Shown in pieces: positions 1 to 64,000 of a stretch of 64,000 nucleotides of DNA. The translations under genes were made by a program, and so were the position numbers. How positions within the stretch are numbered: the first letter of the stretch is position 1; every line of letters starts with the position of its first letter. The notes under the pieces are model-generated. The model worked only from the letters and a program-made list of their open reading frames with translations. It had not been told where the DNA came from and did no database searches. The stretch comes from Escherchia phage Stokescottia. The stretch lies in the sequence record OR896820.1, one strand, 5' to 3'.

Positions 1-630
1 TTAGCAAAAAGATAGTCTTCTGCTTTAACTTCTCGCCAATTGCCTGTGGCTAAATCGCGATGAAATCCTGCATGACCTTGTAGGATTGAGAACACAACAA
101 TACTCCTGTGTTGGAAATGAAATAAGTTTTCTTTAGGACTATTCAGAAAGAATAGAACAACTGTTACTGTCAATTTCTCAACAAATTAATTGCAAATACT
201 GAAGTGGGGTGGCAACTTCCACTTTCACGCTGCGCTGCTGCTTTGCTATACCGCACAAATCCTTGAGGATGGCCGCTAAGCCAGATTTGCTCACCTAATG
301 CTTCATATACTAGCTCATACTAGATGCAATATAACTTACAGAATCACGTCTCGGAGTTTTTCACTCCTCCCGTCTCACTTCACAACCACCTCTATCTAGG
401 TTGCTTCGAGGCCTTACCAGGGTTCCTACGGGACGCAGATCGCTAAGTATTCTATTAACTATTTGTTTAAAAACCAACACGTAACAGTTAAAACAACCCT
501 TAATGGGGCAGCCTAACTGTTCCGTATCGCGGATTGTAAACAAGAAAAATTAGCAAAATCAATTTTTACTAATGTCTCTCATTTATGGGAATATTATACT
601 ATAAAATAATACTCCCTTGCAAATGAAATT

Positions 631-1146
631 TTACTGAATTGATTCCCTACCATATAATTGGCCCCTAAACATCTTGGCCATAGAACATGCAACTTCATAG
701 TTATCATATGTTCCTTTAACTACTCGTTTACGATTAATAGTAAATACTACTTGCCAGTTCTTACTACCAGAAGGGTAAACATGCATTCCTTTCTTATATT
801 TGGTATTTCTTAGATTACCAGTTACTGTCTGATCCCTAAGATTTTCAATACGATCATCGCCTTTTATAGTGTTCTCATGATCTACCAAATCAGGTAAGTA
901 TCCATGATGCATTAAGAAGATAGCTCTGTGTCGGAGCATAGTTCTACTCCCTAGAGAAATACGGTAATAACCATTCCCCGTTGAAACACAACATTCCTTG
1001 CCTGCATTTCTTCCTGTAGTTCTAAATAATTTTCCATCTTCATATCGGAAATTATCTAAAAGTTCTTGTTGTGTGAGCGACATCTTTACCTCCAATACAT
1101 ATATTATTACATAATCCATCCAATTTGTCAATGACAATTTATTCAT
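631..1146 (-). CDS. HNH homing endonuclease (HNH motif plus AP2-like C-terminal DNA-binding region)
   Basis: ORF track; motif LMHHGYLPDLVDHENT...N typical of HNH; C-terminal WQVVF..YDNYEVA resembles AP2 fold; likely true start at 1083 (MSLTQQ). Confidence 0.65.
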   Translation of the reverse strand: MNKLSLTNWMDYVIIYVLEVKMSLTQQELLDNFRYEDGKLFRTTGRNAGKECCVSTGNGYYRISLGSRTMLRHRAIFLMHHGYLPDLVDHENTIKGDDRIENLRDQTVTGNLRNTKYKKGMHVYPSGSKNWQVVFTINRKRVVKGTYDNYEVACSMAKMFRGQLYGRESIQ

Positions 1147-1225
1147 ACTGTCAATTAACTGGAAAGATTAGGTAATAATCCGAGCACTAATAGCCCGGAT
1201 TATAGAGTTCAGCTAATAAAAATCA

Positions 1226-1615
1226 TTAGTCACTTAACCCCGGAACATAGATCCCAACACGGTTTAATTGTTCTTTAGCTTCTTTGAGTATATCTGGAGT
1301 GTACTCCCAAATATCATCTTCCACCTGTAAAAGATGGGGCGAACAACCGTCATCAGGCACACGACATATGGCCAAACCACGTGGATGGAACAAAGAGAAA
1401 TTTAGGGCAACAATTAAACCCATAGCAGACAATTCATTCCAATCCAATTCCCATTCCCCGGCGTATCCAGACAGGAAAATGCCAATGCATGGATCATCTA
1501 TTTGCTGCTCCGGAAAAGTGAAGGAGGCTTGTCTTACCCCCAACCAACGTTGTAGCAGCTTCTCCGCACGTTTCACCAAACTAGGGTCAATCTGACGCCA
1601 ATATACTTGTTCCAT
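1226..1615 (-). CDS. hypothetical protein (paralog of 1625..2053)
   Basis: ORF track; shares ELD.NEL..MGL.ALN..LF.P and C-terminal G.Y.PGL with neighbouring ORF. Confidence 0.5.
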   Translation of the reverse strand: MEQVYWRQIDPSLVKRAEKLLQRWLGVRQASFTFPEQQIDDPCIGIFLSGYAGEWELDWNELSAMGLIVALNFSLFHPRGLAICRVPDDGCSPHLLQVEDDIWEYTPDILKEAKEQLNRVGIYVPGLSD

Positions 1616-1624
1616 CCTGCCTCC

Positions 1625-2053
1625 TTAAGCAGTTAAACCTGGGATCATATACCCGAAACGTCGAAGTTTCTGAATCCCATCATTTACTTCTTCCGGTGAG
1701 TAAGACCAACCATAACGTTCATTAACCTGAAAACCAGGAGATTCACTAGTTTTATAGTTAACAACGAGGCGATGCTTAGCAGGCATAAACAGCTTATAGT
1801 TTAACGCAAAAACTAAGCCCATTTCATCTAACTCTTTCCAGCCGACAATCTCTTCAAGACCCTCCTCTACCTGAACAATTAAACCAATACAGGGGGCCTC
1901 ATCAATATCATCTTTAAAAGCAAAGGAGATTTCGTTATTCTCACACCATATTTTCAAAGAGTTAATAGCCTTATTATACAGGCTAGCTGGGAGAGTACGC
2001 CAAAAGTTAACCAAAATTGGGTTAGCTTCTTTAGAGAATACATTATTAAACAT
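1625..2053 (-). CDS. hypothetical protein (paralog of 1226..1615)
   Basis: ORF track; tandem paralog, same conserved blocks. Confidence 0.5.
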   Translation of the reverse strand: MFNNVFSKEANPILVNFWRTLPASLYNKAINSLKIWCENNEISFAFKDDIDEAPCIGLIVQVEEGLEEIVGWKELDEMGLVFALNYKLFMPAKHRLVVNYKTSESPGFQVNERYGWSYSPEEVNDGIQKLRRFGYMIPGLTA

Positions 2054-2055
2054 AT

Positions 2056-2568
2056 TTACACCTTAAATTGTTGTAGGGCTTTACACATTTCAAGATCTGG
2101 ACTAAATTCTAACATATAGCTAACAGCTTTTAAATCTTGAAGATTTATTCCAGTCCTACCGTTGACTATAACCGTTGGATACTGATACATCATAGCACCC
2201 GCATCGTCAAGCACACACCAATGTTTGAGCCTATGCTTTTCAACGAAGCGAAGAACAGAATTACCCCTAGATAATCCACCCCCGGTAAAATCCGTTGTAC
2301 CAAGAAAACGATCGATAAGGCCTAATCCGGTCATAATCTGAACATTCTCCATCTCATTTCTGACAGAGAACCAAGATGATACTCCAACAATCATTATCGG
2401 GGAAGGACGAATAAAGTCCTGAAAAGCCTTGAGAAGCGGTTTGAAAACCCAGTCACTCCCAAAGAAAATCTTTTCATCATCAGGTGCATGATGGTGGGAG
2501 ATGCTCGAATTGAGCACCCCATCAATGTCTAGAAAAATAATTGGAGTATTACTTATTTCCTGATACAT
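2056..2568 (-). CDS. HAD-superfamily hydrolase/phosphatase-like protein
   Basis: N-terminal FLDIDGVL matches HAD motif I (DxDG[VT]); start overlaps upstream ORF stop. Confidence 0.55.
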   Translation of the reverse strand: MYQEISNTPIIFLDIDGVLNSSISHHHAPDDEKIFFGSDWVFKPLLKAFQDFIRPSPIMIVGVSSWFSVRNEMENVQIMTGLGLIDRFLGTTDFTGGGLSRGNSVLRFVEKHRLKHWCVLDDAGAMMYQYPTVIVNGRTGINLQDLKAVSYMLEFSPDLEMCKALQQFKV

Positions 2569-3364
2569 AAGGTCTATCCCCTAAATGAGCTTCTACACGA
2601 GCAATAAAATCAGGATCACTGAAAGCATCTACCGCACCTTTACTCCAGTAAGGGATACCGCGTTCTTCCAGCTGGTACATCTCACTACGAGTCATACCTT
2701 GATAGCCCGGTTCCACCGCTAGGGCACTATCATAGTAGTTAACAACCATTAGCTTGGCAGCAGTCAAATTAAGAACAGGAAATAATTCCCAGTAGAAATT
2801 AATTACTTGGTTAGAGCAACCAACCACAATGATCATATCTTGACTGGTAATACCATCAAAAATATTGTACATCTCCGCATATGCTGGAGCATGCTCTCCA
2901 AAGAAGATTACATTAGGTTTAACCCATTTATAATCATCTGGATCAATAGAATTGTATCCTACATCAATAATCCGTTTATTGCTACTATTGTAGCTATCAG
3001 CTACAACAACCTCTTTTAAATATCCGTGAATGTGCAGAATGTCACTATGTGAAACGCCAGCACGCTCAATAAGGTCATCAACGTTGGTAGTCAAGTTTAC
3101 TACTTGACCTGGATATTGTTTATACCATTCACCAATACGCAAATGCGCAAGATTGGGTTCAACAGTTTTTAGCTCTTCACGACGCTTGTTGTAAAACATA
3201 TGGGTTTTATGATAAAAATTACCACGAAAGGCATGAATATTACATACTTCTTCTAGATCATAATCATCCCACAGTGCTTTACCACTAGCAGTATCAGTAC
3301 GAAAAGCTCGTACACCACTTTCAACACTCAAACCTGCACCGCTAATAATAATTAATCTACGCAT
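2549..3364 (-). CDS. Sir2-family (sirtuin-like) NAD-dependent protein
   Basis: Motifs ISGAGLSVESGVRAFR, TTNVDDL, HIHG, VVGCS in the canonical Sir2 order. Confidence 0.7.
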   Translation of the reverse strand: MRRLIIISGAGLSVESGVRAFRTDTASGKALWDDYDLEEVCNIHAFRGNFYHKTHMFYNKRREELKTVEPNLAHLRIGEWYKQYPGQVVNLTTNVDDLIERAGVSHSDILHIHGYLKEVVVADSYNSSNKRIIDVGYNSIDPDDYKWVKPNVIFFGEHAPAYAEMYNIFDGITSQDMIIVVGCSNQVINFYWELFPVLNLTAAKLMVVNYYDSALAVEPGYQGMTRSEMYQLEERGIPYWSKGAVDAFSDPDFIARVEAHLGDRPYVSGNK

Positions 3365-3578
3365 TTTTCACCTGTTCTCTGAAGTTTTGCCCAATACTGT
3401 CTAATAGCTCAGCTAATTCTTTATTGCCTTTCTCCATTAAGGTATTAGCAATAACTTCTAGCATAGTAGCGCAGGATTCAACACCATCCTTATAGCCAGT
3501 TTCCCAGTGCTGCATTAATGCGTTTTCCAAAGCGGCGTTTAAACCCTTATCTGGTAGCATCGGCTTCGAGAATGCCAT
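3357..3578 (-). CDS. hypothetical protein
   Basis: ORF track; overlapping start/stop tiling with neighbours. Confidence 0.45.
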   Translation of the reverse strand: MAFSKPMLPDKGLNAALENALMQHWETGYKDGVESCATMLEVIANTLMEKGNKELAELLDSIGQNFREQVKNA

Positions 3579-3750
3579 AAAGTTTCTCCTCTAGTTCCAT
3601 AACACGATTTTCATAAGAGGCACGCAACTTTTCAATTGCCAGCGCACGCACTGTAACCTCATTAGAATTAATAGCTAATTGGGCCAGGTCTTCTGTTTCC
3701 ATACGTCCGTTGTAAATTAAGCGATATTTAAGATGTTTTACGTTTTTCAT
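3547..3750 (-). CDS. hypothetical protein
   Basis: ORF track; tiling with neighbours. Confidence 0.45.
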   Translation of the reverse strand: MKNVKHLKYRLIYNGRMETEDLAQLAINSNEVTVRALAIEKLRASYENRVMELEEKLYGILEADATR

Positions 3751-3959
3751 TCTTGTTCCTCAAACATTTCAATTTCTGCATTAGCAATAGAAAGGGCGGG
3801 CTCAGATAAGCACAATCCCATCCTAGGATCGATCTTCCCTTCGCCAATCCAAGTACTTACTAAACATAATTTAGTTATATCCTCACGGAGAATCGAACCA
3901 TATGCCCCAGAATCCATAATAAAATAGATACGTTCTTTATCTACCTTGTGAACTCTCAT
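3747..3959 (-). CDS. hypothetical protein
   Basis: ORF track; tiling with neighbours. Confidence 0.45.
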   Translation of the reverse strand: MRVHKVDKERIYFIMDSGAYGSILREDITKLCLVSTWIGEGKIDPRMGLCLSEPALSIANAEIEMFEEQE

Positions 3960-4058
3960 AGCTTTCTCCTCTCAAATTTATAAATCAATTATACATAAAT
4001 TTTTGGCTGAAAGCAAATAAAATAAAAGCCAGGTCGACTAGCAACCCGGCTGATTAGC

Positions 4059-5933
4059 TTACTTAGCTCGAATATCCTGATGCTTCACTCTGCCCATCAC
4101 CTCGTGCTGTTTGCCAGGGTTAAATGGACGAGCACCTGGATTTCCAAGATACCCACAAACTCGACGAGTTACTTCAAGAGTTTCGGGGTCATGATTACCA
4201 CAGATAGGGCACTTAAATCCATCTTCGGATGCTATTGTTTCACCTAAGAATCCACATTTACCACAAGAATCCACTGGAGTATTAATACCAAAGTAATGAA
4301 CCTTACTAGCCGCATAATTAATAACCCATTCCAGTGCATCTGGGAATCGTTTCATATCCGGTAGTTCTACATAGGAAATGCACCCACCAGAAGCAATCGG
4401 AGTAAAGTTAGACTCATAATCAAATTTCACGTTAGGAGCAACTTTACGTTCCACATCAAGGTGGTGAGAGTTAGTGTAGTATCCTTTGGACAGAATATCT
4501 TCATGCTCCGGGAAATATTCACGGTCTAGACGACAAAAACGGTCACATAGGGATTCTGATGGTGTAGCATACAGGCTATAGCCTAACTTAGTTTCTTCCT
4601 TCTTCTGATCGACTCTATCCCGCATGTACTGCAATACACGCTGAACAAACTTGATGCAGGTCTCGGACATTGTGTCCACATCTTTGCCAAACATGAACTG
4701 TAGCATTTCATGGCAACCAATATACCCTAGAGATACAGAAGCACGGTTATAGAAATGATCGAATACATATTCATCAGGCTCCAAGCGTAACCCAAAGGCT
4801 CCTGACATATAGAGGATGGGTGCAGCTTTAGCTTGGATGTATTTTAAGCGATCAACTCTCCACTCCAATGCTTTTAACGCTGTATCCACACGTAGCTCAA
4901 GCAAATCAAAGAATAGATCAATATTTCCTTCAGCTTCGATAGCAATTCTAGGCAAGTTTACAGAAACAACACCTAAGTTATTACGACCGGCAGTTTCACC
5001 GTCTTCTGTAGCAGCTAGGAATGAACGGCAGCCCATAGAAACTTTATAGTCTCCAGTAACTTCCACAACCTTATCATAGCTGATATAATCTGGATACATA
5101 CGTTCAGACGTACATTTCATAGCTAACTTCTTGATGTCATAATTAACATCTCCTGGTTTCATGTTAACACCATCACGAAGTACAAATACCAGTTTCGGGA
5201 AGATAGCTGTACGTTTATTGATACCTAAACCATCCATGCGTACTTTCAGTATTGCTTTCTGTACTAGACGTGCTTCCCAAGAAGTTCCTAGACCAAAACC
5301 AAAGGCAATAAAGGGACTCTGACCATTAGAGTTAAACATGGTATTGATTTCATATTCTAAACCCTGACAAGCGTCATAGACTTCTTTTTCAGTCATCTCC
5401 GTAGCCATTACGGATGCTTTGGCTTCATCCTTAGTCCAACGTTTTGCAAACGCATGATTTTTGTCATAGGATTTACGAACATAAGGAGCTAATACTTCAT
5501 CAAGGCGATCTACAGAGGTACCACCATACTGATGGGAGCTAACTTGAGTGATAATCTGAGCAGTAATAGCCGCCGCAGTAGTGATAGAGTTTGGAGTGCT
5601 AATTTCAGCATTACCAACCTTCATACCATTCTTCAACATATCTTCCAGGGCTACCAGACAACAGTTAGTCATGCCTAATGCAGCATAATCAGCATCATGG
5701 AAATGAATATCCCCAATCATATGAGCATTTCGAATCTGAATTGGCATTTCTTCTAGAATTAGATACTTACTCAATTCACCTGCAAGCATATCCCTTTGTG
5801 TAGGGAAACGTTCTGAGGGTTTATTGGCATTATTAAATAACAGTTCTTCATCTGCTGACCCTTCGATAATCTCTTTGCAGTTTCTAATTAATGCCTGCAT
5901 TTCTTTATATTTTAGTTCTTCATTACGATTCAT
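4059..5933 (-). CDS. nrdD: anaerobic ribonucleoside-triphosphate reductase (class III RNR)
   Basis: 624 aa; C-terminal glycyl-radical motif RVCGYLG and Cys-rich zinc ribbon CGKCGF...CPICG. Confidence 0.9.
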   Translation of the reverse strand: MNRNEELKYKEMQALIRNCKEIIEGSADEELLFNNANKPSERFPTQRDMLAGELSKYLILEEMPIQIRNAHMIGDIHFHDADYAALGMTNCCLVALEDMLKNGMKVGNAEISTPNSITTAAAITAQIITQVSSHQYGGTSVDRLDEVLAPYVRKSYDKNHAFAKRWTKDEAKASVMATEMTEKEVYDACQGLEYEINTMFNSNGQSPFIAFGFGLGTSWEARLVQKAILKVRMDGLGINKRTAIFPKLVFVLRDGVNMKPGDVNYDIKKLAMKCTSERMYPDYISYDKVVEVTGDYKVSMGCRSFLAATEDGETAGRNNLGVVSVNLPRIAIEAEGNIDLFFDLLELRVDTALKALEWRVDRLKYIQAKAAPILYMSGAFGLRLEPDEYVFDHFYNRASVSLGYIGCHEMLQFMFGKDVDTMSETCIKFVQRVLQYMRDRVDQKKEETKLGYSLYATPSESLCDRFCRLDREYFPEHEDILSKGYYTNSHHLDVERKVAPNVKFDYESNFTPIASGGCISYVELPDMKRFPDALEWVINYAASKVHYFGINTPVDSCGKCGFLGETIASEDGFKCPICGNHDPETLEVTRRVCGYLGNPGARPFNPGKQHEVMGRVKHQDIRAK

Positions 5934-6183
5934 TATACCCTCCTTCTCTAACTAAGACTACTATTATAACTCATTCGAGGGCGGATGTCAACAATATTTT
6001 ACTATAAAGTTCTGTAACATGATCTGAGTCAAAAAATTTTATTTGCCAACCTCTATTAAAAATTGTATAATCACGCACTCGTGTATGCGATATAAAATGA
6101 TTATCTAGTATCACACATCTCCCGTTAAAAGCAAGCAAATTTTTTATTTAAATGCAATATCATAGGCTTATTTAAAATTGTAG

Positions 6184-6212
6184 TTGCTTTTTACTGTATA
6201 TATTGGTATAAT
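6184..6212 (+). promoter_or_regulatory. sigma70-type early promoter (TTGCTT-N17-TATAAT)
   Basis: -35 6184-6189, -10 6207-6212; member of repeated promoter family. Confidence 0.6.
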
Positions 6213-6285
6213 ATATTTGTAAGTTGATAAACAAGATCTTTTTGTTGATCCTCTGTTAGCGAAGTACACTATAGGAGTGTTATTT

Positions 6286-7038
6286 ATGGGAAAAGCACGT
6301 CAAAAAAGAGAGAACCGCAATGGTTCAAGAAAGCGTGGCAACAAATATGAGAACAACGTAATTCAGGCTGATTTTTCTAATGATTACGCTAATCCAGTTG
6401 CTAAATCCCTAGTAGGTAAAAACCGCGAGCAAAAATCATATATCAATATGATCAAGAACAACACAGTGACTGTGGGTATCGGTGAGCCAGGTACTGGTAA
6501 AACCTTTATTCCGTCCGTTCTTGCAGCTCAGGAACTCGTAGACATTCACTCAGATATTGAGCAGGTGATTCTCGTACGTCCTAATGAACCTCTAGGTAAG
6601 TCTCTTGGTATGCTTCCTGGTGATCTAGCAGAAAAGCTAGAGCCTTGGTTAGAGCCAATAGCTGATGGTATGAAATGGGCCATCGGTGATCATGCCTATA
6701 AGGGATATGTCGAACGTCAGAAAATTAAATTTTTGGCTATCGAACATGCTCGTGGCAGAACTTTCAACAACTCCTATGTAATTGTCGATGAAGCTCAGAA
6801 TATTTCCGTTGAGGCAATGATTTGTCTCCTAACTCGTGTAGGACAAGACTGCCGTTTAATTATCTGCGGAGATATAGCTCAGAAAGACATTAAAGGTGAC
6901 TCAGGTCTAGCACTCCTTATGGAAGTCTATGAGAAATACGAAAATGCCCCATTCTCAATGATCGAATTGATTGATAACGTTCGTTCTGTTGAGTCTAAAG
7001 CATTCTATGATATTTTTAAAGACATGGGGAAGGTGTAA
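6286..7038 (+). CDS. phoH: PhoH-like ATPase
   Basis: Walker A GEPGTGKTF and PhoH-like layout; RBS taggag upstream of ATG at 6286. Confidence 0.85.
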   Translation: MGKARQKRENRNGSRKRGNKYENNVIQADFSNDYANPVAKSLVGKNREQKSYINMIKNNTVTVGIGEPGTGKTFIPSVLAAQELVDIHSDIEQVILVRPNEPLGKSLGMLPGDLAEKLEPWLEPIADGMKWAIGDHAYKGYVERQKIKFLAIEHARGRTFNNSYVIVDEAQNISVEAMICLLTRVGQDCRLIICGDIAQKDIKGDSGLALLMEVYEKYENAPFSMIELIDNVRSVESKAFYDIFKDMGKV

Positions 7039-7039
7039 T

Positions 7040-7282
7040 ATGGGAAACGTCGTTCATCTGAGCCGTAAAACTAAAATACATCGTACTTCACTGAGTGCTG
7101 CTAATATGATTACACGTAAGGAAGGGGAAGAAAGTCCTAAGACAGCCCTAGCGTGGAAAATTGTAACCTCAAATCCAAATAAACCATTCAATTATAACGA
7201 GCTGAGCACCTCCATAGATATTCTATTAAAAGAAGTTGCTAGAGCTAAAGTAATTGAACAAGCTAAAAAGCTAGACTGGTAA
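7040..7282 (+). CDS. hypothetical protein
   Basis: ATG overlaps phoH stop; internal start of ORF 6971..7282. Confidence 0.45.
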   Translation: MGNVVHLSRKTKIHRTSLSAANMITRKEGEESPKTALAWKIVTSNPNKPFNYNELSTSIDILLKEVARAKVIEQAKKLDW

Positions 7283-7402
7283 TATACAGGCCTGGGTATG
7301 AAAATACTCGGGCCTTTTCTATCAGAAAATTTTATTTGCCTAATGACCGATAATAAAGTAGAATATTCCTTAAATCCTGATAACTATAAAAAGGAAAGCC
7401 AA

Positions 7403-9733
7403 ATGAGCCATCGCATTGAAAAAGTAATTAAACGTGACGGTACTGTAGAAGACTTTGCTCCTGAAAAACTCAATGGTTGGGCGGAGTATGGTTGCAAAAC
7501 AGTTGATGTAAGTTGGTCAGCCATTACTATGGCTGCTCAAAAAACTCTGCCTAAAGGGGTTGTAGATTCCGACACTCTGATGGATGCATTAATTAAAGCT
7601 GCTGAAAGTCTTATTAAAGATAATCCAGCATATGATGTGCCAGCAAAGGAGTTACGTCTTGCGCAAATGCGTAAACGCCTTTATGATTCTTTCGAACCAC
7701 CTTCTCTACGCTTCTTCCATGACCATATGGTTAGCGTAGGTGCATGGGAAGACATGAGTGCATGGATTACCGATGAACAATTTGAAGCTCTGAATCAGGT
7801 TATCGACCATGATCGTGATCGTCTTTTTACTAGTGGTGGGCTGAAGCAGTTCTTTGATAAATATTCCCGTCGTAACATAGCCACTGGTGAAATTTATGAA
7901 ACTCCGCAGTTTGCCTACATGGGTATGGCAATGGCGATGCTATCTCAACCTAACTGGACAATTCTAGATGCAATCGACCTCTACAACGCAATGTCACTCC
8001 ACAAAATCAACGTTCCTACGCCGCCATTGGTTGGTCTGCGCTCTAGTGACCGTGGATTTGCTAGTTGCTGCCTCGTGGATTCCACTGACACGTTGGATTC
8101 AATTGACACCGCCGAGCACATCGTCTTCAAAATGGTCGCAGCCAGAGCGGGAATCGGGTATCATCTTGAAAGCCGATCAATTGCTGATCCGGTGCGAAAT
8201 GGGGCATTCCCGCATTCCGGAAAACTGCCATATTATCGACACATTGACCGCTCAGTAAAGGCCAATACTCAGCAAACTCGTGGTGGTTCTGCCACAGTGT
8301 CTTATCCATACTTCGACCCTGAAATCATTCAATTGATGCAGGTTAAGCAACAACGTGCTACAGATGAGAATAAAATCGATAAGATGGATTATTCCCTGAG
8401 CTTTAACAATCTTTTGTTAAAACGTTATCTTAAAAACGAAGATATTACGCTAATGTCATACTTCTATGCTCCAGAAGTTCATGAAGCGTTTTATAGTGAT
8501 GACGAGGCTAAATTTGAAGAAATCTACGTGGCAGCGGAGAAACGTGTGGCATCTCTTACAAAAATCGACCATGAAGGAAAAACAGTTCCTGCAGCTCCTA
8601 AAGTCTCCGCAAAAGAAATCCTAGATACTTGGCTACGTATTCGAATGGAAACAGGACGTATGTACGCTCATCACATCGGGGAATCTAACCGTCACGGTAA
8701 CTTCCTTGATCCGATCCGTATGACAAACCTTTGTGTTGAAATTACTCAGCCTACACGCCCGTTCCATCATATCACGGAACTGTATAAAACAAAAGAACAA
8801 CTCGATCAAATGAAGCCGGAGGATATTGGTGAAGTATCTCTGTGTAACTTAGGTGGTGTTGTACTTGGACGCATGGAATCTCTGGCCGAGTGGGAAAAAA
8901 CCTGCTACATCCTCCTGAAATTCGTTGATACAATTATTGAAATTCAGGATTATCCGTTCCCAACTATGGAATATACTGCTAAGAAACGTCGTAATGTTGG
9001 TATTGGCCTGATGAACGCAGCAGGTGCAATGGCAGCAGAAGGTCTGGCTTATGAAGGTATTGAAGCCCGTAACTGGATTCACCGTGAGGCTGAAAAACTG
9101 TCTTACTTCCTGCATAAAGCCTCTGTACGCCTAGCTAAAGAACAGGGTGCATGTGAGTGGTTTGATCGTACTAAACCATCTAAAGGAATTCTGGTAATCG
9201 ACACGTACAAGAAAACTGTTGATGAACTGGTATCCGTAGGTCTAGAAATGGATTGGGAGTCTCTGCGTGCAGATATTCTGAAATATGGTATGCGTAACTC
9301 TGTTCTGACTGCTCAGATGCCGGGAGAAAGTTCTTCTGTTCTGTTAGGTGTTACTAACTCTATTGAACCGCCTCGTAAGATTGTATCTATCAAAGGTAGT
9401 GCAGTAAATAAAGTAATTGCAATTGCTCCAGGTGCAACCGATTGGGAAACGTTAATGAGCTATAAACTGGCTTATGATGTAGATCGTATCGAGTGGATCA
9501 AGTGGGTAGCAACTATGCAGAAATTCTTCAGTCAGTCTATCAGTACGAATATGTACTATGACTACACCAAGTTTGAGAATGAAATCATTCCTGGCCCAGT
9601 AGTAGTTCGTGATTTCATGACTGCTGTTAAGTATGGGTGGAAAACTTGGTATTATGCTAACTTCAATACCGCAAATGGTGGAGGTGCTGGAGAAGAAGCA
9701 GCCGGTTGTGCATCCGGTGGTTGTACTATTTAA
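7403..9733 (+). CDS. nrdA: ribonucleoside-diphosphate reductase large subunit (class Ia)
   Basis: N-terminal ATP-cone (VIKRDG), catalytic core, C-terminal Cys pair (CASGGC); start at 7403 after RBS aaggaaag. Confidence 0.9.
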   Translation: MSHRIEKVIKRDGTVEDFAPEKLNGWAEYGCKTVDVSWSAITMAAQKTLPKGVVDSDTLMDALIKAAESLIKDNPAYDVPAKELRLAQMRKRLYDSFEPPSLRFFHDHMVSVGAWEDMSAWITDEQFEALNQVIDHDRDRLFTSGGLKQFFDKYSRRNIATGEIYETPQFAYMGMAMAMLSQPNWTILDAIDLYNAMSLHKINVPTPPLVGLRSSDRGFASCCLVDSTDTLDSIDTAEHIVFKMVAARAGIGYHLESRSIADPVRNGAFPHSGKLPYYRHIDRSVKANTQQTRGGSATVSYPYFDPEIIQLMQVKQQRATDENKIDKMDYSLSFNNLLLKRYLKNEDITLMSYFYAPEVHEAFYSDDEAKFEEIYVAAEKRVASLTKIDHEGKTVPAAPKVSAKEILDTWLRIRMETGRMYAHHIGESNRHGNFLDPIRMTNLCVEITQPTRPFHHITELYKTKEQLDQMKPEDIGEVSLCNLGGVVLGRMESLAEWEKTCYILLKFVDTIIEIQDYPFPTMEYTAKKRRNVGIGLMNAAGAMAAEGLAYEGIEARNWIHREAEKLSYFLHKASVRLAKEQGACEWFDRTKPSKGILVIDTYKKTVDELVSVGLEMDWESLRADILKYGMRNSVLTAQMPGESSSVLLGVTNSIEPPRKIVSIKGSAVNKVIAIAPGATDWETLMSYKLAYDVDRIEWIKWVATMQKFFSQSISTNMYYDYTKFENEIIPGPVVVRDFMTAVKYGWKTWYYANFNTANGGGAGEEAAGCASGGCTI

Positions 9734-9742
9734 TAAAAACAA

Positions 9743-9770
9743 GGAGATCTTCGGGTCTCCTTTTTCTTTG
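9743..9770 (+). terminator. rho-independent terminator after nrdA
   Basis: Hairpin GGAGATC-TTCG-GGTCTCC followed by T-run. Confidence 0.65.
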
Positions 9771-9779
9771 AAATTTTAC

Positions 9780-9809
9780 TTGCTAATCGCTACCAGATTT
9801 GCTATAATA
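9780..9809 (+). promoter_or_regulatory. sigma70-type early promoter
   Basis: TTGCTA 9780-9785, TATAAT 9804-9809. Confidence 0.55.
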
Positions 9810-9839
9810 TTCCTGAAATAGTGAGAAAGAGGAAAATCA

Positions 9840-10985
9840 ATGACTACTTTACTAAACCTGAATTGGGATCATACTAACGCTGACCTTTTCCTGGGAGATT
9901 CTCTCGGTATCGCAGATTATGTACGTGTAGCACATCCAGAACTAGAACGTCTGGCACTTCTGCAACGCTCTCAATTTTGGACTGAAACTGAAATCAGTCT
10001 GGAAGCAGATAAGAAACAATGGCCTAATCTCCCGCGTGAAATTCAGGAAATTACACTCCTGAACTTAGCATGGCAGACTCAAACTGATTCCTTTATCAGT
10101 CGTGCTCCTGAAGCAGCTATTATGCCGCTTGTAAGTCGTCCAGAATTGGAAGGTATGCTCAAGCAGTGGAGCTACTTCGAAGATCTGCATAGTCGTGCTT
10201 ATAGTAATATTATTCGTAATGTACTGACTGATCCAGCAGAATTTATTGATTCTGTAACCAAAAACCAGGAAGCATTCGCACGAATCGCTGATTCTGTTGA
10301 GCTATTTGATGAGCTATATCAGTTAGGTCAGTATTTCATCGCAGTACGTGATCATCGTGGTGACAATACATATCCAGAAACTGAGTTCCCTGAAGTTAAA
10401 CGTGAAACTCAGGCTAAACTATTAGACGCTTACTTTGCGATCTATGGTCTGGAAGCAATGCAGTTCTACGCATCCTTTGCATGTACCTTTGCATTAGCAG
10501 AGAACGATATTCTGCAAGGTATTGCTAAAAATCTGCAATTAATCGCTAAAGATGAAGCTCTGCACACTCAGATGTCCAAAGCAATCATCCAGATTATGTT
10601 CCAGCAGTTTGACAAAGATCTGGTGGATGAAGCAGTGGCTAAAGCACCAGCACAGCTCCTGAAAACTCTGAAAACTGAAATTGAATGGGGTCATTTCATC
10701 TTCAAAGGTCGTAGTCTGATTGGCTTGAATGCAGAACTTCTAGAAGAATATCTGTACTTTGTGGGGCGTAATGCATTTATGCACATCGGTGTAGAATGGC
10801 CTAGTCATTTACCAGTAATCACCAAAAACCCTATTCCGTGGATCATGAACTGGTTGGATACCACTTCTTTACAGCCTGCTCCACAAGAAATCCAGATTGG
10901 TGCAGCATATCGTGTAGGTCAGGTAACTGAGACCTCTACTGATACTCTGAAAGATCTGGGTAATGAATTTGGAGATTTCTTATGA
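9840..10985 (+). CDS. nrdB: ribonucleoside-diphosphate reductase small subunit
   Basis: 381 aa; R2-like acidic/His iron-ligand pattern; immediately downstream of nrdA. Confidence 0.85.
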   Translation: MTTLLNLNWDHTNADLFLGDSLGIADYVRVAHPELERLALLQRSQFWTETEISLEADKKQWPNLPREIQEITLLNLAWQTQTDSFISRAPEAAIMPLVSRPELEGMLKQWSYFEDLHSRAYSNIIRNVLTDPAEFIDSVTKNQEAFARIADSVELFDELYQLGQYFIAVRDHRGDNTYPETEFPEVKRETQAKLLDAYFAIYGLEAMQFYASFACTFALAENDILQGIAKNLQLIAKDEALHTQMSKAIIQIMFQQFDKDLVDEAVAKAPAQLLKTLKTEIEWGHFIFKGRSLIGLNAELLEEYLYFVGRNAFMHIGVEWPSHLPVITKNPIPWIMNWLDTTSLQPAPQEIQIGAAYRVGQVTETSTDTLKDLGNEFGDFL

Positions 10986-11515
10986 TTACAGCAATGTATG
11001 CAGTTGGGCCGAATGGGGAGTTCGGCCTCCGCGGTAAACTTCCATGGGGTTCCTTCAAAGAAGAACTAGATGCTTTCTATTCTCAATTGGACGTGTTGAA
11101 TCCAGATAACATCATCATTGGTGCTGGTACTTATTTAGCTCTCCCATACGCCGTTAGGGAACGTATGATTGGAGCTTCCGACCTATTTATTCGTGCTGAT
11201 CGTCCACTGCCAGACGATATTACACATGATATTTACACCCCAATTTCTAAGATCGGGGATACATTGCCTACGTTCTTAAAAGATCAACAGACAGTGGTTT
11301 TAGGTGGTGCAACATTACTGTACGAAATGTATATTCATGGTCATATTGAAAGTGCTTTCGTATCCACAATCTTTAGTAATCAAAAACTAGAGGCAGATGT
11401 ACATCTGGATAATACGATTCTAGATTACAACTATGAATCTACTCGTTTAGTTTACGCAACCGGCGCAAACAGTGATAACAGCCTGCGATTTGTACAGGAA
11501 TTGGTTACTTATTAA
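10982..11515 (+). CDS. dihydrofolate reductase-like protein
   Basis: N-terminal M.AV...G.G..G.LPW resembles DHFR; sits between nrdB and the thyA homolog; start overlaps nrdB stop (ATGA). Confidence 0.6.
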
Positions 11516-12369
11516 TGGATCAGTATATCGAAGTTGGAAAACGTATTCTATCAGAGGGTCAGTGGGTAACGAATCCTAGAACAGGGGTTCGTTGCCTCAC
11601 TATTATTGATGCAGACTTTACTTTTAACGTAGGTGCAGGTGAATTTCCACTTATTACTACTCGTAAGGCGTTTGCAAAACAAGCAATAATGGAAATGATT
11701 GGGTATCTACGTGGGTATGATTCAGCAGCACAATTCCGCGCTATTGGTGTTAACACATGGAATGCTAATGCAAATGAAAACTTAGCTTGGCTAGACAATC
11801 CATACCGTAAAGGTGAGGATGATATGGGACGAGTCTATGGTGTTCAAGGACGTCAGTGGACTAATTCCGATGGTCTTATGTTTGACCAACTAGCCAAGAT
11901 TTATCATAATCTGAAAAATGGCATTGATGATCGTGGGGAAATTCTAACATTCTGGAATCCGGGAGAGTTCTCAAAGGGTTGCTTACGTCCATGTATGCAC
12001 ACTCATCAGTTCTCTATTTTGGGAGATACATTATATCTGAACTCTTTCCAGAGATCTAATGACTTCCTGTTAGGCCAAGTATTTAACATGGTTCAGTGCT
12101 ATACGCTTCTAGCATTAATGGCACAGATTACAGGCCTTAAACCAGGAATTGCACGCCAGAAGATTATCAATCTTCATATCTATGAGGATCAGTATAACGT
12201 TCTTATGGAGCATAAGCAATTCGATCGTGAACCTTTTGCACCTCCTACTCTAGAAATCAATCCAAATATCCGAACTCTGGAGGATGTATTGACCTGGGTA
12301 AATAAGGATGATTTTACTGTTCGTGGTTACAAACACCATCCTGCTATTGCATACCCCTTTACGGTATAA
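11515..12369 (+). CDS. thymidylate synthase homolog (ThyA fold, atypical active-site neighbourhood)
   Basis: RTG near N-terminus, Cys in [15 protein letters not shown] and FNMV blocks align with ThyA; His after the catalytic Cys is replaced and the GGDxH block is not evident. Confidence 0.7.
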
Positions 12370-12372
12370 TAT

Positions 12373-12726
12373 ATGTTTACAATATTATTATTTGTTATAT
12401 TCTTCCTGAAACATTTTATGGCTGATTATCCCCTCCAAACTCCATACATGTTAAGGAAGACTCACAAAATAGGATGGAAACTTCCATTACTAACCCATTC
12501 TCTAGTACATGCTGGACTAACCTTTATAATTCTTACTATGTTCACATCACTAGGAATGGCTATAACTTTAGCTATAATGGAATTAATCCTACACTTTATC
12601 ATAGATTACTGGAAAGCACAACGCTGTAAATACGATATAAGTGATTCCAAGTTTTGGATAGCTTTAGGATTTGATCAGTTACTCCATTACTTAACCTATG
12701 CTCTCATAATCTTGATTATAATTTAA
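12373..12726 (+). CDS. small integral membrane protein
   Basis: Three or four hydrophobic segments. Confidence 0.5.
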   Translation: MFTILLFVIFFLKHFMADYPLQTPYMLRKTHKIGWKLPLLTHSLVHAGLTFIILTMFTSLGMAITLAIMELILHFIIDYWKAQRCKYDISDSKFWIALGFDQLLHYLTYALIILIII

Positions 12727-12733
12727 CTCAAAT

Positions 12734-12756
12734 AGCCCTTCGGGGCTATTATATTT
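12734..12756 (+). terminator. rho-independent terminator
   Basis: AGCCC-TTCG-GGGCT hairpin followed by T-rich tract. Confidence 0.55.
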
Positions 12757-12765
12757 AAATTTCAT

Positions 12766-12794
12766 TTGCTTATTTAGTGAAATTTAAATATAAT
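12766..12794 (+). promoter_or_regulatory. sigma70-type early promoter
   Basis: TTGCTT 12766-12771, TATAAT 12789-12794. Confidence 0.55.
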
Positions 12795-12819
12795 ATATTT
12801 TATAAATTGGAGGTATATA

Positions 12820-13101
12820 ATGATTTCAGCCAAAGAAGCTCAAGAACTCGCAGGATTAACAGAAGTACCCGCATTTCTAAAGTTTATAGAAGAAAAGATT
12901 GTAGAAGCTGCTAAGTCTGGAAATACAGAAGTAATTATTCGAGATAATCCTTACGCTAGGTGGCTATATAATCCTAGAGAAATGCCAGGAGCAGCTAAAT
13001 CAGTACTAAAAACCTTATCGGATAAGGGGTATCATCTCTCACAATACTACCGAGAAGCCGCCTTTGTAGACATGGGTCTTAAAATTAGTTGGGAGGTATA
13101 A
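12820..13101 (+). CDS. hypothetical protein
   Basis: ORF track; RBS ggaggt upstream. Confidence 0.5.
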   Translation: MISAKEAQELAGLTEVPAFLKFIEEKIVEAAKSGNTEVIIRDNPYARWLYNPREMPGAAKSVLKTLSDKGYHLSQYYREAAFVDMGLKISWEV

Positions 13102-13577
13102 TGTCGGTTTTCCACATTTACACAGATGGTGCTTGTAAGTCTAACCCAGGTCCAGGTGCTTGGGGTTTTATTGTCTATGATGATAACGACGATCGTTTAG
13201 GTTCTAAATCTGGTTATAATCCTAAAACTACAAATAATGAGATGGAACTCACAGCTATTGTAGAAGCTCTACGTTGGTCCGTTAAAAAAGATAATAGACC
13301 AATTGCTATCTATACTGACTCTGCTTATTGCAAAAACGGCATGGAAAGTTGGATGTTTTCTTGGCAAAGGAAAGGCTGGAAGAAAGCAGATGGTGAAGTT
13401 CCTCTTAATCTAGAACTTTGGCAGGAAGCATTTAAATTAACACAGCAGTATATCAACTTTCATAATACTAATCCTACCTTTATTAAGGTTAAAGGACATT
13501 CTGGTATTAGTGGTAATGAAGCTGTAGATGCATTGTGTAATACTGTTATTACTGAGCAAGAACTTGCCGAGATGTGA
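13089..13577 (+). CDS. rnhA: ribonuclease HI
   Basis: IYTDGAC...PG.GAWG, TNNEMEL, YTDS, KGHSG..GNE.VD: RNase H catalytic D/E/D/D pattern. Confidence 0.85.
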   Translation: MGGIMSVFHIYTDGACKSNPGPGAWGFIVYDDNDDRLGSKSGYNPKTTNNEMELTAIVEALRWSVKKDNRPIAIYTDSAYCKNGMESWMFSWQRKGWKKADGEVPLNLELWQEAFKLTQQYINFHNTNPTFIKVKGHSGISGNEAVDALCNTVITEQELAEM

Positions 13578-13597
13578 TAAATAAATTAAAAATTTTC

Positions 13598-13626
13598 TTG
13601 CTTAAAGCCCTCTAATTTAGTATAAT
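13598..13626 (+). promoter_or_regulatory. sigma70-type early promoter
   Basis: TTGCTT 13598-13603, TATAAT 13621-13626. Confidence 0.55.
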
Positions 13627-13653
13627 ATTCATATTGAAAGTGAGGAGGGCTTT

Positions 13654-13938
13654 ATGCGGATTTATAACTCAAATTCATTAGGATTTAAACCATTGAGAAA
13701 ACGTGCACAATCACCTCGTCAAATAAGAAAGGCTAATATTGGTGAGCCAGAGACACGACTTCCACCTCCTCCAGAACAACGTTTAGTTTATCTGGACGAA
13801 GAATTAGCGGAATGCGAAAGAAAAGCTCAAGAAGAGATTGAGCGTAAGAAAATGTGTACTGCTCCAGCCTACTCCAAAGGGGCTTATCAGTATATCTATA
13901 CAGCCGAGGAGGCTAAAGATGCGGGGCGTAAAAAATGA
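13654..13938 (+). CDS. hypothetical protein
   Basis: ORF track; RBS gaggag. Confidence 0.5.
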   Translation: MRIYNSNSLGFKPLRKRAQSPRQIRKANIGEPETRLPPPPEQRLVYLDEELAECERKAQEEIERKKMCTAPAYSKGAYQYIYTAEEAKDAGRKK

Positions 13939-14384
13939 AGATTACTGAATTTAAAGGTACTTATAGTTTCTTATCAAACTTTTATTTATCACCAATTACT
14001 TTCGAATATCTAAATGAAATATGGCATGCTGATACTGTAGAACATGCTTTTCAGGCTATGAAATCCGACCAAAAAGATGATGTAGCTCATGTACTGCGCT
14101 CCCTAAATGCAGGAGTTGCCAAACGTAGAGGACGTAAATTAACTCTACGCTCTGACTGGGATAAGGTAAAAGATGATGTAATGCTAGAGCTTTTACGGTT
14201 AAAGTTTGCAATCCCTGATTTGAGAGACAAACTGTTAGCAACAAAAAATGCAACTTTGATCGAAGGAAATACCTGGGGAGATACATATTGGGGTGTTTGC
14301 CGAGGCATTGGGGATAATACTCTAGGTGTTCTTTTGATGCAGGTAAGGTCTGAAATTAAAAGAAGCTTACAGTTAATAAATTAA
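13935..14384 (+). CDS. NADAR (YbiA-like) domain protein
   Basis: FLSNFY and EHAFQA.K motifs typical of the NADAR/DUF1768 family. Confidence 0.7.
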   Translation: MKITEFKGTYSFLSNFYLSPITFEYLNEIWHADTVEHAFQAMKSDQKDDVAHVLRSLNAGVAKRRGRKLTLRSDWDKVKDDVMLELLRLKFAIPDLRDKLLATKNATLIEGNTWGDTYWGVCRGIGDNTLGVLLMQVRSEIKRSLQLIN

Positions 14385-14392
14385 AAATTCAT

Positions 14393-14421
14393 TTGCTAAA
14401 CGCTTCAAATTCTCGTATAAT
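14393..14421 (+). promoter_or_regulatory. sigma70-type early promoter
   Basis: TTGCTA 14393-14398, TATAAT 14416-14421, then ATAAATTGAT. Confidence 0.6.
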
Positions 14422-14459
14422 ATACTTCATAAATTGATAAACAAAAAGGAAAACAAATA

Positions 14460-14975
14460 ATGGCTAAGCAGAAAAACGCAAAAACTCAAGCAGCTCCGGC
14501 AGTTAAAACTTTCCCGCAGACCGAGGCTAATCGCAAAGATCGCCTGGAACGTCACCTGCGTAAGCATCCTACCGATACCCAGGCTGCGCAAGCACTGAAT
14601 AATCCGGCTCCGATTCGTCAGAAGCCTAAAGCTAAAAATGCCACCCGTAAATCCTACAAAATGGTTATGTATGTAGAAAATTACGGCCACAAATCTGTCC
14701 CAGTTTCCCTGAGCTTTAACGCTGGGGCTGAATTGTTCTCTCGTAATGGTATGTCTATGAAAGACTATGAGAAGGCAGTTAACCAGAAGCGTAAACCAAC
14801 AGCAGATGTATTGCGTGATACTCGTGGACAGTTTGGTTCTGTTAAGCCAAATATCTTTGGCGTAGAGTATAGTAAAGATAATGTTCGTGCTCTGTGTTAC
14901 GGTGTAGGCATTAAGTTCACGGGTGATTCTGCTCGTAAATCTGCTAAACCAGCTCGTAAGCGTAAAGCGAAGTAA
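14460..14975 (+). CDS. hypothetical basic protein
   Basis: 171 aa, Lys/Arg-rich termini. Confidence 0.55.
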   Translation: MAKQKNAKTQAAPAVKTFPQTEANRKDRLERHLRKHPTDTQAAQALNNPAPIRQKPKAKNATRKSYKMVMYVENYGHKSVPVSLSFNAGAELFSRNGMSMKDYEKAVNQKRKPTADVLRDTRGQFGSVKPNIFGVEYSKDNVRALCYGVGIKFTGDSARKSAKPARKRKAK

Positions 14976-15039
14976 TAGATAAATAGGGGCGAAAGCCCCT
15001 ACAATCGATTAATTCTCTAACTAATCAAGGATATTTTTT

Positions 15040-15255
15040 ATGTTCTCTAAGAAACCACGTTCTGTTACTGAAATTGTTGCTTCCTTTACCACTATCACTG
15101 ATGAACTTCAAGCTCGTATTGAGGCTGATCAAAAAATCGCAGCTGATATTCAGAAACAGCAGGAAGAACTCGCTTTAAAGTTGGCTGAAACTAACAAGAG
15201 TGAAAAATCTGCCCAAACTATTATGGAAAATATCCTTAAACTGCTGGGCAAGTGA
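15040..15255 (+). CDS. hypothetical protein
   Basis: ORF track. Confidence 0.45.
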   Translation: MFSKKPRSVTEIVASFTTITDELQARIEADQKIAADIQKQQEELALKLAETNKSEKSAQTIMENILKLLGK

Positions 15256-15263
15256 TTTAAATC

Positions 15264-15290
15264 AGGGGGCAAAAGCCCCTCTTATTTGGA
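15264..15290 (+). terminator. putative terminator hairpin
   Basis: AGGGGGC-AAAA-GCCCCT hairpin followed by CTTATTT. Confidence 0.45.
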
Positions 15291-15296
15291 GAAACT

Positions 15297-15518
15297 ATGC
15301 GTAATTTTGTAGCAAAGAATGATTTTAACCGTGCTAGCACCCATAAGTCAGCTAGGGATTATACACGACTTTCTAGTCATGAGGTAATGGATTTAGCAGT
15401 GGATGAGTTAGACTTAGATGACCCCTATATGGAAGAGAACTGGGATGTCAGTGAGGATATGCTTCCTGGTTTTAAAGACCCCAAGAAGTGGGAGTCTATT
15501 AAAGAGACAGCTCTTTAA
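15297..15518 (+). CDS. hypothetical protein
   Basis: ORF track. Confidence 0.45.
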   Translation: MRNFVAKNDFNRASTHKSARDYTRLSSHEVMDLAVDELDLDDPYMEENWDVSEDMLPGFKDPKKWESIKETAL

Positions 15519-15546
15519 TAGTTTTCTACACAATAAAGGATAAGTT

Positions 15547-16248
15547 ATGAAAGTAAAACCATTTGGTATGCTAGATATTGAATCTCTAGGAACTCCAGGA
15601 GATTGTGGTACTACTCATATCGCAATGCCTTCTTTCGCTTTTGTGGCTATGCATGGAATTGATAAAGACCCTGATCTAGTATTTGTTACTTTGGATGTGC
15701 AAGATCAACTTAATTCTGGTGCCAAAGTCACAGCATCTACTCTAGCATTCTGGATGGATCAAGCTAAAAATAGTCCGTCTGCTATCCACATTATGGAAGC
15801 TATGAAGGAACGTAATCCAAAACTGATTGCCTTCCAAAATGGTAAACATCATTGCACTAATAAATTAGGCTCAAACTATGCTGCCTTCTCTATGGCTCAA
15901 AATATTATGGAGTTGGCTCTAGGCGAAAATGCTTTGTATTATGGCAATGGCCCAGAGTTTGATATGACTATCTACTCTGCAAATACGTTCCATGCTGGAA
16001 CCAATGAAGAGGTAGTTCCGTGGAAATTCTGGAATTTGGGCAATGTTCGATCTCTTCGTAATCTCTGGATGCAAGCTGGATACAGTTATAAAGCTCTAGA
16101 GACCGAAGGTATTAGCTGGGCAATAGCTAAAATGGAGAAGATGGACACTATTCGTTATGGGATCTATCCAGTTAAGCACGACCCAGCATTCGATGCCTTA
16201 GTTGAGAGCTATTGTGTTGCAGCTATGATCGAAAAAATGAAAATTTGA
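15547..16248 (+). CDS. DEDDh-type 3'-5' exonuclease
   Basis: Exo I LDIESLG, Exo II NGPEFD, Exo III H-x4-D (KHDPAFD). Confidence 0.65.
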   Translation: MKVKPFGMLDIESLGTPGDCGTTHIAMPSFAFVAMHGIDKDPDLVFVTLDVQDQLNSGAKVTASTLAFWMDQAKNSPSAIHIMEAMKERNPKLIAFQNGKHHCTNKLGSNYAAFSMAQNIMELALGENALYYGNGPEFDMTIYSANTFHAGTNEEVVPWKFWNLGNVRSLRNLWMQAGYSYKALETEGISWAIAKMEKMDTIRYGIYPVKHDPAFDALVESYCVAAMIEKMKI

Positions 16249-16249
16249 T

Positions 16250-16278
16250 TTGCTTCCGGCTCCAAAATTCTGTATAAT
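16250..16278 (+). promoter_or_regulatory. sigma70-type early promoter
   Basis: TTGCTT 16250-16255, TATAAT 16273-16278. Confidence 0.6.
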
Positions 16279-16318
16279 ATATTCATAAATTTGAGAAAAC
16301 AATAAAAGGAAAACAAAT

Positions 16319-16501
16319 ATGCCAGTATCTAAAAATGTTCGTAAAAATGGTAAGAAAGCTACTCGTGATCTGGGTATCCGTCGTATGGCTGAACGTCAAT
16401 CAGGTATCCAGAAAATCTTTAATCTACTAAATCGTGCTAATCCTAAAATTGATAACAGTAACGATACTGTTCTGCGCACTCTGCTGGCAATTGGTCTGTA
16501 A
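16319..16501 (+). CDS. small basic protein
   Basis: ORF track. Confidence 0.45.
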   Translation: MPVSKNVRKNGKKATRDLGIRRMAERQSGIQKIFNLLNRANPKIDNSNDTVLRTLLAIGL

Positions 16502-16554
16502 TAGACCAAATTTAAACAAATTCAAATCTCAAACTTCGTATAAGGAAGCAAATA

Positions 16555-17193
16555 ATGACTACTCGTATTTCTAAAACTCGCGCTCTGGCAACTATCAAAT
16601 CTCTGGAAGCTAAAATCCGTAAAGCTACTGAACAGCAGCTTCTGATTGCTGTTGGTGAAGGTAAGGATAAAAACCAGGTTGTAGTTGGCGCTGCAATCGA
16701 AGTAGCTGATCTGTCTACCCGTATTAAGACTGATTTCCAATCTCTGCTGGATATGATGTCTCAGCGTGATCGTATCAAATCTGCTCTGATTAAGAGCAAT
16801 GCAGAAACAATCGTTGAGATCGGTTCTCGTAAAATGACTGTTGCGGAAGCAATTGAAGCTAAGCGCTCTATGGAGCTTAAAGCTCAACTGCTGGCTAACA
16901 TGCGTAAGCAGTTCCATGCCGCTACGGTTAAATTTAATACGCAGAAAGCACAATTTGATGCTAAATATGAGCGTTTACAGGATAGTATGGCTACTCGCGA
17001 TAAGAAAACTTCCGAAGATGAAGTTAAAATGCAGCTCAACCTGCTGGAACTCAAGAATACTCCATTCTTGATTGACCCGCTGGAACTGGAAAAGCTGATT
17101 AAGCAGCATGACGAGGAATATCAGGACTTTGCAACAAATGTTGACTTTGTTCTGTCCGAGTCTAACGCCTCTACCTTCATTGAAGTAGAGTAA
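16555..17193 (+). CDS. hypothetical protein
   Basis: 212 aa, coiled-coil-like. Confidence 0.5.
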   Translation: MTTRISKTRALATIKSLEAKIRKATEQQLLIAVGEGKDKNQVVVGAAIEVADLSTRIKTDFQSLLDMMSQRDRIKSALIKSNAETIVEIGSRKMTVAEAIEAKRSMELKAQLLANMRKQFHAATVKFNTQKAQFDAKYERLQDSMATRDKKTSEDEVKMQLNLLELKNTPFLIDPLELEKLIKQHDEEYQDFATNVDFVLSESNASTFIEVE

Positions 17194-17576
17194 TAATTTA
17201 AAAGCTAGTAAATCGGTAGACGAAAGCCCAAGCATCTTACCTCGCAGCAGCGGTTGAAATACGAGGTTAAATAAGACCGCTGACCATACTATAAAGTATA
17301 ATCTATTGGAGATTATGTTTATTACACCAGCCTTTTAAGCTGACACGTAAGAACAAAGCGTCGTTGATATTACCGACACAACTTCAAAGATCAACATTTA
17401 AGTATGAAAGCTGAAAAGTTTAAAGAACTCAAACTTCTAAACTTCTAAAGCTAAAAGATGCAAAGTATTCGTTGATGATTCAAACCCTAGATCAAAGGTA
17501 CATGGCTCATAAGATATGGCCTGTGGCGCCTCTAGGCTGTTTATCGGTTTACTAGTTTCACAATTTAAAAATGTAT

Positions 17577-17605
17577 TTGCTAATTTACTAAGTTATCTGT
17601 ATAAT
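17577..17605 (+). promoter_or_regulatory. sigma70-type early promoter
   Basis: TTGCTA 17577-17582, TATAAT 17600-17605. Confidence 0.6.
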
Positions 17606-17635
17606 ATATTTTTAAATTGATGAAACGAGGCTATT

Positions 17636-17953
17636 ATGACTTTTCATATTTTGATTGATGATGTGCGTAATCTTCACGGAATGGACATTATCATTCGAAC
17701 CCCAGAAGCCGCTGTAGAGTTTCTGAATAAAACTGATACCACAGGCCATTTCGTTTATATGGATAATGACTTGGCTGTAGATGGTATGGAGGGTTATCAA
17801 ATTCTTCGTTTACTCTTAGAATTTGGGCAGAGACCAAAGAAAGTGGTACTAGTAACCTCGAACCCAGTAGCTAAGCAAAATATGCGTAATGATTTGCTTG
17901 ACTTAGGGTATAAAGAAAATCCCAATCGTGTTGAATATGATTGGCAGGAGTAA
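17636..17953 (+). CDS. hypothetical protein (possible receiver-like fold)
   Basis: ORF track; ILIDD...D pattern. Confidence 0.45.
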   Translation: MTFHILIDDVRNLHGMDIIIRTPEAAVEFLNKTDTTGHFVYMDNDLAVDGMEGYQILRLLLEFGQRPKKVVLVTSNPVAKQNMRNDLLDLGYKENPNRVEYDWQE

Positions 17954-18408
17954 AAAGAATGAAGGCAGCTTTGCTTTTAGTAGCTGCCCTTACCTTCAGC
18001 TTTAGTAGTCAGGCATCGCACGATGCAAGAGAAATAGATTGCATTGCTAAAAATATCTATTTCGAAAGTCGTGGTGAGGGCATAAAGGGAATGACGGCGA
18101 TTGCACATGTTACTAAAAACCGTGTAAACTCCGGTAAATTCCCAGATTCCTACTGTAAAGTAGTATATCAGTCTAACCAGTTCTCTTGGGTATCTAAGAG
18201 ACCAAAAGTTGATAAAACTGATGAGGCTTGGCAAACCGCTAAGAATTTAGCTAGAGTGATATACTACGTTGATTTACCACAAGATCCTACACATGGAGCA
18301 CTATACTTCCACAGTGGTAAAGATAAACCTTACTGGACAAAGAAGTTTAAGAAAACAACTAAGATTAAGGGACATACGTTTTATAAACCTGTTGTCACTA
18401 AAACTTAA
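17941..18408 (+). CDS. SleB/CwlJ-family cell wall hydrolase, secreted
   Basis: Signal peptide; CIAKNIYFESRGE...HVTKNRV...YCKVVYQ..QFSW...GALYFH. Confidence 0.75.
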   Translation: MAGVKRMKAALLLVAALTFSFSSQASHDAREIDCIAKNIYFESRGEGIKGMTAIAHVTKNRVNSGKFPDSYCKVVYQSNQFSWVSKRPKVDKTDEAWQTAKNLARVIYYVDLPQDPTHGALYFHSGKDKPYWTKKFKKTTKIKGHTFYKPVVTKT

Positions 18409-18416
18409 AAATTTAC

Positions 18417-18445
18417 TTGCTTAAATACTTAAATTTCCGTATAAT
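18417..18445 (+). promoter_or_regulatory. sigma70-type early promoter
   Basis: TTGCTT 18417-18422, TATAAT 18440-18445. Confidence 0.6.
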
Positions 18446-18646
18446 ACTTCCATAAATTAATGAGAGGAAGCGAAATATGAAATCAGTTGTAATTATTGGT
18501 GTTAACACTCGCGGTATTCGTACTACGAAAACTGTTAAAACTTCTAACGTTGCTGAAATCACTACGAACCCTAAAAAGTTTGATTTCGCCAAAGTCTCAG
18601 CAGTTATGACAGAACAATCTTTTAACCAAGCGTTAGGAATGAAATA

Positions 18647-19090
18647 ATGGAAGAGAATATTTTAGATGTTTTGCGTAGAGCTTTGCAGGATTCTAAGTTT
18701 AATGGTTCTGATAAAGAAGTCGCCAAAAGCTATCAGACCATAATTGGGGATCTTCAGCGTATTGATAAAGATTTCATCACTTCTGAACAATTTGTGTCTT
18801 ATCTCAAAGCTCAACTAAAAAGCATTAACCAGATGAAAGCTAAACTTCATGGTCAAGATCTCGATAGTTATAGCCTACAGTCTGCTCAGTATGAATACAT
18901 TCTAAATAAGTGGTTGCAGGAGTATCTGCCCCCTCAGTTATCTGATACTGAGATTCGTAAATACTTTGCAGAATTAGTTAAGCTAAACCCTGGAATTACA
19001 AAGGGTATGCTGATGAAAGCGATTAAGGAAGAATTTCCTGGGCGTTATGATGGTGGTACTGCTGCTCAGATTGCTGGCGAATTTAATTAA
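18647..19090 (+). CDS. GatB/YqeY domain protein
   Basis: C-terminal KGMLMKAIKEEFPGRYDGGTAAQIAGE matches YqeY-like domain. Confidence 0.65.
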   Translation: MEENILDVLRRALQDSKFNGSDKEVAKSYQTIIGDLQRIDKDFITSEQFVSYLKAQLKSINQMKAKLHGQDLDSYSLQSAQYEYILNKWLQEYLPPQLSDTEIRKYFAELVKLNPGITKGMLMKAIKEEFPGRYDGGTAAQIAGEFN

Positions 19091-19098
19091 AAATTCAT

Positions 19099-19127
19099 TT
19101 GCTAAATGCTTATAAATTCTGTATAAT
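19099..19127 (+). promoter_or_regulatory. sigma70-type early promoter driving non-coding region
   Basis: TTGCTA 19099-19104, TATAAT 19122-19127; no ORF downstream. Confidence 0.6.
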
Positions 19128-19140
19128 ATATTCATAAATT

Positions 19141-19545
19141 AGGGAACAGCGAGCCGATTACGCTGAGTGCAGAATCCCAACCGGAGCGCATTGAATAGAG
19201 TCGGTGGGTTAGTTGTAAAACTAGTACACAGGGGGCGGCAATTCCGGTTAGTGGCTAGAACGTGTAAAATGAGGCGTCTGAAACCTCTCCCCTAAACTCT
19301 TCTCTAATTTATAAATAGTGGGGTGTGGAAATCACTTATGTAGTAACACTGCCGTCCTAGTATAATTGGTATTATCAAGCCGTAACTGGTGGAAGATGTA
19401 GGTTCGAATCCTACGGTCGGTAAGAACTGGATAACTGGTGCTTTTAACGTAAAAGCTTCCGAGGTTAGTTGCGCACTGCCTAAACCACGCGGTAGTTGGT
19501 TCCAGACTAACCAACCAGTCTGCTGAATAGTTTTATTACGATTTA
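19141..19545 (+). ncRNA. candidate structured non-coding RNA(s), unassigned
   Basis: Promoter-driven ~400 nt without ORF; contains T-arm-like GTAGGTTCGAATCCTAC and a terminal hairpin GTTGGTT-CCAGACT-AACCAAC followed by T-rich tract. Confidence 0.3.
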
Positions 19546-19924
19546 ACTATGTCCAGGCTAAAGAAGAACTTTAGAAGGTATTCTAGGATAGTGAAGTTCT
19601 TTCTCCATATCGGAGTAGTTTTTCAAGCTATCCACAAAGTGGGAAATGCTGACATGAGAGATGTCACTAATGGTGCACAATAGCACAGGTAATTCGCGAT
19701 AATTCCTGTTGAGTAGCAGCAAAAGGCGGGAAGTCATGACCCCAAGCCTAACCGAGTCCTCAATATACCGCAGGACATAACCACTAAGTCACCCTGACTT
19801 AAACTGGAAAATAATAGACGTTACCGTATTTTGTCTTGAAATACTTAATGAGTGGGACTTATGACTCTCCCGGTATCGTCTGTATTTTTAAGAGTTTTTA
19901 CGAGAGTTCTTAAAAATACTTAAA

Positions 19925-19999
19925 CGGGGTGTAGTCTAAGGGAGAGGCAGGAGTCTTCTAAATTCCTTTATGCAGGTTCGAATCCTGTCACCTCGGCCA
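19925..19999 (+). tRNA. tRNA-Arg (anticodon TCT)
   Basis: Manual cloverleaf: acceptor CGGGGTG/CACCTCG, anticodon loop CTTCTAA, T-loop TTCGAAT, discriminator G, CCA encoded. Confidence 0.75.
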
Positions 20000-20033
20000 A
20001 TTTTATTAACTGTAACTAAAACAAAGGAAATAT

Positions 20034-20981
20034 ATGTTTGCTACTAAAAACACTAAAGAACTGACTTATGAGCAAAAATTAATGCGTAATATCAAACGTT
20101 GGGGTATTGGGGCTGCAGTTGGTTTGGTAGGTTTAGTTCTGGCTCTTAACTCTTACACTGTTGTTCAAGACGGTACTGTTAAAACCCAGACTTTCCTGGG
20201 TAAAGTTGACCCTAGCCCAGTATTACCCGGCTTTCATATTGTAAATCCTTTTGCTTCTTTCGATACTTTTAGTACTAAAGATATTGCTCTAAAATTAGAT
20301 AAACTTCAGGTTCCTAGTCAGGATAAGTTTAAATCCACTGTTGACCTGACTGTTATGTTGCAGTTTGATGGTTCTAAGGCACCGATTAACCGTATTAATG
20401 CAGGTACTCAGGATCAAGCATTAGACAAATATGTAACTGAAAAATTACTGTCTACTATTCGTGAGTTTGGTAAGTCTGTACCTAAAGCACAAGATTTATT
20501 TGATGCTAAAATTCAGGCTCAATTGCAAACTGCAATTCAACAGGAAGTTGAAGAGTATGCACGCCCATATGGTTACACAGTTAAGCAGGTGTTTCTTCAG
20601 GATATTACTTTGCCACCGGTAATCATGGAACAGGTACAGAATACCAAAGTTCGTGAAGAGCAAGTTAATGCTGCGAAAGCTGAGCTTGCTCGTGTTGAAC
20701 AGGAAGCACAGCAAAAAGTTAAACAAGCAGAAGCAGATCGTGAAGCTCGCAATAACCAAGCTATTGCTAATGAACGTGACGCAGATGCTAAACTGTACGC
20801 AGCTAAGAAAGAAGCTGAAGCTAACGCCGCACTGCAACGTACCATTACTCCTGAGATGATTCGTTGGAAACAACTGGAAGTTGAGATGATTCGTGCTCAG
20901 AAATATCAAGGTGGTGTACCTCAGACTGTAGTTGGCACTGGCTATGATGGTCAAATGATCATGGATATGCGTAACAAGTAA
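20034..20981 (+). CDS. SPFH/band-7 (prohibitin/HflC-like) membrane protein
   Basis: N-terminal TM helix, SPFH-like core, long Ala/Glu/Gln-rich coiled coil. Confidence 0.65.
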   Translation: MFATKNTKELTYEQKLMRNIKRWGIGAAVGLVGLVLALNSYTVVQDGTVKTQTFLGKVDPSPVLPGFHIVNPFASFDTFSTKDIALKLDKLQVPSQDKFKSTVDLTVMLQFDGSKAPINRINAGTQDQALDKYVTEKLLSTIREFGKSVPKAQDLFDAKIQAQLQTAIQQEVEEYARPYGYTVKQVFLQDITLPPVIMEQVQNTKVREEQVNAAKAELARVEQEAQQKVKQAEADREARNNQAIANERDADAKLYAAKKEAEANAALQRTITPEMIRWKQLEVEMIRAQKYQGGVPQTVVGTGYDGQMIMDMRNK

Positions 20982-21004
20982 TAGTTACACGTAATCTTCG
21001 AACT

Positions 21005-21040
21005 AAGCCCGCGTTTTCTCCGAGAGCGCGGGCTTTTCTG
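21005..21040. terminator. bidirectional terminator hairpin 1
   Basis: AAGCCCGCG...CGCGGGCTT followed by TTTTCTG; between convergent genes. Confidence 0.6.
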
Positions 21041-21057
21041 TATTTAAGGAAAAAGAA

Positions 21058-21095
21058 AAAGCCCCTTACCTTTCGGCAGGGGCTTTTGTTTTTTG
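21058..21095. terminator. bidirectional terminator hairpin 2
   Basis: A-run, GCCCCT...AGGGGC, then T-run. Confidence 0.65.
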
Positions 21096-21301
21096 GTTTA
21101 GAACCACACTCTCGGTGTACAGCAACCACCTATATGGGAGGCCAACCTTGACTGAAAATCTACTCTAGGGGGCAGGATAAGAGTAGGCTTAAAGGCAAAC
21201 GGATTGAACGCCGGTATTTGCGTAAACATTGCTGGAGAGCAACAACGTGCTACAGGCATTGGGCAGCACGAAACAGATTTTCTGCAACACATAATTCCTC
21301 C

Positions 21302-21718
21302 TTAGGAGTTATTACCACCATTTTGAGCTTTTGCAACTTGGCTTTGGCAGAAGCTATTAAACTTACCCATAAGTGATACAAGCTGCTTCCCGTCCTCTGT
21401 CTTTGCGAAGTCTTCGAAAAGGGCTAGTACTGCCTGTCCTTCCGCAGAAACCTGCGGTTGTTGGGTTTGTTGCTGAACTTGCTGCTGCGGCATCTGTTGC
21501 TGCATTTGTTGAGGCATTTGCGACTGCCCGCTCATTTGCTGCATCATTTGCATAGGACTCACACTTCCAGGGTTTTGCTGGAGTTGTTGCTGCATCTGTT
21601 GCGCTTCTGCTAAACGCTGTTGCAACTGTTGTAAGTAGGGGTTATCCAGACCCGGCATGGGCTGCTGGGAGCCCATACTTTGATTAAGTCCGTTATTTAC
21701 AAAACCATATTTACTCAT
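21302..21718 (-). CDS. Gln/Met-rich low-complexity protein
   Basis: 138 aa with QQLQQ/MQQQ repeats; clean start with RBS. Confidence 0.55.
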   Translation of the reverse strand: MSKYGFVNNGLNQSMGSQQPMPGLDNPYLQQLQQRLAEAQQMQQQLQQNPGSVSPMQMMQQMSGQSQMPQQMQQQMPQQQVQQQTQQPQVSAEGQAVLALFEDFAKTEDGKQLVSLMGKFNSFCQSQVAKAQNGGNNS

Positions 21719-21739
21719 AATGGGCTCCTCCCCTTAATA

Positions 21740-22732
21740 TTAAGCCGGCAGTTTAGCCTGCAGACCAGCCAGAGTCTGAGTGATAGCACCAAGACTTAAA
21801 GCGATTTGATTAATTACCTGACCGTTAGCACCGCTACCCGCAGCGATTGCTTCACGTAGGCGACATGCATCTAACTCATCCTGGATACGCGCAGTAGTTA
21901 CACCAGCGATCGCAGTCTGAAGCTCACAGCAGCACTCAGCAAGCTGGCGTTCGATAGAGTTCTGGTTAGCACACATCTGAGCCTGAACAGCGGCAAACTG
22001 GTTATTAGTTTGTAAAGTCTGCTGGAAAGCGATCTGTGCAGAATCAAACTTATCTTGTGCACGAGCTATCTGGTTAGCTGCGAAAGATTGATCAATCTGG
22101 CGAGAAAGATCGAACTGACCCTGAATAACGTTGCGAGTTTCCTGGCAGATCTGATTAGACAGATTAGCACCTGTACCATAGATCGTAGTTAGTACAGACT
22201 GAGTATCACGGCTCTGGTTTTGGGATGTCTGGCTAAAACCATTGTTAACTGCGCTTAAAACAGCTCCAGTACCCTGGTTAGCTTCTGTACGAGTAGTGTT
22301 AATAGCTGCTAGAATACTAGCGGTATCTTGGTTCTGAAGTACTGCATCAACTGCGGTACCTTCACCAACTATACCACGTCCACCGAATCCACCGAAACCA
22401 CCGAATCCGCCTGTTAATAGAGCACCGATTAGGATAGCTCCGAATAGTCCCATACCTTCACCACCGAAAGCGCCTGCGTTTGCTGGGTAACCACCCATTA
22501 GGCCAGGGAAGCCACTAGTGAATACGTTTACTGGTTCTTGCATTTTACGTTTTCCATATTTATGACAATACTCATCATCGTCATCTTCTTCATCATCTTC
22601 ATCGTGTTCACGATGTTTCTCTTCGTAGGCTCTGACCTTCTCCCACTTTTTCTTATCTGATTCCTCGTGACGGTGCAGTTCTGCTGCAACGCTAGCGACG
22701 GTCTCAGGACTCTTAGCTACTTCTTCTGTCAT
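21740..22732 (-). CDS. Gly/Gln/Ala-rich low-complexity protein with acidic N-terminus and Cys cluster
   Basis: Start at 22732 (MTEEV) after RBS AGGAGGTG; DEDDEEDDDDE stretch, GGFGGFGGFGG repeats, CCCELQ. Confidence 0.55.
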   Translation of the reverse strand: MTEEVAKSPETVASVAAELHRHEESDKKKWEKVRAYEEKHREHDEDDEEDDDDEYCHKYGKRKMQEPVNVFTSGFPGLMGGYPANAGAFGGEGMGLFGAILIGALLTGGFGGFGGFGGRGIVGEGTAVDAVLQNQDTASILAAINTTRTEANQGTGAVLSAVNNGFSQTSQNQSRDTQSVLTTIYGTGANLSNQICQETRNVIQGQFDLSRQIDQSFAANQIARAQDKFDSAQIAFQQTLQTNNQFAAVQAQMCANQNSIERQLAECCCELQTAIAGVTTARIQDELDACRLREAIAAGSGANGQVINQIALSLGAITQTLAGLQAKLPA

Positions 22733-22939
22733 TTTTTGACACCTCCTAGTATATAGAAAATGTGTGTCTCTTTGATCACTCATCCATAACATATACTTTA
22801 CACTACCCCAGCGAAAATGTCAAGGGGTCTTTAAAAATTGCCCCTGGATTTTTAGTGGGGTCACAAATTTTGGTCCTCACCACTTATCTGCTACCCTTAA
22901 GTGCCCTATGATTTTCCTCTAAAAAGTTAAAAAATTTGA

Positions 22940-22968
22940 TTGCTTGAATGCTAAATTCTCTGTATAAT
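22940..22968 (+). promoter_or_regulatory. sigma70-type early promoter
   Basis: TTGCTT 22940-22945, TATAAT 22963-22968. Confidence 0.6.
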
Positions 22969-22995
22969 ATATCTATAAATTTGAGAGAGGAACCA

Positions 22996-23517
22996 AATAT
23001 GAATGTTGATGAGCTAACACAGCACCTCTTATCTAGAGGATTTGATACAGATAAATATCATTGCTGGTTAAGTCCGGAAGGGTGGCTAACAGTCCCGTTG
23101 TATGATTTCTCTGGAATGTTGAGGGGCTATCAAACTTATAATCCTTCTGCTCCAAAAGGTCATGGTAAGTGCCCCTTTGAAGCTAAATACTTTACTTATT
23201 CTACTACACAGTGTGTATGGGGACTAGAAACTCTCAATGGGGATGAAAAAGTAGTATTGATTGCTGAATCTGTATTTAAGGCAGTTGCATTACATAATGC
23301 TGGTTATCCAGCCCTAGCAATGTTAGGTTCTTCTCCAGGAAAAGCGTTATTAAAGCAACTGAAATTACTACCCTTTAAATTGGTAGCTGTCGGGGATAAT
23401 GATCCTGCGGGTGAAAAATTTGCTAGAAAATTAAACGGCTTTGTTTCTCCCGTAGATGTGGATGAGATGTCTACCGAAAACTTGAAAAATTTTCTTGCTA
23501 TGAAGCTAAATTTCTAA
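22996..23517 (+). CDS. hypothetical protein (possible Toprim-like fold)
   Basis: Start at 22996 after promoter/RBS; VVLIAES....VGDNDPAG resembles Toprim E...DxD. Confidence 0.45.
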   Translation, partial: NMNVDELTQHLLSRGFDTDKYHCWLSPEGWLTVPLYDFSGMLRGYQTYNPSAPKGHGKCPFEAKYFTYSTTQCVWGLETLNGDEKVVLIAESVFKAVALHNAGYPALAMLGSSPGKALLKQLKLLPFKLVAVGDNDPAGEKFARKLNGFVSPVDVDEMSTENLKNFLAMKLNF

Positions 23518-23523
23518 TATAAT
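23495..23523 (+). promoter_or_regulatory. sigma70-type promoter inside the 3' end of the upstream CDS, driving tRNAs
   Basis: TTGCTA 23495-23500, TATAAT 23518-23523. Confidence 0.5.
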
Positions 23524-23538
23524 ATATCTTATAAATTC

Positions 23539-23627
23539 GGAAGAATAGCATAACGGTATTGCAGCAGATTGCTAATCTGTCGGTTTGAAATATAGCCTTG
23601 TGGGTTCGATTCCCACTTCTTCCGCCA
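23539..23627 (+). tRNA. tRNA-Ser (anticodon GCT), long variable arm
   Basis: Acceptor GGAAGAA/TTCTTCC, loop TTGCTAA, long variable arm, discriminator G, CCA. Confidence 0.75.
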
Positions 23628-23632
23628 AATTT

Positions 23633-23710
23633 GGTTCTCAAGCTCATATGGTATGAGCACCCGGCTCATAACCGGAAGGTACGTAGGTTCGAATCCTCGG
23701 GGAGCCACCA
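23633..23710 (+). tRNA. tRNA with CAT anticodon (Met or Ile-lysidine type)
   Basis: Acceptor GGTTCTC/GGGAGCC, loop CTCATAA; T-stem only 3 clean pairs; discriminator A, CCA. Confidence 0.55.
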
Positions 23711-23728
23711 ATTAAATAGAGGTCACAA

Positions 23729-23917
23729 ATGGATCTATATATAGTTTATGTTGTGTTTATTCAAGATAGAGAATACCCGGATGAATATAAAAAAGGATAT
23801 AGGTTAGCCAGAGCTACATCTGAAGCCCAAGCTATGGATAAAGTGGCGGATTATATGATTACGGTAGAAAACGTACACTATATCGACTACCTTGAAGCCT
23901 CAAAAGTAATTGACTAA
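23729..23917 (+). CDS. hypothetical protein
   Basis: ORF track. Confidence 0.45.
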   Translation: MDLYIVYVVFIQDREYPDEYKKGYRLARATSEAQAMDKVADYMITVENVHYIDYLEASKVID

Positions 23918-23926
23918 GGAGACTAT

Positions 23927-24112
23927 ATGTCTAAGTTTCAAGAACTCAAGCAAGAGCTAGAAGAATGTGCCTGCCCTGAGTGTAGGGGAATTGGTGAAAG
24001 TTCTGATGCAGAAGCAGGAGATACTTTTTGCAATATCTGGGTTTGCCCAAATTGCAAGGGTACAGGTATTAATCCTAACTGCGGTATTTCCCTAGATATT
24101 GAACGAGGATAA
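23927..24112 (+). CDS. Cys-rich small protein (possible zinc ribbon)
   Basis: CPEC...CPNC pattern. Confidence 0.45.
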   Translation: MSKFQELKQELEECACPECRGIGESSDAEAGDTFCNIWVCPNCKGTGINPNCGISLDIERG

Positions 24113-24213
24113 TACCTGTGAAACTAAAAGATTATTATATTGGTTGGTTTGTAGGACTAGTAGTAGGATTTTCACTAGGCTATAATATGTATCAACTAAT
24201 AAACTGATTACAC

Positions 24214-24290
24214 GGGGGTGTAATCGAATTGGCATAGGTACTGGACTTAAAATTCAGGTTTTGTGGGTTCGAATCCCACCACCACTACCA
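24214..24290 (+). tRNA. tRNA-Leu (anticodon TAA), type-I-like scaffold
   Basis: Acceptor GGGGGTG/CACCACT (one mismatch), 3-bp D-stem with 11-nt loop GAATTGGCATA, loop CTTAAAA, discriminator A, CCA; paralog of 28714..28790 with covarying pair 12:24. Confidence 0.6.
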
Positions 24291-24465
24291 AATTAAGGAA
24301 ATAAGATGTATAGACATCCACCTCCGCCAACACGTCGTTCTAGAGAAGTTATTCTCATGGAATTGACTAAAAACTTCAAGGCAACCCTTGAAGATAGAGA
24401 TCTAGGCACGGATGAAGACATTGATTTTATTTGTAGACTATTAAAGATGAAACTGGAGAAACAAC

Positions 24466-24672
24466 ATGGCTAATCCTGAAATTACCGCACAACGTTTCAT
24501 GCTTAAAGGTATGATTGCTGAGGCGGGTATAACTCAAGAGGTTGCAGATTTTCATAAGCAATTTCTTGATATTATAACTCTAGCTAAAGAGACTGGAGAA
24601 AAAGAGCACGGAGCAGCAATTATGGCTATATCTCTTATTAGTCTAGACTTGGCTGAAGAATCTGGAGTTTAG
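24466..24672 (+). CDS. hypothetical protein
   Basis: ORF track. Confidence 0.45.
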   Translation: MANPEITAQRFMLKGMIAEAGITQEVADFHKQFLDIITLAKETGEKEHGAAIMAISLISLDLAEESGV

Positions 24673-24702
24673 CTCCTCCAAACAGAATTTTTAAAAATGT
24701 AC

Positions 24703-24732
24703 TTGCCTTTTGCTTTAAATTTCTGGTATAAT
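24703..24732 (+). promoter_or_regulatory. sigma70-type early promoter
   Basis: TTGCCT 24703-24708, TATAAT 24727-24732. Confidence 0.5.
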
Positions 24733-24762
24733 AATTATATAAATTGATGAAGGAGTTAACTA

Positions 24763-25038
24763 ATGCAAAATCGTGTTATAGCTGCTGGTATTGAAAGTGC
24801 AATCTGTAAATCCTGGGAAGGCTGGGAAGGTGAGATTGAATGGCTTTATTTCTACGATGTAGAACTTCTGCCGGAAATTAAAGCTAAATGTATTGAAGCT
24901 GGCATGGCTCCAGATGCAAAAGCTGATATTGATATTTCAATGTCTGAACTTAAAGGTCGTGTAATCACTGTTAGTGATGAGGGCGAAGAAGTTTTTGAAC
25001 TTCCGTTCTCCTTAACTGTCACTCCTAAGTTCGACTAA
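24763..25038 (+). CDS. hypothetical protein
   Basis: ORF track. Confidence 0.5.
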   Translation: MQNRVIAAGIESAICKSWEGWEGEIEWLYFYDVELLPEIKAKCIEAGMAPDAKADIDISMSELKGRVITVSDEGEEVFELPFSLTVTPKFD

Positions 25039-25074
25039 CTAATACAGCATTGGGCAAGTTCTTTAAAATTTGAC

Positions 25075-25103
25075 TTGCCCAATACTATAAAACTTGATAT
25101 AAT
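25075..25103 (+). promoter_or_regulatory. sigma70-type promoter upstream of tRNA block
   Basis: TTGCCC 25075-25080, TATAAT 25098-25103. Confidence 0.5.
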
Positions 25104-25169
25104 ATTTATCTAATTTGGAAACATATTTAAAAGTGTTTAAATGAGAATTTTTTGAATACTTCTAAATAT

Positions 25170-25257
25170 GGGGAAATATTCTGTAAGTGGTAGCAGAGCT
25201 GACTGTAAATCAGTTGTCATTGCGACTCGGGTGGTTCGACTCCATCTTTCCCCACCA
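25170..25257 (+). tRNA. tRNA-Tyr (anticodon GTA), long variable arm
   Basis: Acceptor GGGGAAA/TTTCCCC, loop CTGTAAA, discriminator A, CCA. Confidence 0.75.
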
Positions 25258-25264
25258 ATTTAAT

Positions 25265-25339
25265 GCACCTATCGTCTAGCGGTTAGGACACCACTCTTTC
25301 ACAGTGGGAACACGAGTTCGATCCTCGTTGGGTGTGCCA
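25265..25339 (+). tRNA. tRNA-Glu (anticodon TTC)
   Basis: Acceptor GCACCTA/TGGGTGT, loop CTTTCAC, discriminator G, CCA. Confidence 0.75.
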
Positions 25340-25348
25340 ATTAATAAT

Positions 25349-25419
25349 TGGGGTACGCATAGGTTGCAAATGGGCCTCCAAAACCCATGAAAAGGTTTCG
25401 AATACCTTTACCCCTGCCA
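25349..25419 (+). tRNA. tRNA-Trp-like (anticodon CCA), compact D-arm
   Basis: 71 nt; T-arm AAGGT-TTCGAAT-ACCTT, CCA-containing anticodon loop (7 or 9 nt depending on register), 1:72 mismatch, discriminator G, CCA. Confidence 0.45.
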
Positions 25420-25425
25420 AAATTT

Positions 25426-25500
25426 GCACCTTTAGCTGAGATGGATTAGCGCTTGCCTGAAGAGCTTGAGAGGTTCGTTCGATACGAACAGGGTGCACCA
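25426..25500 (+). tRNA. tRNA-Phe-like (anticodon GAA)
   Basis: Acceptor GCACCTT/AGGGTGC, loop CTGAAGA, two U-U mismatches in anticodon stem, discriminator A, CCA. Confidence 0.5.
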
Positions 25501-25782
25501 AATTGAAGGAGCTGCTGATGCATCCTGAAAACTTCTTTATTTACTGCGCGGATAAGTCGCTGAAACGTAGAATTAACAAAGTCTATCATTATCGTGCTAG
25601 TCAACAGCCTTATGTATATGCTTTTGACGGTGATCACATTCCCCTAGAACAATTATCTTGTGATTACATGATATTGAAGAACTTTGACGAGACGAAGATC
25701 TCAAGCGTTCATAATCGACAGAATCCATTAACGTGGAAATATAAGAAGAAAAAGAAAGGCATCAAATTCTTAAAAAATGTAG

Positions 25783-25811
25783 TTGCTTAGTTTCCAAAAG
25801 TTCTGTATAAT
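25783..25811 (+). promoter_or_regulatory. sigma70-type early promoter
   Basis: TTGCTT 25783-25788, TATAAT 25806-25811. Confidence 0.6.
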
Positions 25812-25840
25812 AATTACATAAATTGAACTGGAGAAGCAAC

Positions 25841-26065
25841 ATGACAGAACAAGAATTGAATGAACGTAAGCTGGTAATGCTTCGCTTACTAAATATTTTC
25901 TCTGGTATGGACGGTGGAATTGACTTTGTTCTTCTACGTTCTTTCGTAGAAGAAGCCGAAGGCGAATCTATCACTAAAATCCTTAAACACATGGGATTAC
26001 TTTTAGATGCTGCTAATGTGGCTACTGAATATAAACTAGAAGATCTACCGGAGCGTGTTAAATGA
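25841..26065 (+). CDS. hypothetical protein
   Basis: ATG at 25841 after promoter; ORF track 25823..26065. Confidence 0.5.
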   Translation: MTEQELNERKLVMLRLLNIFSGMDGGIDFVLLRSFVEEAEGESITKILKHMGLLLDAANVATEYKLEDLPERVK

Positions 26066-26253
26066 AACGATTAGTTAGATTTAAGTGTTGTGGTTCTGAA
26101 CATACTTTCACACATCTTCGTGAATTTAAAATGTGTGATTGTGGTAAATCAGGCTATGACTCAGGAGATGGGTTCTACACCCGTACTCTAGGGAACTTCA
26201 ATGATCTAGAATTTGAAGATCTCGAAAAACAAGATAAATCGACCGTTGGCTGA
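26062..26253 (+). CDS. Cys-rich small protein
   Basis: CCGSEH...CDCG; 3' end overlaps tRNA-Cys by 14 nt. Confidence 0.45.
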   Translation: MKRLVRFKCCGSEHTFTHLREFKMCDCGKSGYDSGDGFYTRTLGNFNDLEFEDLEKQDKSTVG

Positions 26254-26315
26254 ATGGCTTAGGCGAAGGATTGCAAATCCTTTTTATGTGAGTTCAAATC
26301 TCATGCGGTCGTCCA
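26240..26315 (+). tRNA. tRNA-Cys (anticodon GCA)
   Basis: Acceptor CGACCGT/GCGGTCG, loop TTGCAAA, discriminator T, CCA. Confidence 0.75.
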
Positions 26316-26467
26316 ATTTGCTGAAAGAATTGTTAAATCAATTCAGGCACGCGTAGGAACACTGTCTCCGTAATTGAAAGATGGGGCACGGTTTGGAGAG
26401 GTATGCCGCTACACGCTACGGTGCTAACTCCGTCTAGGTGAAAATCCTAGTCAGCAATGTAAATTTA

Positions 26468-26550
26468 GGGTCGTTAGCCAAGCGGTTTGGCGGCGGATTG
26501 TTAATCCGTGTCGAAAGACAACGTAGGTTCGAATCCTACACGGCCCGCCA
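26468..26550 (+). tRNA. tRNA-Asn (anticodon GTT) with 13-nt variable arm
   Basis: Acceptor GGGTCGT/ACGGCCC, D-stem GCCA/TGGC, loop TTGTTAA, variable stem-loop GTC-GAAA-GAC, discriminator G, CCA. Confidence 0.6.
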
Positions 26551-26652
26551 AATTCTGTGTAGAGTTAAGTAAACCGGTAGCCAATCAGCTATCATTGCTG
26601 ACATCGAATTCAGCCACAGATACCATTTTCATTAATAACTGAGGAAACAAGC

Positions 26653-26838
26653 ATGTCCAAGAATGTAATTGCACAGTTAGAAGTTCATCGTGATAGCACT
26701 ATCAACAATATTGAAGTTGAGAAGAAATACATCGAAGAACTTAAACATGATATACTAGTAAGTCTTAATCGTCTTAATGTACGAAAAGAGTTTCTTAAAG
26801 AACTTAATGCAGCTATTGAAAAACTCAAAGCTGAGTAA
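26653..26838 (+). CDS. hypothetical protein
   Basis: ORF track; coiled-coil-like. Confidence 0.45.
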   Translation: MSKNVIAQLEVHRDSTINNIEVEKKYIEELKHDILVSLNRLNVRKEFLKELNAAIEKLKAE

Positions 26839-26847
26839 ATGAATTAT

Positions 26848-26924
26848 GCGACCGGGGCTGGCTTGGTAATGGTACTCCCCTGTCACGGGAGGGAATGTGG
26901 GTTCAAATCCCATCGGTCGCGCCA
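26848..26924 (+). tRNA. tRNA-Asp (anticodon GTC)
   Basis: Acceptor GCGACCG/CGGTCGC, loop CTGTCAC, discriminator G, CCA. Confidence 0.75.
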
Positions 26925-26950
26925 AACTAAACTAGCACGAGAAAAATGCT

Positions 26951-27298
26951 ATGATTAATGCTAAAGAAGAATTGTTACTTGCCCTAAAGAATACTAATTC
27001 TGAAGTTAAGTGTATTAAGATAGAATTCGGTTATTATGGGGACAAAGAAGTTTGGGTATTACCCGTAGGTTATACAGAAAAAGATATTGAAGATTTTCTA
27101 AATAATCTAGACTTTAAATATGATTCTGGTTTCGGTGGACAATTGCTTTATGGTAACGTATGGTTTACTGATGGAACTTGGTTAGAACGTGGTGAATATG
27201 ATGGTTCTGAATGGTGGGAGTATAAGACTACACCAGCAATCCCTGAGGAATGCCGAACAATTAATGGTGAGGTAGATAATACTTTACGGTTAAACTAA
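26951..27298 (+). CDS. hypothetical protein
   Basis: ORF track. Confidence 0.5.
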   Translation: MINAKEELLLALKNTNSEVKCIKIEFGYYGDKEVWVLPVGYTEKDIEDFLNNLDFKYDSGFGGQLLYGNVWFTDGTWLERGEYDGSEWWEYKTTPAIPEECRTINGEVDNTLRLN

Positions 27299-27420
27299 TA
27301 AAATTTCAGTGCAGAACACGGAGCTAGCAATTCGGAAGTGCTGACTCATGATAAGCTGCCTATGTACTTGCGAAGCGGTCGTGTCCAAGACTCGGACTCT
27401 TGCACTGAAAACAATCAAAC

Positions 27421-27540
27421 ATTCTAGCGTGGTTGATGGGGAAACCAGCTTGGCGAGGGCAGAAGCTCGTTCGATTCGAGTGAAAGAATGGTTCTCGTAA
27501 GTCCGCACAAGTGATAACAGGTTCGAGTCCTGTCTAGAAT
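27421..27540 (+). ncRNA. tRNA-like element with ~45-nt internal insertion (no encoded CCA)
   Basis: Perfect 7-bp acceptor ATTCTAG/CTAGAAT, D-arm TGGT...ACCA, T-arm ACAGG-TTCGAGT-CCTGT, 120 nt with internal hairpins. Confidence 0.35.
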
Positions 27541-27690
27541 GACACTATAAAGTTTACTTATTATGTAGGTTCCGGTAGATCGGCGGGTCTATTCTGGCAT
27601 TTAAGAGAGGTCTCGCAAACTTCTTTGTCAGCCGTGGGGTTGGTAGCCTCCAGGCGGCCTACACAATAAGTAAATTTATTAAAAATTCAT

Positions 27691-27719
27691 TTGCTATTCT
27701 GCTTAATTCTCTGTATAAT
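27691..27719 (+). promoter_or_regulatory. sigma70-type early promoter
   Basis: TTGCTA 27691-27696, TATAAT 27714-27719. Confidence 0.6.
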
Positions 27720-27904
27720 ATATTTTATAAAGTGAAGAGAAGGAAAGCAAAATGAAACACAAGATAGCTCAAGTTTTTATGGCATTATGGTGTATGCCAA
27801 TAGCTGTAACAGCTTTTAATCTAGATACTTTTACTATAGAAGAAAAATATATCGGATTAGTTAGCGGCTTTAGTATACTTGGCTTATCTTTGTTGTGGTT
27901 GAAG

Positions 27905-27982
27905 AAATAATATTCTCCGTGTAGCTCAGTTTGGCCAGAGCGTTTCGTTTGGGGCGATAGGGTCGGGGGTTCAAATCCTCCC
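27905..27982 (+). tRNA. tRNA-Pro (anticodon TGG)
   Basis: Acceptor CTCCGTG/CACGGAG, D-stem GCTC/GAGC, loop TTTGGGG, discriminator A, CCA. Confidence 0.7.
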
Positions 27983-27988
27983 ACGGAG

Positions 27989-28066
27989 ACCAAACAATTG
28001 CGGGTTAGATCTCTGGTAGAGATCGCTAGTCTCATAAGCTAGAAAGAGGTAGGTTCGATTCCTGCA
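27989..28066 (+). tRNA. tRNA with CAT anticodon (Met or Ile-lysidine type)
   Basis: Acceptor TGCGGGT/ACCCGCT (1:72 U-U), D-stem ATCT/AGAT, loop CTCATAA, discriminator T, CCA. Confidence 0.55.
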
Positions 28067-28265
28067 CCCGCTTCCATTTTAATAGGGGATTTCGAAATGA
28101 AAGTATTTCGATTAGTAGTAAGTGACAAACGTTTAGGTAAGAATACCTCAAAATCATTACTTGCTCATTATGGTAAAAATTGGGATGAAGTAATGGTAGA
28201 GTTTAATACTAATCACCCTTACTTGAAAGTTCACTCTATTAAAGAAGTATACAATGGTTACTAAT

Positions 28266-28344
28266 AGATCGCTAGCTCAATAGGTTTAGTAGCATCCGAC
28301 TTTTAATCGGAAGGTTCTGGGTTCGAGTCCCAGGCGATCTACCA
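28266..28344 (+). tRNA. tRNA-Lys (anticodon TTT)
   Basis: Acceptor AGATCGC/GCGATCT, loop CTTTTAA, discriminator A, CCA. Confidence 0.75.
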
Positions 28345-28363
28345 ATTTCAAGAAAAAACGCAG

Positions 28364-28392
28364 TTGCTTGATGCTTAATTTCTTGTTATAAT
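28364..28392 (+). promoter_or_regulatory. sigma70-type promoter driving leader RNA and tRNA block
   Basis: TTGCTT 28364-28369, TATAAT 28387-28392. Confidence 0.6.
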
Positions 28393-28629
28393 ATTTATAT
28401 AAATTGATGAGGAGAAATCCTCATCATAGTTCACTAAGGTATTAGCTCGACCTAGGACTGGCTGCCAAAAAGCACGATCCCCATGATTCGGGAGAAGTTC
28501 TAGATTGGTCCACTAGATTCAGCGGCAACTGAATAGTGTATTGGGTTTGCGAGATGACGCAGTTCCTTCCGCTCGAAGCGAAGGTGCTGTAGTTACGCCG
28601 AGCTAATAGCCTTAGTAAACTAAAGAATT

Positions 28630-28708
28630 TGGGGAATGGGTCTGCATGGAGTGGACACCTCGCTTGCACCGAGGACATCAGAACGGTTCGATTCCGTTAT
28701 TCTCCACC
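28630..28708 (+). tRNA. tRNA-Ala (anticodon TGC)
   Basis: Acceptor GGGGAAT/ATTCTCC with G3-U70, loop CTTGCAC, discriminator A, CCA. Confidence 0.7.
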
Positions 28709-28713
28709 AAATA

Positions 28714-28790
28714 CGCGTGATTGATGGAATTGGCATACATACCGTCCTTAGAAGTCGGGTTTTGAGGGTTCGAATCCCTTGTCACGCACC
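28714..28790 (+). tRNA. tRNA-Leu (anticodon TAG), type-I-like scaffold
   Basis: Acceptor GCGTGAT/GTCACGC, same scaffold as 24214..24290, loop CTTAGAA, discriminator A, CCA. Confidence 0.6.
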
Positions 28791-28902
28791 AAATTTGATG
28801 GTCAGAGTAAATTAAACCTACTATCTCGGTTGAGCTGTTTTAATGGGTTCGAATCCCAGCGAGGCGTAACTGCCTGGTGTGATAGAGGCATCATCTTATT
28901 AT
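28791..28902 (+). ncRNA. unassigned RNA element with T-arm-like hairpin
   Basis: ATGGG-TTCGAAT-CCCA motif with no pairing acceptor stem or CCA; adjacent hairpin AGGC-GTAACT-GCCT. Confidence 0.25.
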
Positions 28903-28993
28903 TGGAAGAGCAAATCGAATTGGCGACGAAAACCGCTTGGAAAGTGGCTGACTGGTAAAACGGCTTGAGAGTTCAAATCTCTCCTCTTCCGCC
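28903..28993 (+). tRNA. tRNA-Ser (anticodon GGA), long variable arm
   Basis: Acceptor GGAAGAG/CTCTTCC, loop TTGGAAA, 19-nt variable arm, discriminator G, CCA. Confidence 0.7.
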
Positions 28994-29013
28994 AAACACT
29001 TGAGGTAATAATA

Positions 29014-29361
29014 ATGCTAGCAAAAGATAAAGCTCTAGAGTTTTTAGCATCTTTAGATGAAGATAAGATTATAGATGCTGCTGAAAAAGCTGGAATGCCA
29101 GATTTAACATATCTGGAACGTGCTATTATTGCTCGTGATAAACTACAGAAAGAGTTTGCTATTGCTCAGGAGGAGTTTTATACTCGCTATAACGCTCTTA
29201 CTAAGCAAATTGAAAATGAGTGTTCTCATACTTGGGGAGTAACAGAAAACCTAGGTAATGATCACGATGGCTGGTCTAAAGTAAAAATTACCTACTACCA
29301 TCGTAGGACTTGTAAAATTTGTGGAAAAGTAGAAAACTTCACTAGTACGAGTGACTATTAG
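29014..29361 (+). CDS. hypothetical protein with C-terminal Cys pair
   Basis: ORF track; CSH...CKICG. Confidence 0.5.
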   Translation: MLAKDKALEFLASLDEDKIIDAAEKAGMPDLTYLERAIIARDKLQKEFAIAQEEFYTRYNALTKQIENECSHTWGVTENLGNDHDGWSKVKITYYHRRTCKICGKVENFTSTSDY

Positions 29362-29374
29362 TATAATAAATACT

Positions 29375-29464
29375 AGAAGATAGGACGTAGTGGTACGTAA
29401 CTGGTCTTGAAAACTAGCCCGCTGTAGTGATACGGTGATGGTTCGACTCCATTATCTTCTGCCA
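29375..29464 (+). tRNA. tRNA-Ser (anticodon TGA), long variable arm
   Basis: Acceptor AGAAGAT/ATCTTCT, loop CTTGAAA, long variable arm, discriminator G, CCA. Confidence 0.75.
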
Positions 29465-29665
29465 ATTAACTATAAGGAAATCTTATGAGCAAAACAGTTA
29501 CTGTAACAATGAAGGATGGTAAAAAATTTAAAGCATGTCTTCATGAAACAGATAAGGGATGGATGGCTTATTTGCCACACCTAGATTCCACCAGGTACGG
29601 AATGACCCAACGTGAAGCTATTGTTGATGCTTTAAATGAGGCTTCTGCTGGTTTATAAAAATTCT

Positions 29666-29796
29666 TGAAGTATGCCGGAATTGGTAGACGGGGCTGCCTA
29701 AAAGGTTTATAGAGAACATCCACTCTCTACAACATACCTCATAAAGCGGCTGAGATAAATGGTCTATCTCGTGAAGGTTCAAGTCCTTCTGCTTCT
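29666..29796 (+). ncRNA. tRNA-like element with ~40-nt insertion in the anticodon region (no encoded CCA)
   Basis: Acceptor TGAAGTA/TGCTTCT (6 pairs), D-arm CCG-GAATTGGTAGA-CGG, helix GCTGC/GCGGC enclosing 48 nt, hairpin GAGATA-AATGGTC-TATCTC, T-arm GAAGG-TTCAAGT-CCTTC. Confidence 0.35.
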
Positions 29797-30026
29797 TGAT
29801 ACATCTATGGCTCAAAGTGTAACGGTGCTATTTGATGCTCTTAGTAAGACTTCCCCGACATGCGTTCGGGAGTAAGCTGCTAAGGCTAGAGTAGAAGAGT
29901 TTCTGAGAGCCGCCACAATTGAAAATTCGTACTCGTCTTGAGCTGCGTGCAATAGGAGATAACTTGATTAGTATTCTAGAACATGCTAATTGAGGAAGGT
30001 TTCGCTAACCCTGCGAGTTTTCAATT

Positions 30027-30103
30027 GTGGCTATATCATAATTGGTTAATGATCCTGATTGTGAATCAGGCCTATGTGGATTCGAGTTCCACTAGCCACC
30101 CCA
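30027..30103 (+). tRNA. tRNA-His (anticodon GTG)
   Basis: Acceptor GTGGCTA/TAGCCAC, loop TTGTGAA, discriminator C, CCA; the 5' acceptor strand can also pair with 29910-29923. Confidence 0.7.
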
Positions 30104-30128
30104 AATTAACTTAAATAGGAAATAATAT

Positions 30129-30329
30129 ATGGCTGATTTCTGCAAACAATGCTCCATTGATATGTGGGGCAGAGATACTGGTGATCTTTCTGGTTTGATT
30201 ACAGAAGCCGAAGTTAAAGAAGGCTACGGTGCTGTTGTAATCTGTGAAGGTTGTGGTGTTATTCGTGTAGATCATGAAGGCAAACGTCTAGAAGAACCAG
30301 AACCAATAGCCACGGTTCCTGTAGAGTAA
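30129..30329 (+). CDS. Cys-rich small protein
   Basis: CKQC...CEGC pattern. Confidence 0.5.
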   Translation: MADFCKQCSIDMWGRDTGDLSGLITEAEVKEGYGAVVICEGCGVIRVDHEGKRLEEPEPIATVPVE

Positions 30330-30337
30330 AGAATTAT

Positions 30338-30413
30338 TGGAGTGTAGATCAATTGGCAGATCGTCGGCCTCTGACTTCGAAGGTTCCTGGTTCGATCCCA
30401 GGCACTCCAGCCA
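30338..30413 (+). tRNA. tRNA-Gln (anticodon CTG)
   Basis: Acceptor TGGAGTG/CACTCCA with U1-A72, D-stem GATC/GATC, loop CTCTGAC, discriminator G, CCA. Confidence 0.6.
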
Positions 30414-30419
30414 AATAAT

Positions 30420-30495
30420 TGGAGAGTAGTGTAACGGTTAGCACAACGGCCTTTGACTCCGTTAATGGTAGGTTCGATTCCTCCTTCTCCAGCCA
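30420..30495 (+). tRNA. tRNA-Gln (anticodon TTG)
   Basis: Acceptor TGGAGAG/TTCTCCA with U1-A72, loop CTTTGAC, discriminator G, CCA. Confidence 0.6.
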
Positions 30496-30503
30496 AACAA
30501 TAA

Positions 30504-30579
30504 GCGGTTAAGCACACGGGTTGTGTCGCAGGCCTTCCAAGCCTCGCTGAGTAGGGTTCGATTCCCTCTAGCCGCTCCA
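30504..30579 (+). tRNA. tRNA-Gly (anticodon TCC)
   Basis: Acceptor GCGGTTA/TAGCCGC, loop CTTCCAA, discriminator T, CCA. Confidence 0.65.
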
Positions 30580-30595
30580 ACTTTAAGGAAACGTT

Positions 30596-30817
30596 ATGCA
30601 CGTTTTTGAGTTTCGTAATAAAAGTACCGATAAACGAGTTATTGTTATTGGAGAAACATACCGAGCATATGAACAAACTGACGGCTCTGTTATCCTGAAT
30701 GATGAGAAAGGGGGTTTTAGCTTTTATCCCAAAGAAACTTACGAAGAATTTCGTACAAAGTTTCTTCTACCAGACTGGCTAGAAGTAGCGCAGCAACGAG
30801 AACCCGAAGATGGCTGA
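30596..30817 (+). CDS. hypothetical protein
   Basis: ORF track. Confidence 0.5.
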   Translation: MHVFEFRNKSTDKRVIVIGETYRAYEQTDGSVILNDEKGGFSFYPKETYEEFRTKFLLPDWLEVAQQREPEDG

Positions 30818-30982
30818 TAACCTAAAAGTCAAGATCGATAAACAAAAGAAACGTGTAGAAGTAGAGATTGGTGAAGAACGTGTAGCCTTCACCTTTGAAT
30901 TTCTACAACAAATGGCAATGACAGTCATGACTGATAAGTCTCCTGTTATTGAAAAAGAAATCCCGTTGAAATAACGGGTTCT

Positions 30983-31069
30983 GCTGGGTTGGCAGAATGG
31001 TTGAATGCACCTGATTTGTAATCAGGAGGAGTAATCCCATTGCAGGTTCGAATCCTGTGCCCAGCACCA
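30983..31069 (+). tRNA. tRNA-Thr (anticodon TGT) with 15-nt variable region
   Basis: Acceptor GCTGGGT/GCCCAGC, 3-bp D-stem with 11-nt loop, anticodon stem CCTGA/TCAGG, loop TTTGTAA, discriminator A, CCA. Confidence 0.6.
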
Positions 31070-31251
31070 ATTTAAGGACTAGTATGTTTAAACTGTTAGT
31101 AGTTATCTGGTATAGTCAATCAAATAGAGCGAATACCTCCCACGTTATAGACTTTAATACTAAAAATGAAGCTGAAAAAGCATATGCTAATTTAATAGAA
31201 CGTAATAAAGAATCTCGTAGTATAGTTTATGAAGTGACTAAACTTTATTAA
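31057..31251 (+). CDS. hypothetical protein
   Basis: ORF track; 5' end overlaps tRNA-Thr, so the true start is probably downstream. Confidence 0.4.
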   Translation: MPSTNLRTSMFKLLVVIWYSQSNRANTSHVIDFNTKNEAEKAYANLIERNKESRSIVYEVTKLY

Positions 31252-31259
31252 AAATTCAT

Positions 31260-31288
31260 TTGCTTTCTCTCTTATTTCTTGTTATAAT
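31260..31288 (+). promoter_or_regulatory. sigma70-type early promoter
   Basis: TTGCTT 31260-31265, TATAAT 31283-31288. Confidence 0.6.
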
Positions 31289-31318
31289 ACTTGTATAAAT
31301 TAATGAGAGGGAAACCAA

Positions 31319-31612
31319 ATGAAACGTTATCTTTCTGTTATGTTCCAAACTGGTGGTCAACGCTATACCTATGAATTTCCATCTTCTTGGAAAATCAAAG
31401 AAGGTGATCAAGTAGTTGTACTAACACCGCGTGATGGGTACAAGGTAGTAACGGTTAAGCAAGTCTTTCCAAAAGATTATACACCATCTAAGTCTATTAA
31501 TTATAAGATGATTCATGGTGTAGTTCGTCAAGTACCCCGAGTGGACATCGAGGTCAAAGTAGATAAAGATGGTAAACTTAAATATACCTCTTGCTTAGAA
31601 GAGTTGCTATAA
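31319..31612 (+). CDS. hypothetical protein
   Basis: ORF track. Confidence 0.5.
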   Translation: MKRYLSVMFQTGGQRYTYEFPSSWKIKEGDQVVVLTPRDGYKVVTVKQVFPKDYTPSKSINYKMIHGVVRQVPRVDIEVKVDKDGKLKYTSCLEELL

Positions 31613-31818
31613 TGAGGATTACTTTTACAGAAAAGATCATGAGTAATGGTGTTATGATCATTACTGCATGGGATGGTAATCAGTGGTGTAGTGTTTCAGG
31701 TATTAAGCCTGAAGAACAAACACTAGAAAATATCTCAAAGATTAAGCGAAGAATGGCAGAACGTGCACGACTTCCAGGTGCACCTAGAAATGGCAAACGT
31801 TCTGCAATTAAATGTTAA
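31591..31818 (+). CDS. hypothetical protein
   Basis: ORF track. Confidence 0.45.
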   Translation: MLRRVAIMRITFTEKIMSNGVMIITAWDGNQWCSVSGIKPEEQTLENISKIKRRMAERARLPGAPRNGKRSAIKC

Positions 31819-31819
31819 T

Positions 31820-31896
31820 GCTTCGGTAGCTTAGCGATCTAAAGCACTCGGCTGATAACCGAGAGATCGGGGGTTTAAATCCCTCCCGGAGTACCA
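31820..31896 (+). tRNA. tRNA-Ile (anticodon GAT)
   Basis: Acceptor GCTTCGG/CCGGAGT, D-stem GCTT/AAGC, loop CTGATAA, T-loop TTTAAAT, discriminator A, CCA. Confidence 0.7.
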
Positions 31897-31992
31897 AATT
31901 TAGGAATTAAGACTATGCGTCCAGGAAAGTTTAAAAAAGCTAATTGGTCTAAAGAGTATAAAGAATACTTACTTAGTCTAGTAAAACATAAC

Positions 31993-32068
31993 AGTTAGTT
32001 GGCAGAGTGGTTATGCACCTCCTTCATACGGAGCGACTACAGTGGTTCAAATCCACTACTAACTACCA
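31993..32068 (+). tRNA. tRNA with CAT anticodon (Met or Ile-lysidine type)
   Basis: Acceptor AGTTAGT/ACTAACT, loop TTCATAC, T-arm AGTGG-TTCAAAT-CCACT, discriminator A, CCA. Confidence 0.6.
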
Positions 32069-32105
32069 TTAAAATAGCTAGAGATAGCTAAATTTAGGAG
32101 CAGCT

Positions 32106-32300
32106 ATGTTAACAATTAAAATAATGTCAGCCAAGAATGGGGAACAGATTCACACAGGCAAAAGTGTAAGCTTTAATCCTAGAAATAAAAGATTGGCTAT
32201 AGTTAGAGTAGACCAAGCCATCTTTTTAAAAGAAGATGAAGTAGCATATGTCATGAACCAAACTGGTAAGACAGTTTCCGTATACTATGGAAAAGTATAA
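32106..32300 (+). CDS. hypothetical protein
   Basis: ORF track. Confidence 0.45.
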   Translation: MLTIKIMSAKNGEQIHTGKSVSFNPRNKRLAIVRVDQAIFLKEDEVAYVMNQTGKTVSVYYGKV

Positions 32301-32342
32301 AGAATAAAGAGCTGAGCCAAATTCTAACATCGGGGAGATCTA

Positions 32343-32711
32343 ATGAAAGCATATCAAAATCTTAAATCTGGCGTAATTAACCTTGTTCATGAAAATCAGA
32401 TTATTCAGCTATACTCCGACAACGGTGAACTTAAACAGAAAGTTCTAGTTGAAGATCTAGAAGGTATCACACCACAATTCGATCCTGAAGCCTTCCGTGA
32501 AGTTAAGGTGGAAGTCGCACCTCAAATCGAAGGTGGTCAGCACCTAAATGTCAATGTGTTAAGTCGTGATCAGCTTTTGGATGCACAGAAACACCCTGAA
32601 AAATACCCTCAATTAACTATCCGTGTATCTGGCTACGCTGTTCGATTTAACGCGCTGACTCGTGAACAACAGAACGACGTTATTAGTCGTACATTTACTC
32701 AGGCGATGTAA
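32343..32711 (+). CDS. grcA: autonomous glycyl radical cofactor (YfiD/GrcA-like)
   Basis: C-terminal [11 protein letters not shown]...[33 protein letters not shown] closely matches the GrcA glycyl-radical domain. Confidence 0.85.
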
Positions 32712-32792
32712 TGGGGTTTGGATACGATTTCTCCCAGCTACGCAAGGTAGTCGAGCAAACTCCATTTATCTCCCAAGTTTTAGGAGAAATGT

Positions 32793-33107
32793 GTGGATCG
32801 AGCATTGAGACGCCATCACCGGCAACGTGTGAAGAACAACCGCAAGAAGTATTGGACAGTCTTCCCACATGAAGAAAGCCCTAAGCGGTTAGGTATTATC
32901 ACTACTACTCCTTGCATCTGTTCTTGTTGGATGTGTGGGAACCCTCGCAAATATTATAAGAATAGTAAAGCAGGCATGAAAATCTCGGAGATTAGGAAAA
33001 TGGAAGCAATGATTATGGGCATCTCAAATGATGAATTTGATGGCTTTGTAGGATTCGGAGAAGGAATCAGCTCAGGCTGTTTCGAAGATGAACGCCCCGA
33101 TCTGTAA
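32793..33107 (+). CDS. hypothetical protein
   Basis: ORF track. Confidence 0.4.
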   Translation: MDRALRRHHRQRVKNNRKKYWTVFPHEESPKRLGIITTTPCICSCWMCGNPRKYYKNSKAGMKISEIRKMEAMIMGISNDEFDGFVGFGEGISSGCFEDERPDL

Positions 33108-33116
33108 TTAATAACA

Positions 33117-33151
33117 AACCCCAGCTATTGAATAAGTAGTCTGGGGTTTTT
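33117..33151 (+). terminator. rho-independent terminator
   Basis: AACCCCAG...CTGGGGTT hairpin followed by T-run. Confidence 0.65.
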
Positions 33152-33228
33152 CTGTATACAGGAAAATAGTTTATGTATAATAAAATTCATCCACATTAGG
33201 TTAATTTAAAAGACTTAATGGAGGTAAT

Positions 33229-33576
33229 ATGAGCCGTACTTATCGTAGACAATCTGGTGATCAGTGGTGGAAATCTAAAGAACAATTCTCTCAAGAATAT
33301 TCTTTCCTCAAAGAAAATGGCTACTGGATTCGCGTTATTTATGCCAAATCCTGGGACGACATCAAAAAAGAAATGAAGGAAGCAACCATTCGTAATGAGA
33401 AAAAGGATGGTTATAACTGGAATTCTATTAGTAAGAATGTTAAGTGGCATTCTAATAAAATGGTTCGTCAAGGGAATCGTCAAGAACTCCACCGCGTGAT
33501 GAAAGATCCAGAAAATTATGACTATAATCGCGATCATGACATGCGTAAGCGTGGATTATGGTGGTGCTATGACTAA
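33229..33576 (+). CDS. hypothetical protein
   Basis: ORF track; RBS ggaggt. Confidence 0.5.
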   Translation: MSRTYRRQSGDQWWKSKEQFSQEYSFLKENGYWIRVIYAKSWDDIKKEMKEATIRNEKKDGYNWNSISKNVKWHSNKMVRQGNRQELHRVMKDPENYDYNRDHDMRKRGLWWCYD

Positions 33577-33593
33577 ATTCTGAAATAATTCAT

Positions 33594-33622
33594 TTGCTAA
33601 ACCTCTCTTTTCTTGCTATAAT
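33594..33622 (+). promoter_or_regulatory. sigma70-type early promoter
   Basis: TTGCTA 33594-33599, TATAAT 33617-33622. Confidence 0.6.
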
Positions 33623-33652
33623 ATGTTTATAAATTGATGAGAGAGGTTTGAA

Positions 33653-33934
33653 ATGAAAACTCGTCTAGACTGTGCTGTTCATGTTCTTGAACATGATGTT
33701 GCGGGAACCTGTATGTCTTACCACGAAGCAGGTCGTTTAATTAAAGAACGTGTGGCAGATGTGTGCGGATTGAAGATTACTGCTGAGGAAGCTGATGATC
33801 TTTTAGGCCAAGCACTGGAGAAAACCGAAATGTTTCTCTGCGATTCTTGTTCTTGGTGGTGTGAAGCTCACGAACGTTCTTTCAACGATTATGATGTATG
33901 TCGTGATTGTAGTGGGGAGGATGAAGATGAGTAA
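33653..33934 (+). CDS. Cys-rich small protein
   Basis: CDSCSWWC and CRDCSG motifs. Confidence 0.5.
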   Translation: MKTRLDCAVHVLEHDVAGTCMSYHEAGRLIKERVADVCGLKITAEEADDLLGQALEKTEMFLCDSCSWWCEAHERSFNDYDVCRDCSGEDEDE

Positions 33935-34226
33935 GCTTATTATTGCACTGATGATCTCCGCAGTTAGTTTCGGTTCTCTGGCATCTACCAAAGTTTCTAT
34001 GAAAAATGGTAATGTTAAAGTCCAACAGAACGGCATTATTACCGAGTATGGTAAAGTTCGTGATGTTAAGGAACGTAATGGTAAAGTAGAAATATATACT
34101 AATAAAAACTTCTCTACTCCAGCCGTTACTATTAGCAAACGCGGTGAAATAACCACTCAACGTACTAATAGTTCTGATTCTTTTACTTGTCGTTATGATT
34201 GCGACTTTGAAGGTGAAGATGAATAA
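33927..34226 (+). CDS. secreted/periplasmic small protein
   Basis: ATGA overlap with upstream stop; signal-peptide-like N-terminus. Confidence 0.5.
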   Translation: MSKLIIALMISAVSFGSLASTKVSMKNGNVKVQQNGIITEYGKVRDVKERNGKVEIYTNKNFSTPAVTISKRGEITTQRTNSSDSFTCRYDCDFEGEDE

Positions 34227-34638
34227 TTTAGACCCTAGAATTAAATTTGCAATTACAGAAATCCAAGATCAAATTGATGAGGACTTCACTGTTTGGTCAA
34301 GGTCTGGTAATGGAGAATATTGCCAGCTTTATAGCATGAAAATGGGTATCTCAATTGAGCTTAATATCAACTCTGAAGGTAGAGTAGAAGCCCAACCCAT
34401 GTTCAGTGTTCCAGGCTTCTCTGGATTTGTTGCAGGTATAAAATTGTGTCTACCAAATAACCATCTTCATCGAGTTATTTGTCAGCTAGTGACTATTAAG
34501 CATTTCTTGCCAGAAGGTAACATTAATGACTACTACCATGAAGTTGTAGCAGCTCATATGATGAAAGAACGCAAACGTCGGAGAGAAGAACGTGAAAAGA
34601 CTAAACATCAACAGCACAGTGCAGATTCCAGCAACTAA
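34195..34638 (+). CDS. hypothetical protein
   Basis: ORF track. Confidence 0.5.
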   Translation: MIATLKVKMNNLDPRIKFAITEIQDQIDEDFTVWSRSGNGEYCQLYSMKMGISIELNINSEGRVEAQPMFSVPGFSGFVAGIKLCLPNNHLHRVICQLVTIKHFLPEGNINDYYHEVVAAHMMKERKRRREEREKTKHQQHSADSSN

Positions 34639-34888
34639 GGATGTTTTAACATTCCTACGTAGTGAGAATACCCAATTTTGGCATGACTATATTCAGGAAA
34701 ATAAAAATAATCCAGGTATAGTTGCTTTTGCCAAGAAACGTATCGAAGAATATAAAGATCCAGAGATTAAAGATGGGATGATCACAATGCAATTGTGGGT
34801 AGCCATGAATACGTTTGGACCCACTATGAGTCTAGGAGTTACTCCACTGTTTACTAATATTCTAATTAATGAAAAGGATCTGAAATGA
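34592..34888 (+). CDS. hypothetical protein
   Basis: ORF track. Confidence 0.45.
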   Translation: MKRLNINSTVQIPATKDVLTFLRSENTQFWHDYIQENKNNPGIVAFAKKRIEEYKDPEIKDGMITMQLWVAMNTFGPTMSLGVTPLFTNILINEKDLK

Positions 34889-35169
34889 TTGTTTCTCCGT
34901 TTGCTCTTTGGTTCGTCATTGGGTCTGTGGTTGCTATTTACAGCTTGGTTGATGATCTGTATATTTCTAAGAATAAAGATGTAATATTATACGTTATACG
35001 TAAAACTCGACCGTTAGATCTGCCACCTCTTGATGATAAAACATTACTCAGATGTGCTAGATCTGTGATATTTATTGTGGATATTCTTCTAGGCCCAACA
35101 TCTGTGTTTTTCTTTTATAGAAAAACTCGTAATATGAAAAAATTTAAAGCTGAAATGCAGAATACTTAA
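34885..35169 (+). CDS. membrane protein
   Basis: Two hydrophobic segments. Confidence 0.45.
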   Translation: MIVSPFALWFVIGSVVAIYSLVDDLYISKNKDVILYVIRKTRPLDLPPLDDKTLLRCARSVIFIVDILLGPTSVFFFYRKTRNMKKFKAEMQNT

Positions 35170-35243
35170 AGAACTCGCGTAGGACCGAGTTGCGTCACCT
35201 GCAACTGTTACGGATAAGGGAGTCGTGCCCCTTAGTGCGGTAA

Positions 35244-35624
35244 GTGGTGAGGTGGCTGCTAGCCCTAACTGGAGATAATATGACTATATTACTAATTCTT
35301 GTTACAACTTGGTTTTTAATCGGTGCTGGATATGCGATAGCTATTATTAGACATTTGGACGAATATTCTGCTGAATGGTTTATTAAGTATCTACGTATTG
35401 ATGATCAAGAACAGAAGTTTAAAGATGAAAAGCAGAAAAAAGCAGTAAATAATATGACAGCCAAAGAATGCTTGTTCTACATGCGTATTGTAGGGTTCTT
35501 TGGACTATTAGTTGCTGGCCCAATTGGTTCTACCATTGCTCCGTATAAAGAAACAGTTGCTGACATCAAATTGTGGAGAAATGCAGGGGTACTGCGTAAA
35601 GCTAGAGAAACTAATATTACATAA
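35244..35624 (+). CDS. membrane protein
   Basis: Hydrophobic N- and C-terminal segments. Confidence 0.45.
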   Translation: MVRWLLALTGDNMTILLILVTTWFLIGAGYAIAIIRHLDEYSAEWFIKYLRIDDQEQKFKDEKQKKAVNNMTAKECLFYMRIVGFFGLLVAGPIGSTIAPYKETVADIKLWRNAGVLRKARETNIT

Positions 35625-35718
35625 GATTGATACTAAATCAACTTACTAGCAAAAGCAAATAATGACAAAGCCCAGCTTGCACTTTTGCGACTGGGCTATT
35701 TTTATAATAAAATTTTAG

Positions 35719-35747
35719 TTGCTTAGATGCCCAAACTTTTGTATAAT
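35719..35747 (+). promoter_or_regulatory. sigma70-type early promoter
   Basis: TTGCTT 35719-35724, TATAAT 35742-35747. Confidence 0.6.
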
Positions 35748-35778
35748 ATGTTTATAGATTGAGGCAAGAGGATTAAAT

Positions 35779-36477
35779 ATGAGGATTATTTCTAAGTTCG
35801 CCGATGTGTATGATTTGCAGAACAGTTTGTTCGACCCAGATCGTGTGTGGGAACGTAAAACTGAGGAGTTACTGGTTAAAGTAACCGATGATGCAGAAAA
35901 GAACATTGTGCATACTCGCCAGGTATTTCGTGATGGTTCGCTATCTTTCCGTGGTGATTTCGAATACTTCGTAAACCCCCTATTTGTTGCAGGTGAAGTT
36001 TACTGGTTACACGAGCTGTACTGCTGGCATCCAGCATTTAGCTTCAAAACGTTTAATCTCGACACTATGTTTGATAAAATGGAAGAGATGGGATTACATG
36101 CTCGCTCTTACTTAATGGATAAGAGTCGTGGAGATGTTCGTGAAACAATGCGTGATCTACTAGCTGAAGCAAAACCTAAAGCAGAACGTATCTTATCCGA
36201 ACTGCGTGTACCGATTGCATATGTGAAAGGTATTAAAAAGAACGATAACGATGATGTTCGTAACTTCGTAATTCAGACTAACATTCGTTTCCATCAGTCC
36301 GGTATTCCGTGGCAGGAAATTGAAAGCAACTTATACCGTTTACACCAAGTTCTCGAACAGTATATCTTCGGTGTACTAGGAACTGGTGAGCCTGATATGA
36401 TTAAAGTATCAGATAAAGACAGGTTAGCAGCGCATGGATTTGATACAAAAACTTCTTTCAGGAATATGGCGCGGTAA
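35779..36477 (+). CDS. hypothetical protein
   Basis: 232 aa; ORF track. Confidence 0.55.
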   Translation: MRIISKFADVYDLQNSLFDPDRVWERKTEELLVKVTDDAEKNIVHTRQVFRDGSLSFRGDFEYFVNPLFVAGEVYWLHELYCWHPAFSFKTFNLDTMFDKMEEMGLHARSYLMDKSRGDVRETMRDLLAEAKPKAERILSELRVPIAYVKGIKKNDNDDVRNFVIQTNIRFHQSGIPWQEIESNLYRLHQVLEQYIFGVLGTGEPDMIKVSDKDRLAAHGFDTKTSFRNMAR

Positions 36478-36883
36478 GTGGTATATCCTGGGAGCAGGTC
36501 TAGCGATAGGCATCGGGTTCGGTGCTTATCACCTAATAAATAAAGTGGAGACTTTGGCAGGAGATCTTGCGGTAGCTACTAAAAAGATCTCTTCTCTAGA
36601 GACTTCCCTTAACAAGGTGAAAGCTGAGAGTGAACTTCGTGAGACTCGTATGAATCAGTATTTCACAATGAATAATGTTTCCCAAGCAGATCTAGATAAG
36701 AAAATTAGTCAGCTTGATAAAGCACTTAGTCGTCAAGACATTATAGCTGCAAAGCCTAGATTGGTAACATTAATTGCTAAAAAGCAGAGTAAGGAGTTCG
36801 AGGAAAGATTAGCATGTTTAACTGGAAACTTGGAATACTGCTCGCAGCCGCAATCACAATCACAGGCTGTGCACAAGAAATAA
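36434..36883 (+). CDS. membrane-anchored coiled-coil protein (possible i-spanin)
   Basis: N-terminal TM helix then coiled coil; overlaps downstream lipoprotein gene. Confidence 0.4.
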   Translation: MDLIQKLLSGIWRGKWYILGAGLAIGIGFGAYHLINKVETLAGDLAVATKKISSLETSLNKVKAESELRETRMNQYFTMNNVSQADLDKKISQLDKALSRQDIIAAKPRLVTLIAKKQSKEFEERLACLTGNLEYCSQPQSQSQAVHKK

Positions 36884-37167
36884 AGACAGAATCTACACAT
36901 GAGCTACCAACAGCTCATGTAGACTGGCCCAAAGGACTTCAACCTTGTAGCTTTGACTTTAAGTTTGAAAAGAAATTAGCTACAAATGGAGAAGATGGCG
37001 TAGTAGTTGTTGTACCATATAAAGACTGGAATATGTTGGCAAAATGCCGTGAGGCAGAATATTCCTATATTTCACGACTGACTGGTATGGTTTGCTTCTA
37101 TCGCCAAGATTTACAAGAAAAACGTTGCTTAGTTTACTATCCACCAATTAACAATAGGAAAGATTAA
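36814..37167 (+). CDS. lipoprotein (possible o-spanin)
   Basis: Signal peptide with lipobox ITGC; overlapping arrangement with upstream TM protein. Confidence 0.4.
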   Translation: MFNWKLGILLAAAITITGCAQEIKTESTHELPTAHVDWPKGLQPCSFDFKFEKKLATNGEDGVVVVVPYKDWNMLAKCREAEYSYISRLTGMVCFYRQDLQEKRCLVYYPPINNRKD

Positions 37168-37919
37168 TGTCAGTATTAGTCGGTTTACATGGTGAAGCTG
37201 GTTCGGGAAAAGATACTGTTGCAAAATTAATTATCGATTGGTGTAATGACACGTATCCAACGTGTTTACCCCGTCGTTACAGTTTTGCTAAGCCCGTTTA
37301 TGAACTTGCATCCGTAATCCTCGGTGTAACTCCAGAGTTTCTAGGAGAGCGCAGGGGAAAAGAGGTTGACCAATGGTTTACAGTCACACAATCTCAATTG
37401 GAGCGAGCCAGAGATGTGTGGTTTAAGTACGGTATCGATAAGTTTGAAGACTTCTCGTACGTTTGGCCTATTTTTGAGGAAAAATATCTTAATCCTCAAC
37501 AACTTATCTCAGAGAATAAAGAAGACGGACTTTATAGTTTATTTATTTCTCCGAGAAAAATGTTACAGCTCGTAGGGACAGAGCTAGGAAGGCAGCTGGT
37601 GCATGAACGCATTTGGCTCATAATTCTGGAGCAATCCATCGCTAAAGACGACCCAGATGTCGCCGTAATAACAGATGTTAGATTCCCCAATGAAGGAGAG
37701 CTACTCAGAGAAACAAACCATTTAGATATGGATTCTTTGATAGTAAATGTAGTACCCGCTGAGCAGAAGTTCACTATTAAATCAGATCATCCATCTGAAA
37801 GTGGTATTCCTGCAAAATATATTACTCACGAATTAGTTAATAAATTCGATGGTATCAATAACCTTAAACTAGAAGTTTATAACTTCTGTGACTTAGAGCT
37901 AGAACCACTAGTTGGATAA
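37167..37919 (+). CDS. deoxynucleoside monophosphate kinase
   Basis: P-loop LHGEAGSGKDT at N-terminus; 250 aa. Confidence 0.65.
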   Translation: MSVLVGLHGEAGSGKDTVAKLIIDWCNDTYPTCLPRRYSFAKPVYELASVILGVTPEFLGERRGKEVDQWFTVTQSQLERARDVWFKYGIDKFEDFSYVWPIFEEKYLNPQQLISENKEDGLYSLFISPRKMLQLVGTELGRQLVHERIWLIILEQSIAKDDPDVAVITDVRFPNEGELLRETNHLDMDSLIVNVVPAEQKFTIKSDHPSESGIPAKYITHELVNKFDGINNLKLEVYNFCDLELEPLVG

Positions 37920-37931
37920 TCAAGGATCGCT

Positions 37932-38531
37932 ATGACTAATAAAAAAGAAGAAAAGACTAACCTGTTTCACTCCATTCGCCAATCTAACGAGTATACCTTT
38001 TTCTTTGATGAAGAATTAGGGCCGCCGGATGAATACCGTGATTTATCAATGGTACTTATGCAGGCAAATGAGGACGACGAAATTAATTTGATGATTAATG
38101 GCCCGGGTGGTTATGTTGATACTGCTGCACAGTTATCTAACTTAATTGCTAATTGCCGTGGAACAGTTATAGGACATCTGATTGGTCCTAGTGCTTCTGC
38201 TTACTGCACAATTTTCCTATCCTGTCATGGATGGGTAGTACATCCACATGCTACGCTAATGGGACACACGTTCTCTGGCGGGTTCTGTGAGAAAGGTCAA
38301 GAAATCAAGAAAGCCTATGAATCTTACAACAAGTTCGTAGAAGATATGATGCTAGATGTCTACTATCCATTCTTCTCAATAGATGAAATCGACGAGATGG
38401 TAAAAGACAACAAAAATATCTATCTAGATAGCAAAGAAATCCATAAGCGTATTGAAATCTTGGCAAAATATCGATCTGAGCAATATAATAAAGCCCAGTT
38501 ACCTCAATTCGAGGAGCACAACGAAGAGTAA
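37932..38531 (+). CDS. ClpP-like serine protease
   Basis: INGPGGYV and GPSASAY blocks resemble ClpP motifs. Confidence 0.5.
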   Translation: MTNKKEEKTNLFHSIRQSNEYTFFFDEELGPPDEYRDLSMVLMQANEDDEINLMINGPGGYVDTAAQLSNLIANCRGTVIGHLIGPSASAYCTIFLSCHGWVVHPHATLMGHTFSGGFCEKGQEIKKAYESYNKFVEDMMLDVYYPFFSIDEIDEMVKDNKNIYLDSKEIHKRIEILAKYRSEQYNKAQLPQFEEHNEE

Positions 38532-38540
38532 GTAGTTTTA

Positions 38541-38573
38541 AGCCAGGGTTTAACGACCCTGGCTTTTCTTTTA
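38541..38573 (+). terminator. rho-independent terminator
   Basis: AGCCAGGGT...ACCCTGGCT hairpin followed by T-run. Confidence 0.7.
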
Positions 38574-38634
38574 TCTAAAATTCTTCTTGACAACGACAAA
38601 ATTTTATGCTCCAGAAGTGATCTTTAAAAACACA

Positions 38635-38663
38635 TTGTAATTTTCCTCCAAAATTAGTATAAT
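38635..38663 (+). promoter_or_regulatory. sigma70-type promoter
   Basis: TTGTAA 38635-38640, TATAAT 38658-38663. Confidence 0.45.
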
Positions 38664-38687
38664 GGTACTGGTTAGAGGAGGTTACAA

Positions 38688-39344
38688 TTGGAAAAGTTCT
38701 TACAATTATTAACGGTACTGCTCCAAGAAGCGAAAGATCCAGCATCGCTTCTTAAACGTCTGCTAACTATCTTAGTTGCTGTCATTATTTTCTTATTTGT
38801 TAGTAATACTAGCGAGGTGATGTCATTCTTAAAGACTTTCTCCACGTCTGCGGTTCTACAGGATGTTCAAACTCAAAGGATAGATAACTTTCCTAATGTA
38901 GCTAGAGAGAAGAGCATGGTACTCTTTTCTCAAACGGGTGCGGATGCTGTTTTTGTCGTCAAGTATAAACCCGATGCCATTAATGATTATTCTAACATTA
39001 TTGCATGGGAAAGCAATGCGCAATTAGATAGGGCTGACTTGGCCGATAAAGCGGTAAATAAAACGTCTGAGCTATATAGACGTCACTTGGAAGGCTTTAA
39101 CTACGCATCGGATTTAAGTGTAAAAGTAAATAAATACATGGGGTTAAATATACCTGCGTTTAAGAACGTTACTTTTAATTACATATACACTTGTCCGTAT
39201 TTCAATCTAAACAATATCTATGCTGGATATATTGGTATTGCTTGGAAAGATAATCCTGTAGATGCAGCCGATTCTGAGAAATTTAACGAGTATTTAACAA
39301 AGCTCTGTTCCCCACAACAGAGATCTTTAGGTAGATCAATATGA
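38688..39344 (+). CDS. putative holin (membrane protein upstream of endolysin)
   Basis: N-terminal TM segment; start of the endolysin gene overlaps its stop. Confidence 0.45.
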   Translation: MEKFLQLLTVLLQEAKDPASLLKRLLTILVAVIIFLFVSNTSEVMSFLKTFSTSAVLQDVQTQRIDNFPNVAREKSMVLFSQTGADAVFVVKYKPDAINDYSNIIAWESNAQLDRADLADKAVNKTSELYRRHLEGFNYASDLSVKVNKYMGLNIPAFKNVTFNYIYTCPYFNLNNIYAGYIGIAWKDNPVDAADSEKFNEYLTKLCSPQQRSLGRSI

Positions 39345-39754
39345 GTTTTAAATTTGGTAAAAATAGCGAAAAACAATTAGCTACCGTTAAGCCAGAGCTA
39401 CAAAAAGTAGCTCGTAGAGCTTTAGAATTATCTCCGTATGATTTCACGATCGTACAGGGTATTCGTACAGTAGCACAAAGTGCCCAGAATATTGCTAATG
39501 GTACTTCATTTTTAAAAGATCCTAGTAAAAGCAAGCATATTACTGGGGATGCCCTTGATTTTGCTCCATACATTAATGGCAAAATTGATTGGAATGATTT
39601 AGAAGCATTTTGGGCAGTTAAAAAGGCTTTTGAACAAGCTGGTAAAGAACTGGGCATTAAACTTCGCTTTGGTGCTGATTGGAATGCTTCGGGAGATTAT
39701 CACGATGAAATAAAACGTGGTACCTATGATGGCGGTCATGTCGAACTAGTTTAA
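39341..39754 (+). CDS. endolysin, L-alanyl-D-glutamate peptidase (peptidase M15)
   Basis: 137 aa; H-x-x-G-x-A-x-D (SKHITGDALDF) and C-terminal GGHVE zinc-ligand pattern. Confidence 0.75.
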   Translation: MSFKFGKNSEKQLATVKPELQKVARRALELSPYDFTIVQGIRTVAQSAQNIANGTSFLKDPSKSKHITGDALDFAPYINGKIDWNDLEAFWAVKKAFEQAGKELGIKLRFGADWNASGDYHDEIKRGTYDGGHVELV

Positions 39755-39764
39755 TTAATAACTG

Positions 39765-39788
39765 AGGCGGGAATATTCCCGCCTTTTT
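39765..39788 (+). terminator. rho-independent terminator
   Basis: AGGCGGGA-ATAT-TCCCGCCT followed by T-run. Confidence 0.7.
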
Positions 39789-39831
39789 AGGCAAAGGGGG
39801 CTTTAATAATTTTTGAAGATAGGAGAAAGCC

Positions 39832-40221
39832 ATGTTTGCAGAACTATTCACTATGATGCTGCTAGGTATCTGGAAAATAAGTCTAGTAGTATTCGTTTTA
39901 ATGATAGTCTTTACTATCCTTGCATTAACTACCCGAAATAGCTTATTAATAAAGGTTATTCACGGACTAGAGTATATAATTATGGGTTCATTCGGCGTTT
40001 GTAAATGCAATTGCCATAGAGATACGAAATATTGTTGGTTATGGATGGAACTAGAGAATCCTATATCCATAGCTTTGGCTGTTTCATTCGGTATGATTCT
40101 TATGGCCCTTACTCTAGCATTAATACCTTTGATGTTAGCTGGGGGAGTTACAGCGTATTTCACCCCTTTTCTCCCCGATACTTATGTACTCAATTTACCC
40201 AATAACTATGTATCTAGTTAG
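39832..40221 (+). CDS. integral membrane protein
   Basis: Multiple hydrophobic helices. Confidence 0.5.
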   Translation: MFAELFTMMLLGIWKISLVVFVLMIVFTILALTTRNSLLIKVIHGLEYIIMGSFGVCKCNCHRDTKYCWLWMELENPISIALAVSFGMILMALTLALIPLMLAGGVTAYFTPFLPDTYVLNLPNNYVSS

Positions 40222-40263
40222 GAAAAGATTTATACATGTAGTAGATTAAGATAAAAAAGTAGT

Positions 40264-40292
40264 TGACTTTTAGTCCTAGTTATTATATAATA
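40264..40292 (+). promoter_or_regulatory. sigma70-type early promoter
   Basis: TTGACT 40264-40269, TATAAT 40287-40292. Confidence 0.55.
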
Positions 40293-40324
40293 TATACATA
40301 AATTAGTTAAGAGAGGTATATATT

Positions 40325-40756
40325 ATGTCTGATCGTTTCTATACTCAAATGGCGGAACATTTTCGTATACCACATTACGAGCTAAACATTGCACTCCGTG
40401 ATCATGACTCTCCTGAGTACAAAAAGCTCGAAAAGAAAGCGGAAAAATCTATTGATACAAAGGTAGGTGCATCTATGTCTAAGGGCAAAAAGTTAACTCG
40501 TCTTGATCTTAATAAAATTTTAACTGAACTTTTGGGTACTGATATTGAAGGTGCTAAATTACCACTTCTTGTACTAGAGACTATGATTAAAAAGGTCAAA
40601 AATAAAGAGTATAAAAAGGTAGAAGTCCCAGAAGGCAGATTAAAAGCTCCTTATCAGGAAGCATTAACCGAGTGTTTGGGTGTAAATCTTGATCTAAGCA
40701 CTGCAACCGTAAAAACTATGAGAAACTTCTTAGAGGCCATTAATAACTATGAGTAA
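40325..40756 (+). CDS. hypothetical protein
   Basis: ORF track. Confidence 0.5.
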   Translation: MSDRFYTQMAEHFRIPHYELNIALRDHDSPEYKKLEKKAEKSIDTKVGASMSKGKKLTRLDLNKILTELLGTDIEGAKLPLLVLETMIKKVKNKEYKKVEVPEGRLKAPYQEALTECLGVNLDLSTATVKTMRNFLEAINNYE

Positions 40757-41039
40757 ATTAGTATATCTATTGAAAGGTTCCACTTGCAATCCTTGCAAAA
40801 TGTTTGAGCCAGTATTTGATAAAGTAGTCAATGACTATAATTTGGAAATCCATAAAGAGACTGATAATACAGAATTAATGCAGAAATTTGGTGTGCGCCA
40901 AGTTCCTGTAGTAGTTCTGGCGGATCGCTTACCTAATGGTCGAGTAGAAGCTAATCATATTCTGATTGGACGTCAGCTTCGTAAAGAAACTATGCACGAA
41001 GCTATTAAAAATTTCCTGGATGATAATCCAGAGGACTAA
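40749..41039 (+). CDS. thioredoxin/glutaredoxin-like protein
   Basis: CxxC redox motif (CNPC) near N-terminus; 96 aa. Confidence 0.6.
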   Translation: MSKLVYLLKGSTCNPCKMFEPVFDKVVNDYNLEIHKETDNTELMQKFGVRQVPVVVLADRLPNGRVEANHILIGRQLRKETMHEAIKNFLDDNPED

Positions 41040-41045
41040 TAAACA

Positions 41046-41078
41046 AAGCCTGATCTTAGCTGATCAGGCTTTTATTTT
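41046..41078 (+). terminator. rho-independent terminator
   Basis: AAGCCTGATC...GATCAGGCTT hairpin followed by T-run. Confidence 0.7.
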
Positions 41079-41080
41079 AC

Positions 41081-41109
41081 TTGCTTTTTGCTAAAAATTT
41101 TGGTATAAT
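41081..41109 (+). promoter_or_regulatory. sigma70-type early promoter
   Basis: TTGCTT 41081-41086, TATAAT 41104-41109. Confidence 0.6.
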
Positions 41110-41218
41110 ACTTATATAAATTGATGAGAGACATTAATATGATTATGTCACATATCTTTGTATGGATTTTAGTCATATTAATGGCTTTCTTTGTCCTTCA
41201 AGAAATAGGAGTATTACG

Positions 41219-41596
41219 ATGAACTATGCATATCTTATTATTAATAATAATGTAGTTTGTGGTACTCGCGCCGTTGAGATGGGTATTACAGAAGAAAAGT
41301 ATAAGTCACTTCCAGAAAAGGAACAACAATATTATGTTGAAGAAGCTGCTTGGGAATATGCTGATGTTTATCCCGAACAACGTGAAGATCGCATTACTAT
41401 TGTTGTTTCTTTGGGGTTGGTTGGCTGTGATACCGAAGTTGATACAGACCTAGAGACTTTAGAAGAATGGGGAGAATTAGACATTTTAGCTAAAAACTCT
41501 TTAATCCGTGAGGCTTTTTGGGAAGCAGTTGACTGCCATGTTGTCTTTGAGCCTAACGATGAGGAAGCTGAGAAGCATACTAATCACTGGAGATAA
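41219..41596 (+). CDS. acidic hypothetical protein
   Basis: ATG at 41219 inside ORF 41162..41596. Confidence 0.5.
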   Translation: MNYAYLIINNNVVCGTRAVEMGITEEKYKSLPEKEQQYYVEEAAWEYADVYPEQREDRITIVVSLGLVGCDTEVDTDLETLEEWGELDILAKNSLIREAFWEAVDCHVVFEPNDEEAEKHTNHWR

Positions 41597-41600
41597 TTAA

Positions 41601-41846
41601 ATGTTAGCAGAACAAGCAAAACGTTTAACCAGAATAAATAGAGCTGCACTTCTTAAGAGCAGAAAGAAATCATATAAGTATGTTAAAAAGAGAATAGTTT
41701 CTTCTGTGGAGATTGGGGGTTCTTTTGTACAGTTTAATCGTGATGAAATTAGTTATGAAGCTATAAAAGCCCTCTATAAAGAGGGTTATACTCTCCAACT
41801 ATCTAATGATTATGGCACAACTATTTTAACTGTTATTTGGGAATAA
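41601..41846 (+). CDS. hypothetical protein
   Basis: ORF track. Confidence 0.45.
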   Translation: MLAEQAKRLTRINRAALLKSRKKSYKYVKKRIVSSVEIGGSFVQFNRDEISYEAIKALYKEGYTLQLSNDYGTTILTVIWE

Positions 41847-41848
41847 TT

Positions 41849-42712
41849 ATGAAAAAAGAATTTAATGTACATAAAACTCTAGTAGTGCCTGATGACGCCA
41901 ACTTATTTTTCGTTGGTGATATTCATGGATGCAATGATTTGCTAGAAGATGCGTTGAAATTAGCGGGGTATAATGGCAAAAAAGATTGCTTAGTATGTGT
42001 TGGTGACTTAATTGACCGAGGCACACAAAACCTACAAGTTTTAGCCAAATTCCTGTATAATCCACATTTTATCAGTGTCCGTGGTAATCATGACCAATTT
42101 ATGATTGCAGGAGATTGGGCTAATTGGATGTATAACGGTGGTATGTGGGCTATGGATGAGCTGGATGCAGACACCATTAAAAATATTGCCGAAGATATGG
42201 CTGAAAAAATGCCAGTATTCCTAACTGTTAGACATCGTGGTAAGAAGTATGGTGTTGTTCACGGTGGCGTACCTTTTACGTACAAAGAATGTGGTAATGA
42301 AGTAGAAACCCCCATATGGGATAATCTTATTGCACAAGTAGAAGCAGCTAAGGAAGACCCACATGACCATCCTGGATACCATATTGAACCATATTTATGG
42401 GATCGAGATGTAATCCAAGAAATAGGCTTCTACTTGTCCAAAAATGGTGAAGAACACCCGTATTTCCAGCGTTACGCAGGATTTAAAGAAAAATACACGG
42501 TAGAAGTACCAGAAGTTAAAGGTGTAGATTTCGTGTTTCACGGACATACTGGAGTTCCTTACCCACTTCTTTATAAAAACCGTGTTTATCTGGATACTGG
42601 CGGTGTTTTCAACGGGCAGTTGACGGTTGCGCAAGTTAATGATGAAACGGGTAAAATCACCACATTTACTACACTCCGGGAAGATAGCTGTGGTGTACAG
42701 AGGGTTCTTTAA
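41849..42712 (+). CDS. Ser/Thr protein phosphatase-like metallophosphoesterase
   Basis: GDIHG, GDLIDRG, GNHD and HGH blocks of calcineurin-like phosphoesterases. Confidence 0.7.
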   Translation: MKKEFNVHKTLVVPDDANLFFVGDIHGCNDLLEDALKLAGYNGKKDCLVCVGDLIDRGTQNLQVLAKFLYNPHFISVRGNHDQFMIAGDWANWMYNGGMWAMDELDADTIKNIAEDMAEKMPVFLTVRHRGKKYGVVHGGVPFTYKECGNEVETPIWDNLIAQVEAAKEDPHDHPGYHIEPYLWDRDVIQEIGFYLSKNGEEHPYFQRYAGFKEKYTVEVPEVKGVDFVFHGHTGVPYPLLYKNRVYLDTGGVFNGQLTVAQVNDETGKITTFTTLREDSCGVQRVL

Positions 42713-43233
42713 TGAAAGTTCGCTTTTGGAGTGATCTCCACTTGGGGCATGCAAATATTACTAAATTCAGACCAATCTTCTCTACTATGGAAGAGCATGA
42801 CGAATTTATTATGGATACTATTACATCCGTGAAAGATAAGCGTACAGTATTCTATATTTTAGGAGACGCATTTGTATCTAGAAATGGTTTGGAGAAGTTC
42901 GAAAAACTCTTTGGCAATGTTAGAACTACGTTAGTTTTGGGAAACCACGACTTAGAACGAGAAGGATTATCTTTCAAAGACTTAATAGGGATTGTAGATA
43001 ATGTACAATCACTAGTTAAGTATAAAAACTTCTGGCTTTCCCATGCTCCAATACACCATGGGGAGCTGAGAGGTAAGAAGAACTTACATGGGCATACTCA
43101 CTTTGAGCTAATGGGGGATCCTCGTTATATTAACGTTTGTGTCGAGTATGCAAAATCACCAGTACGTCTGGAAGACATCATGAGTGGTAAGTATATCTCA
43201 CATGATAAAACTAGCTGGATGTTAAATGTCTGA
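42712..43233 (+). CDS. metallophosphoesterase
   Basis: SDLHLGH, GDAF, LGNHD, HGHTH motifs. Confidence 0.6.
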   Translation: MKVRFWSDLHLGHANITKFRPIFSTMEEHDEFIMDTITSVKDKRTVFYILGDAFVSRNGLEKFEKLFGNVRTTLVLGNHDLEREGLSFKDLIGIVDNVQSLVKYKNFWLSHAPIHHGELRGKKNLHGHTHFELMGDPRYINVCVEYAKSPVRLEDIMSGKYISHDKTSWMLNV

Positions 43234-43341
43234 GTATATAGCTGAGGCTATTATTAAACGAATCATACAAGCGATAGCAATACTTACAATCATTTGTATT
43301 GCTATTGGCACAGGATTAGGCATTTTAATTAAAAGTTTTAT

Positions 43342-43370
43342 TTGCTAAAATGCTTAAGTTTCTGTATAAT
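43342..43370 (+). promoter_or_regulatory. sigma70-type early promoter
   Basis: TTGCTA 43342-43347, TATAAT 43365-43370. Confidence 0.6.
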
Positions 43371-43400
43371 TACTTTATAAATTGATGAGAAGGAATCAAA

Positions 43401-43832
43401 ATGAACAAAGTTGATAAAGCTCTAGTTTTCGCAGCAGCAGATAAGTTTGAACAAGTTAAGGCAACTTTCCGAACCTTGTTCCAGTCTTACGTTCAAGATA
43501 AGTCTAATCCTATCTCTGAACGTTTGATGGTCTGGGAGTGTCATGCTTGCAATGCCCTATTAATTGCGGATTATCGTAGTGATATAGATAAAGATCTGTG
43601 CGAAATTCTTATCGCTGAGGAGGCAGAACGTTATCAGTTAATCTCTTTCCAAGATTTGGCGGAGCATATCATTCCTGATGATCTTTGGGATAAATACTAT
43701 GGTGATCCTGAAGATGAAGGAATGACTCCAGAAGCCTGTATTGAGCTAATCTGCAAAAATCATCCTGAAATTGCAGAGAAATTTGAAAAAGTTTTTGCTT
43801 CTGAGTTCTCCGGAGTTGTTAACGATTGGTAA
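43401..43832 (+). CDS. hypothetical protein
   Basis: ORF track. Confidence 0.5.
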   Translation: MNKVDKALVFAAADKFEQVKATFRTLFQSYVQDKSNPISERLMVWECHACNALLIADYRSDIDKDLCEILIAEEAERYQLISFQDLAEHIIPDDLWDKYYGDPEDEGMTPEACIELICKNHPEIAEKFEKVFASEFSGVVNDW

Positions 43833-43850
43833 GTAATTAAAAAAATTCAG

Positions 43851-43879
43851 TTGCTTTAAGCCTTAAAATTCTGTATAAT
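43851..43879 (+). promoter_or_regulatory. sigma70-type early promoter
   Basis: TTGCTT 43851-43856, TATAAT 43874-43879. Confidence 0.6.
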
Positions 43880-43911
43880 AAGTTCATAAATTAATGAGAG
43901 AGGAAATTCTA

Positions 43912-44163
43912 ATGGAAAACATGACTAAAAACGAAATGGCTAACGTTCTGGCAATTCTCCTCGACATGCAGGGTTTTGAGGGTCAGCTCATGAAGATGTC
44001 TATTCCGGCGATGAAAAAGATGTATGATTCTCTGAATAAGAATGCTATGGCGTTCAACCTTGCAAAACAGGAAGCACGTTTTGCTAAAGAGCATCAAGCG
44101 ACTGCCGAACGTCGTGCAGCATCTTTTGAGCGTGAAGTTAAGCAACTGAAAGGTAAGAAATAA
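43912..44163 (+). CDS. hypothetical protein
   Basis: ATG at 43912 after promoter. Confidence 0.5.
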   Translation: MENMTKNEMANVLAILLDMQGFEGQLMKMSIPAMKKMYDSLNKNAMAFNLAKQEARFAKEHQATAERRAASFEREVKQLKGKK

Positions 44164-44326
44164 TGGAAAGGGTATCAATTTCAATACTGTCATTCCTTAT
44201 AGGAATACTAATATATAATATAGTTGCTCTTAATGTACACTTAACTGAGGTAGACAAATCTCTCCATGAGTTAAATGTAGAAATGTGTAAATTAGTCCCG
44301 GATAACGAAAAATGTAGGGGTATTTA

Positions 44327-44608
44327 ATGTTAATTGAAATTCTTATTGGATTGTTAGTGCTTATGACACTAGCAGCGATTGGCGGGGTTATTGGTATTGT
44401 AAGCATGCGAAAAAATATAGAGAGTATGCTTACTACTAATAGTGGACTTCACTGCCGCTTAATAGAACAAGAACAAGATATTGAGCTAGCACAAAGACGT
44501 TCAGATATTCTAAAAGAAAAACTAAACAATATTGAAGCAATAGCTGGGAATACAAAATTACCTAATAAAGTAATGCGTGCACAGATAATTACGGAGATTA
44601 AAAAATGA
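44327..44608 (+). CDS. membrane-anchored protein
   Basis: N-terminal TM helix. Confidence 0.45.
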   Translation: MLIEILIGLLVLMTLAAIGGVIGIVSMRKNIESMLTTNSGLHCRLIEQEQDIELAQRRSDILKEKLNNIEAIAGNTKLPNKVMRAQIITEIKK

Positions 44609-44850
44609 TGATGTTTATTCTAGCGTTTTATCTAATTGTGGTTGGTGTACTGGTTACTAAGTATCACACATGGGCACCAAAGAATGTTGTTAAGGTAGCT
44701 TTATTTGTTATTCCAGTTCCACTTATTATCTTTTCTATGCTACTGGTGATGTTAGTTGGTAAAGTAACAAAAACCGATATTAAACGTATTGCTGATGAAT
44801 TGCAACAGTCTTGTGATATGGTAGAGGATATTCTTAAAGATGAAGCTTAA
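44605..44850 (+). CDS. membrane protein
   Basis: Two hydrophobic segments. Confidence 0.45.
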   Translation: MMMFILAFYLIVVGVLVTKYHTWAPKNVVKVALFVIPVPLIIFSMLLVMLVGKVTKTDIKRIADELQQSCDMVEDILKDEA

Positions 44851-45166
44851 TTTTAATGAATTAAATACCTTACATGAGATATTACAGTTTGTGAATAATA
44901 ATATTAGTATTCCAGATGATACATTAGAAGTTCTCATGTTAATCGAGAAAAAGGTAGGGATTGAAATTGAGGATTCCTGGAAACCACTTTCTGTATTAAC
45001 ACCTCTTAATATGAAAGTGATAGTTAAAAATATCGATACTGGTGAAGAATGTAAGATGATTCGTAAAGAACTAGCGGATAGTTATTCACCAAAGTCTGTA
45101 GTAATGTATCATAATGACACACCTAAGATCCTACAGACAGCTAATTACGTATGGCGTCTCCCATGA
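44840..45166 (+). CDS. hypothetical protein
   Basis: ORF track. Confidence 0.45.
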   Translation: MKLNFNELNTLHEILQFVNNNISIPDDTLEVLMLIEKKVGIEIEDSWKPLSVLTPLNMKVIVKNIDTGEECKMIRKELADSYSPKSVVMYHNDTPKILQTANYVWRLP

Positions 45167-45265
45167 TTGATTTAGTACCAATTACTGCGGGGCTAGTAGC
45201 ACTATTAGTGCTTGCAGTTTTTATTATTGTGGAGCAGGCCAAAGTAATAAGGAGACTTAAAAACA

Positions 45266-45466
45266 ATGATAAAACGTCTTGTTTATCAGGCACCAAAGAT
45301 TGTAACTGAGTATTTTGTATTACTGCCTCAGATTGTATTTCTAACAGCATTATTTAATATACTTTTTCGACATCTAGGAATAACGGAAAATATCTTCTAC
45401 ACTTCTGGACTACTTCCTTTTATGTACGAAGGCATCATCGTGGCAATTAACGGAGTTCGTAAATGA
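45266..45466 (+). CDS. membrane protein
   Basis: ORF track. Confidence 0.4.
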   Translation: MIKRLVYQAPKIVTEYFVLLPQIVFLTALFNILFRHLGITENIFYTSGLLPFMYEGIIVAINGVRK

Positions 45467-45924
45467 CAGCACTACAACAACTACAGAATTACTGGTTTGA
45501 TAACCAATTTAACGATCTCTTCATCCAGTTGTTTGTCGAAACGAACGGACGCTTCAACTACCGATTCTTTAATAAGTTTCACGAAACAAAATTCTCGCAT
45601 ACAGAAATTAACGCAGCGATCCAAGACCTAACTGGTTCTAAAGTAGTTCAATATCGTGAAGTAGACTTTACACCAGATTGTTTTGGGTTTGAATTGTTTA
45701 AGAAAGCATATAAATTTGGTAAGTTTGAGGATGCTCGTCAATGGGTTCATGATTTCTGGTACAACACTGATATTGTTCCTAGTCGTGTACTGATTCTTAA
45801 CTGGATTGCTAAACAACATCCACCTAAAGCTCAATCGTCCTTCTTACCAACTGACACAGGAAACCTCTACCATGACAGAAAAGAAAAATCCATTGCTGGA
45901 GCAGATGAAGGAATGGGAGAGTAA
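45463..45924 (+). CDS. hypothetical protein
   Basis: ORF track. Confidence 0.5.
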   Translation: MTALQQLQNYWFDNQFNDLFIQLFVETNGRFNYRFFNKFHETKFSHTEINAAIQDLTGSKVVQYREVDFTPDCFGFELFKKAYKFGKFEDARQWVHDFWYNTDIVPSRVLILNWIAKQHPPKAQSSFLPTDTGNLYHDRKEKSIAGADEGMGE

Positions 45925-46243
45925 TATTGAATCTGGTCTAGTAGACGGAGAAGATATTGTTAACTCCATGTTAGAAGTAACAATAGATAATATTGATCCC
46001 ATCTTAGCTAGTGAAACCTCAGATCTTATAGGACTTTCTATTGCGTTCGATTCTTTGGCTAAATTAGCTTTAGATGATGAAGAGATAACCAAAGAAGATC
46101 TCGCCTCAGCTATGAATATGGCTATTAACGCTTACATTGGCAAACGTACCGATGAACTCGACAAACAAATCAAAAAGCGTGATACAACGTTAAATCTTAT
46201 GGAAACGGCCACTATGTTAAGAAGTGGTAAACAACTTCATTAA
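45872..46243 (+). CDS. hypothetical protein
   Basis: ATG at 45872 within ORF 45806..46243 (which begins at a TTG). Confidence 0.45.
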   Translation: MTEKKNPLLEQMKEWESNIESGLVDGEDIVNSMLEVTIDNIDPILASETSDLIGLSIAFDSLAKLALDDEEITKEDLASAMNMAINAYIGKRTDELDKQIKKRDTTLNLMETATMLRSGKQLH

Positions 46244-46249
46244 TTCTAG

Positions 46250-46283
46250 AGGCCAGGGCTTAATTGTTCTGGCCTTTTGTGTT
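46250..46283 (+). terminator. rho-independent terminator
   Basis: AGGCCAG...CTGGCCT hairpin followed by TTTT. Confidence 0.6.
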
Positions 46284-46495
46284 TCAAGGAATATAATATG
46301 AAAGCACTAGATAATTACTTAAAGGCTAAATATAGTCCTACAGAAGATCAATCTGCTGTAACTTGTGAAATAAGTCGAAATAATACAGTACGATTGGCTC
46401 AAAAAGGCGGAGGAACATCTGCCAGTATTATTTGGCTATCAGAAGAACAAGCAAAAGACTTGTACCATAAACTAGACAAGTTATTTAACAAGTAG
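46277..46495 (+). CDS. hypothetical protein
   Basis: ORF track. Confidence 0.45.
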   Translation: MCFKEYNMKALDNYLKAKYSPTEDQSAVTCEISRNNTVRLAQKGGGTSASIIWLSEEQAKDLYHKLDKLFNK

Positions 46496-46496
46496 T

Positions 46497-46943
46497 ATGA
46501 GAGAAAAAGTAAATGAATTACTAATCGAGGAAGCTAATAACTTCCCAATAAATAGGTTTGTCAAATCGGATGGATCTATTAATAGAACTAAGATTAAGCA
46601 GCTACATCCCGACTTTCAGCAAGAAGCACTAAATCTTATATTTATCAAGAAAGCTGTTGCAGTTCATGGAGCTTTCTTTGGGTATGAGCGTGTAAATTAT
46701 AAAACAATGCAACAGCAAGTCGAGATCTATTGTCCAGATCATGAAGGGTATTATTGGCAAACTGCTAGATCTCATTTAGAAGGGCATGGTTGTCGACTGT
46801 GTGCACACAAGGTTGTGCAGCGTGTCACGGATTATGGAACTTATACCGTACCAGCATGTTATCATAAATTTGTAATTGACGATAATCATATAGTTTGGTA
46901 TAATAAGTTTTCAAAGTTAAGAATGGAGATAAATAGTGAGTAG
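46497..46943 (+). CDS. hypothetical protein
   Basis: ORF track. Confidence 0.5.
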   Translation: MREKVNELLIEEANNFPINRFVKSDGSINRTKIKQLHPDFQQEALNLIFIKKAVAVHGAFFGYERVNYKTMQQQVEIYCPDHEGYYWQTARSHLEGHGCRLCAHKVVQRVTDYGTYTVPACYHKFVIDDNHIVWYNKFSKLRMEINSE

Positions 46944-47226
46944 CTATATTATATGGTCAAACCCATTAGCAGCACTTAGTAACAAACTATTTAAAACAAC
47001 GTGGGGCTATAATGAAATAGACTTAGGCAGTCGCCCCGTACCAAATACATGCTCACTAGTCCCAGATCTGTATAAAGTAATAATAAATGATGTAGAGTAT
47101 TTAGTTGACGAATTTGACAGAAGGTATATACTAGAGTGCATTTACGATAACAACACATCAATGAATGAACTGATAGATCATGCCCAAATGTGTGATAAAA
47201 GCTGGATGTTAATATGGAAATCATAG
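46936..47226 (+). CDS. hypothetical protein
   Basis: ORF track. Confidence 0.45.
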   Translation: MSSYIIWSNPLAALSNKLFKTTWGYNEIDLGSRPVPNTCSLVPDLYKVIINDVEYLVDEFDRRYILECIYDNNTSMNELIDHAQMCDKSWMLIWKS

Positions 47227-47447
47227 CAATTATTTTAGTAGTTATGTTATTCATCGTAGTACTTGTATCTTTTGCTATTATGCGTAGAGCTAGAGAACTA
47301 GCAGAAGATCTAATAAAATTACGTGGTGAGGTAGCGGGTCTCAAACTACAACGTGAAGCTCTCAAGCTATTCGTAGCTCAAGGTAGTGTAGAGCATACAG
47401 CGGAAGACTTCATCGTATATCTTAAACGTTACATGGGAGTTAAATAA
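47214..47447 (+). CDS. membrane protein
   Basis: N-terminal TM helix. Confidence 0.45.
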   Translation: MEIIAIILVVMLFIVVLVSFAIMRRARELAEDLIKLRGEVAGLKLQREALKLFVAQGSVEHTAEDFIVYLKRYMGVK

Positions 47448-47632
47448 TGGAAACACTTTTTCTTTTAATGCTCGTAGGTTCTCTGTTACTAATACTAGCA
47501 CTTCTACTAATCTGCAACATTCTTAATAATAAGAATCTAGAGCTAAAGTGGGAGAATCAAATCCTTAACCGTGAACTTAAACAATATAACATTGCAGCCC
47601 ATAAACTGTTAGACAAACTGGAGAATATATAA
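47447..47632 (+). CDS. membrane protein
   Basis: N-terminal TM helix. Confidence 0.45.
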   Translation: METLFLLMLVGSLLLILALLLICNILNNKNLELKWENQILNRELKQYNIAAHKLLDKLENI

Positions 47633-48246
47633 TGTTTACACAACAACCTATTCAAGTAGTACCGGATCATGAACTGAATACGTGGGATTATAGCTTTAAA
47701 GATTTAACCGCTACTGTACAATTTAAGTCTATGAAGCTAACATTTGCACACAATGACCTTAGAGCATGTAAAGATCTTGAGGATAAGCTCGAAGATGCTC
47801 GTAAGATTTTTGGCAAGGCTCGCATCCCAGCTGATAATCTAATTAACGCATTAATCGATGCAGGGTACAAACTTGTGAAGACTGAGGTGAACCGCCCTAG
47901 TACTCCAGTGACTATTAGAGATCCGTGGCAGTCCGGGACAATCTCAATGCTGAATAACTCCGATAAAAGATTAATGTCGGATATGCACAATGTTCCTTGT
48001 GGGGGTGTGGTAAGTAGTACGCAGTCATATAAGTTTGTGGAAGATTACGGCCCTTCTGTACAGTTGAAACATACTCAAGAAGCTTTTGAATCTGATATGC
48101 GAAGCGTAGCACCTGCGGATGCTGGAGTTTCTAGGAGTTCTGTTTGTACTATTCATTTTAATAATCCTAATAAACATGGAAGTTTAGAAGATGCTATTAT
48201 GGAGGCGTTGGGAGCTGCTATTAATGAAGATAAGAGGGGTAATTAA
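47632..48246 (+). CDS. hypothetical protein
   Basis: ORF track. Confidence 0.5.
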   Translation: MFTQQPIQVVPDHELNTWDYSFKDLTATVQFKSMKLTFAHNDLRACKDLEDKLEDARKIFGKARIPADNLINALIDAGYKLVKTEVNRPSTPVTIRDPWQSGTISMLNNSDKRLMSDMHNVPCGGVVSSTQSYKFVEDYGPSVQLKHTQEAFESDMRSVAPADAGVSRSSVCTIHFNNPNKHGSLEDAIMEALGAAINEDKRGN

Positions 48247-49136
48247 TGGGATTTTATAGTAATAGAAAACCAAAAGGTGTAACTGGTAAATTCGCAGTTG
48301 AAGAAAGACCTTTTCCACCAGTCGATGTAGAGAAACTACGTAAACTTCTAGAAATGCTAGAAGGTTGCCATGAACGTTGTTATTCTGAACTCTCTTTAAA
48401 TGAAAAACGTGTTGTTGAGATGTTCTGTATTCGTTCAGCTAGAACAGCTAAAGGTACTTCTCCAAAAGATGAAGTAAAAGAATACAGAGTTCTAGTGATG
48501 CATGCTTGGGCACAACGTTTTGCAGTTCATTCGCTTCAGGAATGGTTTAATCTTCCTGCATATAAAGATTTCCATGTTTACGAAGATGAAGTTATGAATT
48601 ATAATGAGTTATATGGTTTGTCCTTCAAAAAGACAGGCTCACCGATGCATGATGCACTCAATTCATTCCCTGATCATTACCTTCCAGTTCGTGAATACAG
48701 AGATCGTGAAGGAAATAAACCCTGCTTCACTATTTGGAATAAGTCTAAGACGATATCTGATCTAGATAATTATTGGTTCCGCACAAAAGAAGGATTCCTA
48801 GGAACAGAACCTTTACCTAAGGATCTCAAACCTATCCTTCCTCCTGCGAAACCTAAGCATGAAGTAACGATTGCTATTAATAGAATAATTCTAGGAGCAG
48901 ATGATCTTACTAAACAAATCGCCGCAGTTATCGCAGTTCTGTTTGATGGTACAAATTCTTCTACACGTTATGAGAAGCTAACGGATAACAAATTGCAGAT
49001 ACCTAACGAGTTGTATGAGAGTTCGTGCAAGATCTATGATAACTTTAGTAAAGTAGATTACCCCGTGAGATCCATCAAAGAACTCATGGAGTATGCGGAG
49101 ATGGGGATGAAAGGAAATCTCATGTTCGATGAATAA
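48246..49136 (+). CDS. hypothetical protein
   Basis: 296 aa; last plus-strand gene before the repeat region. Confidence 0.5.
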   Translation: MGFYSNRKPKGVTGKFAVEERPFPPVDVEKLRKLLEMLEGCHERCYSELSLNEKRVVEMFCIRSARTAKGTSPKDEVKEYRVLVMHAWAQRFAVHSLQEWFNLPAYKDFHVYEDEVMNYNELYGLSFKKTGSPMHDALNSFPDHYLPVREYRDREGNKPCFTIWNKSKTISDLDNYWFRTKEGFLGTEPLPKDLKPILPPAKPKHEVTIAINRIILGADDLTKQIAAVIAVLFDGTNSSTRYEKLTDNKLQIPNELYESSCKIYDNFSKVDYPVRSIKELMEYAEMGMKGNLMFDE

Positions 49137-49143
49137 ACTCTAC

Positions 49144-49172
49144 TTGACGTTATGATTTCTGCATGTTATAAT
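49144..49172 (+). promoter_or_regulatory. sigma70-type promoter reading into the repeat region
   Basis: TTGACG 49144-49149, TATAAT 49167-49172. Confidence 0.45.
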
Positions 49173-49508
49173 AACTCTATGAAATAACATAGAATAAAGA
49201 GATCCACCCGGATACGGATGGTGGATGGGAAACTTCTATTTCCCCCGTAGCTTGTCGGAGGGCTAGGGAAATCTTAAGAAGTTTTGTACCATCTCACGCA
49301 ATTCGTATCCCAGGGGTGGAGCATCTCTTCCAATCTTTGGGGATCTTATACTTAAATTAAAGGTAAAACTTTTGACCACATAATTTACATTTAAGATGAT
49401 ACACCGGTTGCCGCCATTCTTCCTAGGATGGCACAACACTTTCTAGTAGACTCCTAAGTTTCTAGGAATAGTTGAACACTAACTCTAGAGTTTACACTAA
49501 ACTTTAAA

Positions 49509-50230
49509 TCGGATTTGCACATGTTCTAGGGCAGTTTTTCACCTACTATAAATACCCTAGGCCGGTTTTCCTATACAGGGCGGTTATTTCTAGGAGACAT
49601 TTTTTGAAAACACATTTCCAGAAATTACTGTCGGATTTGCACATTGTGTTTCTAGAAATTTATGGTCGGATTTGCACAATTGCCTAAGTTTTCATGGACA
49701 CATAATCTCCTGAAAATGGCAGCATTATTTCGGGCCGAAGGCCCATGATTGCCTGAGTTTTTAGAGCCACAGAAATTTTCACTTGTCAAGCTATTTTGCC
49801 CCATTTTGCTAATAAAATTTTACTTTATCTCGCCCCAAGCCCAATTAACCCAAATTATCTCAACTCTTCCCCAAAAACGCAGCAAATCAGGTGCCCCGCA
49901 CCAAATATGCTGCCCCTCTAGCTTCTCCCTCTATTTTCTCTCGCTCTCTCATCTTCTCCCCAAACTCACACAATCACACGCCCTCTCATCGAAGTCACAA
50001 AAATCTTGTCGGATTCGCACATCTTAATCCTAGAAAAACCATGTCGGATTTGCACATACCCCACAGGATTCGAACGCAGTTCGAGATTGCTGGAGTTTTT
50101 GGGAAAATTCATTGTCGGATTTGCACACTATAAAAATTTTTCGGGTCGGATTTGCACACTACCAAAAATTGTCGGATTCGCACATACACGCCCGCACGTA
50201 ACACCCGTGGAGCAATGTCGGATTTGCACA
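49509..50230 (+). repeat. array of nine direct repeats GTCGGATT(T/C)GCACA with irregular spacing
   Basis: Copies at 49509, 49630, 49665, 50008, 50043, 50114, 50145, 50171, 50217; all same orientation. Confidence 0.85.
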
Positions 50231-50233
50231 AAA

Positions 50234-50255
50234 GCGCAGGGCAATTGCCCTGCGC
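50234..50255. repeat. perfect 22-bp palindrome GCGCAGGGCAATTGCCCTGCGC
   Basis: Read directly; immediately follows the last direct repeat. Confidence 0.85.
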
Positions 50256-50470
50256 TAAATACGAATGATAATAAGAATCATTCTCATTTAAAAAGCGGAA
50301 TGAGAATGATAATAATTCGCATTTAGAAAGTGAAACGAGAATCAATCTCATTTAAAAAGTGAAATGATTCTCGTTTAAAAAGCGGAATGAAAATTATTCA
50401 GGAAGTGAAACGATTCTCATTTAGAAAGTGAAATACAAATGAGAATGATTCGCATTTAAGAACGGAAGTG
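50256..50470 (+). repeat. degenerate tandem repeats (~25-30 bp unit, TC[TG]CATTTA[AG]AAAG[CT]G[AG]AA[CT]GA)
   Basis: About seven imperfect units read directly. Confidence 0.75.
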
Positions 50471-50600
50471 AGAAACACTGTTATTTAAGTTATCCACAGA
50501 CTTATTAACAGCACGATTTGACTTGACAAAATTCTAGCCATTTTGAAGCGTTATCAACAGACTTATCCACAACTTATCCTACTGTATAAATATACAGTAT
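50471..50600. repeat. left copy of ~130-bp imperfect inverted repeat with DnaA-box-like motifs and a LexA-box-like palindrome
   Basis: Aligns with the reverse complement of 54490-54620; contains TTATCCACA at 50490 and 50563 and CTGTATAAATATACAG at 50582. Confidence 0.75.
50582..50597. promoter_or_regulatory. LexA-box-like palindrome CTGT-N8-ACAG (also contains TATAAATA)
   Basis: ACTGTATAAATATACAGTA matches the gammaproteobacterial SOS-box consensus TACTGTATATATATACAGTA at 18 of 20 positions. Confidence 0.5.
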
Positions 50601-50965
50601 TCCTACGCAGTGAATAATTCTAATATAGCGTTAAAACGCTCTCAAACGCATTCTAACGCGTTTAATTTTGTTGGGGATACTAAAACAAGGGCAAAATTGG
50701 AGGAGGCTTGAAAATTAGTTAGCCCGCTAACGATCACACAAGGCGACACGTAACACCCTAACCATTAGCAGGCTAACCATCGCGGACGCGGTCAAATGAG
50801 AATGATTATCCTTTGAAAATTGGGGGCACTTCCTGATAGTTGCGCCCCGTGATTATTATAGTAGTGGGCAACCGTTACGCTTTGCCCACTCCCGCCACTC
50901 ATCTTGATGCCTAGACTTGCGACGGCGTACTAAAAACCGCTTGTACCAGTGATTAAACCATCGTT

Positions 50966-51169
50966 TCATAAATCCTCCTCCGGTAGTCGATGCGTGATCT
51001 TCTCCTCTTCCCTGTAGGAGTCTGCCAAATGCTGATAATAACCATCGTGATCATAAATCACTTTATCATACTCGCCACGCTCGACCGCTTGCCGGTTCTC
51101 CGGCGTATCGGGCACGTAAAAAACATCAACCATTGTACTGATTTTGGTTACAACAATTTTATTGCTCAT
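50966..51169 (-). CDS. hypothetical protein
   Basis: ORF track; last gene of the minus-strand cassette. Confidence 0.45.
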   Translation of the reverse strand: MSNKIVVTKISTMVDVFYVPDTPENRQAVERGEYDKVIYDHDGYYQHLADSYREEEKITHRLPEEDL

Positions 51170-51221
51170 AATAACGCTCCGTTACTATATAATCTCATTG
51201 CAATACACCAAAATTATATAG

Positions 51222-51437
51222 TTACTCATATTCTAGCTCGAAAATATCCTCACCATATAATTTGATTAAATCAATTAAATAAAACGCTGTGCCAGTATTA
51301 TTATTTCTTCTTATAAATCTATGATGAGCGTCTTTAAATACATTGAATACATCCCCTATTTTACCTACTCCCCATAAATCCTGTGTTAATTTTACCCGTT
51401 TAACCTTTAGCAACATATTCCAAGTAATTTCACTCAT
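51222..51437 (-). CDS. hypothetical protein
   Basis: ORF track; ATGA overlap with upstream gene. Confidence 0.45.
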   Translation of the reverse strand: MSEITWNMLLKVKRVKLTQDLWGVGKIGDVFNVFKDAHHRFIRRNNNTGTAFYLIDLIKLYGEDIFELEYE

Positions 51438-51778
51438 TGCGCCACCTTTCGAAACGCTGTTTCAATACTATCCGCAGTGGATTGAATATACGCGCCTTTC
51501 ATTATCAGGCGCTCAGTGCATACTTTGCGGAAAATATTAATAAAATCATCTTCATTTTCTGCAATTAATGCTTCACCCATAACTTGAACGTCACAAGATG
51601 CAAAAGTTAAAAATTGAAATGCTAGTTCACGGGCAACGACCGCATTGATTTTATAATGCGCCTTGCCCTCATAAATATTAATAACGCCCTTATAAGCTGG
51701 TGAAAGCTGATTCAAATAGTTTGCTAATAATGCTGGGCGGCAATTAGCAACAAAACGATTGCCCTCATAAATAACCAT
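51434..51778 (-). CDS. hypothetical protein
   Basis: Start at 51778 (MVIYEG). Confidence 0.5.
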   Translation of the reverse strand: MVIYEGNRFVANCRPALLANYLNQLSPAYKGVINIYEGKAHYKINAVVARELAFQFLTFASCDVQVMGEALIAENEDDFINIFRKVCTERLIMKGAYIQSTADSIETAFRKVAQ

Positions 51779-51901
51779 TTGACAGCCTCCCAATTAGATA
51801 GCCAGATAATAACATAAAGATCCCCAACGAAATGGGGTCATTTTTGAATAAGGTGGCGGTAAAACCGCCAACCATTGCAAGGGCAATAACGATAACGCTT
51901 T

Positions 51902-52114
51902 TCATAGTACCCCACGAAACGCAGCGTAAAAGGTGGCAAAGTGTTTAACCGTTTCAGCGATCACGTTGCCGCGCTTATCAAATTTTTTCTCGGTAACACG
52001 AAAGGCATTTTTGTTACGTGCTACATATTCGATTTTACAATCTTCCCGCTCGAACGTGTTAACATCCACCAGCTTAAAGCCTTTCGAACGTGCAAGAGAA
52101 ACGTTGCGGATCAT
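51902..52114 (-). CDS. hypothetical protein
   Basis: ORF track. Confidence 0.45.
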   Translation of the reverse strand: MIRNVSLARSKGFKLVDVNTFEREDCKIEYVARNKNAFRVTEKKFDKRGNVIAETVKHFATFYAAFRGVL

Positions 52115-52116
52115 TT

Positions 52117-52299
52117 TTATTCTCCTTTACTAGTCATGCAGCCCAGCAGATAAGAAAATACAGCAATGCCAGCACCAATAGTAACCATTGGTTTTGTATT
52201 TACTAGACCGCAGTAGGAATCCTGAATACCATAAGCGGTGGCGAAAAGAGTCAAAATAGCGCCCAAGATACCCGCCAGAATAGCTCGAAAAATAACCAT
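52117..52299 (-). CDS. small membrane protein
   Basis: Two hydrophobic helices. Confidence 0.45.
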   Translation of the reverse strand: MVIFRAILAGILGAILTLFATAYGIQDSYCGLVNTKPMVTIGAGIAVFSYLLGCMTSKGE

Positions 52300-52348
52300 T
52301 TGTAATACTCCCCTAGTTAGTGGGGCGAAAGTAACGCCCCGTTATTAA

Positions 52349-52579
52349 TTACATTAAAACAATTTTTGCCGCTTGTTTTTTGGTACAGTGTTCCGCTTTC
52401 AGGGTATCCAGCAAAAAGCCAGCCGTTTGCTGATCGATTTTATCGGCGTTGTATAGTTCTTGGATGGTGTTATAAGTTTTAGCAATGCCGAACTCCTGCA
52501 CCATGTCATGAATGATGACGCGGTTAGACACCCAGCCTTGAGCGGTAAACAGATGACTAGCAGAAGAATAAGCAACCAT
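52349..52579 (-). CDS. hypothetical protein
   Basis: Start at 52579 after RBS GGAGG. Confidence 0.5.
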   Translation of the reverse strand: MVAYSSASHLFTAQGWVSNRVIIHDMVQEFGIAKTYNTIQELYNADKIDQQTAGFLLDTLKAEHCTKKQAAKIVLM

Positions 52580-52684
52580 TTTAAGCCTCCAAATTTTTGG
52601 GAAAATTTTCAATCCACCGTTTTGGTGTAAAGGCATTATAACAAAAAAGGCCGCCATAAAAGGCGACCTTTACAAAACTTTACA

Positions 52685-53179
52685 CTAAACTACCTGTAAG
52701 GATTCAACATTGAAACATCGTTTCAGTTCGTCATGCAAGATAGCATATTCATCCCATCGGGTACTATCAGGAATATAAACAAGCTGTTTTAATCGGTTTG
52801 CGTATATTACCGCTTTATTGCCAATTATTTCCGCGCCACCATGTTTAATAATTAATTTCATGACGGAATTAATAGGATCGCCGCCGTTTACATATGCGCC
52901 GGATTTACTCAATTGATAATGATAAAGGCTTGCATATACGTTTTCATTTTCATACCATTCGCCCGATTCCTCGTCTTCGTAACCATCGCTACCAAAACGA
53001 GAAGCGTTATCAATAGCCATTTCATGAGCGAAAGCGTCCAGATCACAACCAGCGGGAACAAAGTGTTCCTCCGTCCAACCTTCCCCGCAATAGCCAGTAT
53101 GACAATCGACCAAAATGATCATATCATGTTTTGCCGTGCTCACTTCTCCCAGTGAGAAGCCATATTTTTCTTCTGACAT
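52685..53179 (-). CDS. acidic hypothetical protein
   Basis: Start at 53179 after RBS AGGAGG; Cys/His cluster VDCHTGYCGEGW. Confidence 0.55.
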   Translation of the reverse strand: MSEEKYGFSLGEVSTAKHDMIILVDCHTGYCGEGWTEEHFVPAGCDLDAFAHEMAIDNASRFGSDGYEDEESGEWYENENVYASLYHYQLSKSGAYVNGGDPINSVMKLIIKHGGAEIIGNKAVIYANRLKQLVYIPDSTRWDEYAILHDELKRCFNVESLQVV

Positions 53180-53243
53180 AATTAGCCTCCTATTAATTAA
53201 CAAGGGAATAGTAAAGCGGGGAAACAATCCCCGCTAAATATTA

Positions 53244-54230
53244 TTACTCGCTTTCGGTGTTAGTAGTAAAAGTAGAAATATCAATACCTTTCACCATTTC
53301 ATCAATCATTTCAGCAATATTGAAACTCTGTACCATTTCCAACATTGCCGCTTCCATTGCCGCCCCTGCTACCGCTTTCGCCTTTTGGTTAGTCGGGGCG
53401 TACTGGTCAACCGCTACACTCAGCAGGTTAGCGATCACTACACGACCAATCGGCGTATCAATATAACCTTTAATCATAAACGGTGCTTTTTTAGCCGCTA
53501 CTTTCGTGATTTGAGTTAGTGCAATTTTACCCGCTTCCAGTTTTGCAGCGTTTACAACAGCGGATTTATTAGCGGCAACGATGTTAGCAATCTTGGTCAT
53601 GGTGTTTTTTCCTTTGTTTTCAGTAGTTTGAGTGTTAGAATTTACAGCCTGATTTTCAACGTAAATACTTTCTTCTCTTTCGAAAGAGAATCCCGCACTT
53701 TCGACGTCGCCATCATATACATACGGGTATAATTCCGAGGGTAACAAAAAATTACCGTCGCCATCAAAAGCCATTATAGCGGTATATTGAGATCCGTCAT
53801 TATCCGGCTTATACCATCCAGCAGGTAAATACTTCCAGATAACATCTAAAAATCCCTCAATGCTAGAAAGTCCATTTATCAGATCAAGTCCAATAAGCTC
53901 AAAACCATTTATATTAAATGATTGACGGCCTGAATTGCTATGATACGCAACAATATTATTACCCTGCGCAACAATAAAATCGGTATCCGGCCCCGCTCCC
54001 CTGCCTGTAAAGATATGGCAATCCCGATTATATAAAACTAGCGTTGCCCCTTGCTTATATAACGGTAGAAAACTATCCATATCATAGGCGTCATACTCAT
54101 CAAAAAAGTTTTGATGAATAGTTTCAACCTTGTTAATAAAATGTTTAATGCTGGTTGACTTGCTACCGTCCAGCAGGTTGCGCAATGCACCTTTTAAAAC
54201 GGTGGCATTATCAGGTTTAAAAAGCCTCAT
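53244..54230 (-). CDS. hypothetical protein (first gene of cassette)
   Basis: Start at 54230 after RBS GAGGGAGG; ~330 aa with globular N-terminal half and Ala/Lys-rich helical C-terminal half. Confidence 0.55.
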   Translation of the reverse strand: MRLFKPDNATVLKGALRNLLDGSKSTSIKHFINKVETIHQNFFDEYDAYDMDSFLPLYKQGATLVLYNRDCHIFTGRGAGPDTDFIVAQGNNIVAYHSNSGRQSFNINGFELIGLDLINGLSSIEGFLDVIWKYLPAGWYKPDNDGSQYTAIMAFDGDGNFLLPSELYPYVYDGDVESAGFSFEREESIYVENQAVNSNTQTTENKGKNTMTKIANIVAANKSAVVNAAKLEAGKIALTQITKVAAKKAPFMIKGYIDTPIGRVVIANLLSVAVDQYAPTNQKAKAVAGAAMEAAMLEMVQSFNIAEMIDEMVKGIDISTFTTNTESE

Positions 54231-54489
54231 TTGTTCGGCCTCCCTCGTTAATCGGTGAGTGAATGATATAGATATTTGTTCACTAGGGGCAAGAAAAAAG
54301 AAAATGTTTTTTATTCCTTGCCTAGCGCCTAATTTTATGCTAACCGCGCAGCGGTGTAGTAAAGAGCAAAACACGGTGAAGCCACCAGGCCGACGCATTG
54401 AGGCTTTGCTTTAATATTACCTTGCAGCGTTTAGCTCGTTAGAATGCGATTTAGGCCGCTTAAAATTGATTGCAGTCGTTAACACTACC

Positions 54490-54620
54490 TTTTTACCCTG
54501 TATATTTATACAGTAGAATAACCTGTGGATAAGTCTGTGCAAAAGTCCTTATATCGCCGCCTATCGTGTCAAATCTTTTTGTGCTGTGGATAACATTGTG
54601 GATAACTTAAATGATAGTGG
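54490..54620. repeat. right copy of ~130-bp imperfect inverted repeat
   Basis: Reverse complement aligns with 50471-50600; DnaA-box-like 9-mers at 54524, 54585, 54597 and palindrome CTGTATATTTATACAG at 54498. Confidence 0.75.
54498..54513. promoter_or_regulatory. LexA-box-like palindrome upstream of the minus-strand cassette
   Basis: CTGTATATTTATACAGTA; on the minus strand reads CTGTATAAATATACAG about 285 bp upstream of the cassette start. Confidence 0.5.
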
Positions 54621-54639
54621 TTCTCACTTAGGCCGATGG

Positions 54640-54880
54640 TTTCTTATAGTTATTATTTACTGTAGTTATTATTTATTATAATTATTATTTCTCATTAATT
54701 TATATGTATATTATATATTATGTAATAGTTAGTTGGCTAATGAGATTTTCCGTGATTAATAGTCTGCTAATAATTTAATCCGTTACAATCCACCAGCATG
54801 ATTATCATCCTAGCAATTATTAGTCTGCTATTCTTCCAATACACACTAGCAAATAAAAGTCAATTAATTTATTTCATAAA
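54640..54880. other. strongly AT-rich block (possible DNA-unwinding element)
   Basis: Runs of TTATT/ATTAT with almost no G or C; flanked by DnaA-box-like motifs. Confidence 0.5.
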
Positions 54881-54886
54881 ATAAGT

Positions 54887-54923
54887 AGTTATCCACTGGA
54901 AAATAAAAGTCAAGTGGATAACT
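54887..54923. promoter_or_regulatory. palindromic pair of DnaA-box-like motifs (GTTATCCAC-N18-GTGGATAAC)
   Basis: Read directly; operator-like inverted repeat. Confidence 0.55.
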
Positions 54924-55368
54924 AGGAAAATTTCATTTTTGCTTTTGGGGATAAGTTATCAACAAGGCTAGAATGCGCCTAAAACGCTCCAGAACGCAAT
55001 AAAGTTTTTAGCCATCCCATCATAAGGGGATAGGCCGTTTATCGCTACCACGAGCTTTTTAGATTTTGTCAAGTAGGGCAAAGCAAATATAAATGAAAAA
55101 ATTACTTGCCTATCTGCTCTGTTTTGTGGTATTCGCGCGCCCGTTTCTTTTAATTTTAGGCCGTCGCCGGACGTGGTGCGGTGAATTTTGTCTTTACGTT
55201 TCTTTACAAAAATAGGGTTGCGCCATTTTCGGGAATCCCCTATTATTTATCACGTAGGGCGGCAATGACGAACTACACGGCGGGAAGTTTACCGCCGCGC
55301 TCTTTAAAAATTGGGTACATCTTAAAGCCTATCGGCGGTAAACTTATTCATTATAAGGAATCGACGAT

Positions 55369-55572
55369 ATGAAACAAACTTTATTGATCACTGGCAAGCC
55401 TAGCAAGGCACTAGATAGCAAAACAAAAAATTTGTTGACAGTAGCGCAAAGATCGGTAAAATATCGATTCACGCAGTACAAGAAAGGTCGCCAGCAAGGT
55501 TTAGAAATGATCTGGCGAAATATTATGATTGACCTGAAAGAAAATCATAAAAAATCTCAAAAAATTGTTTGA
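55369..55572 (+). CDS. small basic protein
   Basis: ORF track; RBS aggaa. Confidence 0.4.
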   Translation: MKQTLLITGKPSKALDSKTKNLLTVAQRSVKYRFTQYKKGRQQGLEMIWRNIMIDLKENHKKSQKIV

Positions 55573-55800
55573 CACCCTAGCCGATAGGCTTTAAGATGTA
55601 CCCAGTTCGACAAGAGCGATAACTTGATAAAATTTGACGGTCGGCACTTACCATAATGTGTCCCGCCCCCTAACTGGGATATAGCGGCCTACGTGGAGTT
55701 CTTTAAATTGATTATATTGGCGAGCGGATTGTTACTTATTACCTGCTACTTTCTAGCAGGTAATGCGGAACAATCCCCTAAATAACTTGGAGTTTATACT

Positions 55801-56052
55801 ATGCAAAACGTTATTACCGCGCCTAAAATTGGTCAATCCGTCTTCATTCCTTTCGTTACTAAAACGGATGAATTAACCGGAAAAGCCGAACGTATTAAAG
55901 GCGCGGCGCTTATGCCGTTTGATACAATCGACGCGGTATACGCTGAAACGGAACGTAGTAACAACGGCAAACCCGTTTTTAGCGTTCGCGTTAAATCCGG
56001 CGACGTTGTAAAGGTTGTTCAACGTAACGAAAAATGGGAAGCTGTTTTATAA
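55801..56052 (+). CDS. hypothetical protein
   Basis: ORF track; conserved upstream motif and GGAG RBS. Confidence 0.5.
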   Translation: MQNVITAPKIGQSVFIPFVTKTDELTGKAERIKGAALMPFDTIDAVYAETERSNNGKPVFSVRVKSGDVVKVVQRNEKWEAVL

Positions 56053-56150
56053 TCTAGTGTTAACTTTATATCCCCCTTATTTCAGGGGGATATAACGATT
56101 AACATTAAGTTAATCTAATCCCTTAAATTAAACAAACAGGAGTTTATATC

Positions 56151-56558
56151 ATGACTAACGCTAAAACCGCAAAATTTGCATGGAATGAAGAAAACACTCA
56201 AAAAGCTGTTTCCATGTATCAGCAATTAATCAACGAAAACGGTTTAGATTTTGCAAATAGCGACGGCCTGAAAGAGATTGCAAAAGCAGTAGGCGCGGCC
56301 TCCCCCGTATCCGTTCGGTCAAAATTGACCAGTGCAAAAGCCTATCAAAAAAGCGACAAGCCGCGCAAAGTTGGCGGCGGTAGTTCAATCCGCAAGGCTC
56401 ACTATGTGCGCGTTATTGCAAAACACGCTATCGATTCCGGCATTATCAAAGACGCCGACGATCTGGCAAGCCTTGAAAGTGCAAAATTGGAAACACTGGA
56501 CGCTGTAGCGCAATTGTTAGGCGTTGCCGATGAAGTGAAACAGGCCGCAGGGGAATAA
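56151..56558 (+). CDS. pre-early-type small protein (A2-like by size and position)
   Basis: 135 aa directly upstream of the A1-like gene; assignment by synteny and size only. Confidence 0.4.
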   Translation: MTNAKTAKFAWNEENTQKAVSMYQQLINENGLDFANSDGLKEIAKAVGAASPVSVRSKLTSAKAYQKSDKPRKVGGGSSIRKAHYVRVIAKHAIDSGIIKDADDLASLESAKLETLDAVAQLLGVADEVKQAAGE

Positions 56559-56648
56559 TAGTTATATCTTGCCCCCTTCTAGTGAGGGGGCAATAATATA
56601 ACTGTTTAGCGATAGTTATTTTCTTCCCTTAAATCAGGAGTTTTAAAA

Positions 56649-56846
56649 ATGATTTTCTTTCCTACTGAATCCTTAATTCTAGGCTTGTTTATTATGGCGG
56701 CCTCGTTATTGTTCGCTTATTTTCAAAATGATTTAGATTCGTATTATTTTAAACGCAAATCTAAATTGGCAAAGCGTTTAGGTCTGATTTGTTTTATTGC
56801 CGCCGTTGCTTGTGGTGTTAGTTCTAGCCTAGTGCCTTTAAATTAA
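56649..56846 (+). CDS. small membrane protein
   Basis: Two hydrophobic helices. Confidence 0.45.
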   Translation: MIFFPTESLILGLFIMAASLLFAYFQNDLDSYYFKRKSKLAKRLGLICFIAAVACGVSSSLVPLN

Positions 56847-56937
56847 TGTTGCAAATTATAACGCCTATTATTGGAGGCGTTATATTTGGCAATATTGCCA
56901 AAATTGAATTTAATCCCTTTAATGGAGTTTTATTACT

Positions 56938-58608
56938 ATGATTATTTCCGCAGAAAAACAAACCGTTATCCTGAAAATGGCCGCTGATTTCAATTTCTAC
57001 GGTAAACGCCTGCGCGCCACTAAATTGGAAGTTTGTGACGATATTTCGAAAGCGGTATACGATACTACTAAACACTCCACCACTATCTGCGACTGGCTGG
57101 AAGCAAATAAACCAGCGAAACCGAAAGCGGCAAAAGTAGCAAAAGCCATTAAAAACGATGAGCGCCCCGAAGCGGCTGGGATTGTTTCTAGTACCGTGGA
57201 ACAGTGGGAAGTAAAACAAGGTAAACGTTTTATTATTACGTCGATTCAAAATAATACTTTCCCGCATAAAAACTTTTTAGCCGCGCTGGAGCAATATGCT
57301 AAATTTATCGGCGCTGATTTGCTTGTTTCTAAGTATATTTATAATAAAAACGGATTCCAAAATGGGGAAGGTGCTGATGGGATCAAATATGATCCCGCTT
57401 TCGATAAATATATTTGCAGCAAAAACGTGTTTTTAAATAACCGCCGTTTCGCTTTCATGGCTGAAATTAATGTTTTGCCAACCGCAGATTATCCGCTTTC
57501 TGGATTTGCAGAAACTGCAACGGCTTTAAATATCGAGGGTCTGGCAATTGGTCACGCTAAAATCACCGCCGAAAGCGTGCCAGCTTTAAAAGGTGAAGTA
57601 GTGCGCCGTATGTATTCAACCGGAACGGCAACGCTCAAAAACTACATTCAGCAGAAAGCAGGACAGAAAGCGGAAGCACTTCATAATTTTGGCGCGCTTA
57701 TTGTTGAGTTCGACGACGACGGGGAGTTTTTTGTTCGCCAGCTTGAAACAATGGACGAAAGCGGCATGTTTTACGATTTGAATATTTGCGCCACTCCTTC
57801 GGGATGTTTTGAAACGTCGGGGCATGTTTTAGGCTTGCAGTATGGCGATATTCATGCAGAAAAACTAGATGAGGCTTGCGCTCAAGCGTCTTGGGGTCAT
57901 GGTGATACTTATGGGCTTGTGGATATTCTCAAACCGAAATATCAGTTTGTACATGATGTGCATGATTTTACATCCCGCAATCATCATAACCGCGCTTCTG
58001 GTGTATTCCTAGCGAAACAGTACGCCGCCGGACGTGATAAGGTTATTGATGATCTTATCGATACGGGGCGCGTGCTGGAATCAATGGAGCGTGATTTTTC
58101 TCAAACAATCATTGTTGAATCAAATCACGATTTGGCGTTATCCCGTTGGCTGGATGATCGAAATGCTAACATCAAAGACGATCCAGCAAACGCCGAACTA
58201 TATCACAGCCTAAACGCTGCAATCTATGCGGCTATTGCAAAGCAGGACGATACTTTCAACGTGCTAGATTATGCCTTGCGTAAGGTAGCAGGTTGTGAAT
58301 TTAACGCCATTTTCCTGACCACTGACCAATCGTTTAAAATTGCAGGCATTGAATGCGGCGTACACGGTCACAACGGCATAAACGGCAGCCGTGGCAATCC
58401 TAAGCAGTTTAAGAAATTGGGCAAGTTAAACACTGGTCATACTCATACGGCAAGCATTTACGGCGGCGTATATACCGCTGGCGTAGCAGGTAGTCTGGAT
58501 ATGGGTTACAACGTTGGCGCGTCAAGCTGGACGCAAACCCATTTAATTACATACGCAAACGGTCAGCGCACTTTGATTGACTTTAAGAATGGTAAATTCT
58601 TTGCGTAA
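56938..58608 (+). CDS. A1: A1-like pre-early protein with C-terminal metallophosphoesterase domain
   Basis: 556 aa; C-terminal half has GDIHAE, HDVHD, SNHD, GVHGHNG, TGHTHT blocks in calcineurin-like order; size matches what I recall for T5 A1. Confidence 0.55.
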   Translation: MIISAEKQTVILKMAADFNFYGKRLRATKLEVCDDISKAVYDTTKHSTTICDWLEANKPAKPKAAKVAKAIKNDERPEAAGIVSSTVEQWEVKQGKRFIITSIQNNTFPHKNFLAALEQYAKFIGADLLVSKYIYNKNGFQNGEGADGIKYDPAFDKYICSKNVFLNNRRFAFMAEINVLPTADYPLSGFAETATALNIEGLAIGHAKITAESVPALKGEVVRRMYSTGTATLKNYIQQKAGQKAEALHNFGALIVEFDDDGEFFVRQLETMDESGMFYDLNICATPSGCFETSGHVLGLQYGDIHAEKLDEACAQASWGHGDTYGLVDILKPKYQFVHDVHDFTSRNHHNRASGVFLAKQYAAGRDKVIDDLIDTGRVLESMERDFSQTIIVESNHDLALSRWLDDRNANIKDDPANAELYHSLNAAIYAAIAKQDDTFNVLDYALRKVAGCEFNAIFLTTDQSFKIAGIECGVHGHNGINGSRGNPKQFKKLGKLNTGHTHTASIYGGVYTAGVAGSLDMGYNVGASSWTQTHLITYANGQRTLIDFKNGKFFA

Positions 58609-58664
58609 TTAAATTATTACCCTAGCGGCTTGAAATATAGCCGCTATTACAGGAGCTAAATTAA

Positions 58665-58943
58665 ATGGCTATTAAAATTAATCTTCCCAACGTTAAAAAC
58701 ACCGCCGATACATGGTCGATTGATACTATATTGCGCGGCACTGTATACCGCAATTTAAAAGATAATAATTGTTATATTTATCAAAATGAATTAAACGGCC
58801 ACACTTATATAATTGAGTCCGATGGTTTTTGTTCTTTTGAGACTGATTATGAAGCGAAAGATCATATACAGGCAAATGATATTCCTGACGTATGGAAAGA
58901 AACAAATCTCGCTTTTGTTGTAAGTCTTGAAGCTAACAAATAA
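58665..58943 (+). CDS. hypothetical protein
   Basis: ORF track. Confidence 0.45.
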   Translation: MAIKINLPNVKNTADTWSIDTILRGTVYRNLKDNNCYIYQNELNGHTYIIESDGFCSFETDYEAKDHIQANDIPDVWKETNLAFVVSLEANK

Positions 58944-58981
58944 ATTAAATCCCTTATTAAATTAATTGGAGTTTTATAAAT

Positions 58982-59374
58982 ATGAAAAAGCAAAATATTC
59001 CTTTCGATCGCGCTCAATCCTCAATTGTTCTGGTTTATTCTAATGGCGAGCGTTATCACGTCGAGGCAGGGCACGTTATTGATGAATTATTAGACTTCAA
59101 TGACGCTTTACAGGTTACTACCTTTGCCTATACGCAAGGCCGCGCAAGTAGTTACATTAAGGCCGCAGGTGTTTATGTTGATACGGTGAAACAAGAAACG
59201 ATTATCATCGACGCCGTAAAATCCGGCCTTGCCTTTGCAGTTGTCGCGCCTTGCCCCGCTTGCCTCGATGATCACCTAGCGAGCGCAAAGGTATATACCT
59301 GCGCGGGTATTCGTTCCCATGTATCCGGCGAAGATATTAGTTTTATTGCTGATGCATTGGCTTATGGTCTTTAA
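58982..59374 (+). CDS. hypothetical protein
   Basis: ORF track. Confidence 0.5.
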   Translation: MKKQNIPFDRAQSSIVLVYSNGERYHVEAGHVIDELLDFNDALQVTTFAYTQGRASSYIKAAGVYVDTVKQETIIIDAVKSGLAFAVVAPCPACLDDHLASAKVYTCAGIRSHVSGEDISFIADALAYGL

Positions 59375-59453
59375 TAGTTGATTTATTATTGCCCGCTGAT
59401 AAATAGCGGGCAATGCTGAATTAATCTAATCCCTTTAATGGAGAACGTAACAA

Positions 59454-60188
59454 ATGAATAAAGCTATTATTAATTCTTTCCGTAATTTCCCGCATATTTC
59501 CCGCGTCATGATTTGGGATTTAGACGGCACTATCATTAATTCTTTCCATCGTGTAGCGCCTTGCTTTGATAGTGAGGGCAATTTAGATTTAAATAAGTAT
59601 AAAAATGAAGCCTGCAAACATCATTTAATAATGCAAGATACTTTATTGCCATTGGTTGAATATATGCGCCAGTGCATGAATGACGCAAATACTTTAAACA
59701 TTATTTGCACCGCTCGATTGATGAGCAAGTCGGATTACTATTTCTTGCGCAAACAAGGATTGCGAGGGCGTGGAAATAGCAATATCCGCGTGTTTTCCCG
59801 CGATACACTGCACAAATATTTTGAGGCTGATAAAGTTAGCGAAATATACCACAGCAAAGACGCAGTTTATAAATCTTATTACTTTGAGCTATTTAAACAG
59901 CTATATCCGAATGCTGATTTTACAATGATTGACGATCATAAAGGCGTGCTATCAGCGGCGGCATCATACGGGTTTAAAACGCTGGACGCGCAAGCCGTTA
60001 ACGATATTCTATCAATCGGCGTGGCATTGATAGGTGAAACCTTTATCGATGAATCTCTCGACGATGATAATGATTATCAGTTCCTAGCTGATCGCTTGAA
60101 ATTATGTTGGGAAAGTATGACCGAAGAAGAACGCGCAGAATATAGTTGCAGCCCGCAACAATATATTGAGAAATTAAAAGTTGCGTAA
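59454..60188 (+). CDS. dmp: HAD-family phosphatase (5'-deoxyribonucleotidase Dmp-like)
   Basis: N-terminal MIWDLDGTIINS matches HAD motif I; 244 aa in a pre-early-like context; symbol by analogy only. Confidence 0.45.
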   Translation: MNKAIINSFRNFPHISRVMIWDLDGTIINSFHRVAPCFDSEGNLDLNKYKNEACKHHLIMQDTLLPLVEYMRQCMNDANTLNIICTARLMSKSDYYFLRKQGLRGRGNSNIRVFSRDTLHKYFEADKVSEIYHSKDAVYKSYYFELFKQLYPNADFTMIDDHKGVLSAAASYGFKTLDAQAVNDILSIGVALIGETFIDESLDDDNDYQFLADRLKLCWESMTEEERAEYSCSPQQYIEKLKVA

Positions 60189-60201
60189 TAATTAAAGTTG
60201 A

Positions 60202-60239
60202 AATAGTCACGGTGTGTAACGATAACATGCCGTGACTAT
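60202..60239. terminator. palindromic hairpin between convergent genes
   Basis: ATAGTCACGG...CCGTGACTAT inverted repeat. Confidence 0.5.
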
Positions 60240-60345
60240 TAGCTTGCTAAGTACCGGGCGGTAATGAGACTCATTCTCATCTGGGAGGCCACTGGACACA
60301 CCTCCATGTGTAATCTTATGAAATTTGGCAAAAGTCAAATTAGCG

Positions 60346-60561
60346 CTATTTACGGGCTGACTGCCTGAGAATGGACTGCCATAGATGGTCAGTCTTAACA
60401 AGATTATTGATGTACTCAATAGCTTCACCAAATCTCATAAATCCTTCTGGAATTTCCGAAGACTTAGGAAAAACTTGTAGCATCCCTTGGGTGATACCCA
60501 TCTTTTCAAGTTCTTCTTGAGTTATCTCAAACTCCCCGAAAAACCGCCCGAATTCTTTCAT
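60346..60561 (-). CDS. hypothetical protein
   Basis: Start at 60561 (MKEFGRFF). Confidence 0.4.
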   Translation of the reverse strand: MKEFGRFFGEFEITQEELEKMGITQGMLQVFPKSSEIPEGFMRFGEAIEYINNLVKTDHLWQSILRQSARK

Positions 60562-60803
60562 GAGCTTCTCCTGTCTACTGGCTTGTCTCCTGATTCTGAC
60601 ATACGAAATCTCTTCCGCGACGCCCGAGATCCATCCGACCACTCCCGTTCAAACTCCGCACGTTTCTCGTCAAACTTCCGCTCCCTTTCCGCAATCTCCC
60701 GCGACACTTCCGCAATATATTTACGATGCTTGTTGATTGCCGCAGTCGTCCCGAAAACTCCCGCGAGTATCCCGATAATAAAAGCAATTATAATACTAAA
60801 CAT
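60558..60803 (-). CDS. membrane-anchored basic protein
   Basis: N-terminal TM helix then Arg/Glu-rich tail. Confidence 0.45.
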   Translation of the reverse strand: MFSIIIAFIIGILAGVFGTTAAINKHRKYIAEVSREIAERERKFDEKRAEFEREWSDGSRASRKRFRMSESGDKPVDRRSS

Positions 60804-60990
60804 CTAATTCCCTCTCAATTTGCAGAATACGGGTGCTATCACAACGTTGCAGTAGTACTAGCTTTTCTAGAGCAACCTGTTGTTGTTTTACCTGGGCTTC
60901 TAGAGTTTTTAGGCGGAGATACACGATACGAGAGACAATGAGGATTACCCAGACTAATATTACTATTAGTGTAACTGTCACTTCCACCAT
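60796..60990 (-). CDS. membrane-anchored coiled-coil protein
   Basis: N-terminal TM helix then coiled coil. Confidence 0.45.
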   Translation of the reverse strand: MVEVTVTLIVILVWVILIVSRIVYLRLKTLEAQVKQQQVALEKLVLLQRCDSTRILQIERELDV

Positions 60991-61398
60991 TTACGCTTCT
61001 CCAATAGTAAGGTTTCAATTCTAGCTAAGTGATTATCTAAAATACACTGCCCAATAATCACAATCCCTAGTAGCGCAATAATTACCCATTCCATTAAATC
61101 CACCCCGCCATAGCTGCTAGCCAAAAACCTACGAAAATAAAGAATAAGATAGTTCCGAATCCGAAACTATTTACCCAGCTATCATATACCTCTCCACGTC
61201 TGCTCTTTCTTTTATTTGACATATCTTTCATGCTCCAGTAAATATGATATTTTAAAATATTTTATAGTTTGTGCATAACCAACCATGCTCGTGACTTCCT
61301 AGAGGGCTTTTCACTTTCTTGCATAGTGTTTTCTGCCAATATACCATCCAAAAAATAAAAAATTTAGTTTACTTGGATGTCTTTTTGTTTTATACTAA

Positions 61399-61665
61399 TT
61401 ACAAGTAATTAGATTGTTCTAGTTTAAATTTACAATCACCATATTTAAGATCAAACTGACTGAGATCCCACCACCCAAACTTAGTACGGAGCTGTACTAC
61501 TGGAAAGCGATCTCCCTTAATACGAACTTTTTGAACCTTGAGGCCGTAATGTTCTTCTCCCGCACCACCAAAAGATTTTACAAATCCCGTACAAAATGGT
61601 TTAGGAGCAGGTGCACAACCAGATAACATAACTGCGGCAACTAGTGCAATCACAAACTTTTTCAT
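61399..61665 (-). CDS. llp: small lipoprotein (Llp-like lytic-conversion/superinfection-exclusion candidate)
   Basis: Signal peptide with lipobox LSGC; 88 aa; divergent from the adjacent receptor-binding gene. Confidence 0.5.
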   Translation of the reverse strand: MKKFVIALVAAVMLSGCAPAPKPFCTGFVKSFGGAGEEHYGLKVQKVRIKGDRFPVVQLRTKFGWWDLSQFDLKYGDCKFKLEQSNYL

Positions 61666-61750
61666 ATTTATCTCTCCATTTCTAATTTATGAATCTATTA
61701 TAGCAAAATAGAGGGATGAAAGCAAATACATTTTTATAATAGGAGATTAT

Positions 61751-63508
61751 ATGGGTTTTTTCGCTGGAAAATATAGCGATGGTAAGACCGTACTATCTTT
61801 AAATACTGAATCTGGTGGTGACATTAATCGTCACTATAGTCCAAATAATAATAGTATTTTTCATAGTGATATGCCATTTGTCCTAGTTGATGGTACCTAT
61901 GAGGCTCCATTAGGCAATGCTGGAAATGGGTTTTTTGTATGTCAGATGCCCTCTGACATAATAAATATTAAATCTAATGACCCAGGTAGAGTTATACTAA
62001 CTGCTATTGAGATTAATGGTACTCATAGGGCTTTTCTTAACGGTACTCAGAGTAAGGTGGGTCAAACTATAGTTGCTACTCAGGCAGACCCTTTTAGGTC
62101 TTTTGCTAGTGTTTCCCAGACCAGTGGATTTGCCTTTGGTAATAGCCTGGCATCTGGTACATATAACTATAACCCATCTATAGGTCATGAAGAATCTATT
62201 TCTAGGAATGGTACTGGGGGAACCACCCTACATAGTACTTATCACGGTATAGTTAGGCCAGGTGGAGGAGCTCCCGTAGGGGTTACTGTTGCAGAAGCTT
62301 TTTCACAGCTGGGTTTTCCTACTAATAGTAGTACAGTACCTATAGATGGTAATAATCCATACTACTGGGATCCAGGATGGATGTCTCCTTTAGGGTCAGC
62401 ACACAGAGGACACGATTGGTTCTATGTTTGTAACTCCAATATACGTGGGTATGGTGGGGTAAGACAAGGTCTTCCTGGCAATGTAAATACTATGTACCAC
62501 GATGGGGGTAACAGATTTGTTTGTAGGGGTTCTACAACTAATTTAGCTAATCAATCTGGTAATGCTACAATATTACAGGATTGGTATAACATAACTCCTA
62601 CTAAGGTTATTTGGTATGTACTTAATCTGAGATATTCTAATGGTAATATGGGTATCTCTGGTAATCCTTTTACTGGTTCAGATATTCTTATCTCTCCCTC
62701 TAACTTCATAATTAAAGGAGTAAGTCTTCCTAATACTGGATATAAGTTTATTAACCAGAATGCTTTCGGTAACTTAGGCTATAGGCCAGATATGGAATAC
62801 GTCGGAAATAACGCAGCGTACACTGGAGCCTTCGGGGATACCACTGCAAGGTGTGAACTTGTAGGCTCTAGTAATGGAAGTTTATGGTCTCCTGTAGACT
62901 ATGGAGGGGCTAAGTCTCAAATTAGTATTTACAAATTCGGAGCGGGTAAGCAATGGTACGTAAACTCAAGTAATAATACTATTGGTAATGAACATGGTGT
63001 TGTTTGGGGGCCTTCTTCAGTTCCTCTGAGACTTTTTAGTGGAAATGTTGGTAGTTCTTACATGGGGGATGATATTACCCCTTACTACCCAGGAACTGGA
63101 GATAGATATGTGGCTTTATCTACTATTGGACTAGGTATTCCAGGAGGTAATGCTACTGTTATTCTTACTACTGAAGTTATATCTGGTAATCTTAATTGTG
63201 CTGGTGTTCCAGCTAATACATGGAATAATGGTGTATTTCAGGTGCAAGGTAGAAGGGCTTATAGTTATAGTAATGGAGATGCAGTATTCCACCAGATTTT
63301 AACATTACCTGTAGGTTACTTAGTACCATTTCATACTACATCTGCATTTAGATATACACCTAATAACGCACTGAGTAGAAATAGTTTCATATATACAGTT
63401 AAAAATCTAGGAAATGGAAATGTAGAGTTAGGGGTAGTTATGCACGTAAGTTTAGGTAGTGCAGTTTTCCTACCTAGATTAAGAGTAACAGTTCAACGCC
63501 TTACCTAA
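61751..63508 (+). CDS. putative receptor-binding tail protein
   Basis: 585 aa, Gly/Asn/Ser/Thr-rich with no catalytic motifs; paired with the divergent lipoprotein gene. Confidence 0.5.
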
Positions 63509-63518
63509 AGGAGGAAAT

Positions 63519-64000
63519 ATGGCAAATGATGTATTAGTACCGGATCTTATGTCCCCTGAAGGGATGGATGTAATTGAAGCTTATTTACAGTGTGGCAGTG
63601 ATGTGCCTTCTGCCGCACGTAGTCTTGGGATGTCCGAAATTGCTTTTCGAGATATTATGAATCGTAGTGAAGTTAAGAACTACTTAAACGATATTTTTAT
63701 GGAGAGTGGTTTCCGTAACAGAGATCGTTTATTTGGTGTTCTAGATGAAGTTATCAAGCGTAAACTAGAGGAACTAGAAGAGACCGGCATGGGTTCTGAC
63801 CAAGATATTATGGATATTCTCTGGAAGGCACATAAAATGAAAATGGAAGAGATGAAGATGATGGTAGAATTGGAGAAAGTGAAGGCAGCAGCCCGTACTC
63901 CAGCTAACCAGACCAACATCCAGAATAATATTATTGCTGGAGCTGGGGATCAAAACTACATGGACTTAATTACTTCCCTAGCTACTGGAGGTAAGAAGTA
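63519..64000 (+). CDS. HTH-containing protein, possible terminase small subunit (3' end beyond window)
   Basis: Open to window end; N-terminal helix-turn-helix-like [17 protein letters not shown] then coiled coil. Confidence 0.35.

What the first reader, a model, noticed from the sequence alone, without database searches (positions are those of the whole stretch)
11515..12369. Thymidylate-synthase homolog with altered residues around the catalytic cysteine
The protein aligns to ThyA, but the catalytic Cys sits in RPCMHTHQF rather than the PCH(A/T)xxQF block I recall for canonical enzymes, the RSCD block reads RSND, and I cannot find a GGDxH block near the expected position. The specificity Asn (FNMV) is retained. 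ThyA paralogs in some phages act as dUMP/dCMP hydroxymethylases for DNA modification; the adjacent DHFR-like gene argues for an ordinary synthase, so this is tentative and depends on my recollection of the consensus.
Basis: partly seen in the sequence, partly recalled or inferred. Interest (0 to 1): 0.45.

Follow-up and report, generated by a model that had tools for sequence, protein, structure and literature searches.

The report
Ordinary thymidylate synthase, Vibrio-type variant
The gene is a normal thymidylate synthase of a T5-like phage; its odd-looking active-site motifs are the hallmarks of a known bacterial subfamily that has been shown to make dTMP, so it is ordinary and not a DNA-modification enzyme.

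Summary
ORF 11515-12369 (+) encodes a 284-aa ThyA homolog that reads [14 protein letters not shown] and IINLHIY, and it keeps the specificity Asn (FNMV). The hydroxymethylase suggestion is not supported.

The window is a T5-like Salmonella/Escherichia phage. The protein passes NCBIfam's curated thymidylate-synthase equivalog NF002498 over its full length. It is 63-70% identical end to end to the chromosomal 283-aa ThyA of Vibrio, Photobacterium, Acinetobacter, Shewanella, Pseudoalteromonas and Pasteurellaceae, usually in the lgt-thyA slot.

In 200 family members, Met147, Gly127', Asn83 and Asn205 (E. coli numbering) are essentially fixed, and all core catalytic residues are kept. This is the published "VAAP clade" ThyA. 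The recombinant V. parahaemolyticus enzyme, which has Gly141', Met161 and Arg50 at the same residue numbers, forms dihydrofolate from dUMP and mTHF.

Only Cys168->Asn is specific to the phage clade, and that position also varies in canonical enzymes (human Gly, L. casei Ala, T5 Val).

Two sister phages, Bas26 and Bas27, carry a 92%-identical ThyA with the same motifs. Published HPLC-MS/MS found no non-canonical bases in Bas26 DNA. dN/dS is 0.06.

The one modestly interesting point is that T5 itself carries a different, E. coli-like thyA at the same locus, so the gene has been exchanged as a clean cassette.

The parts
11515..12369 (+). thy: 284-aa folate-dependent thymidylate synthase of the VAAP (Vibrio/Alteromonas/Aeromonas/Pasteurella-type) subfamily
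   Evidence: ORF. Pfam PF00303 E 1.7e-68. NCBIfam equivalog NF002498 scores 459.8 bits against a cutoff of 427, matching residues 1-284 to profile 1-283 of 283. 63-70% identity to chromosomal bacterial ThyA. AF2 model pLDDT 86.8, and all 50 top PDB fold hits are TS.
11986..12012 (+). RPCMHTHQF: catalytic Cys160 (E. coli Cys146) followed by Met161 in place of His147
   Evidence: Read from the sequence. Met at this position in 199 of 200 subfamily members, bacterial ones included. Met161 is noted in the active V. parahaemolyticus TS.
11926..11940 (+). DDRGE: Arg140' kept (E. coli Arg126'), Gly141' replaces Arg127'
   Evidence: Gly in 193 of 200 subfamily members. Gly141' is the defining feature of the VAAP clade in PMC6005164.
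12049..12063 (+). QRSND: Arg180, Ser181 and Asp183 kept; Asn182 in place of E. coli Cys168. This is the only substitution specific to the phage clade.
   Evidence: Phage clade has N in 38 of 42; bacterial loci have C in 77 of 80; T5 has V. Human TS has G and L. casei TS has A. B. thailandensis TS 3v8h has N.
12082..12093 (+). FNMV: Asn191 (E. coli Asn177), the uracil-specificity residue
   Evidence: Asn in all 200 subfamily members; T4 dCMP hydroxymethylase has Asp here.
12163..12183 (+). IINLHIY: His221 and Tyr223 (E. coli His207, Tyr209) kept; Asn219 replaces Asp205. This is the subfamily's version of the GGDxHxY block.
   Evidence: Asn at position 205 in all 200 subfamily members; His and Tyr are invariant.
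10982..11515 (+). frd: divergent phage dihydrofolate reductase. Its stop codon overlaps the thy start (TAATG) and its start overlaps the nrdB stop (ATGA).
   Evidence: phrog_316 E 6e-34; T4 DHFR 1juv E 8e-4; coordinates and sequence.
7298..10985 (+). nrdA (7298-9733) and nrdB (9840-10985): class Ia ribonucleotide reductase, upstream in the same gene string
   Evidence: ORFs; annotation of the 97%-identical phage SCF.
11525..12723 (+). Segment not homologous to phage T5 (thy plus a DUF3307 membrane gene). In T5 it is replaced by an E. coli-like 279-aa thy.
   Evidence: blastn window vs T5: 90-93% identity up to 11525, resuming at 12723. The T5 ThyA is 31% identical to the window protein and 48% identical to E. 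coli ThyA.

Best explanation
The gene encodes a functional, folate-dependent thymidylate synthase (EC 2.1.1.45). It belongs to the VAAP-type ThyA subfamily.

Mechanism. Cys160 attacks C6 of dUMP. The methylene of 5,10-methylene-THF is transferred to C5 and reduced by hydride from the cofactor, giving dTMP and dihydrofolate. The DHFR encoded immediately upstream, with an overlapping stop/start codon, recycles the dihydrofolate. Together with nrdAB, nrdD, dUTPase and dNMP kinase, this gives the T5-like phage its own supply of ordinary dTTP.

The unusual residues. Met for His147, Gly for Arg127', Asn for Trp83 and Asp205, and Arg for Lys48 are inherited subfamily traits, not a change of chemistry.

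What is shown: family membership, residue conservation, purifying selection, TS activity of a bacterial subfamily member, and canonical DNA in a sister phage.

What is inferred: that this particular protein is catalytically active as a TS.
For: 1. Curated membership. NCBIfam thymidylate-synthase equivalog NF002498 scores 459.8 bits against a cutoff of 427, end to end. Pfam PF00303 E 1.7e-68.

2. Similarity to housekeeping ThyA. 63-70% full-length identity to the chromosomal ThyA of Acinetobacter, Pseudoalteromonas, Shewanella, Thalassotalea, Vibrio, Photobacterium, Gallibacterium and Proteus myxofaciens. In 54 of 80 such loci, lgt lies directly upstream on the same strand, as in E. coli lgt-thyA.

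3. Residues. In 200 subfamily members the core residues are invariant and present here: R21, E58, W80, Y94, R126', L143, C146, Q165, R166, S167, D169, G173, N177, H207, Y209. M147, G127', N83 and N205 are fixed across the subfamily.

4. Biochemistry of a subfamily member. PMC6005164 reports recombinant V. parahaemolyticus TS with Cys160, Met161, Gly141', Arg50, Asn191, His221 and Tyr223, which are the same residue numbers as in the window protein. It is a dimer with kcat 0.3 s-1, Km dUMP 27 uM and Km mTHF 96 uM, measured as dihydrofolate formation at 340 nm.

5. Genetics. V. cholerae thyA loss-of-function mutants are selected by trimethoprim on thymine medium.

6. Phage DNA. HPLC-MS/MS found no non-canonical bases in T5, BF23 or the Epseptimavirus Bas26. 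The Bas26 and Bas27 ThyA proteins are 92% identical to the window protein, with identical [18 protein letters not shown] and I(I/V)NLHIY motifs.

7. Selection. dN/dS is 0.06 against Bas26 and Bas27. The gene is present in 284 phage records.

8. Fold. AF2 model pLDDT 86.8, pTM 0.89. The top 50 PDB fold hits are all thymidylate synthases, with TM up to 0.89.

9. Context. The frd stop and thy start overlap, which fits a reaction that oxidises folate.
Against: - No enzyme assay or thyA complementation exists for this protein or, as far as I found, for any phage member of the subfamily.
- The classic biochemical evidence for T5-induced thymidylate synthetase cannot be transferred, because T5 itself carries a different, E. 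coli-like ThyA.
- The characterised bacterial member is 1-2 orders of magnitude less efficient than other TSs.
- The phage clade adds Cys168->Asn next to the folate-binding Asp. Both characterised hydroxymethylases, T4 gp42 and SPO1 gp29, also read RSND.
- I did not retrieve the V. parahaemolyticus sequence itself. Its equivalence rests on the matching residue numbering in the paper's Table 2 and on other Vibrio ThyAs being 62-64% identical to the window protein.
- The LC-MS paper names Bas26 'TrudiGerster', whereas GenBank locus tags make Bas26 GreteKellenberger. Both phages carry the same ThyA type, so the conclusion is unaffected.
Confidence: 0.93

Rival explanations
1. dUMP hydroxymethylase. 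The ThyA homolog adds the methylene to dUMP but hydrates it instead of reducing it, making 5-hmdUMP for modified phage DNA, as in SPO1, phiW-14 and ViI-like phages.
For: Asn177 is retained, so dUMP would be the substrate. The phage clade reads RSND, as do SPO1 gp29 and T4 gp42. His147 and Arg127' are replaced.
Against: - The same His147 and Arg127' replacements occur in housekeeping bacterial ThyAs with measured DHF-forming activity.
- RSND also occurs in B. thailandensis TS, and position 168 is G, A or V in canonical TSs.
- Identity to SPO1 gp29 is only 32% over 131 aa, against 69% over the full length to Acinetobacter ThyA.
- gp29 belongs to phrog_5131 (456 bits). The window protein scores 74 bits there and 309 bits in phrog_160.
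- It lacks gp29's ~130-aa C-terminal extension and keeps the TS C-terminal tail.
- No dTTPase/dTMPase, dCMP deaminase, 5-HMUDK or aGPT-Pplase is annotated anywhere in the 97%-identical phage SCF. Those are the companions the hmU pathway needs.
- No non-canonical bases were found in Bas26 DNA.
- A hydroxymethylase releases THF and would not need the translationally coupled DHFR.
Confidence: 0.02
2. dCMP hydroxymethylase or dCMP methylase acting on cytosine nucleotides, as T4 gp42 does.
For: It belongs to the same superfamily. T4 gp42 also falls in phrog_160 and also reads RSND.
Against: The specificity residue is Asn191, not the Asp of gp42. BLASTP against gp42 is not significant (E 3.5). No dCTPase or glucosyltransferase is annotated in the close relative. 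Cytosines are unmodified in T5, BF23 and Bas26 DNA, and these DNAs are cut by ordinary restriction enzymes.
Confidence: 0.005
3. A catalytically weakened or non-catalytic ThyA relic, kept for another role such as a scaffold in a dNTP-synthesising complex or RNA binding, with dTMP supplied by the host ThyA.
For: The one characterised subfamily member is 10-100 fold less efficient than E. coli TS. The hosts, Salmonella and E. coli, have their own efficient ThyA.
Against: All catalytic and substrate-binding core residues are invariant across phage and bacterial members. dN/dS is 0.06. The same type is the only lgt-linked thyA in many bacteria. The alternative allele at this locus in T5 is a canonical TS, which implies that the slot is selected for TS function.
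Confidence: 0.03

Closest known systems
VAAP-clade thymidylate synthase (V. parahaemolyticus VpTS; Lopez-Zavala et al. 2018, PeerJ 6:e5023, PMC6005164); NCBIfam NF002498
   Same: The length is the same (283/284 aa). The residue numbering of Cys160, Met161, Arg140', Gly141', Arg180, Asn191, His221, Tyr223, Trp82, Arg22 and Arg50 is identical. Identity to bacterial members is 63-70%. It scores above the curated equivalog cutoff.
   Different: It is encoded by a T5-like phage of Salmonella/E. coli, whose hosts have the E. coli-type ThyA. The phage clade has Asn182 where bacteria have Cys (RSND vs RSCD) and Gln165 where most bacteria have Thr, His or Asn. The paper did not consider phage members.
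E. coli ThyA and phage T5 ThyA (T5.092), the canonical 264/279-aa type
   Same: The fold and all core catalytic residues are the same. In T5 the gene sits in the identical genomic slot between frd and rnh.
   Different: Identity is only 31-33%. The canonical type has His147, Arg127', Trp83 (E. coli), Asp205 and the GGDTH block, and it lacks the 12-residue insertion after Asn87.
Burkholderia thailandensis thymidylate synthase (PDB 3v8h; NCBIfam NF010393)
   Same: It is the best PDB match by sequence (E 1.1e-48) and by fold (E 1.8e-26). It shares the WxANANEN...NPYRxGxDD insertion and RSND.
   Different: It is 327 aa with an extra insertion. It keeps PACH, SRR and GDAHIY, that is His147, Arg127' and Asp205. 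The window protein scores below that family's cutoff (188.9 vs 576 bits).
Phage pyrimidine hydroxymethylases: T4 gp42 (dCMP) and SPO1 gp29 (dUMP)
   Same: They belong to the same superfamily (PF00303), with a catalytic Cys, the Arg-Ser-x-Asp block read as RSND, and the His-x-Tyr block.
   Different: gp42 has Asp instead of Asn177 and no significant BLASTP similarity to the window protein. gp29 is 383 aa, in phrog_5131, and 32% identical over 131 aa. Both lack the TS C-terminal tail that the window protein retains.

Membership tests
Folate-dependent thymidylate synthase ThyA (Pfam PF00303; EC 2.1.1.45) | Profile match above the curated threshold over the full length | tested here: met
   PF00303 scores 231.1 bits against a cutoff of 24.3, residues 3-283. 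TIGR03284 scores 135.7 against 108.35.
Folate-dependent thymidylate synthase ThyA (Pfam PF00303; EC 2.1.1.45) | Catalytic Cys146 plus the core residues R21, E58, W80, Y94, R126', R166, S167, D169, N177, H207 and Y209 (E. coli numbering) | tested here: met
   All are present in the window protein and invariant in 200 subfamily members.
Folate-dependent thymidylate synthase ThyA (Pfam PF00303; EC 2.1.1.45) | Residues once called invariant: His147, Arg127', Trp83, Asp205, Lys48 | tested here: not met
   They are Met, Gly, Asn, Asn and Arg here. The same replacements are fixed in the whole VAAP subfamily, including the enzymatically active VpTS. These residues therefore do not define TS function.
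Folate-dependent thymidylate synthase ThyA (Pfam PF00303; EC 2.1.1.45) | TS fold with the C-terminal tail that closes over the cofactor | tested here: met
   AF2 model pLDDT 86.8. The top 50 Foldseek PDB hits are all TS, with TM up to 0.89. The C-terminus [14 protein letters not shown] aligns to E. coli GYDPHPGIKAPVAI.
Folate-dependent thymidylate synthase ThyA (Pfam PF00303; EC 2.1.1.45) | Converts dUMP and mTHF to dTMP and dihydrofolate; rescues thyA mutants | not testable with these tools
   Activity is shown only for a bacterial subfamily member, by DHF formation at 340 nm (PMC6005164). No assay exists for the phage protein.
VAAP-clade ThyA (NCBIfam NF002498; PMC6005164) | Score above the NF002498 equivalog cutoff; length about 283 aa | tested here: met
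   459.8 bits against a cutoff of 427, residues 1-284 matched to profile 1-283 of 283.
VAAP-clade ThyA (NCBIfam NF002498; PMC6005164) | Gly141' in place of Arg127', Met161 in place of His147, Arg50 in place of Lys48 | tested here: met
   G141, M161 and R50 are present in the window protein. They are described as clade features.
dCMP hydroxymethylase (T4 gp42 type) | Asp at the Asn177-equivalent position (cytosine specificity); significant similarity to gp42 | tested here: not met
   The window protein has Asn191 where gp42 has Asp. BLASTP E is 3.5.
dUMP hydroxymethylase (SPO1 gp29 type, phrog_5131) | Best match to the gp29 family; long C-terminal extension in place of the TS tail | tested here: not met
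   phrog_5131 scores 74 bits against 309 bits for phrog_160, while gp29 itself scores 456 bits in phrog_5131. There is no C-terminal extension.
dUMP hydroxymethylase (SPO1 gp29 type, phrog_5131) | Companion functions (dTTPase/dTMPase, dCMP deaminase, or 5-HMUDK/aGPT-Pplase) and 5-hmdU or derivatives in virion DNA | tested here: not met
   None is annotated in the whole genome of the 97%-identical phage SCF. The pathway requirements are taken from PMC8989533. No non-canonical bases were found in Bas26 DNA, and its ThyA is 92% identical to the window protein. Annotation-based absence is weaker than a profile search of every ORF.

The most novel reading that the evidence does not exclude
The phage-clade-specific Cys168->Asn lies next to the folate-binding Asp. 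RSND is also the reading in both characterised hydroxymethylases. Combined with the VAAP-type active site, this substitution might give the phage enzyme a property the bacterial enzymes lack. Possibilities include some hydration (hydroxymethylase) side reaction, altered folate or antifolate handling, or escape from a host control that acts on the E. coli-type ThyA. Such a property could explain why two unrelated thyA alleles are kept at the same locus in T5-like phages. The evidence does not exclude altered kinetics. It does make a DNA-modifying role very unlikely.
Probability: 0.04. Interest if true: 0.5.

Novelty: already known. Interest (0 to 1): 0.1.

Why it matters
It matters mainly as a caution. 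Motif checks against the E. coli, human or L. casei ThyA consensus will flag a whole, widespread subfamily of genuine thymidylate synthases as aberrant. This subfamily is the VAAP type, and here it also turns up in Moraxellaceae, some Morganellaceae, Campylobacterota and hundreds of T5-like phages.

For phage biology, the only mildly new point is that T5-like phages carry either of two roughly 31%-identical thyA alleles in exactly the same slot (284 vs 142 GenBank records). Biochemical results from T5 itself therefore cannot be assumed for Epseptimavirus and many Tequintavirus phages.

Nothing here suggests a new DNA modification.

Tried and rejected
1. PHROGs could not separate synthase from dCMP hydroxymethylase. 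T4 gp42 also lands in phrog_160. Only SPO1 gp29 separates, into phrog_5131.

2. I planned to lean on the classic T5-induced thymidylate synthetase literature. I dropped this when the alignment showed that T5's own ThyA is a different, E. coli-like protein, 31% identical to the window protein.

3. Pfam found no DHFR domain in the upstream gene at E <= 0.01. Its identity rests on PHROG 316 and a weak hit to T4 DHFR.

4. Two guessed BASEL accessions, MZ501073 and MZ501071, were unrelated phages. MZ501108 was the right one.

5. The H. influenzae thyA paper shows thymidine auxotrophy, but I could not verify that its ThyA belongs to this subfamily. I use it only as background. Gallibacterium, another Pasteurellaceae genus, is in the subfamily.

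6. I did not retrieve the V. parahaemolyticus sequence (WP_100088861.1). No tool fetches by that accession.

7. The structure model gives the fold only.

8. One fetch of an annotated region failed on a 50,001-base range.
Full report
**What is there.** ORF 11515..12369 on the + strand starts with ATG and encodes 284 aa.
- RPCMHTHQF: residues 158-166, with the catalytic Cys160 at nt 11992-11994.
- QRSND: residues 179-183.
- FNMV: residues 190-193.
- IINLHIY: residues 217-223, standing where E. coli has GGDTHLY.

The protein matches Pfam Thymidylat_synt at E 1.7e-68. It aligns end to end with E. coli TS crystal-structure sequences at E ~1e-34.

**Genomic setting.** The window is a T5-like phage (Demerecviridae). 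It is 97% identical over 5 kb to Salmonella phage SCF, Escherichia phage YJin-2024a, Salmonella phage L6jm (classified as Tequintavirus) and many others.
- The gene string is nrdA, nrdB, frd, thy, a DUF3307 membrane protein, a 93-aa ORF, RNase H, and then a NADAR-domain protein.
- The nrdB stop overlaps the frd start (ATGA), and the frd stop overlaps the thy start (TAATG).
- The upstream gene is a divergent DHFR. It hits phrog_316 at E 6e-34 and T4 DHFR 1juv at E 8e-4, but has no Pfam hit at E <= 0.01.

**Which ThyA it is.**
- NCBIfam places the protein in the curated thymidylate-synthase equivalog NF002498, at 459.8 bits against a cutoff of 427, with residues 1-284 matched to profile positions 1-283 of 283.
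- A search of 5.8 billion proteins finds phage orthologs at 70-98% identity. It then finds chromosomal 283-aa ThyAs of Pseudoalteromonas, Acinetobacter, Thalassotalea and Shewanella at 68-70% identity over 100% of the length.
- A genome scan adds Vibrio (including V. metoecus and V. mimicus), Photobacterium, Psychrobacter, Idiomarina, Colwellia, Gallibacterium, Proteus myxofaciens, Moellerella, Pelistega and Campylobacterota at 62-70% identity.
- In 54 of these 80 bacterial loci, lgt ends just upstream of thyA on the same strand. This is the E. coli lgt-thyA arrangement, so this is the housekeeping thyA of those organisms.

**Residue audit.** I aligned E. coli ThyA, the window protein, T5 ThyA, T4 gp42 and 200 subfamily members: 42 proteins of 284 aa (which include the named phage proteins), 78 other database hits and 80 bacterial loci. 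I then read out the E. coli key positions.
- Invariant and present here: R21, E58, W80, Y94, R126', L143, C146, Q165, R166, S167, D169, G173, N177, H207, Y209.
- Fixed across the whole subfamily, bacteria included: Met at 147 (199 of 200), Gly at 127' (193 of 200), Asn at 83 (200 of 200), Asn at 205 (200 of 200), Arg at 48 (195 of 200), His at 150 and Phe at 262.

So is the unnoticed loss of the fourth phosphate-binding arginine.

The third anomaly, RSND, is typical of the phage clade. Position 168 is N in 38 of 42 of the 284-aa proteins, against C in 77 of 80 bacterial loci. But position 168 is not conserved in canonical enzymes either. T5 has Val, human TS reads RSGD, L. casei TS reads RSAD, and B. 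thailandensis TS (3v8h) reads RSND.

**Experimental anchor.** A literature search for His147 found PMC6005164 (PeerJ 2018), which describes exactly this group as the VAAP clade (Vibrionales, Alteromonadales, Aeromonadales, Pasteurellales).
- Its Table 2 lists Cys160, Asn191, His221, Tyr223, Trp82, Arg22, Arg140', Gly141', Arg180 and Arg50 for the V. parahaemolyticus enzyme. The discussion adds Met161 in place of E. coli His147.
- These are the same residue numbers as in the window protein.
- The recombinant enzyme is a dimer. It turns over dUMP and mTHF with kcat 0.3 s-1, Km dUMP 27 uM and Km mTHF 96 uM. The assay follows dihydrofolate formation at 340 nm.
- Dihydrofolate is the signature product of reductive methylation. 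A hydroxymethylase would release tetrahydrofolate instead; this last point is established enzymology and my own knowledge.
- The authors note that Arg179' of L. casei, the equivalent of Gly141', tolerates mutation, and that His147 changes lower efficiency without abolishing function.
- In V. cholerae, loss-of-function thyA mutants are selected by trimethoprim on thymine-supplemented medium.

**Test against the hydroxymethylase idea.** I fetched T4 gp42 (dCMP hydroxymethylase) and SPO1 gp29 (dUMP hydroxymethylase).

| Comparison with the window protein | Result |
|---|---|
| Acinetobacter ThyA | 69% identity, full length |
| V. metoecus ThyA | 63% identity, full length |
| E. coli ThyA | 33% identity |
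| T5 ThyA | 31% identity |
| SPO1 gp29 | 32% over 131 aa, E 2.6e-12 |
| T4 gp42 | not significant, E 3.5 |

- gp42 has Asp where the window protein has Asn191.
- Both hydroxymethylases lack the TS C-terminal tail, which the window protein keeps ([14 protein letters not shown]).
- gp29 carries a C-terminal extension of about 130 aa that is absent here.
- gp29 belongs to phrog_5131 (456 bits). The window protein scores 74 bits there and 309 bits in phrog_160. PHROGs cannot separate gp42, which also falls in phrog_160.
- The hmU pathway needs a phage dTTPase/dTMPase and dCMP deaminase, and hypermodification needs 5-HMUDK and aGPT-Pplase (PMC8989533). None is annotated anywhere in the 97%-identical phage SCF. 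Its nucleotide genes are nrdAB, nrdD, frd, thy, dUTPase, dNMP kinase and thioredoxin.

**Phage DNA composition.** PMC10644984 digested T5, BF23 and Bas26 (an Epseptimavirus) DNA to nucleosides and analysed them by HPLC-MS/MS, with T4 as a positive control. No non-canonical bases were detected, and the DNAs are cut by ordinary restriction enzymes.
- I fetched both candidate identities of that phage, because the paper calls Bas26 'TrudiGerster' whereas GenBank locus tags give bas26 = GreteKellenberger and bas27 = TrudiGerster.
- Both encode a 284-aa ThyA that is 92% identical to the window protein, with identical [22 protein letters not shown] and I(I/V)NLHIY blocks.

**Selection and fold.**
- dN/dS between the window gene and the Bas26 and Bas27 genes is 0.06, at dS 0.75-0.87.
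- An AlphaFold2 model built on 30 family sequences has pLDDT 86.8 and pTM 0.89.
- Its top 50 Foldseek matches in the PDB are all thymidylate synthases, led by B. thailandensis 3v8h and E. coli TS, with TM up to 0.89.

**An unexpected side result.** Phage T5 itself does not carry this protein.
- T5.092 is a 279-aa, E. coli-like ThyA (PPCHYGFQ, QRSVD, GGDTHIY, GRR). It is 48% identical to E. coli ThyA and 31% identical to the window protein.
- Nucleotide homology between the window and T5 is 90-93% through nrdA, nrdB and frd. It stops 10 nt into thy, at window 11525.
- It resumes at 12723-12802, which corresponds to the 3' end of T5 thy plus an annotated promoter region, and again at 13098 (rnh).
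- thy plus the DUF3307 gene is therefore a cleanly bounded cassette that replaces T5's thy.
- In the phage collection, 284 records carry the window-type allele and 142 carry the T5-type allele.
- More distant Demerecviridae-like phages of Klebsiella (74%), Proteus (59%) and Vibrio (59%) carry the window type.
- Homing-endonuclease genes come and go nearby. T5 hegH lies between nrdA and nrdB and is absent here; Bas27 has one there. They may drive such exchanges, but that is inference only.
- One consequence is that the classic T5 enzymology cannot be used as evidence for this protein.

**Verdict.** The gene is an ordinary thymidylate synthase of a known, biochemically validated variant subfamily. 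It is translationally coupled to DHFR and supplies canonical dTMP. I put this at about 0.93. The remainder is shared among a weakened or moonlighting enzyme (0.03), a dUMP hydroxymethylase (0.02) and a dCMP-directed enzyme (0.005). It is already annotated as thymidylate synthase in hundreds of near-identical phage genomes. Interest is low.

Noticed in passing
window 11525-12723; T5 locus L004:17022-17861: T5-like phages carry one of two unrelated thyA alleles in the same frd-thy-rnh slot. One is VAAP-type, 284 aa, found in 284 phage records. The other is E. coli-like, 279 aa, found in T5 and 141 other records. The two are about 31% identical. Homology breaks sharply, 10 nt into thy and again at the end of the DUF3307 gene.
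   Followed up: yes
window 12373-12726 (+): A 117-aa DUF3307 membrane protein (Pfam E 5e-12, phrog_2470) lies directly after thy. Its GC content is 31.6%, against about 40% for its neighbours. It lies inside the swapped segment. It is absent from T5 and Bas26 and present in Bas27. Its function is unknown.
   Followed up: partly
window 10982-11515 (+): The DHFR is highly divergent. It has no Pfam hit at E <= 0.01. Its only PDB sequence hit is T4 DHFR 1juv (E 8e-4), its weak NCBIfam hits are to trimethoprim-resistant Dfr families, and it matches phrog_316 at E 6e-34. Its start overlaps the nrdB stop and its stop overlaps the thy start.
   Followed up: partly
window 12820-13101 (+): A 93-aa ORF (phrog_5321, unknown function) sits between a conserved promoter-like stretch (12723-12802) and rnh. 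It has no counterpart in T5.
   Followed up: no
window 13935-14384 (+): A 149-aa NADAR-domain protein (Pfam PF08719, E 6e-22) lies downstream of RNase H. It is annotated only as hypothetical in the relatives.
   Followed up: no
window 19925-32068 (+): A cluster of 21 tRNA genes, all on the + strand. This is the typical T5-like tRNA region.
   Followed up: no
window 9810/9815 vs L004:20085-19561: T5 has the HNH homing-endonuclease gene hegH between nrdA and nrdB. The window lacks it, and Bas27 has a homing endonuclease at that spot.
   Followed up: no
loci L085 (MZ501072) and L090 (MZ501108): There is a naming discrepancy in the literature. PMC10644984 calls Bas26 'vB_EcoS_TrudiGerster'. GenBank locus tags and PMC11619597 give Bas26 = GreteKellenberger and Bas27 = TrudiGerster. 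Both have the same ThyA type.
   Followed up: yes
loci L005-L084 (e.g. L005 Pelistega, L016 Proteus myxofaciens, L055 Sulfurimonadaceae, L031): The 'VAAP' ThyA type extends well beyond the four named orders. It occurs in Moraxellaceae, a betaproteobacterium (Pelistega), Morganellaceae and Campylobacterota MAGs. A contig binned as 'Candidatus Bathyarchaeota' carries it with bacterial lgt upstream, which probably reflects bin contamination.
   Followed up: partly

What the first reader, a model, noticed from the sequence alone, without database searches (positions are those of the whole stretch)
19141..19924. Promoter-driven ~780-nt non-coding stretch with structured RNA features
A canonical early promoter (19099-19127) is followed by no ORF. 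The region contains a palindromic T-arm-like element (GTAGGTTCGAATCCTAC at 19398-19414) that I could not fold into a tRNA, a strong hairpin GTTGGTT/AACCAAC with a T-rich tail near 19495-19540, and a TATAAATA at 19303. One or more stable small RNAs are likely.
Basis: seen in the sequence. Interest (0 to 1): 0.55.

Follow-up and report, generated by a model that had tools for sequence, protein, structure and literature searches.

The report
T5 RNAX: large structured phage RNA
The stretch is the gene for "RNAX", a roughly 790-base non-coding RNA of T5-like phages that was annotated twenty years ago as a stable RNA of unknown function; comparison across the phage family shows it is an elaborately folded, modular RNA that resembles the enigmatic giant phage RNAs GOLLD and ROOL in setting and layout.

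Summary
The window comes from a T5-like phage. The finding's coordinates (19141-19924) coincide exactly with the misc_RNA "rnaX: RNAX, stable RNA with unknown functions" annotated in phages BF23 and T5. That feature lies behind promoter P16-17 and directly in front of tRNA-Arg(UCU).

I found no coding signal: there is no codon periodicity, and 47 of 50 indels are not multiples of three.

Homologues occur throughout the Demerecviridae: Tequintavirus, Epseptimavirus, Sugarlandvirus, Hongcheonvirus, Novosibvirus and Priunavirus. Compensatory base changes support at least 15 helices. In both alignments tested, 0 of 500 shuffles reached the observed covariation score.

This domain has a 6-nt "anticodon" loop and no CCA, and it sits on the tip of a conserved 12-bp stalk. 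In several lineages a plain hairpin replaces it, so it is an optional module.

No Rfam family other than tRNA matches. GOLLD, ROOL, tmRNA, RNase P, 6S and group I intron models give nothing.

The viable T5 st0 deletion mutant lacks the locus, so RNAX is dispensable in the laboratory.

My best reading is a stable, multi-domain scaffold RNA that RNase P releases from the early transcript. In kind it is analogous to GOLLD and ROOL, but it is not a member of either family. Its function remains unknown.

The parts
19099..19127 (+). Sigma-70 early promoter (TTGCTA, 17-nt spacer, TATAAT); 'P16-17' of T5 and BF23
   Evidence: The scan matches 10 of 12 consensus positions. It is annotated as promoter P16-17 in AJ604530 and AY543070. 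The -10 hexamer and the start region TATAATA(T/G)ATTCATAAAT are conserved in nearly all homologues, including the Klebsiella, Yersinia and Pectobacterium phages.
19136..19145 (+). P0, 5' strand (AAAUUAGGGA). It pairs with 19301-19310.
   Evidence: Read directly from the sequence. In T5-type phages the same 10-bp helix (AAAUUAGAGA/UCUCUAAUUU) closes an 8-nt loop. The 5' domain is therefore an insertion in this hairpin's loop.
19146..19300 (+). Optional 5' domain. It contains the hairpin CAGCG 19147-51 / CGCUG 19161-65, the hairpin GAGG 19271-74 / CCUC 19284-87, and the motif UAAACUCUUC 19293-19302.
   Evidence: It is present in window-type, Epseptimavirus, Klebsiella, Yersinia and Pectobacterium phages. 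It is absent from T5-type phages. In JLBYU43, CitS1, MET_P1-88 and RA40 an HNH endonuclease ORF takes its place. Compensatory variants are GAGG/CCUC, GCGG/CCGC and GUGG/CCAC and CAGCG/CGCUG versus CAGCA/UGCUG. RNAalifold alone found no compensatory pair in this domain.
19301..19310 (+). P0, 3' strand (UCUCUAAUUU)
   Evidence: Every lineage keeps some hairpin immediately before (A)AUAGUGGGG.
19316..19330 (+). Near-invariant junction UAGUGGGGUGUSGAA
Evidence: Columns 7-13 and 16-18 are invariant in alignment A1. The motif is kept in the Pectobacterium, Proteus and Providencia phages. Its pairing partner is unresolved. A competing local hairpin exists in the 3' region.
19331..19344 (+). Stalk, 5' strands: P2 19331-34, P3 19336-39, P4 19341-44
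   Evidence: These pair with 19436-39, 19431-34 and 19426-29. All 12 pairs are paired in 100% of 31 sequences, and 6 pairs show changes on both sides. P3 shows compensatory changes in the Pectobacterium phage.
19345..19350 (+). Conserved internal loop, 5' side (AACACU). It faces (U/A)AAGA at 19421-19425.
   Evidence: Invariant or nearly invariant columns in A1. It is conserved in all six genera sampled.
19351..19422 (+). tRNA-like domain at the tip of the stalk. Acceptor-like stem 19351-57 / 19415-21; D stem 19360-63 / 19372-75; 4-bp 'anticodon' stem 19378-81 / 19388-91 with the 6-nt loop GUAACU 19382-87; T stem 19398-402 / 19410-14. It has no CCA.
   Evidence: Rfam tRNA scores 35.5 bits, but ARAGORN is negative. 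Pair counts are: the T stem switches UA to CG in 11 sequences, and acceptor position 5 is A-U in T5-type sequences, U-A in BF23 and a U/U mismatch here. The Klebsiella phages carry a 14-nt insertion in the anticodon arm. A 20-35-nt hairpin replaces the whole domain in L026, L040, L045, L118, Proteus phage Stubb and Providencia phage PR1.
19426..19439 (+). Stalk, 3' strands (P4, P3, P2), including GAUAAC
   Evidence: The U-G pairs (17 and 21 sequences at two positions) would be C-A mismatches on the opposite strand, so the + strand is the RNA strand.
19440..19456 (+). P6 hairpin GCUUUUaacguAAAAGC
   Evidence: 94.6% of cells are paired. Position 5 occurs as UA, CG or AU in 14, 10 and 7 sequences. 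Position 2 switches CG to GC in 4 sequences.
19457..19635 (+). Variable middle domain.
   Evidence: The alignments show lineage-specific swapping of whole hairpins (mosaic structure) around the conserved motifs. Compensatory variants are GGCAG/CUGCC versus GACAG/CUGUC, and GUUGGUU/AACCAAC versus GUUGAUU/AAUCAAC.
19636..19815 (+). Conserved 3' domain. Hairpins: 19650-55 / 19661-66; 19685-89 / 19705-09; 19724-30 / 19740-49 (its loop carries the AGUCAUGACC core, GGAGUCAUGACC in most lineages and GGAAGUCAUGACC here); 19756-60 / 19772-76; 19781-83 / 19805-07; 19787-91 / 19795-99. Motifs: AACCAC and UAAACUGGAA.
   Evidence: Alignment A2 and pair counts. Across the whole of A2, which also includes the terminal hairpin listed below, 48 pairs are tested, 93% of cells are paired, and 15 pairs have changes on both sides. 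The covariation score is 0.200, against 0.127 for shuffles (0 of 500 reached it) and at most 0.083 for the slid controls.
19816..19881 (+). Closing helix 19816-26 / 19871-81 around a small sub-domain that carries the conserved CUUAAU
   Evidence: Four different sequence types each fold on their own into the same closing helix: AGACG.UUACC/GGUA.CGUCU, CUGACGG.AGG/CCU.CCGUCGG, GCAGUAG/CUACUGC and GACAG/CUGUC. MAFFT put the types out of register in A2, so the pair-count tool did not test this helix.
19882..19919 (+). Terminal 17-bp hairpin, 5 nt before tRNA-Arg
   Evidence: 97.4% of cells are paired. It has three G-U pairs that form only on the + strand. It is 93-100% identical between subfamilies. 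It is kept whether a tRNA-Arg gene or an ORF follows.
19925..19999 (+). tRNA-Arg(UCU), a co-transcribed neighbour. Its 5' end would define the 3' end of RNAX (RNase P cleavage; inferred).
   Evidence: ARAGORN and Rfam (49.3 bits) both call it. In BF23 and T5 it is annotated directly abutting rnaX.

Best explanation
The interval is the rnaX gene of a T5-like phage. The strong early promoter P16-17 drives one transcript that runs through RNAX, tRNA-Arg(UCU) and the SPFH gene.

RNase P cleavage at the 5' end of tRNA-Arg would release RNAX (inferred from established tRNA processing). A 5'-terminal helix (P0) and a conserved 17-bp 3'-terminal hairpin cap the RNA. Both fit its annotation as a stable RNA (inferred).

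The RNA folds into a modular, multi-domain structure:
- an optional 5' domain;
- a universally conserved stalk with an invariant internal loop, whose tip carries either a tRNA-like domain or a plain hairpin;
- a mosaic middle domain;
- a conserved 3' domain with invariant loop motifs (AGUCAUGACC, AACCAC, UAAAC three times).

Shown here: the identity of the locus, its non-coding nature, the + strand as the RNA strand, family-wide conservation, and covariation-supported helices.

Inferred: RNAX acts as a folded RNA scaffold or particle whose conserved loops bind a partner. The partner could be the RNA itself or part of the tRNA/translation machinery. It would not act as an antisense regulator, an mRNA or a working tRNA. 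This is the same mode of action suspected for GOLLD and ROOL, the giant phage RNAs that also sit beside tRNA islands.

RNAX is an accessory function and is not needed for growth on laboratory E. coli.
For: Identity. The sequence is 97.4% identical over its full length to BF23 rnaX, with the same coordinates, promoter and tRNA-Arg neighbour. The T5 rnaX annotation agrees.

Non-coding. No codon periodicity and frame-breaking indels. No long ORF.

Structure.
- Core (A1): 38 pairs, 90.1% of cells paired, 18 pairs with changes on both sides, covariation score 0.305. Shuffles average 0.149 (0 of 500 reached the observed value) and slid controls reach at most 0.063.
- 3' domain (A2): 48 pairs, 93% paired, 15 pairs with changes on both sides, score 0.200. 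Shuffles average 0.127 (0 of 500).
- The closing helix 19816-26 / 19871-81 is recovered independently in four sequence types.

Strand. Many G-U pairs are tolerated only on the + strand.

Breadth. A covariance model of the core finds one copy in the window (171 bits). It also finds homologues in Pectobacterium phage DU_PP_V (83.9 bits), Proteus phage Stubb (66.3 bits) and Providencia phage PR1 (54.6 bits). BLAST homologues occur in 525 phage records, including Klebsiella and Yersinia phages.

Modularity. The tRNA-like tip is swapped for a hairpin. The 5' domain is absent in some lineages or replaced by an HNH ORF.

Context and analogy. GOLLD and ROOL are phage or prophage RNAs 'often near tRNA islands'. 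[quoted passage not shown]

Dispensability. The T5 st0 deletion joins the truncated yqeY-like gene to the tRNA-Asp region. The core model finds no RNAX there.
Against: - No expression, end-mapping or structure-probing data were available here. 'Stable RNA' rests only on a GenBank note, and I found no paper on RNAX in the library.
- The minimum free energy of the whole region is not better than that of shuffled sequence (z = -0.75).
- Long-range pairings of the invariant motifs, such as GGGG 19320-23, cannot be resolved because those bases never vary.
- GOLLD and ROOL covariance models do not match. The analogy is therefore one of context and architecture only. Self-assembly or partner binding is pure inference.
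- Loss of the locus in T5 st0 without loss of viability means any function is conditional.
Confidence: 0.6

Rival explanations
1. tRNA-mimic decoy or sponge. The abundant early RNA displays a tRNA elbow (D loop and T loop on an acceptor/T stack). This would titrate a host factor that recognises tRNA shape, such as an anti-phage tRNA nuclease, RNase P or a modification enzyme. Alternatively it could recruit the phage's own YqeY-like protein.
For: The tRNA-like domain has a canonical T arm and a D loop with GG. The anticodon arm evolves freely while the elbow is kept. The gene just upstream is YqeY-like (PF09424, 25.4 bits, below the curated cut-off of 27). That synteny is kept in the Pectobacterium, Proteus and Providencia phages. 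T5 tRNAs are known to counter a tRNA-targeting defence (PARIS; title of PMC11464382, listed).
Against: A plain hairpin replaces the tRNA-like domain in several Epseptimavirus lineages and in the Proteus and Providencia phages, while the rest of RNAX is conserved. The tRNA-like domain therefore cannot be the core function. It accounts for only about 72 of roughly 790 nt. Only 3 Klebsiella phage records have a yqeY homologue, whereas 81 have RNAX.
Confidence: 0.15
2. A passive leader. The region is just the long 5' leader of the tRNA-Arg/SPFH early operon, made of decayed tRNA genes and remnants of mobile-element traffic. It has no function of its own.
For: The tRNA island is a hotspot of deletions and HNH endonuclease insertions. 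The locus is dispensable in T5 st0. Pipelines annotate the tRNA-like element as a pseudo-tRNA, tRNA-OTHER or tRNA-Sec. The middle domain is mosaic.
Against: Compensatory changes maintain at least 15 helices outside the tRNA-like element. Invariant motifs and the stalk persist across six genera whose flanking proteins are only 35-50% identical. The core (88% identity) and the 3' domain (86%) are about as conserved as the neighbouring coding genes (89-92%), but without codon periodicity.
Confidence: 0.08
3. A cis-acting regulatory or processing element. The structure controls the maturation, stability or timing of the downstream tRNA-Arg and SPFH mRNA. It could, for example, provide entry or blocking sites for RNase E, RNase III or RNase P.
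For: The linkage of RNAX to tRNA-Arg(UCU) is kept in nearly all lineages. The terminal hairpin sits 5 nt from the RNase P site and is the most conserved piece of sequence.
Against: In many Epseptimavirus phages one or two ORFs separate RNAX from tRNA-Arg, yet the RNAX structure is unchanged. A multi-domain RNA of 600-1000 nt is far more than known processing signals need. The annotation describes a stable product, not a degraded leader.
Confidence: 0.12
4. Small proteins are encoded here, as several automatic annotations suggest.
For: Some GenBank records place 'hypothetical protein' CDSs in the region.
Against: The ORFs are 45 aa or shorter on the + strand. They are not conserved. There is no third-position bias and the indels break the reading frame.
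Confidence: 0.02

Closest known systems
rnaX (RNAX) of phages T5 and BF23 (GenBank AY543070, AJ604530)
   Same: It is the same gene. It is 97.4% identical to BF23 rnaX from end to end and about 93% identical to T5 over the shared part. It has the same promoter P16-17 and the same abutting tRNA-Arg.
   Different: T5 itself lacks the 5' domain (19146-19300) and carries an extra insertion of about 65 nt near 19800. The public annotation gives no structure or function, and Rfam has no family for it.
GOLLD RNA (Rfam)
   Same: It is a large, phage-encoded RNA beside a tRNA island. Its 3' part is conserved and its 5' part is variable or optional. A tRNA or tRNA-like unit is sometimes embedded. Its function is unknown (PMC12286853).
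   Different: The covariance model gives no match even at E <= 10, in the window or in six diverse homologues. The host range differs: RNAX is found in enterobacterial Demerecviridae. Multimeric assembly has not been tested.
ROOL RNA (Rfam)
   Same: It is a phage or prophage RNA near tRNA islands. It is ornate, reportedly abundant, non-essential and of unknown function.
   Different: The model does not match. No pseudoknots have been demonstrated here. RNAX is longer and more modular.
Canonical tRNA (RF00005)
   Same: The domain 19351-19422 has acceptor, D and T arms and scores above the Rfam gathering threshold (35.5 against 29).
   Different: It has a 6-nt 'anticodon' loop on a 3-4-bp stem, no U33 and no CCA (the neighbouring tRNA-Arg gene does encode CCA). 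Its flanks are locked in a 12-bp stalk. ARAGORN is negative. Hairpins replace it in some relatives.
Other stable RNAs of phage tRNA islands (T5 rna2, RNAIV and RNA2H; T4 species 1 and 2 RNAs, from my own knowledge)
   Same: They are non-tRNA stable RNAs of unknown function, co-transcribed with phage tRNAs. The window also carries homologues of rna2, RNAIV and RNA2H.
   Different: Those RNAs are 100-170 nt. RNAX is 4-8 times larger and multi-domain.

Membership tests
T5/BF23 rnaX gene | Sequence homology over the full length, in the same genomic position (promoter P16-17 upstream, tRNA-Arg downstream) | tested here: met
   97.4% identity over 795 of 795 nt to AJ604530. The annotated misc_RNA at 71-854 of L003 equals window 19141-19924. 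The T5 annotation agrees.
T5/BF23 rnaX gene | Accumulates as a stable RNA in infected cells | not testable with these tools
   Only the GenBank note 'stable RNA with unknown functions'. No paper was found.
tRNA | Cloverleaf that scores above the family threshold | tested here: met
   RF00005 scores 35.5 bits against a gathering score of 29. T5 homologue 38.3 bits, Klebsiella homologue 35.1, Yersinia homologue 26.4.
tRNA | A 5-bp anticodon stem with a 7-nt loop, U33 and a readable anticodon | tested here: not met
   The model could not align the 18-nt anticodon region. The best conserved pairing is a 3-4-bp stem with the 6-nt loop GUAACU. ARAGORN does not call it.
tRNA | A free acceptor end with a discriminator base and CCA (encoded in the neighbouring tRNA-Arg gene) | tested here: not met
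   The acceptor 3' strand is followed by AAGAAC, and both flanks are paired in stalk helices P2-P4.
tRNA | Retained in orthologous loci | tested here: not met
   Replaced by a hairpin in L026, L040, L045, L118, Proteus phage Stubb and Providencia phage PR1.
GOLLD | Match to the Rfam covariance model | tested here: not met
   No hit at E <= 10 in the window region or in six diverse homologues.
GOLLD | Large phage RNA beside a tRNA island, with a conserved 3' region and a variable 5' region | tested here: met
   The family description is from PMC12286853.
GOLLD / ROOL | Homo-oligomeric nanocage assembly | not testable with these tools
   Needs cryo-EM or native gels of the transcript.
ROOL | Match to the Rfam covariance model | tested here: not met
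   No hit at E <= 10.
   ARAGORN finds no tmRNA. No Rfam hit other than tRNA reaches its gathering score, and none of these families appears even at E <= 10.

The most novel reading that the evidence does not exclude
RNAX is a third, independently evolved class of giant phage RNA associated with tRNA islands. Like GOLLD and ROOL, it would self-assemble or form an RNP (for example with the adjacent YqeY-like tRNA-binding-domain protein). In that form it would handle tRNAs or ribosomes during infection, or shield them from host defences. It sits in T5, a genetically tractable E. coli phage for which a natural deletion strain (T5 st0) already exists.
Probability: 0.2. Interest if true: 0.85.

Novelty: new variant of a known kind. 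Interest (0 to 1): 0.62.

Why it matters
The existence of RNAX is not new. It has been annotated in T5 and BF23 for about twenty years. It has no Rfam family, and I found no published structure or function in the literature I could search.

This analysis shows that RNAX is a covariation-supported, modular RNA of 0.6-1 kb, conserved across the whole T5-like phage family. It shares its genomic niche (the edge of a phage tRNA island), its size class and its layout (optional 5' part, conserved 3' part, embedded tRNA-like unit) with GOLLD and ROOL. The biological roles of those two RNAs are still unknown despite their recently solved nanocage structures.

T5 and E. coli would offer a far more tractable system for asking what such RNAs do. 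There is a strong defined promoter, a natural deletion strain, natural variants with and without the tRNA-like tip or the 5' domain, and published infection RNA-seq data.

Tried and rejected
- **Rfam.** I scanned at gathering thresholds and at E <= 10, over the window and six diverse homologues. Only tRNA hits reached threshold. The sub-threshold hits (SpF41, Hrs13, microRNA models) are chance matches or simply reflect the tRNA-like element and hairpins.
- **Folding energy.** The whole-region minimum free energy is not significant on either strand.
- **Motif scans.** Scanning for GTGGGGTGNNGAANNNACTTATG found 8 loci in bacterial genomes. All were chance matches that failed the profile check. 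In metagenomes only about 12 contigs were true, T5-like hits.
- **Looser pattern.** AGTCATGACC N{17,47} AACCAC in viral contigs returned more than 100 chance loci and nothing new.
- **SPFH-gene relatives.** The more distant phages carrying this gene (L030-L044) have no tRNAs and no RNAX at that position.
- **RNAalifold on the 5' domain.** It recovered only invariant helices, because the hairpin registers differ between lineages.
- **RNAalifold on all 54 sequences.** It mis-paired 19641-44 with 19704-07. The local hairpin 19685-89 / 19705-09 is better supported.
- **Long-range helix GGGG 19320-23 with 19867-70.** It is compatible with the data but unproven, and it competes with a local hairpin.
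- **Origin of the tRNA-like domain.** I looked for a parent tRNA. The best match is only 53 of 72 identities, so no clear parent exists.
- **YqeY as an obligate partner.** Rejected, because most Klebsiella phages with RNAX lack it.
- **Literature.** Searches for RNAX, T5 stable RNAs and Tequintavirus ncRNA found no description.
Full report
**What the window is.** The 1-kb stretch around the finding is 99% identical to many T5-like phages: Salmonella phage HMD-P5, Escherichia phages BUCT632 and fp01, and others of the genus Tequintavirus. A more sensitive search finds similar sequence in 525 phage records. Two of these carry an explicit annotation. In the BF23 tRNA-region record AJ604530, the feature 'rnaX: RNAX, stable RNA with unknown functions' spans exactly the interval that corresponds to window 19141-19924. 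It is preceded by 'promoter P16-17' and followed directly by tRNA-Arg. The T5 genome AY543070 has the same arrangement.

**Checking the observation.**
- The promoter TTGCTA-17-TATAAT at 19099-19127 is the best sigma-70-like site in the neighbourhood.
- The palindrome GTAGGTTCGAATCCTAC is at 19398-19414 as stated.
- The hairpin GTTGGTT/AACCAAC is at 19495-19501 / 19509-19515.
- TATAAATA is at 19310-19317, not 19303, and it is not conserved among relatives.
- The T-rich run after the hairpin begins about 15 nt downstream. No terminator-like site is found on the + strand inside the region.
- No ORF longer than 45 aa lies on the + strand.

Substitutions between homologues show no codon periodicity. 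The counts by codon position are 45/30/63 in the core and 88/53/96 in the 3' domain. The flanking genes give 45/16/162 and 127/59/640. In the 3' domain 47 of 50 indel events break the reading frame. The region is non-coding.

**The tRNA-like element.** ARAGORN tRNAs in the window but none in the region. The Rfam tRNA model scores 19351-19422 at 35.5 bits, above its threshold of 29. It aligns the acceptor, D and T arms but cannot align the 18-nt anticodon region. Comparison of 31 distinct homologues shows a conserved 3-4-bp stem closing a 6-nt loop (GUAACU) where the anticodon arm should be. There is no CCA. The acceptor-like stem has compensatory variants: position 5 is A-U in T5-type sequences, U-A in BF23 and a U/U mismatch here. 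Annotation pipelines call this element tRNA-OTHER, a pseudo-tRNA, tRNA-Sec(TCA) or tRNA-Pro in different phages. It is not a working tRNA.

**The element sits inside a larger conserved structure.** Strongly conserved blocks flank the tRNA-like unit. Together they form a 12-bp interrupted stalk: 19331-34/19436-39, 19336-39/19431-34 and 19341-44/19426-29. A near-invariant internal loop (AACACU opposite (U/A)AAGA) separates the stalk from the acceptor-like stem.

I tested my manual structure on alignment A1. Its 38 pairs are paired in 90.1% of cells, and 18 pairs change on both sides. The covariation score is 0.305. Column shuffles average 0.149, and 0 of 500 reached the observed value. With the 3' partners slid by 1-3 columns the score is at most 0.063. 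The stalk itself is paired in 100% of cells, with 6 compensatory pairs.

The tip of the stalk is variable. It is a normal-length tRNA-like unit in most Markadamsvirinae. In Klebsiella Sugarlandvirus phages it carries a 14-nt insertion in the anticodon arm. In some Epseptimavirus lineages and in the Proteus and Providencia phages it is a simple hairpin of 20-35 nt.

**The rest of the RNA.**
- 3' domain. Alignment A2 of 19636-19922 tests seven helices, one of them in two segments, for a total of 48 pairs. Of these, 93% of cells are paired and 15 pairs change on both sides. The covariation score is 0.200, against 0.127 for shuffles (0 of 500) and at most 0.083 for slid controls.
- Closing helix. 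Helix 19816-26/19871-81 is predicted independently in four different sequence types.
- Terminal hairpin. The 17-bp hairpin 19882-19919 is the most conserved stretch between subfamilies, at 93-100% identity. It is present whether tRNA-Arg or an ORF follows.
- 5' end. AAAUUAGGGA (19136-45) pairs with UCUCUAAUUU (19301-10). In T5-type phages this same helix closes an 8-nt loop. The 155-nt 5' domain is therefore an insertion in a hairpin loop. In JLBYU43, CitS1, MET_P1-88 and RA40 an HNH endonuclease ORF starts right at the transcription start and replaces that domain.
- Middle domain. The stretch 19457-19635 is a mosaic of lineage-specific hairpins around conserved motifs.
- Repeated motifs. Hairpin-UAAAC occurs three times (19293, 19481 and 19801), AACCAC twice and AGUGGG three times. 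The AGUCAUGACC loop core is kept in Markadamsvirinae, Sugarlandvirus and the Pectobacterium phage, and the Proteus phage keeps AGUCAUGA. These bases never vary, so covariation cannot identify their partners.
- Strand. Frequent G-U pairs identify the + strand as the RNA strand.
- Folding energy. The whole-region minimum free energy is not exceptional.

**Distribution.** A covariance model of the core finds one copy in the window, at 171 bits. The only other hits are genuine tRNAs at 22 bits or less. It detects homologues in Pectobacterium phage DU_PP_V (Mccorquodalevirinae, 83.9 bits), Proteus phage Stubb (Novosibvirus, 66.3 bits) and Providencia phage PR1 (Priunavirus, 54.6 bits). Each lies between a yqeY-like gene and tRNA-Arg. 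About a dozen metagenome contigs are T5-like. Bacterial genomes gave only chance matches. The family thus spans the Demerecviridae, and I did not find it elsewhere.

**Comparison with known families.** Rfam 15 gives no match other than tRNA above threshold. At E <= 10 nothing appears for GOLLD, ROOL, OLE, tmRNA, RNase P, 6S or group I introns, in the window or in six diverse homologues. RNAX therefore fails the membership test for every curated large-RNA family.

In kind it is closest to GOLLD and ROOL. Kretsch et al. describe both as encoded in phages and prophages, 'often near tRNA islands', and of unknown function. [quoted passage not shown] Both form RNA nanocages (PMC12286853). RNAX shares the niche, the size class, the optional 5' part, the conserved 3' part and the embedded tRNA-like unit. 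Whether it multimerises is unknown.

**Function.** The T5 st0 deletion mutant joins the truncated yqeY-like gene to the region before tRNA-Asp, and the core model finds no RNAX in it. RNAX is therefore dispensable on laboratory hosts. This fits the tRNA region being a known deletion hotspot (PMC12483538).

The most likely mechanism is as follows; the inferred steps are marked.
1. Strong early transcription from P16-17. The promoter is shown here.
2. Release of the 3' end by RNase P at tRNA-Arg. This is inferred from standard tRNA processing.
3. Stabilisation by the terminal helices. This is inferred.
4. Action as a folded scaffold whose invariant loops contact a partner. This is inferred by analogy with GOLLD and ROOL and from the pattern of invariant unpaired motifs.

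A pure tRNA-decoy role is unlikely to be the core function, because the tRNA-like tip is replaceable. A passive-leader explanation is contradicted by the covariation and by conservation across genera. A cis-processing role is possible but does not explain the size or the reported stability. The adjacent YqeY-like protein is a candidate partner in most lineages, but most Klebsiella phages that have RNAX lack it.

**Verdict.** The feature is real and non-coding. Its existence is already annotated (RNAX). Its family-wide, covariation-supported architecture and its GOLLD/ROOL-like character appear to be undescribed in Rfam and in the literature I could search. Its function is unknown. The decisive data are expression ends, structure probing, oligomeric state and phenotypes in hosts that carry defence systems. 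All of these are readily obtainable in T5.

Noticed in passing
window 27420-27544, 27563-27665, 28440-28611: These are homologues (96-97% identity) of three further stable RNAs annotated in T5: 'rna2' (125 nt), 'RNAIV' (103 nt) and 'RNA2H' (172 nt, behind promoter P13b). All lie inside the tRNA island and have no stated function.
   Followed up: partly
window 23633-23707: Rfam calls a tRNA here (40.3 bits; the anticodon loop reads CUCAUAA, so anticodon CAU). ARAGORN missed it. It lies 5 nt after tRNA-Ser(GCU).
   Followed up: partly
L046 717-1199, L114 717-1199, L117 717-1199, L121 664-1146: An HNH endonuclease ORF (PF13392) begins essentially at the +1 of the RNAX promoter and replaces the RNAX 5' domain in several phages. 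Its stop codon lies inside the hairpin that precedes AUAGUGGGG. This looks like a homing-endonuclease insertion into an RNA gene.
   Followed up: partly
L239 (T5 st0, AY692264) 2501-2690: The st0 deletion of the common laboratory T5 strain removes everything from the middle of the yqeY-like gene to just before tRNA-Asp. That includes RNAX, tRNA-Arg and the SPFH gene.
   Followed up: yes
window 18647-19090 and relatives: The gene just upstream of RNAX is YqeY-like (PF09424, 25.4 bits, just under the cut-off of 27). Pipelines variously annotate it as 'tRNA amidotransferase' or 'recombination related exonuclease'. Two very different alleles (about 50-57% amino-acid identity) circulate among otherwise near-identical phages.
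   Followed up: partly
L047 2168-2677, L045 1992-2501, L116 2031-2540: In many Epseptimavirus phages a 169-aa ORF with no Pfam match sits between RNAX and tRNA-Arg. Others have two small ORFs there.
   Followed up: no
L049, L051 and L052 (Klebsiella Sugarlandvirus), about 2080-2600: The Klebsiella versions of RNAX are about 250 nt longer. They appear to contain a second copy of part of the 3' domain and of the terminal-hairpin profile (two blkD and two blkT profile hits each). Automatic annotation places several small 'hypothetical protein' CDSs over the RNA.
   Followed up: no
L241 (Proteus phage Stubb) 3200-4012: The Proteus homologue has a different module order: AGUCAUGA lies before the stalk. 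It carries two T-loop-like hairpins (CUGGGUUCAACUCCCAG and GCGGUGCAAAUCCGU) in its 5' part, although it lacks the tRNA-like tip.
   Followed up: no
window 21005-21035: A strong 14-bp GC-rich terminator-like hairpin lies after the SPFH gene. It matches the annotated 'bidirectional transcription terminator ter1' of BF23 and T5, next to the annotated major DNA nick site.
   Followed up: no

What the first reader, a model, noticed from the sequence alone, without database searches (positions are those of the whole stretch)
20034..22792. Convergent pair: SPFH/band-7 membrane protein facing two low-complexity Gln-rich and Gly-rich proteins
In an otherwise plus-strand early region, two minus-strand genes (21302-21718 and 21740-22732) converge on an SPFH-domain gene across a double bidirectional terminator. 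The minus-strand products are unusual for a phage: one is dominated by QQ/MQQ repeats, the other has an acidic DEDDEEDDDDE stretch, GGFGGFGGFGG repeats, a long Gln/Asn/Ala-rich region and CCCELQ. Composition suggests condensate-forming or structural/internal virion proteins; SPFH proteins organise membrane microdomains or regulate proteases.
Basis: partly seen in the sequence, partly recalled or inferred. Interest (0 to 1): 0.6.

Follow-up and report, generated by a model that had tools for sequence, protein, structure and literature searches.

The report
Accessory three-gene cassette beside SPFH gene
This stretch of a T5-like phage holds an ordinary SPFH membrane-protein gene next to a separately acquired, dispensable three-gene cassette of unknown function, whose main membrane protein belongs to a large unstudied family that is abundant in human-gut crAss-like phages.

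Summary
The window is a T5-like phage (97.7% identical to phage fp01). It carries the T5.080 SPFH gene (20034-20981, +) facing the homologues of T5.077 and T5.078 on the minus strand. The interpretation mostly fails. The minus-strand genes form a self-contained operon with its own sigma-70 promoter (P12) and terminator. Its GC content is 45-50%, against 34-40% around it. It is cleanly absent from phage DT57C and lies inside the viable T5 st0 deletion, so it is not an essential virion component. The SPFH gene occurs in 723 phage records and the cassette in only 222, so the two are independent neighbours. The acidic stretch and the Gln-rich stretch are the least conserved parts. The conserved parts are one Gly-rich hydrophobic segment, a helical domain with an invariant CCC motif, and a 45-aa helical hairpin in the partner. 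T5.077 belongs to a large phage family with no known function. My best guess is an accessory early complex anchored in the inner membrane. Its actual role is unknown.

The parts
20034..20981 (+). SPFH/Band-7 membrane protein gene (T5.080 homologue). It has an N-terminal transmembrane segment at about residues 23-45, then an SPFH domain, then an Ala/Gln/Glu-rich tail. It contains no cysteine.
   Evidence: Pfam PF01145 at E 2.5e-17. phrog_200 at 1.5e-85. The closest solved relatives are E. coli QmcA (E 1.9e-6) and prohibitin-2. dN/dS against T5 is 0.06.
21005..21035 (+). Hairpin 1: the intrinsic terminator of the SPFH gene. Its 3' arm carries the T5-type nick consensus (AGA|GCGC, between 21025 and 21026 on the + strand). 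It is part of the phage backbone, not of the cassette.
   Evidence: The terminator scan finds a 14-bp stem followed by a T-run. It aligns with the T5 position annotated 'major DNA single-chain interruption'. It is retained in DT57C, which lacks the cassette.
21050..21096 (.). Hairpin 2: bidirectional rho-independent terminator ter1 (A-tract, GC stem, T-tract). It ends the minus-strand operon.
   Evidence: It is annotated as a bidirectional terminator in phage 5 and T5. It folds on both strands with z-scores of -4.05 and -3.35. The stem differs from T5 by paired changes. It lies inside the indel that is absent from DT57C.
21098..21292 (-). Third gene of the operon (T5.079 homologue): a 64-aa peptide with four Cys-Cys doublets that starts with Met-Cys-Cys. 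It has no hydrophobic segment.
   Evidence: The ORF and its AAGGAGG Shine-Dalgarno sequence are. It is annotated with a ribosome-binding site in phage 5. An MCC...CC small ORF sits directly after the 078-like gene in T5, L008, L009 and the Pseudomonas-phage locus L010. dN/dS of 0.55 rests on only 12 differences and is inconclusive.
21302..21718 (-). Second gene (T5.078 homologue): a 138-aa soluble protein. It has a conserved helix at 27-48, a variable Gln/Met/Pro-rich linker at about 49-88, and a highly conserved C-terminal helical hairpin at 92-133 with an invariant Cys124.
   Evidence: phrog_7894, function unknown. The alignment shows the linker is missing from diverged orthologues. AlphaFold2 gives pLDDT 83-91 for the hairpin and below 50 for the linker. 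There is no hydrophobic segment. dN/dS is 0.20.
21740..22732 (-). First gene (T5.077 homologue): a 330-aa protein. It has an N-terminal helix (12-41), an acidic linker, one Gly-rich hydrophobic segment (about 93-118), and a helical Gln/Asn/Ala-rich domain of about 210 aa with the invariant CCC motif (267-269).
   Evidence: phrog_8119 at 5.9e-204. The AlphaFold2 model is all-helical but has low confidence, pLDDT 46.8. The family was defined. Region-by-region conservation is. dN/dS is 0.15.
22795..22823 (-). Promoter P12 of the operon: TTGACA, a 17-nt spacer, TAAAGT, followed by ATATG. An A/T-rich stretch lies upstream.
   Evidence: The promoter scan scores 10 of 12. It is annotated as promoter P12 in T5 and phage 5. 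It is conserved in the diverged T5-like loci L008 and L009. The discriminator resembles the ATATT of T5 early promoters (PMC7472727).
21037..22888 (-). Extent of the insertion/deletion unit (promoter, three genes, terminator) that is present here but absent from phage DT57C. It is a compositional island.
   Evidence: BLAST of the DT57C intergenic region against the window shows about 1.85 kb replaced by about 46 nt. The DT57C annotation places T5.080 directly next to T5.076. GC content is 0.45-0.50 here, against 0.34-0.40 in the flanks.

Best explanation
The minus-strand genes are the T5.077-T5.078-T5.079 operon of a T5-like phage. It is a self-contained, horizontally mobile, dispensable cassette with its own sigma-70 early-type promoter and its own bidirectional terminator. 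It sits tail-to-tail next to the phage's SPFH gene but is not functionally tied to it.

**Shown**
- The unit is present or absent as a block among close relatives.
- It is GC-richer than its surroundings.
- It lies inside a viable T5 deletion.
- Its three genes travel together into an unrelated Pseudomonas phage.
- Its low-complexity stretches are poorly conserved linkers. The conserved parts are a single Gly-rich hydrophobic segment, a helical domain with an invariant Cys-Cys-Cys motif, a 45-aa helical hairpin in the partner, and an N-terminal Met-Cys-Cys in the micropeptide.

**Inferred**
- The 330-aa protein is anchored in the inner membrane by its one hydrophobic segment.
- Its conserved helical CCC domain faces the cytoplasm. 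There it binds the signal-less 138-aa hairpin protein and the Cys-doublet peptide, probably as a coiled-coil oligomer held or tuned by thiols or a bound metal.
- The complex is made early in infection. It alters the cell envelope or inner membrane in a way that helps the phage only outside laboratory conditions. Excluding competing phages or coping with host defences are the most likely roles.
For: **Identity**
- The region is 97.7% identical over 3.1 kb to T5-like phages.
- The T5 and phage 5 annotations show P12, three ORFs and terminator ter1.

**Autonomy and mobility**
- The cassette has a near-consensus promoter and strong Shine-Dalgarno sequences.
- It has a bidirectional terminator.
- It is cleanly absent from DT57C and forms a GC island.
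- The 330-aa and 138-aa proteins co-occur in exactly 222 phage records with the same organism split, including 3 Pseudomonas phages.
- The triplet of genes is conserved in L008, L009 and L010.

**Dispensability**
- The st0 deletion (33667-41891) spans T5.077-080.
- The T5Mos deletion (30661-38625) cuts into T5.077 (PMC11464382; gene coordinates).
- The region is a known deletion hotspot (PMC12483538).

**Independence from SPFH**
- SPFH is in 723 records, including T4-like phages at 80-83% identity.
- No Band_7 gene is called within 7 kb of the pair in L008, L009 or L010. The 326-aa and 353-aa genes with no recorded Pfam hit in L008 and L009 were not checked.

**Architecture**
- The 330-aa protein has one hydrophobic segment. 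The partners have none and no signal peptide.
- The C-terminal CCC region and the hydrophobic segment are the most conserved parts (0.88), and the acidic linker the least (0.57).
- CCC is present in 140 of 150 family representatives.
- Cysteine counts show no even-number bias (64 even, 65 odd). Obligate periplasmic disulfides would be expected to produce one.
- Lys/Arg on the C-terminal flank of the hydrophobic segment equal or exceed those on the N-terminal flank in 137 of 150 representatives.

**Timing**
- The P12 discriminator ATATG resembles the ATATT of T5 early promoters.
Against: - No homologue has a known function. Pfam, NCBIfam, PADLOC and PDB searches all gave nothing significant.
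- The topology is inferred from weak charge statistics and from the partners lacking signal peptides. It has not been measured.
- A 90-residue charged N-terminal region together with a cytoplasmic C-terminal domain would require a re-entrant hairpin rather than a membrane span. That is speculative.
- The structure model of the 330-aa protein is low-confidence (pLDDT 46.8).
- In crAss-like phages, distant family members sit among late genes (head and lysis genes), not early genes. This fits an early envelope-modifying role poorly.
- I found no expression or phenotype data for these genes.
Confidence: 0.45

Rival explanations
1. The 330-aa protein family is a virion-borne or head-assembly protein, for example an ejected membrane-inserting protein or a fibre or scaffold. 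Its Gly-rich hydrophobic segment would act like a fusion peptide on the host membrane at infection. In this reading, T5-like phages carry a non-essential copy.
For: - In crAss-like phages and a myovirus, family members lie inside morphogenesis blocks. They sit between the small terminase and the major capsid protein, next to tail-fibre-like genes, or between capsid and connector genes.
- Depositors labelled these genes 'spike protein/glycoprotein' or 'outer capsid protein/viral fiber'.
- A profile search of PDB gives only sub-threshold matches, but they are to influenza HA2 and coronavirus spike heptad repeats (E 0.2-5).
- From my own knowledge, the segment GLFGAI equals the first six residues of the HA2 fusion peptide.
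Against: - T5 st0 lacks the gene entirely and is viable. From my own knowledge, st0 is the strain used for T5 virion structure work, and the known T5 structural proteins all map to the late region.
- Here the gene has an early-type sigma-70 promoter in the early region.
- About half of T5-like phages lack it.
- The PDB matches are not significant and probably reflect composition.
Confidence: 0.15
2. The cassette is a lysis accessory: a membrane-fusing or membrane-disrupting factor, or a regulator of holin timing. It would work like a spanin or a class I fusion protein, with a membrane anchor plus long coiled coils that collapse into a hairpin.
For: - The layout of a hydrophobic anchor plus about 200 aa of helix with conserved cysteines resembles i-spanins. 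That comparison rests on my own knowledge of lambda Rz.
- In three crAss-like families, the member lies within a few genes of an annotated holin or endolysin.
- Spanin defects are tolerated in laboratory culture, so dispensability does not argue against this reading.
Against: - T5 already has an endolysin, a holin and an Rz-like spanin pair elsewhere (T5.040-045; PMC4342426).
- Neither partner protein has a signal peptide, a lipobox or any hydrophobic segment, so there is no outer-membrane partner.
- T5.077 lacks the aromatic/Gly-rich C-terminal tail found in the crAss-like members.
- Members also occur in viruses assigned to Methanomassiliicoccales archaea. From my own knowledge, those archaea have no outer membrane.
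- The cysteine counts show no even-number bias.
Confidence: 0.12
3. One reading: the Gln-rich and Gly-rich low-complexity sequences drive phase separation, so the products act as condensate scaffolds in the infected cell.
For: The 138-aa protein is 28% Gln, with a segment predicted as disordered. The 330-aa protein has acidic and GGF-repeat stretches.
Against: - The Gln-rich segment varies in length and is missing from diverged orthologues that keep the flanking helix and hairpin.
- The acidic stretch is the least conserved region.
- The GGF repeats are part of a hydrophobic, membrane-type segment (Kyte-Doolittle 1.72 over 19 residues).
- Selection acts on the folded and helical parts.
Confidence: 0.05
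4. The cassette and the SPFH protein work together. For example, the SPFH cage might corral or regulate the Gly-rich membrane protein, which would explain why the genes face each other.
For: - The genes are adjacent in every T5-like phage that has the cassette.
- Both products are predicted membrane proteins.
- From general knowledge of HflK/C and QmcA, SPFH proteins organise or regulate membrane-protein clients.
Against: - SPFH is present in about 500 more phage records than the cassette, including T4-like phages without it.
- DT57C keeps SPFH but has no cassette.
- No Band_7 gene is called within 7 kb of the pair in the Pseudomonas-phage locus or in the diverged T5-like loci L008 and L009. 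The 326-aa and 353-aa genes with no Pfam hit in L008 and L009 were not checked.
- The two units have separate promoters and terminators and differ in GC content.
Confidence: 0.08

Closest known systems
Phage T5 genes T5.077, T5.078, T5.079 (also T5p075-077; 'ORF 327aa / 138aa / 64aa' of Salmonella phage 5) with promoter P12 and terminator ter1
   Same: Same genes, order, promoter and terminator. The 330-aa protein is 81% identical to T5 and the 64-aa ORF is 91% identical. The 138-aa gene differs from T5 by about 17 nucleotide changes in 138 codons.
   Different: Nothing essential differs. In every record these genes are annotated only as hypothetical proteins, and I found no paper that discusses them.
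PHROG families 8119, 16490 and 9288 (phage proteins of unknown function, abundant in Crassvirales)
   Same: They share one Gly/aromatic-rich hydrophobic segment, a helical domain of about 200 aa and the CCC motif. There are at least 3,737 clusters at 90% identity in metagenomes.
   Different: T5.077 has an extra N-terminal helix plus an acidic/His-rich region. It lacks the C-terminal 'QPNTVPV...' and Gly/Tyr/Trp/Cys-rich tail. Its gene neighbours also differ: 078 and 079 here, against a different block of four or five genes in crAss-like phages.
Phage 'morons' and accessory early membrane proteins (for example T5 Llp, T4 Imm/Sp, P22 SieA, phi29 p16.7); named from my own knowledge
   Same: It is an independent transcription unit with its own promoter and terminator, atypical GC content, presence/absence polymorphism and dispensability in the laboratory. 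It encodes a membrane protein with an early-type promoter.
   Different: There is no sequence or structural similarity to any of these proteins, and no exclusion or replication phenotype has been tested. The comparison is by analogy only.
Spanins (lambda Rz/Rz1, T4 PseT.3/PseT.2, T1 gp11) and class I viral fusion subunits (influenza HA2, coronavirus S2)
   Same: The layout is similar: a hydrophobic, Gly-rich membrane-active segment followed by long heptad-type helices with conserved cysteines. There are sub-threshold profile matches to HA2 and spike HR1.
   Different: The matches are not significant. There is no lipoprotein partner. T5 has true Rz-like spanins elsewhere. The gene is not in a lysis cassette here.
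SPFH/Band-7 proteins (E. coli QmcA, HflK/HflC, prohibitins); for the plus-strand gene only
   Same: The Band_7 domain scores above Pfam's cut-off. It has an N-terminal transmembrane segment. QmcA is the best solved relative.
   Different: It is phage-encoded. I did not look for an NfeD or FtsH partner. The database label 'lipoprotein' (phrog_200, RefSeq) cannot be right, because the protein contains no cysteine.

Membership tests
SPFH / Band-7 (Pfam PF01145) | Band_7 domain scoring above Pfam's gathering threshold | tested here: met
   63.9 bits against a cut-off of 23.6, E 2.5e-17, covering residues 52-225 and profile positions 13-176 of 176. QmcA and prohibitin-2 are the only PDB sequence hits.
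SPFH / Band-7 (Pfam PF01145) | N-terminal membrane anchor before the SPFH domain | tested here: met
   Hydropathy peaks at 1.81 over residues about 23-45, preceded by Lys/Arg residues.
SPFH / Band-7 (Pfam PF01145) | Partner gene (NfeD) or protease client (FtsH), as in cellular SPFH operons | not tested
   No NfeD-like gene is annotated next to it in T5, phage 5, HdH2 or DT57C. I ran no dedicated search.
PHROG 8119/16490 family (uncharacterised phage proteins) | Significant profile match over the full length | tested here: met
   phrog_8119 at 5.9e-204 over residues 1-330. Of 50 diverse relatives, 43 hit phrog_16490 and 17 hit phrog_8119.
PHROG 8119/16490 family (uncharacterised phage proteins) | Single Gly-rich hydrophobic segment plus a CCC motif in a helical domain | tested here: met
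   CCC is present in 140 of 150 representatives. Only 2 have a second hydrophobic segment. The window protein has its hydrophobic segment at 93-118 and CCC at 267-269.
Moron-like accessory cassette | Own promoter and terminator, independent of the flanking operons | tested here: met
   Promoter TTGACA-17-TAAAGT. It is annotated as P12, and ter1 is annotated as the terminator. Hairpin 2 folds on both strands.
Moron-like accessory cassette | Presence/absence polymorphism among close relatives, and atypical base composition | tested here: met
   Absent from DT57C with clean junctions. Found in 222 of about 458 T5-like records. GC 0.45-0.50 against 0.34-0.40.
Moron-like accessory cassette | Dispensable for lytic growth | tested here: met
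   It lies inside the annotated st0 deletion of viable T5. The T5Mos deletion ends inside T5.077. This rests on database annotation and the literature, not on an experiment done here.
Two-component or unimolecular spanin | Outer-membrane lipoprotein component, or an N-terminal lipobox | tested here: not met
   The 138-aa and 64-aa proteins have no hydrophobic segment (maximum Kyte-Doolittle over 19 residues: 0.45 and 0.85) and no signal-peptide or lipobox context.
Two-component or unimolecular spanin | Position in or next to the lysis cassette, with no other spanin in the genome | tested here: not met
   The T5 holin, endolysin and Rz-like spanins are T5.040-045, about 16 kb away. T5-like spanins are described in PMC4342426.
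Class I viral fusion protein | Significant sequence or fold similarity to the fusion subunit | tested here: not met
   The best PDB profile hits (HA2, spike) have E 0.2-5. The model is too uncertain for a fold search (pLDDT 46.8).
Virion structural / internal protein | Required for, or present in, infectious particles | tested here: not met
   The gene is deleted in viable T5 st0 and absent from many T5-like phages. Presence in particles of this particular phage cannot be tested with these tools.
Condensate-forming (prion-like, low-complexity) protein | Low-complexity region conserved and central to the protein | tested here: not met
   The Gln-rich linker is missing in orthologues P0144-P0147. 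The acidic linker is the least conserved region.
Known anti-phage defence or anti-defence protein | Match to a PADLOC model or to a named anti-defence family | tested here: not met
   None of the four proteins has a PADLOC hit at E up to 0.1, and none has an NCBIfam hit.

The most novel reading that the evidence does not exclude
T5.077-079 may be the genetically tractable representative of a very large, unstudied class of phage membrane-active proteins, with thousands of members mostly in human-gut crAss-like phages. In this reading, the protein works through an invariant Cys-Cys-Cys cluster in a coiled-coil oligomer, served by a Cys-doublet micropeptide and a small hairpin adaptor. That would be a thiol- or metal-based device at the host membrane, of a kind not yet described for phages.
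Probability: 0.15. Interest if true: 0.7.

Novelty: new variant of a known kind. Interest (0 to 1): 0.4.

Why it matters
On its own the locus is ordinary: an annotated but uncharacterised accessory cassette in a well-known phage, next to a common SPFH gene.

Its value is as a handle. T5 is easy to manipulate genetically, and viable deletions that remove the cassette already exist. Its main protein is a clear relative of a family with at least 3,737 sequence clusters in metagenomes, mostly from crAss-like gut phages that are hard to grow. No member of that family has a known function. Working out what T5.077-079 does would annotate a large block of phage 'dark matter'.

The result also corrects three recurring database labels:
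- 'lipoprotein' for the cysteine-free SPFH protein;
- 'cAMP-dependent protein kinase catalytic subunit' for the Gln-rich 138-aa protein;
- 'spike glycoprotein' or 'viral fiber' for the crAss-like relatives.

Tried and rejected
**Searches that gave nothing for the three cassette proteins**
- Pfam, NCBIfam and PADLOC scans gave no significant hit.
- PDB sequence-profile searches gave only sub-threshold hits: HA2 and spike heptad repeats for the 330-aa family, and miscellaneous helices for the 138-aa family.
- An Rfam scan of 18.5-23.6 kb found no RNA family in the cassette or its terminators. Only weak terminator-like matches appeared.
- Literature searches for the T5 locus tags, the PHROG numbers and phage SPFH proteins found no functional study.

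**Structure prediction**
- The 330-aa protein, predicted with a 33-sequence alignment, gave a low-confidence all-helical model (pLDDT 46.8). I did not use it for fold search.
- The 138-aa model has a confident C-terminal hairpin, but Foldseek against PDB found nothing.
A better model of the family core was therefore not obtained.

**Hypotheses considered and rejected**
- *Spanin:* T5 has Rz-like spanins elsewhere and the partners have no lipobox.
- *Obligate SPFH partner:* the distributions do not match.
- *Disulfide-rich periplasmic domain:* cysteine counts show no even-number bias, 64 even against 65 odd.
- *Structural protein:* viable deletions remove the genes.

**Idea left untested**
- The small acidic-then-basic proteins next to the crAss-like relatives may correspond to the N-terminal domain of T5.077. 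I noted this but did not test it, because alignments of such low-complexity sequence are unreliable.

Full report
**What the window is.** The 3.1-kb region is 97.7% identical to T5-like phages such as fp01 and Th1, and it matches 458 phage records. All 21 tRNA genes in the window are on the + strand. So are nearly all large ORFs between about 6 kb and 50 kb. The curated records for Salmonella phage 5 and for T5 show the same layout as the window:
- tRNA-Arg;
- a Band-7 gene (T5.080);
- a terminator region;
- three genes on the opposite strand (T5.079, T5.078, T5.077) driven by promoter P12;
- the primase-like gene T5.076.

**Checking the observation.**
- The plus-strand product is a genuine SPFH protein. 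Pfam Band_7 scores 63.9 bits against a cut-off of 23.6, and E. coli QmcA is the best solved relative.
- All three large genes are under purifying selection relative to T5, with dN/dS of 0.06, 0.15 and 0.20.
It has a strong Shine-Dalgarno sequence and is annotated with a ribosome-binding site in phage 5.
- A small ORF that begins Met-Cys-Cys and contains further Cys-Cys doublets follows the 078-like gene in T5, in two diverged T5-like contigs and in a Pseudomonas-phage contig.
- The 'double bidirectional terminator' is really two elements, as set out below.

**The two hairpins.** Hairpin 1 (21005-21035) terminates the SPFH gene. It aligns with the T5 position annotated as a major single-strand interruption and keeps the consensus Pu|GCGC. 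Hairpin 2 (about 21050-21096) is the annotated bidirectional terminator ter1. It folds well on both strands.

**The minus-strand genes are a separate, mobile, dispensable unit.**
- Phage DT57C has T5.080 directly next to T5.076.
- Alignment shows that window positions of about 21037-22888 are replaced there by about 46 nt. This removes the promoter, the three genes and hairpin 2 but leaves hairpin 1.
- The unit has 45-50% GC, against 34-40% on either side.
- P12 is a near-consensus sigma-70 promoter (TTGACA, 17 nt, TAAAGT). It has an A/T-rich upstream stretch, is conserved even in diverged T5-like loci, and is followed by ATATG, which resembles the ATATT discriminator reported for T5 early promoters (PMC7472727).
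- The annotated st0 deletion of T5 (33667-41891) removes T5.077-080 entirely.
- The T5Mos strain used in the PARIS study carries a deletion (30661-38625) that ends inside T5.077 (PMC11464382). Both phages are viable.
- The region is a known deletion hotspot (PMC12483538).
- From my own knowledge, T5 st0 is the strain commonly used for T5 particle structure work, and the known T5 structural proteins map to the late region.

**The cassette is not tied to the SPFH gene.**
- The 330-aa and 138-aa proteins each occur in exactly 222 phage records with identical organism counts.
- The SPFH protein occurs in 723 records, including T4-like Klebsiella, Enterobacter and Aeromonas phages at 63-84% identity.
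- In a Pseudomonas-phage contig of about 62 kb, the three-gene set lies next to the terminase and portal genes, and no Band_7 gene is called within 7 kb.
- No Band_7 hit is recorded near the pair in the diverged T5-like loci either, though I did not scan every neighbouring gene there.

**What the proteins look like.**
- *The 138-aa protein.* The Gln/Met/Pro-rich segment varies in length and is absent from diverged orthologues. A helix (about 27-48) and a C-terminal hairpin of about 45 aa with an invariant Cys are almost unchanged. AlphaFold2 predicts the hairpin confidently (pLDDT 83-91) and the linker as disordered.
- *The 330-aa protein.* The acidic/His-rich stretch is the least conserved region (0.57). 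The Gly-rich hydrophobic segment and the C-terminal CCC region are the most conserved (0.88). There is one hydrophobic segment (about 93-118, Kyte-Doolittle 1.72). The partners have none. The structure model is all-helical after residue 127 but has low confidence.

**A large hidden family.**
- A word-indexed search found only 32 relatives.
- A full profile search of 1.84 billion representative proteins found 645 clusters at E up to 1e-3 and 141 at E up to 1e-10.
- A profile of 50 diverse members then found at least 3,737 clusters at 90% identity.
- These map to PHROGs 16490, 8119 and 9288, all of unknown function. They have no Pfam family.
- The shared core has four parts: a short acidic N-terminus, one Gly/aromatic-rich hydrophobic segment, about 200 aa of helix, and a CCC motif, typically Q-x-x-x-C-C-C-E/D. 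CCC is present in 140 of 150 representatives.
- Most members also carry a C-terminal tail rich in Gly, Tyr, Trp and Cys. T5.077 lacks this tail.
- Members are common in several Crassvirales families. They also occur in Bacteroides phage C3_41T2LP, in a myovirus, and in viruses assigned to Methanomassiliicoccales archaea.
- In those records they are labelled 'spike protein/glycoprotein' or 'outer capsid protein/viral fiber'. I suspect these labels came from weak coiled-coil similarity, like the sub-threshold HA2 and spike hits I obtained.
- In crAss-like phages the gene lies near holin and endolysin genes and at the edge of the head module. It is followed by a conserved block of small genes unrelated to T5.078 and T5.079.

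**How it most likely works.**
- *Shown:* it is an autonomous, dispensable early-type operon encoding a protein with one membrane-type segment and two small signal-less partners. The co-conserved core of the module is the C-terminal CCC region of T5.077 plus the hairpin of T5.078. Both are retained at 58-64% identity in the Pseudomonas phage.
- *Inferred:* these two parts bind each other. T5.078 and T5.079 have no export signal, so the CCC domain would then face the cytoplasm.
- *Weak support for that orientation:* Lys/Arg on the C-terminal flank of the hydrophobic segment equal or exceed those on the N-terminal flank in 137 of 150 members. Cysteine counts show no even-number bias.
- *A further clue:* all three proteins carry invariant cysteines (CCC, Cys124, Met-Cys-Cys). 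This points to shared thiol or metal chemistry.
- *The biological role:* this is a guess by analogy with other early, dispensable phage membrane proteins. The most likely roles are exclusion of competitors or dealing with host defences.
- *Confidence:* I put about 0.45 on the overall picture. I am far more confident about the anatomy than about the role.

**Rivals.**
- *Virion or head-assembly role.* The crAss-like gene context favours it. The viable T5 deletions, the early promoter and the patchy distribution argue against it.
- *Lysis-accessory or spanin-like role.* The layout and the crAss-like context favour it. Against it, T5 has its own endolysin, holin and Rz-like spanins (PMC4342426), no lipoprotein partner exists, and members occur in viruses of archaea that, from my own knowledge, have no outer membrane.
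- *Condensate formation.* The poor conservation of the low-complexity parts contradicts it.
- *Functional coupling to SPFH.* The distributions contradict it.

**Novelty and verdict.** The genes have been annotated as hypothetical proteins since the T5 and phage 5 records were deposited. I found no paper that studies them. The locus is therefore an ordinary accessory cassette of unknown function, not a structural or condensate system, and its position facing the SPFH gene is incidental. What appears not to have been noted before is threefold:
- it is a three-gene mobile unit;
- its low-complexity look is misleading;
- its main protein links phage T5 to a very large uncharacterised family that is abundant in gut crAss-like phages.

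That gives it moderate interest (0.4). Interest would be higher only if the cysteine-cluster membrane complex turns out to be a new functional class.

Noticed in passing
window 21020-21035 (nick consensus between 21025 and 21026, + strand): The 3' arm of the SPFH terminator hairpin carries AGA|GCGCGGG. This aligns exactly with the T5 site annotated 'major DNA single-chain interruption' (consensus N-Pu|GCGC-N). DT57C keeps the motif too. One of the T5-type genome nicks therefore probably falls inside this terminator stem.
   Followed up: partly
window 19351-19422 (+), within the region homologous to T5 'RNAX': Rfam finds a tRNA-like element here (35.5 bits, above the gathering score of 29). ARAGORN does not report it. 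It lies inside the annotated stable 'RNAX' of unknown function, upstream of tRNA-Arg. It may be a degenerate tRNA or a tRNA-like processing signal.
   Followed up: no
window 21098-21718 compared with 21740-22732 and 20034-20981: Synonymous divergence from T5 is about four times lower for the 138-aa and 64-aa genes (dS 0.10-0.125) than for the 330-aa and SPFH genes (dS 0.47). The cause could be a recombination mosaic inside the cassette or an extra nucleotide-level constraint, such as an RNA element in the 3' half of the operon. It remains unexplained.
   Followed up: no
window 20034-20981: The SPFH protein is labelled 'lipoprotein' in phrog_200 and in many RefSeq phage records. It contains no cysteine at all, so it cannot be lipid-modified at a lipobox. 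The label looks like an inherited annotation error.
   Followed up: yes
window 21302-21718 and its homologues in GenBank: Several records annotate the 138-aa Gln-rich protein as 'cAMP-dependent protein kinase catalytic subunit'. No kinase domain is detectable. The label probably comes from a low-complexity Gln-rich match.
   Followed up: partly
window 20034-20981; hits H90-H102: The T5-like SPFH protein is 80-84% identical to proteins of T4-like Klebsiella, Enterobacter, Raoultella and Citrobacter phages, and about 63% identical to those of Aeromonas T4-like phages. This implies recent gene exchange between unrelated phage families.
   Followed up: no
L006/L007 6001-6885; L016 4761-5738; L017 5001-5900: In some crAss-like contigs, the relatives of the 330-aa protein and their neighbours contain in-frame TAG stops where the database protein has Gln. 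This is consistent with TAG-to-Gln recoding in those phages.
   Followed up: partly
L014 7829-9398; L015 6677-8473; L016 4105-6760; L017 5918-8082; L007 6913-9062: In crAss-like phages the family member is followed by a conserved block. The block contains a beta-rich protein of about 115-180 aa, a protein of about 170 aa that starts 'MF(S/G)xL(R/K)QG', a small protein with an acidic cluster followed by a basic cluster, and a protein of about 130 aa (DUF7841 in one case). The small charged protein resembles the N-terminal helix, acidic cluster and basic cluster of T5.077. That domain may therefore be a fused version of it. I did not test this.
   Followed up: no
hits H72 (OR848805.1, 'Listeria phage LM 4-14-1', 3.6 kb) and P0110 ('Enterococcus faecalis'); also 'Campylobacter' records: Near-identical T5-like sequences are deposited under Gram-positive or Campylobacter host names. 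These are most likely contamination or mislabelling rather than real host range.
   Followed up: no
window 17941-18408 (+): A SleB/CwlJ-type cell-wall hydrolase gene (the T5.083 homologue, labelled 'endolysin' in RefSeq) has an N-terminal signal-like sequence. It lies 3 kb from the cassette, far from the true T5 lysis genes T5.040-045. Its role, if different from that of the main endolysin, is unclear.
   Followed up: no
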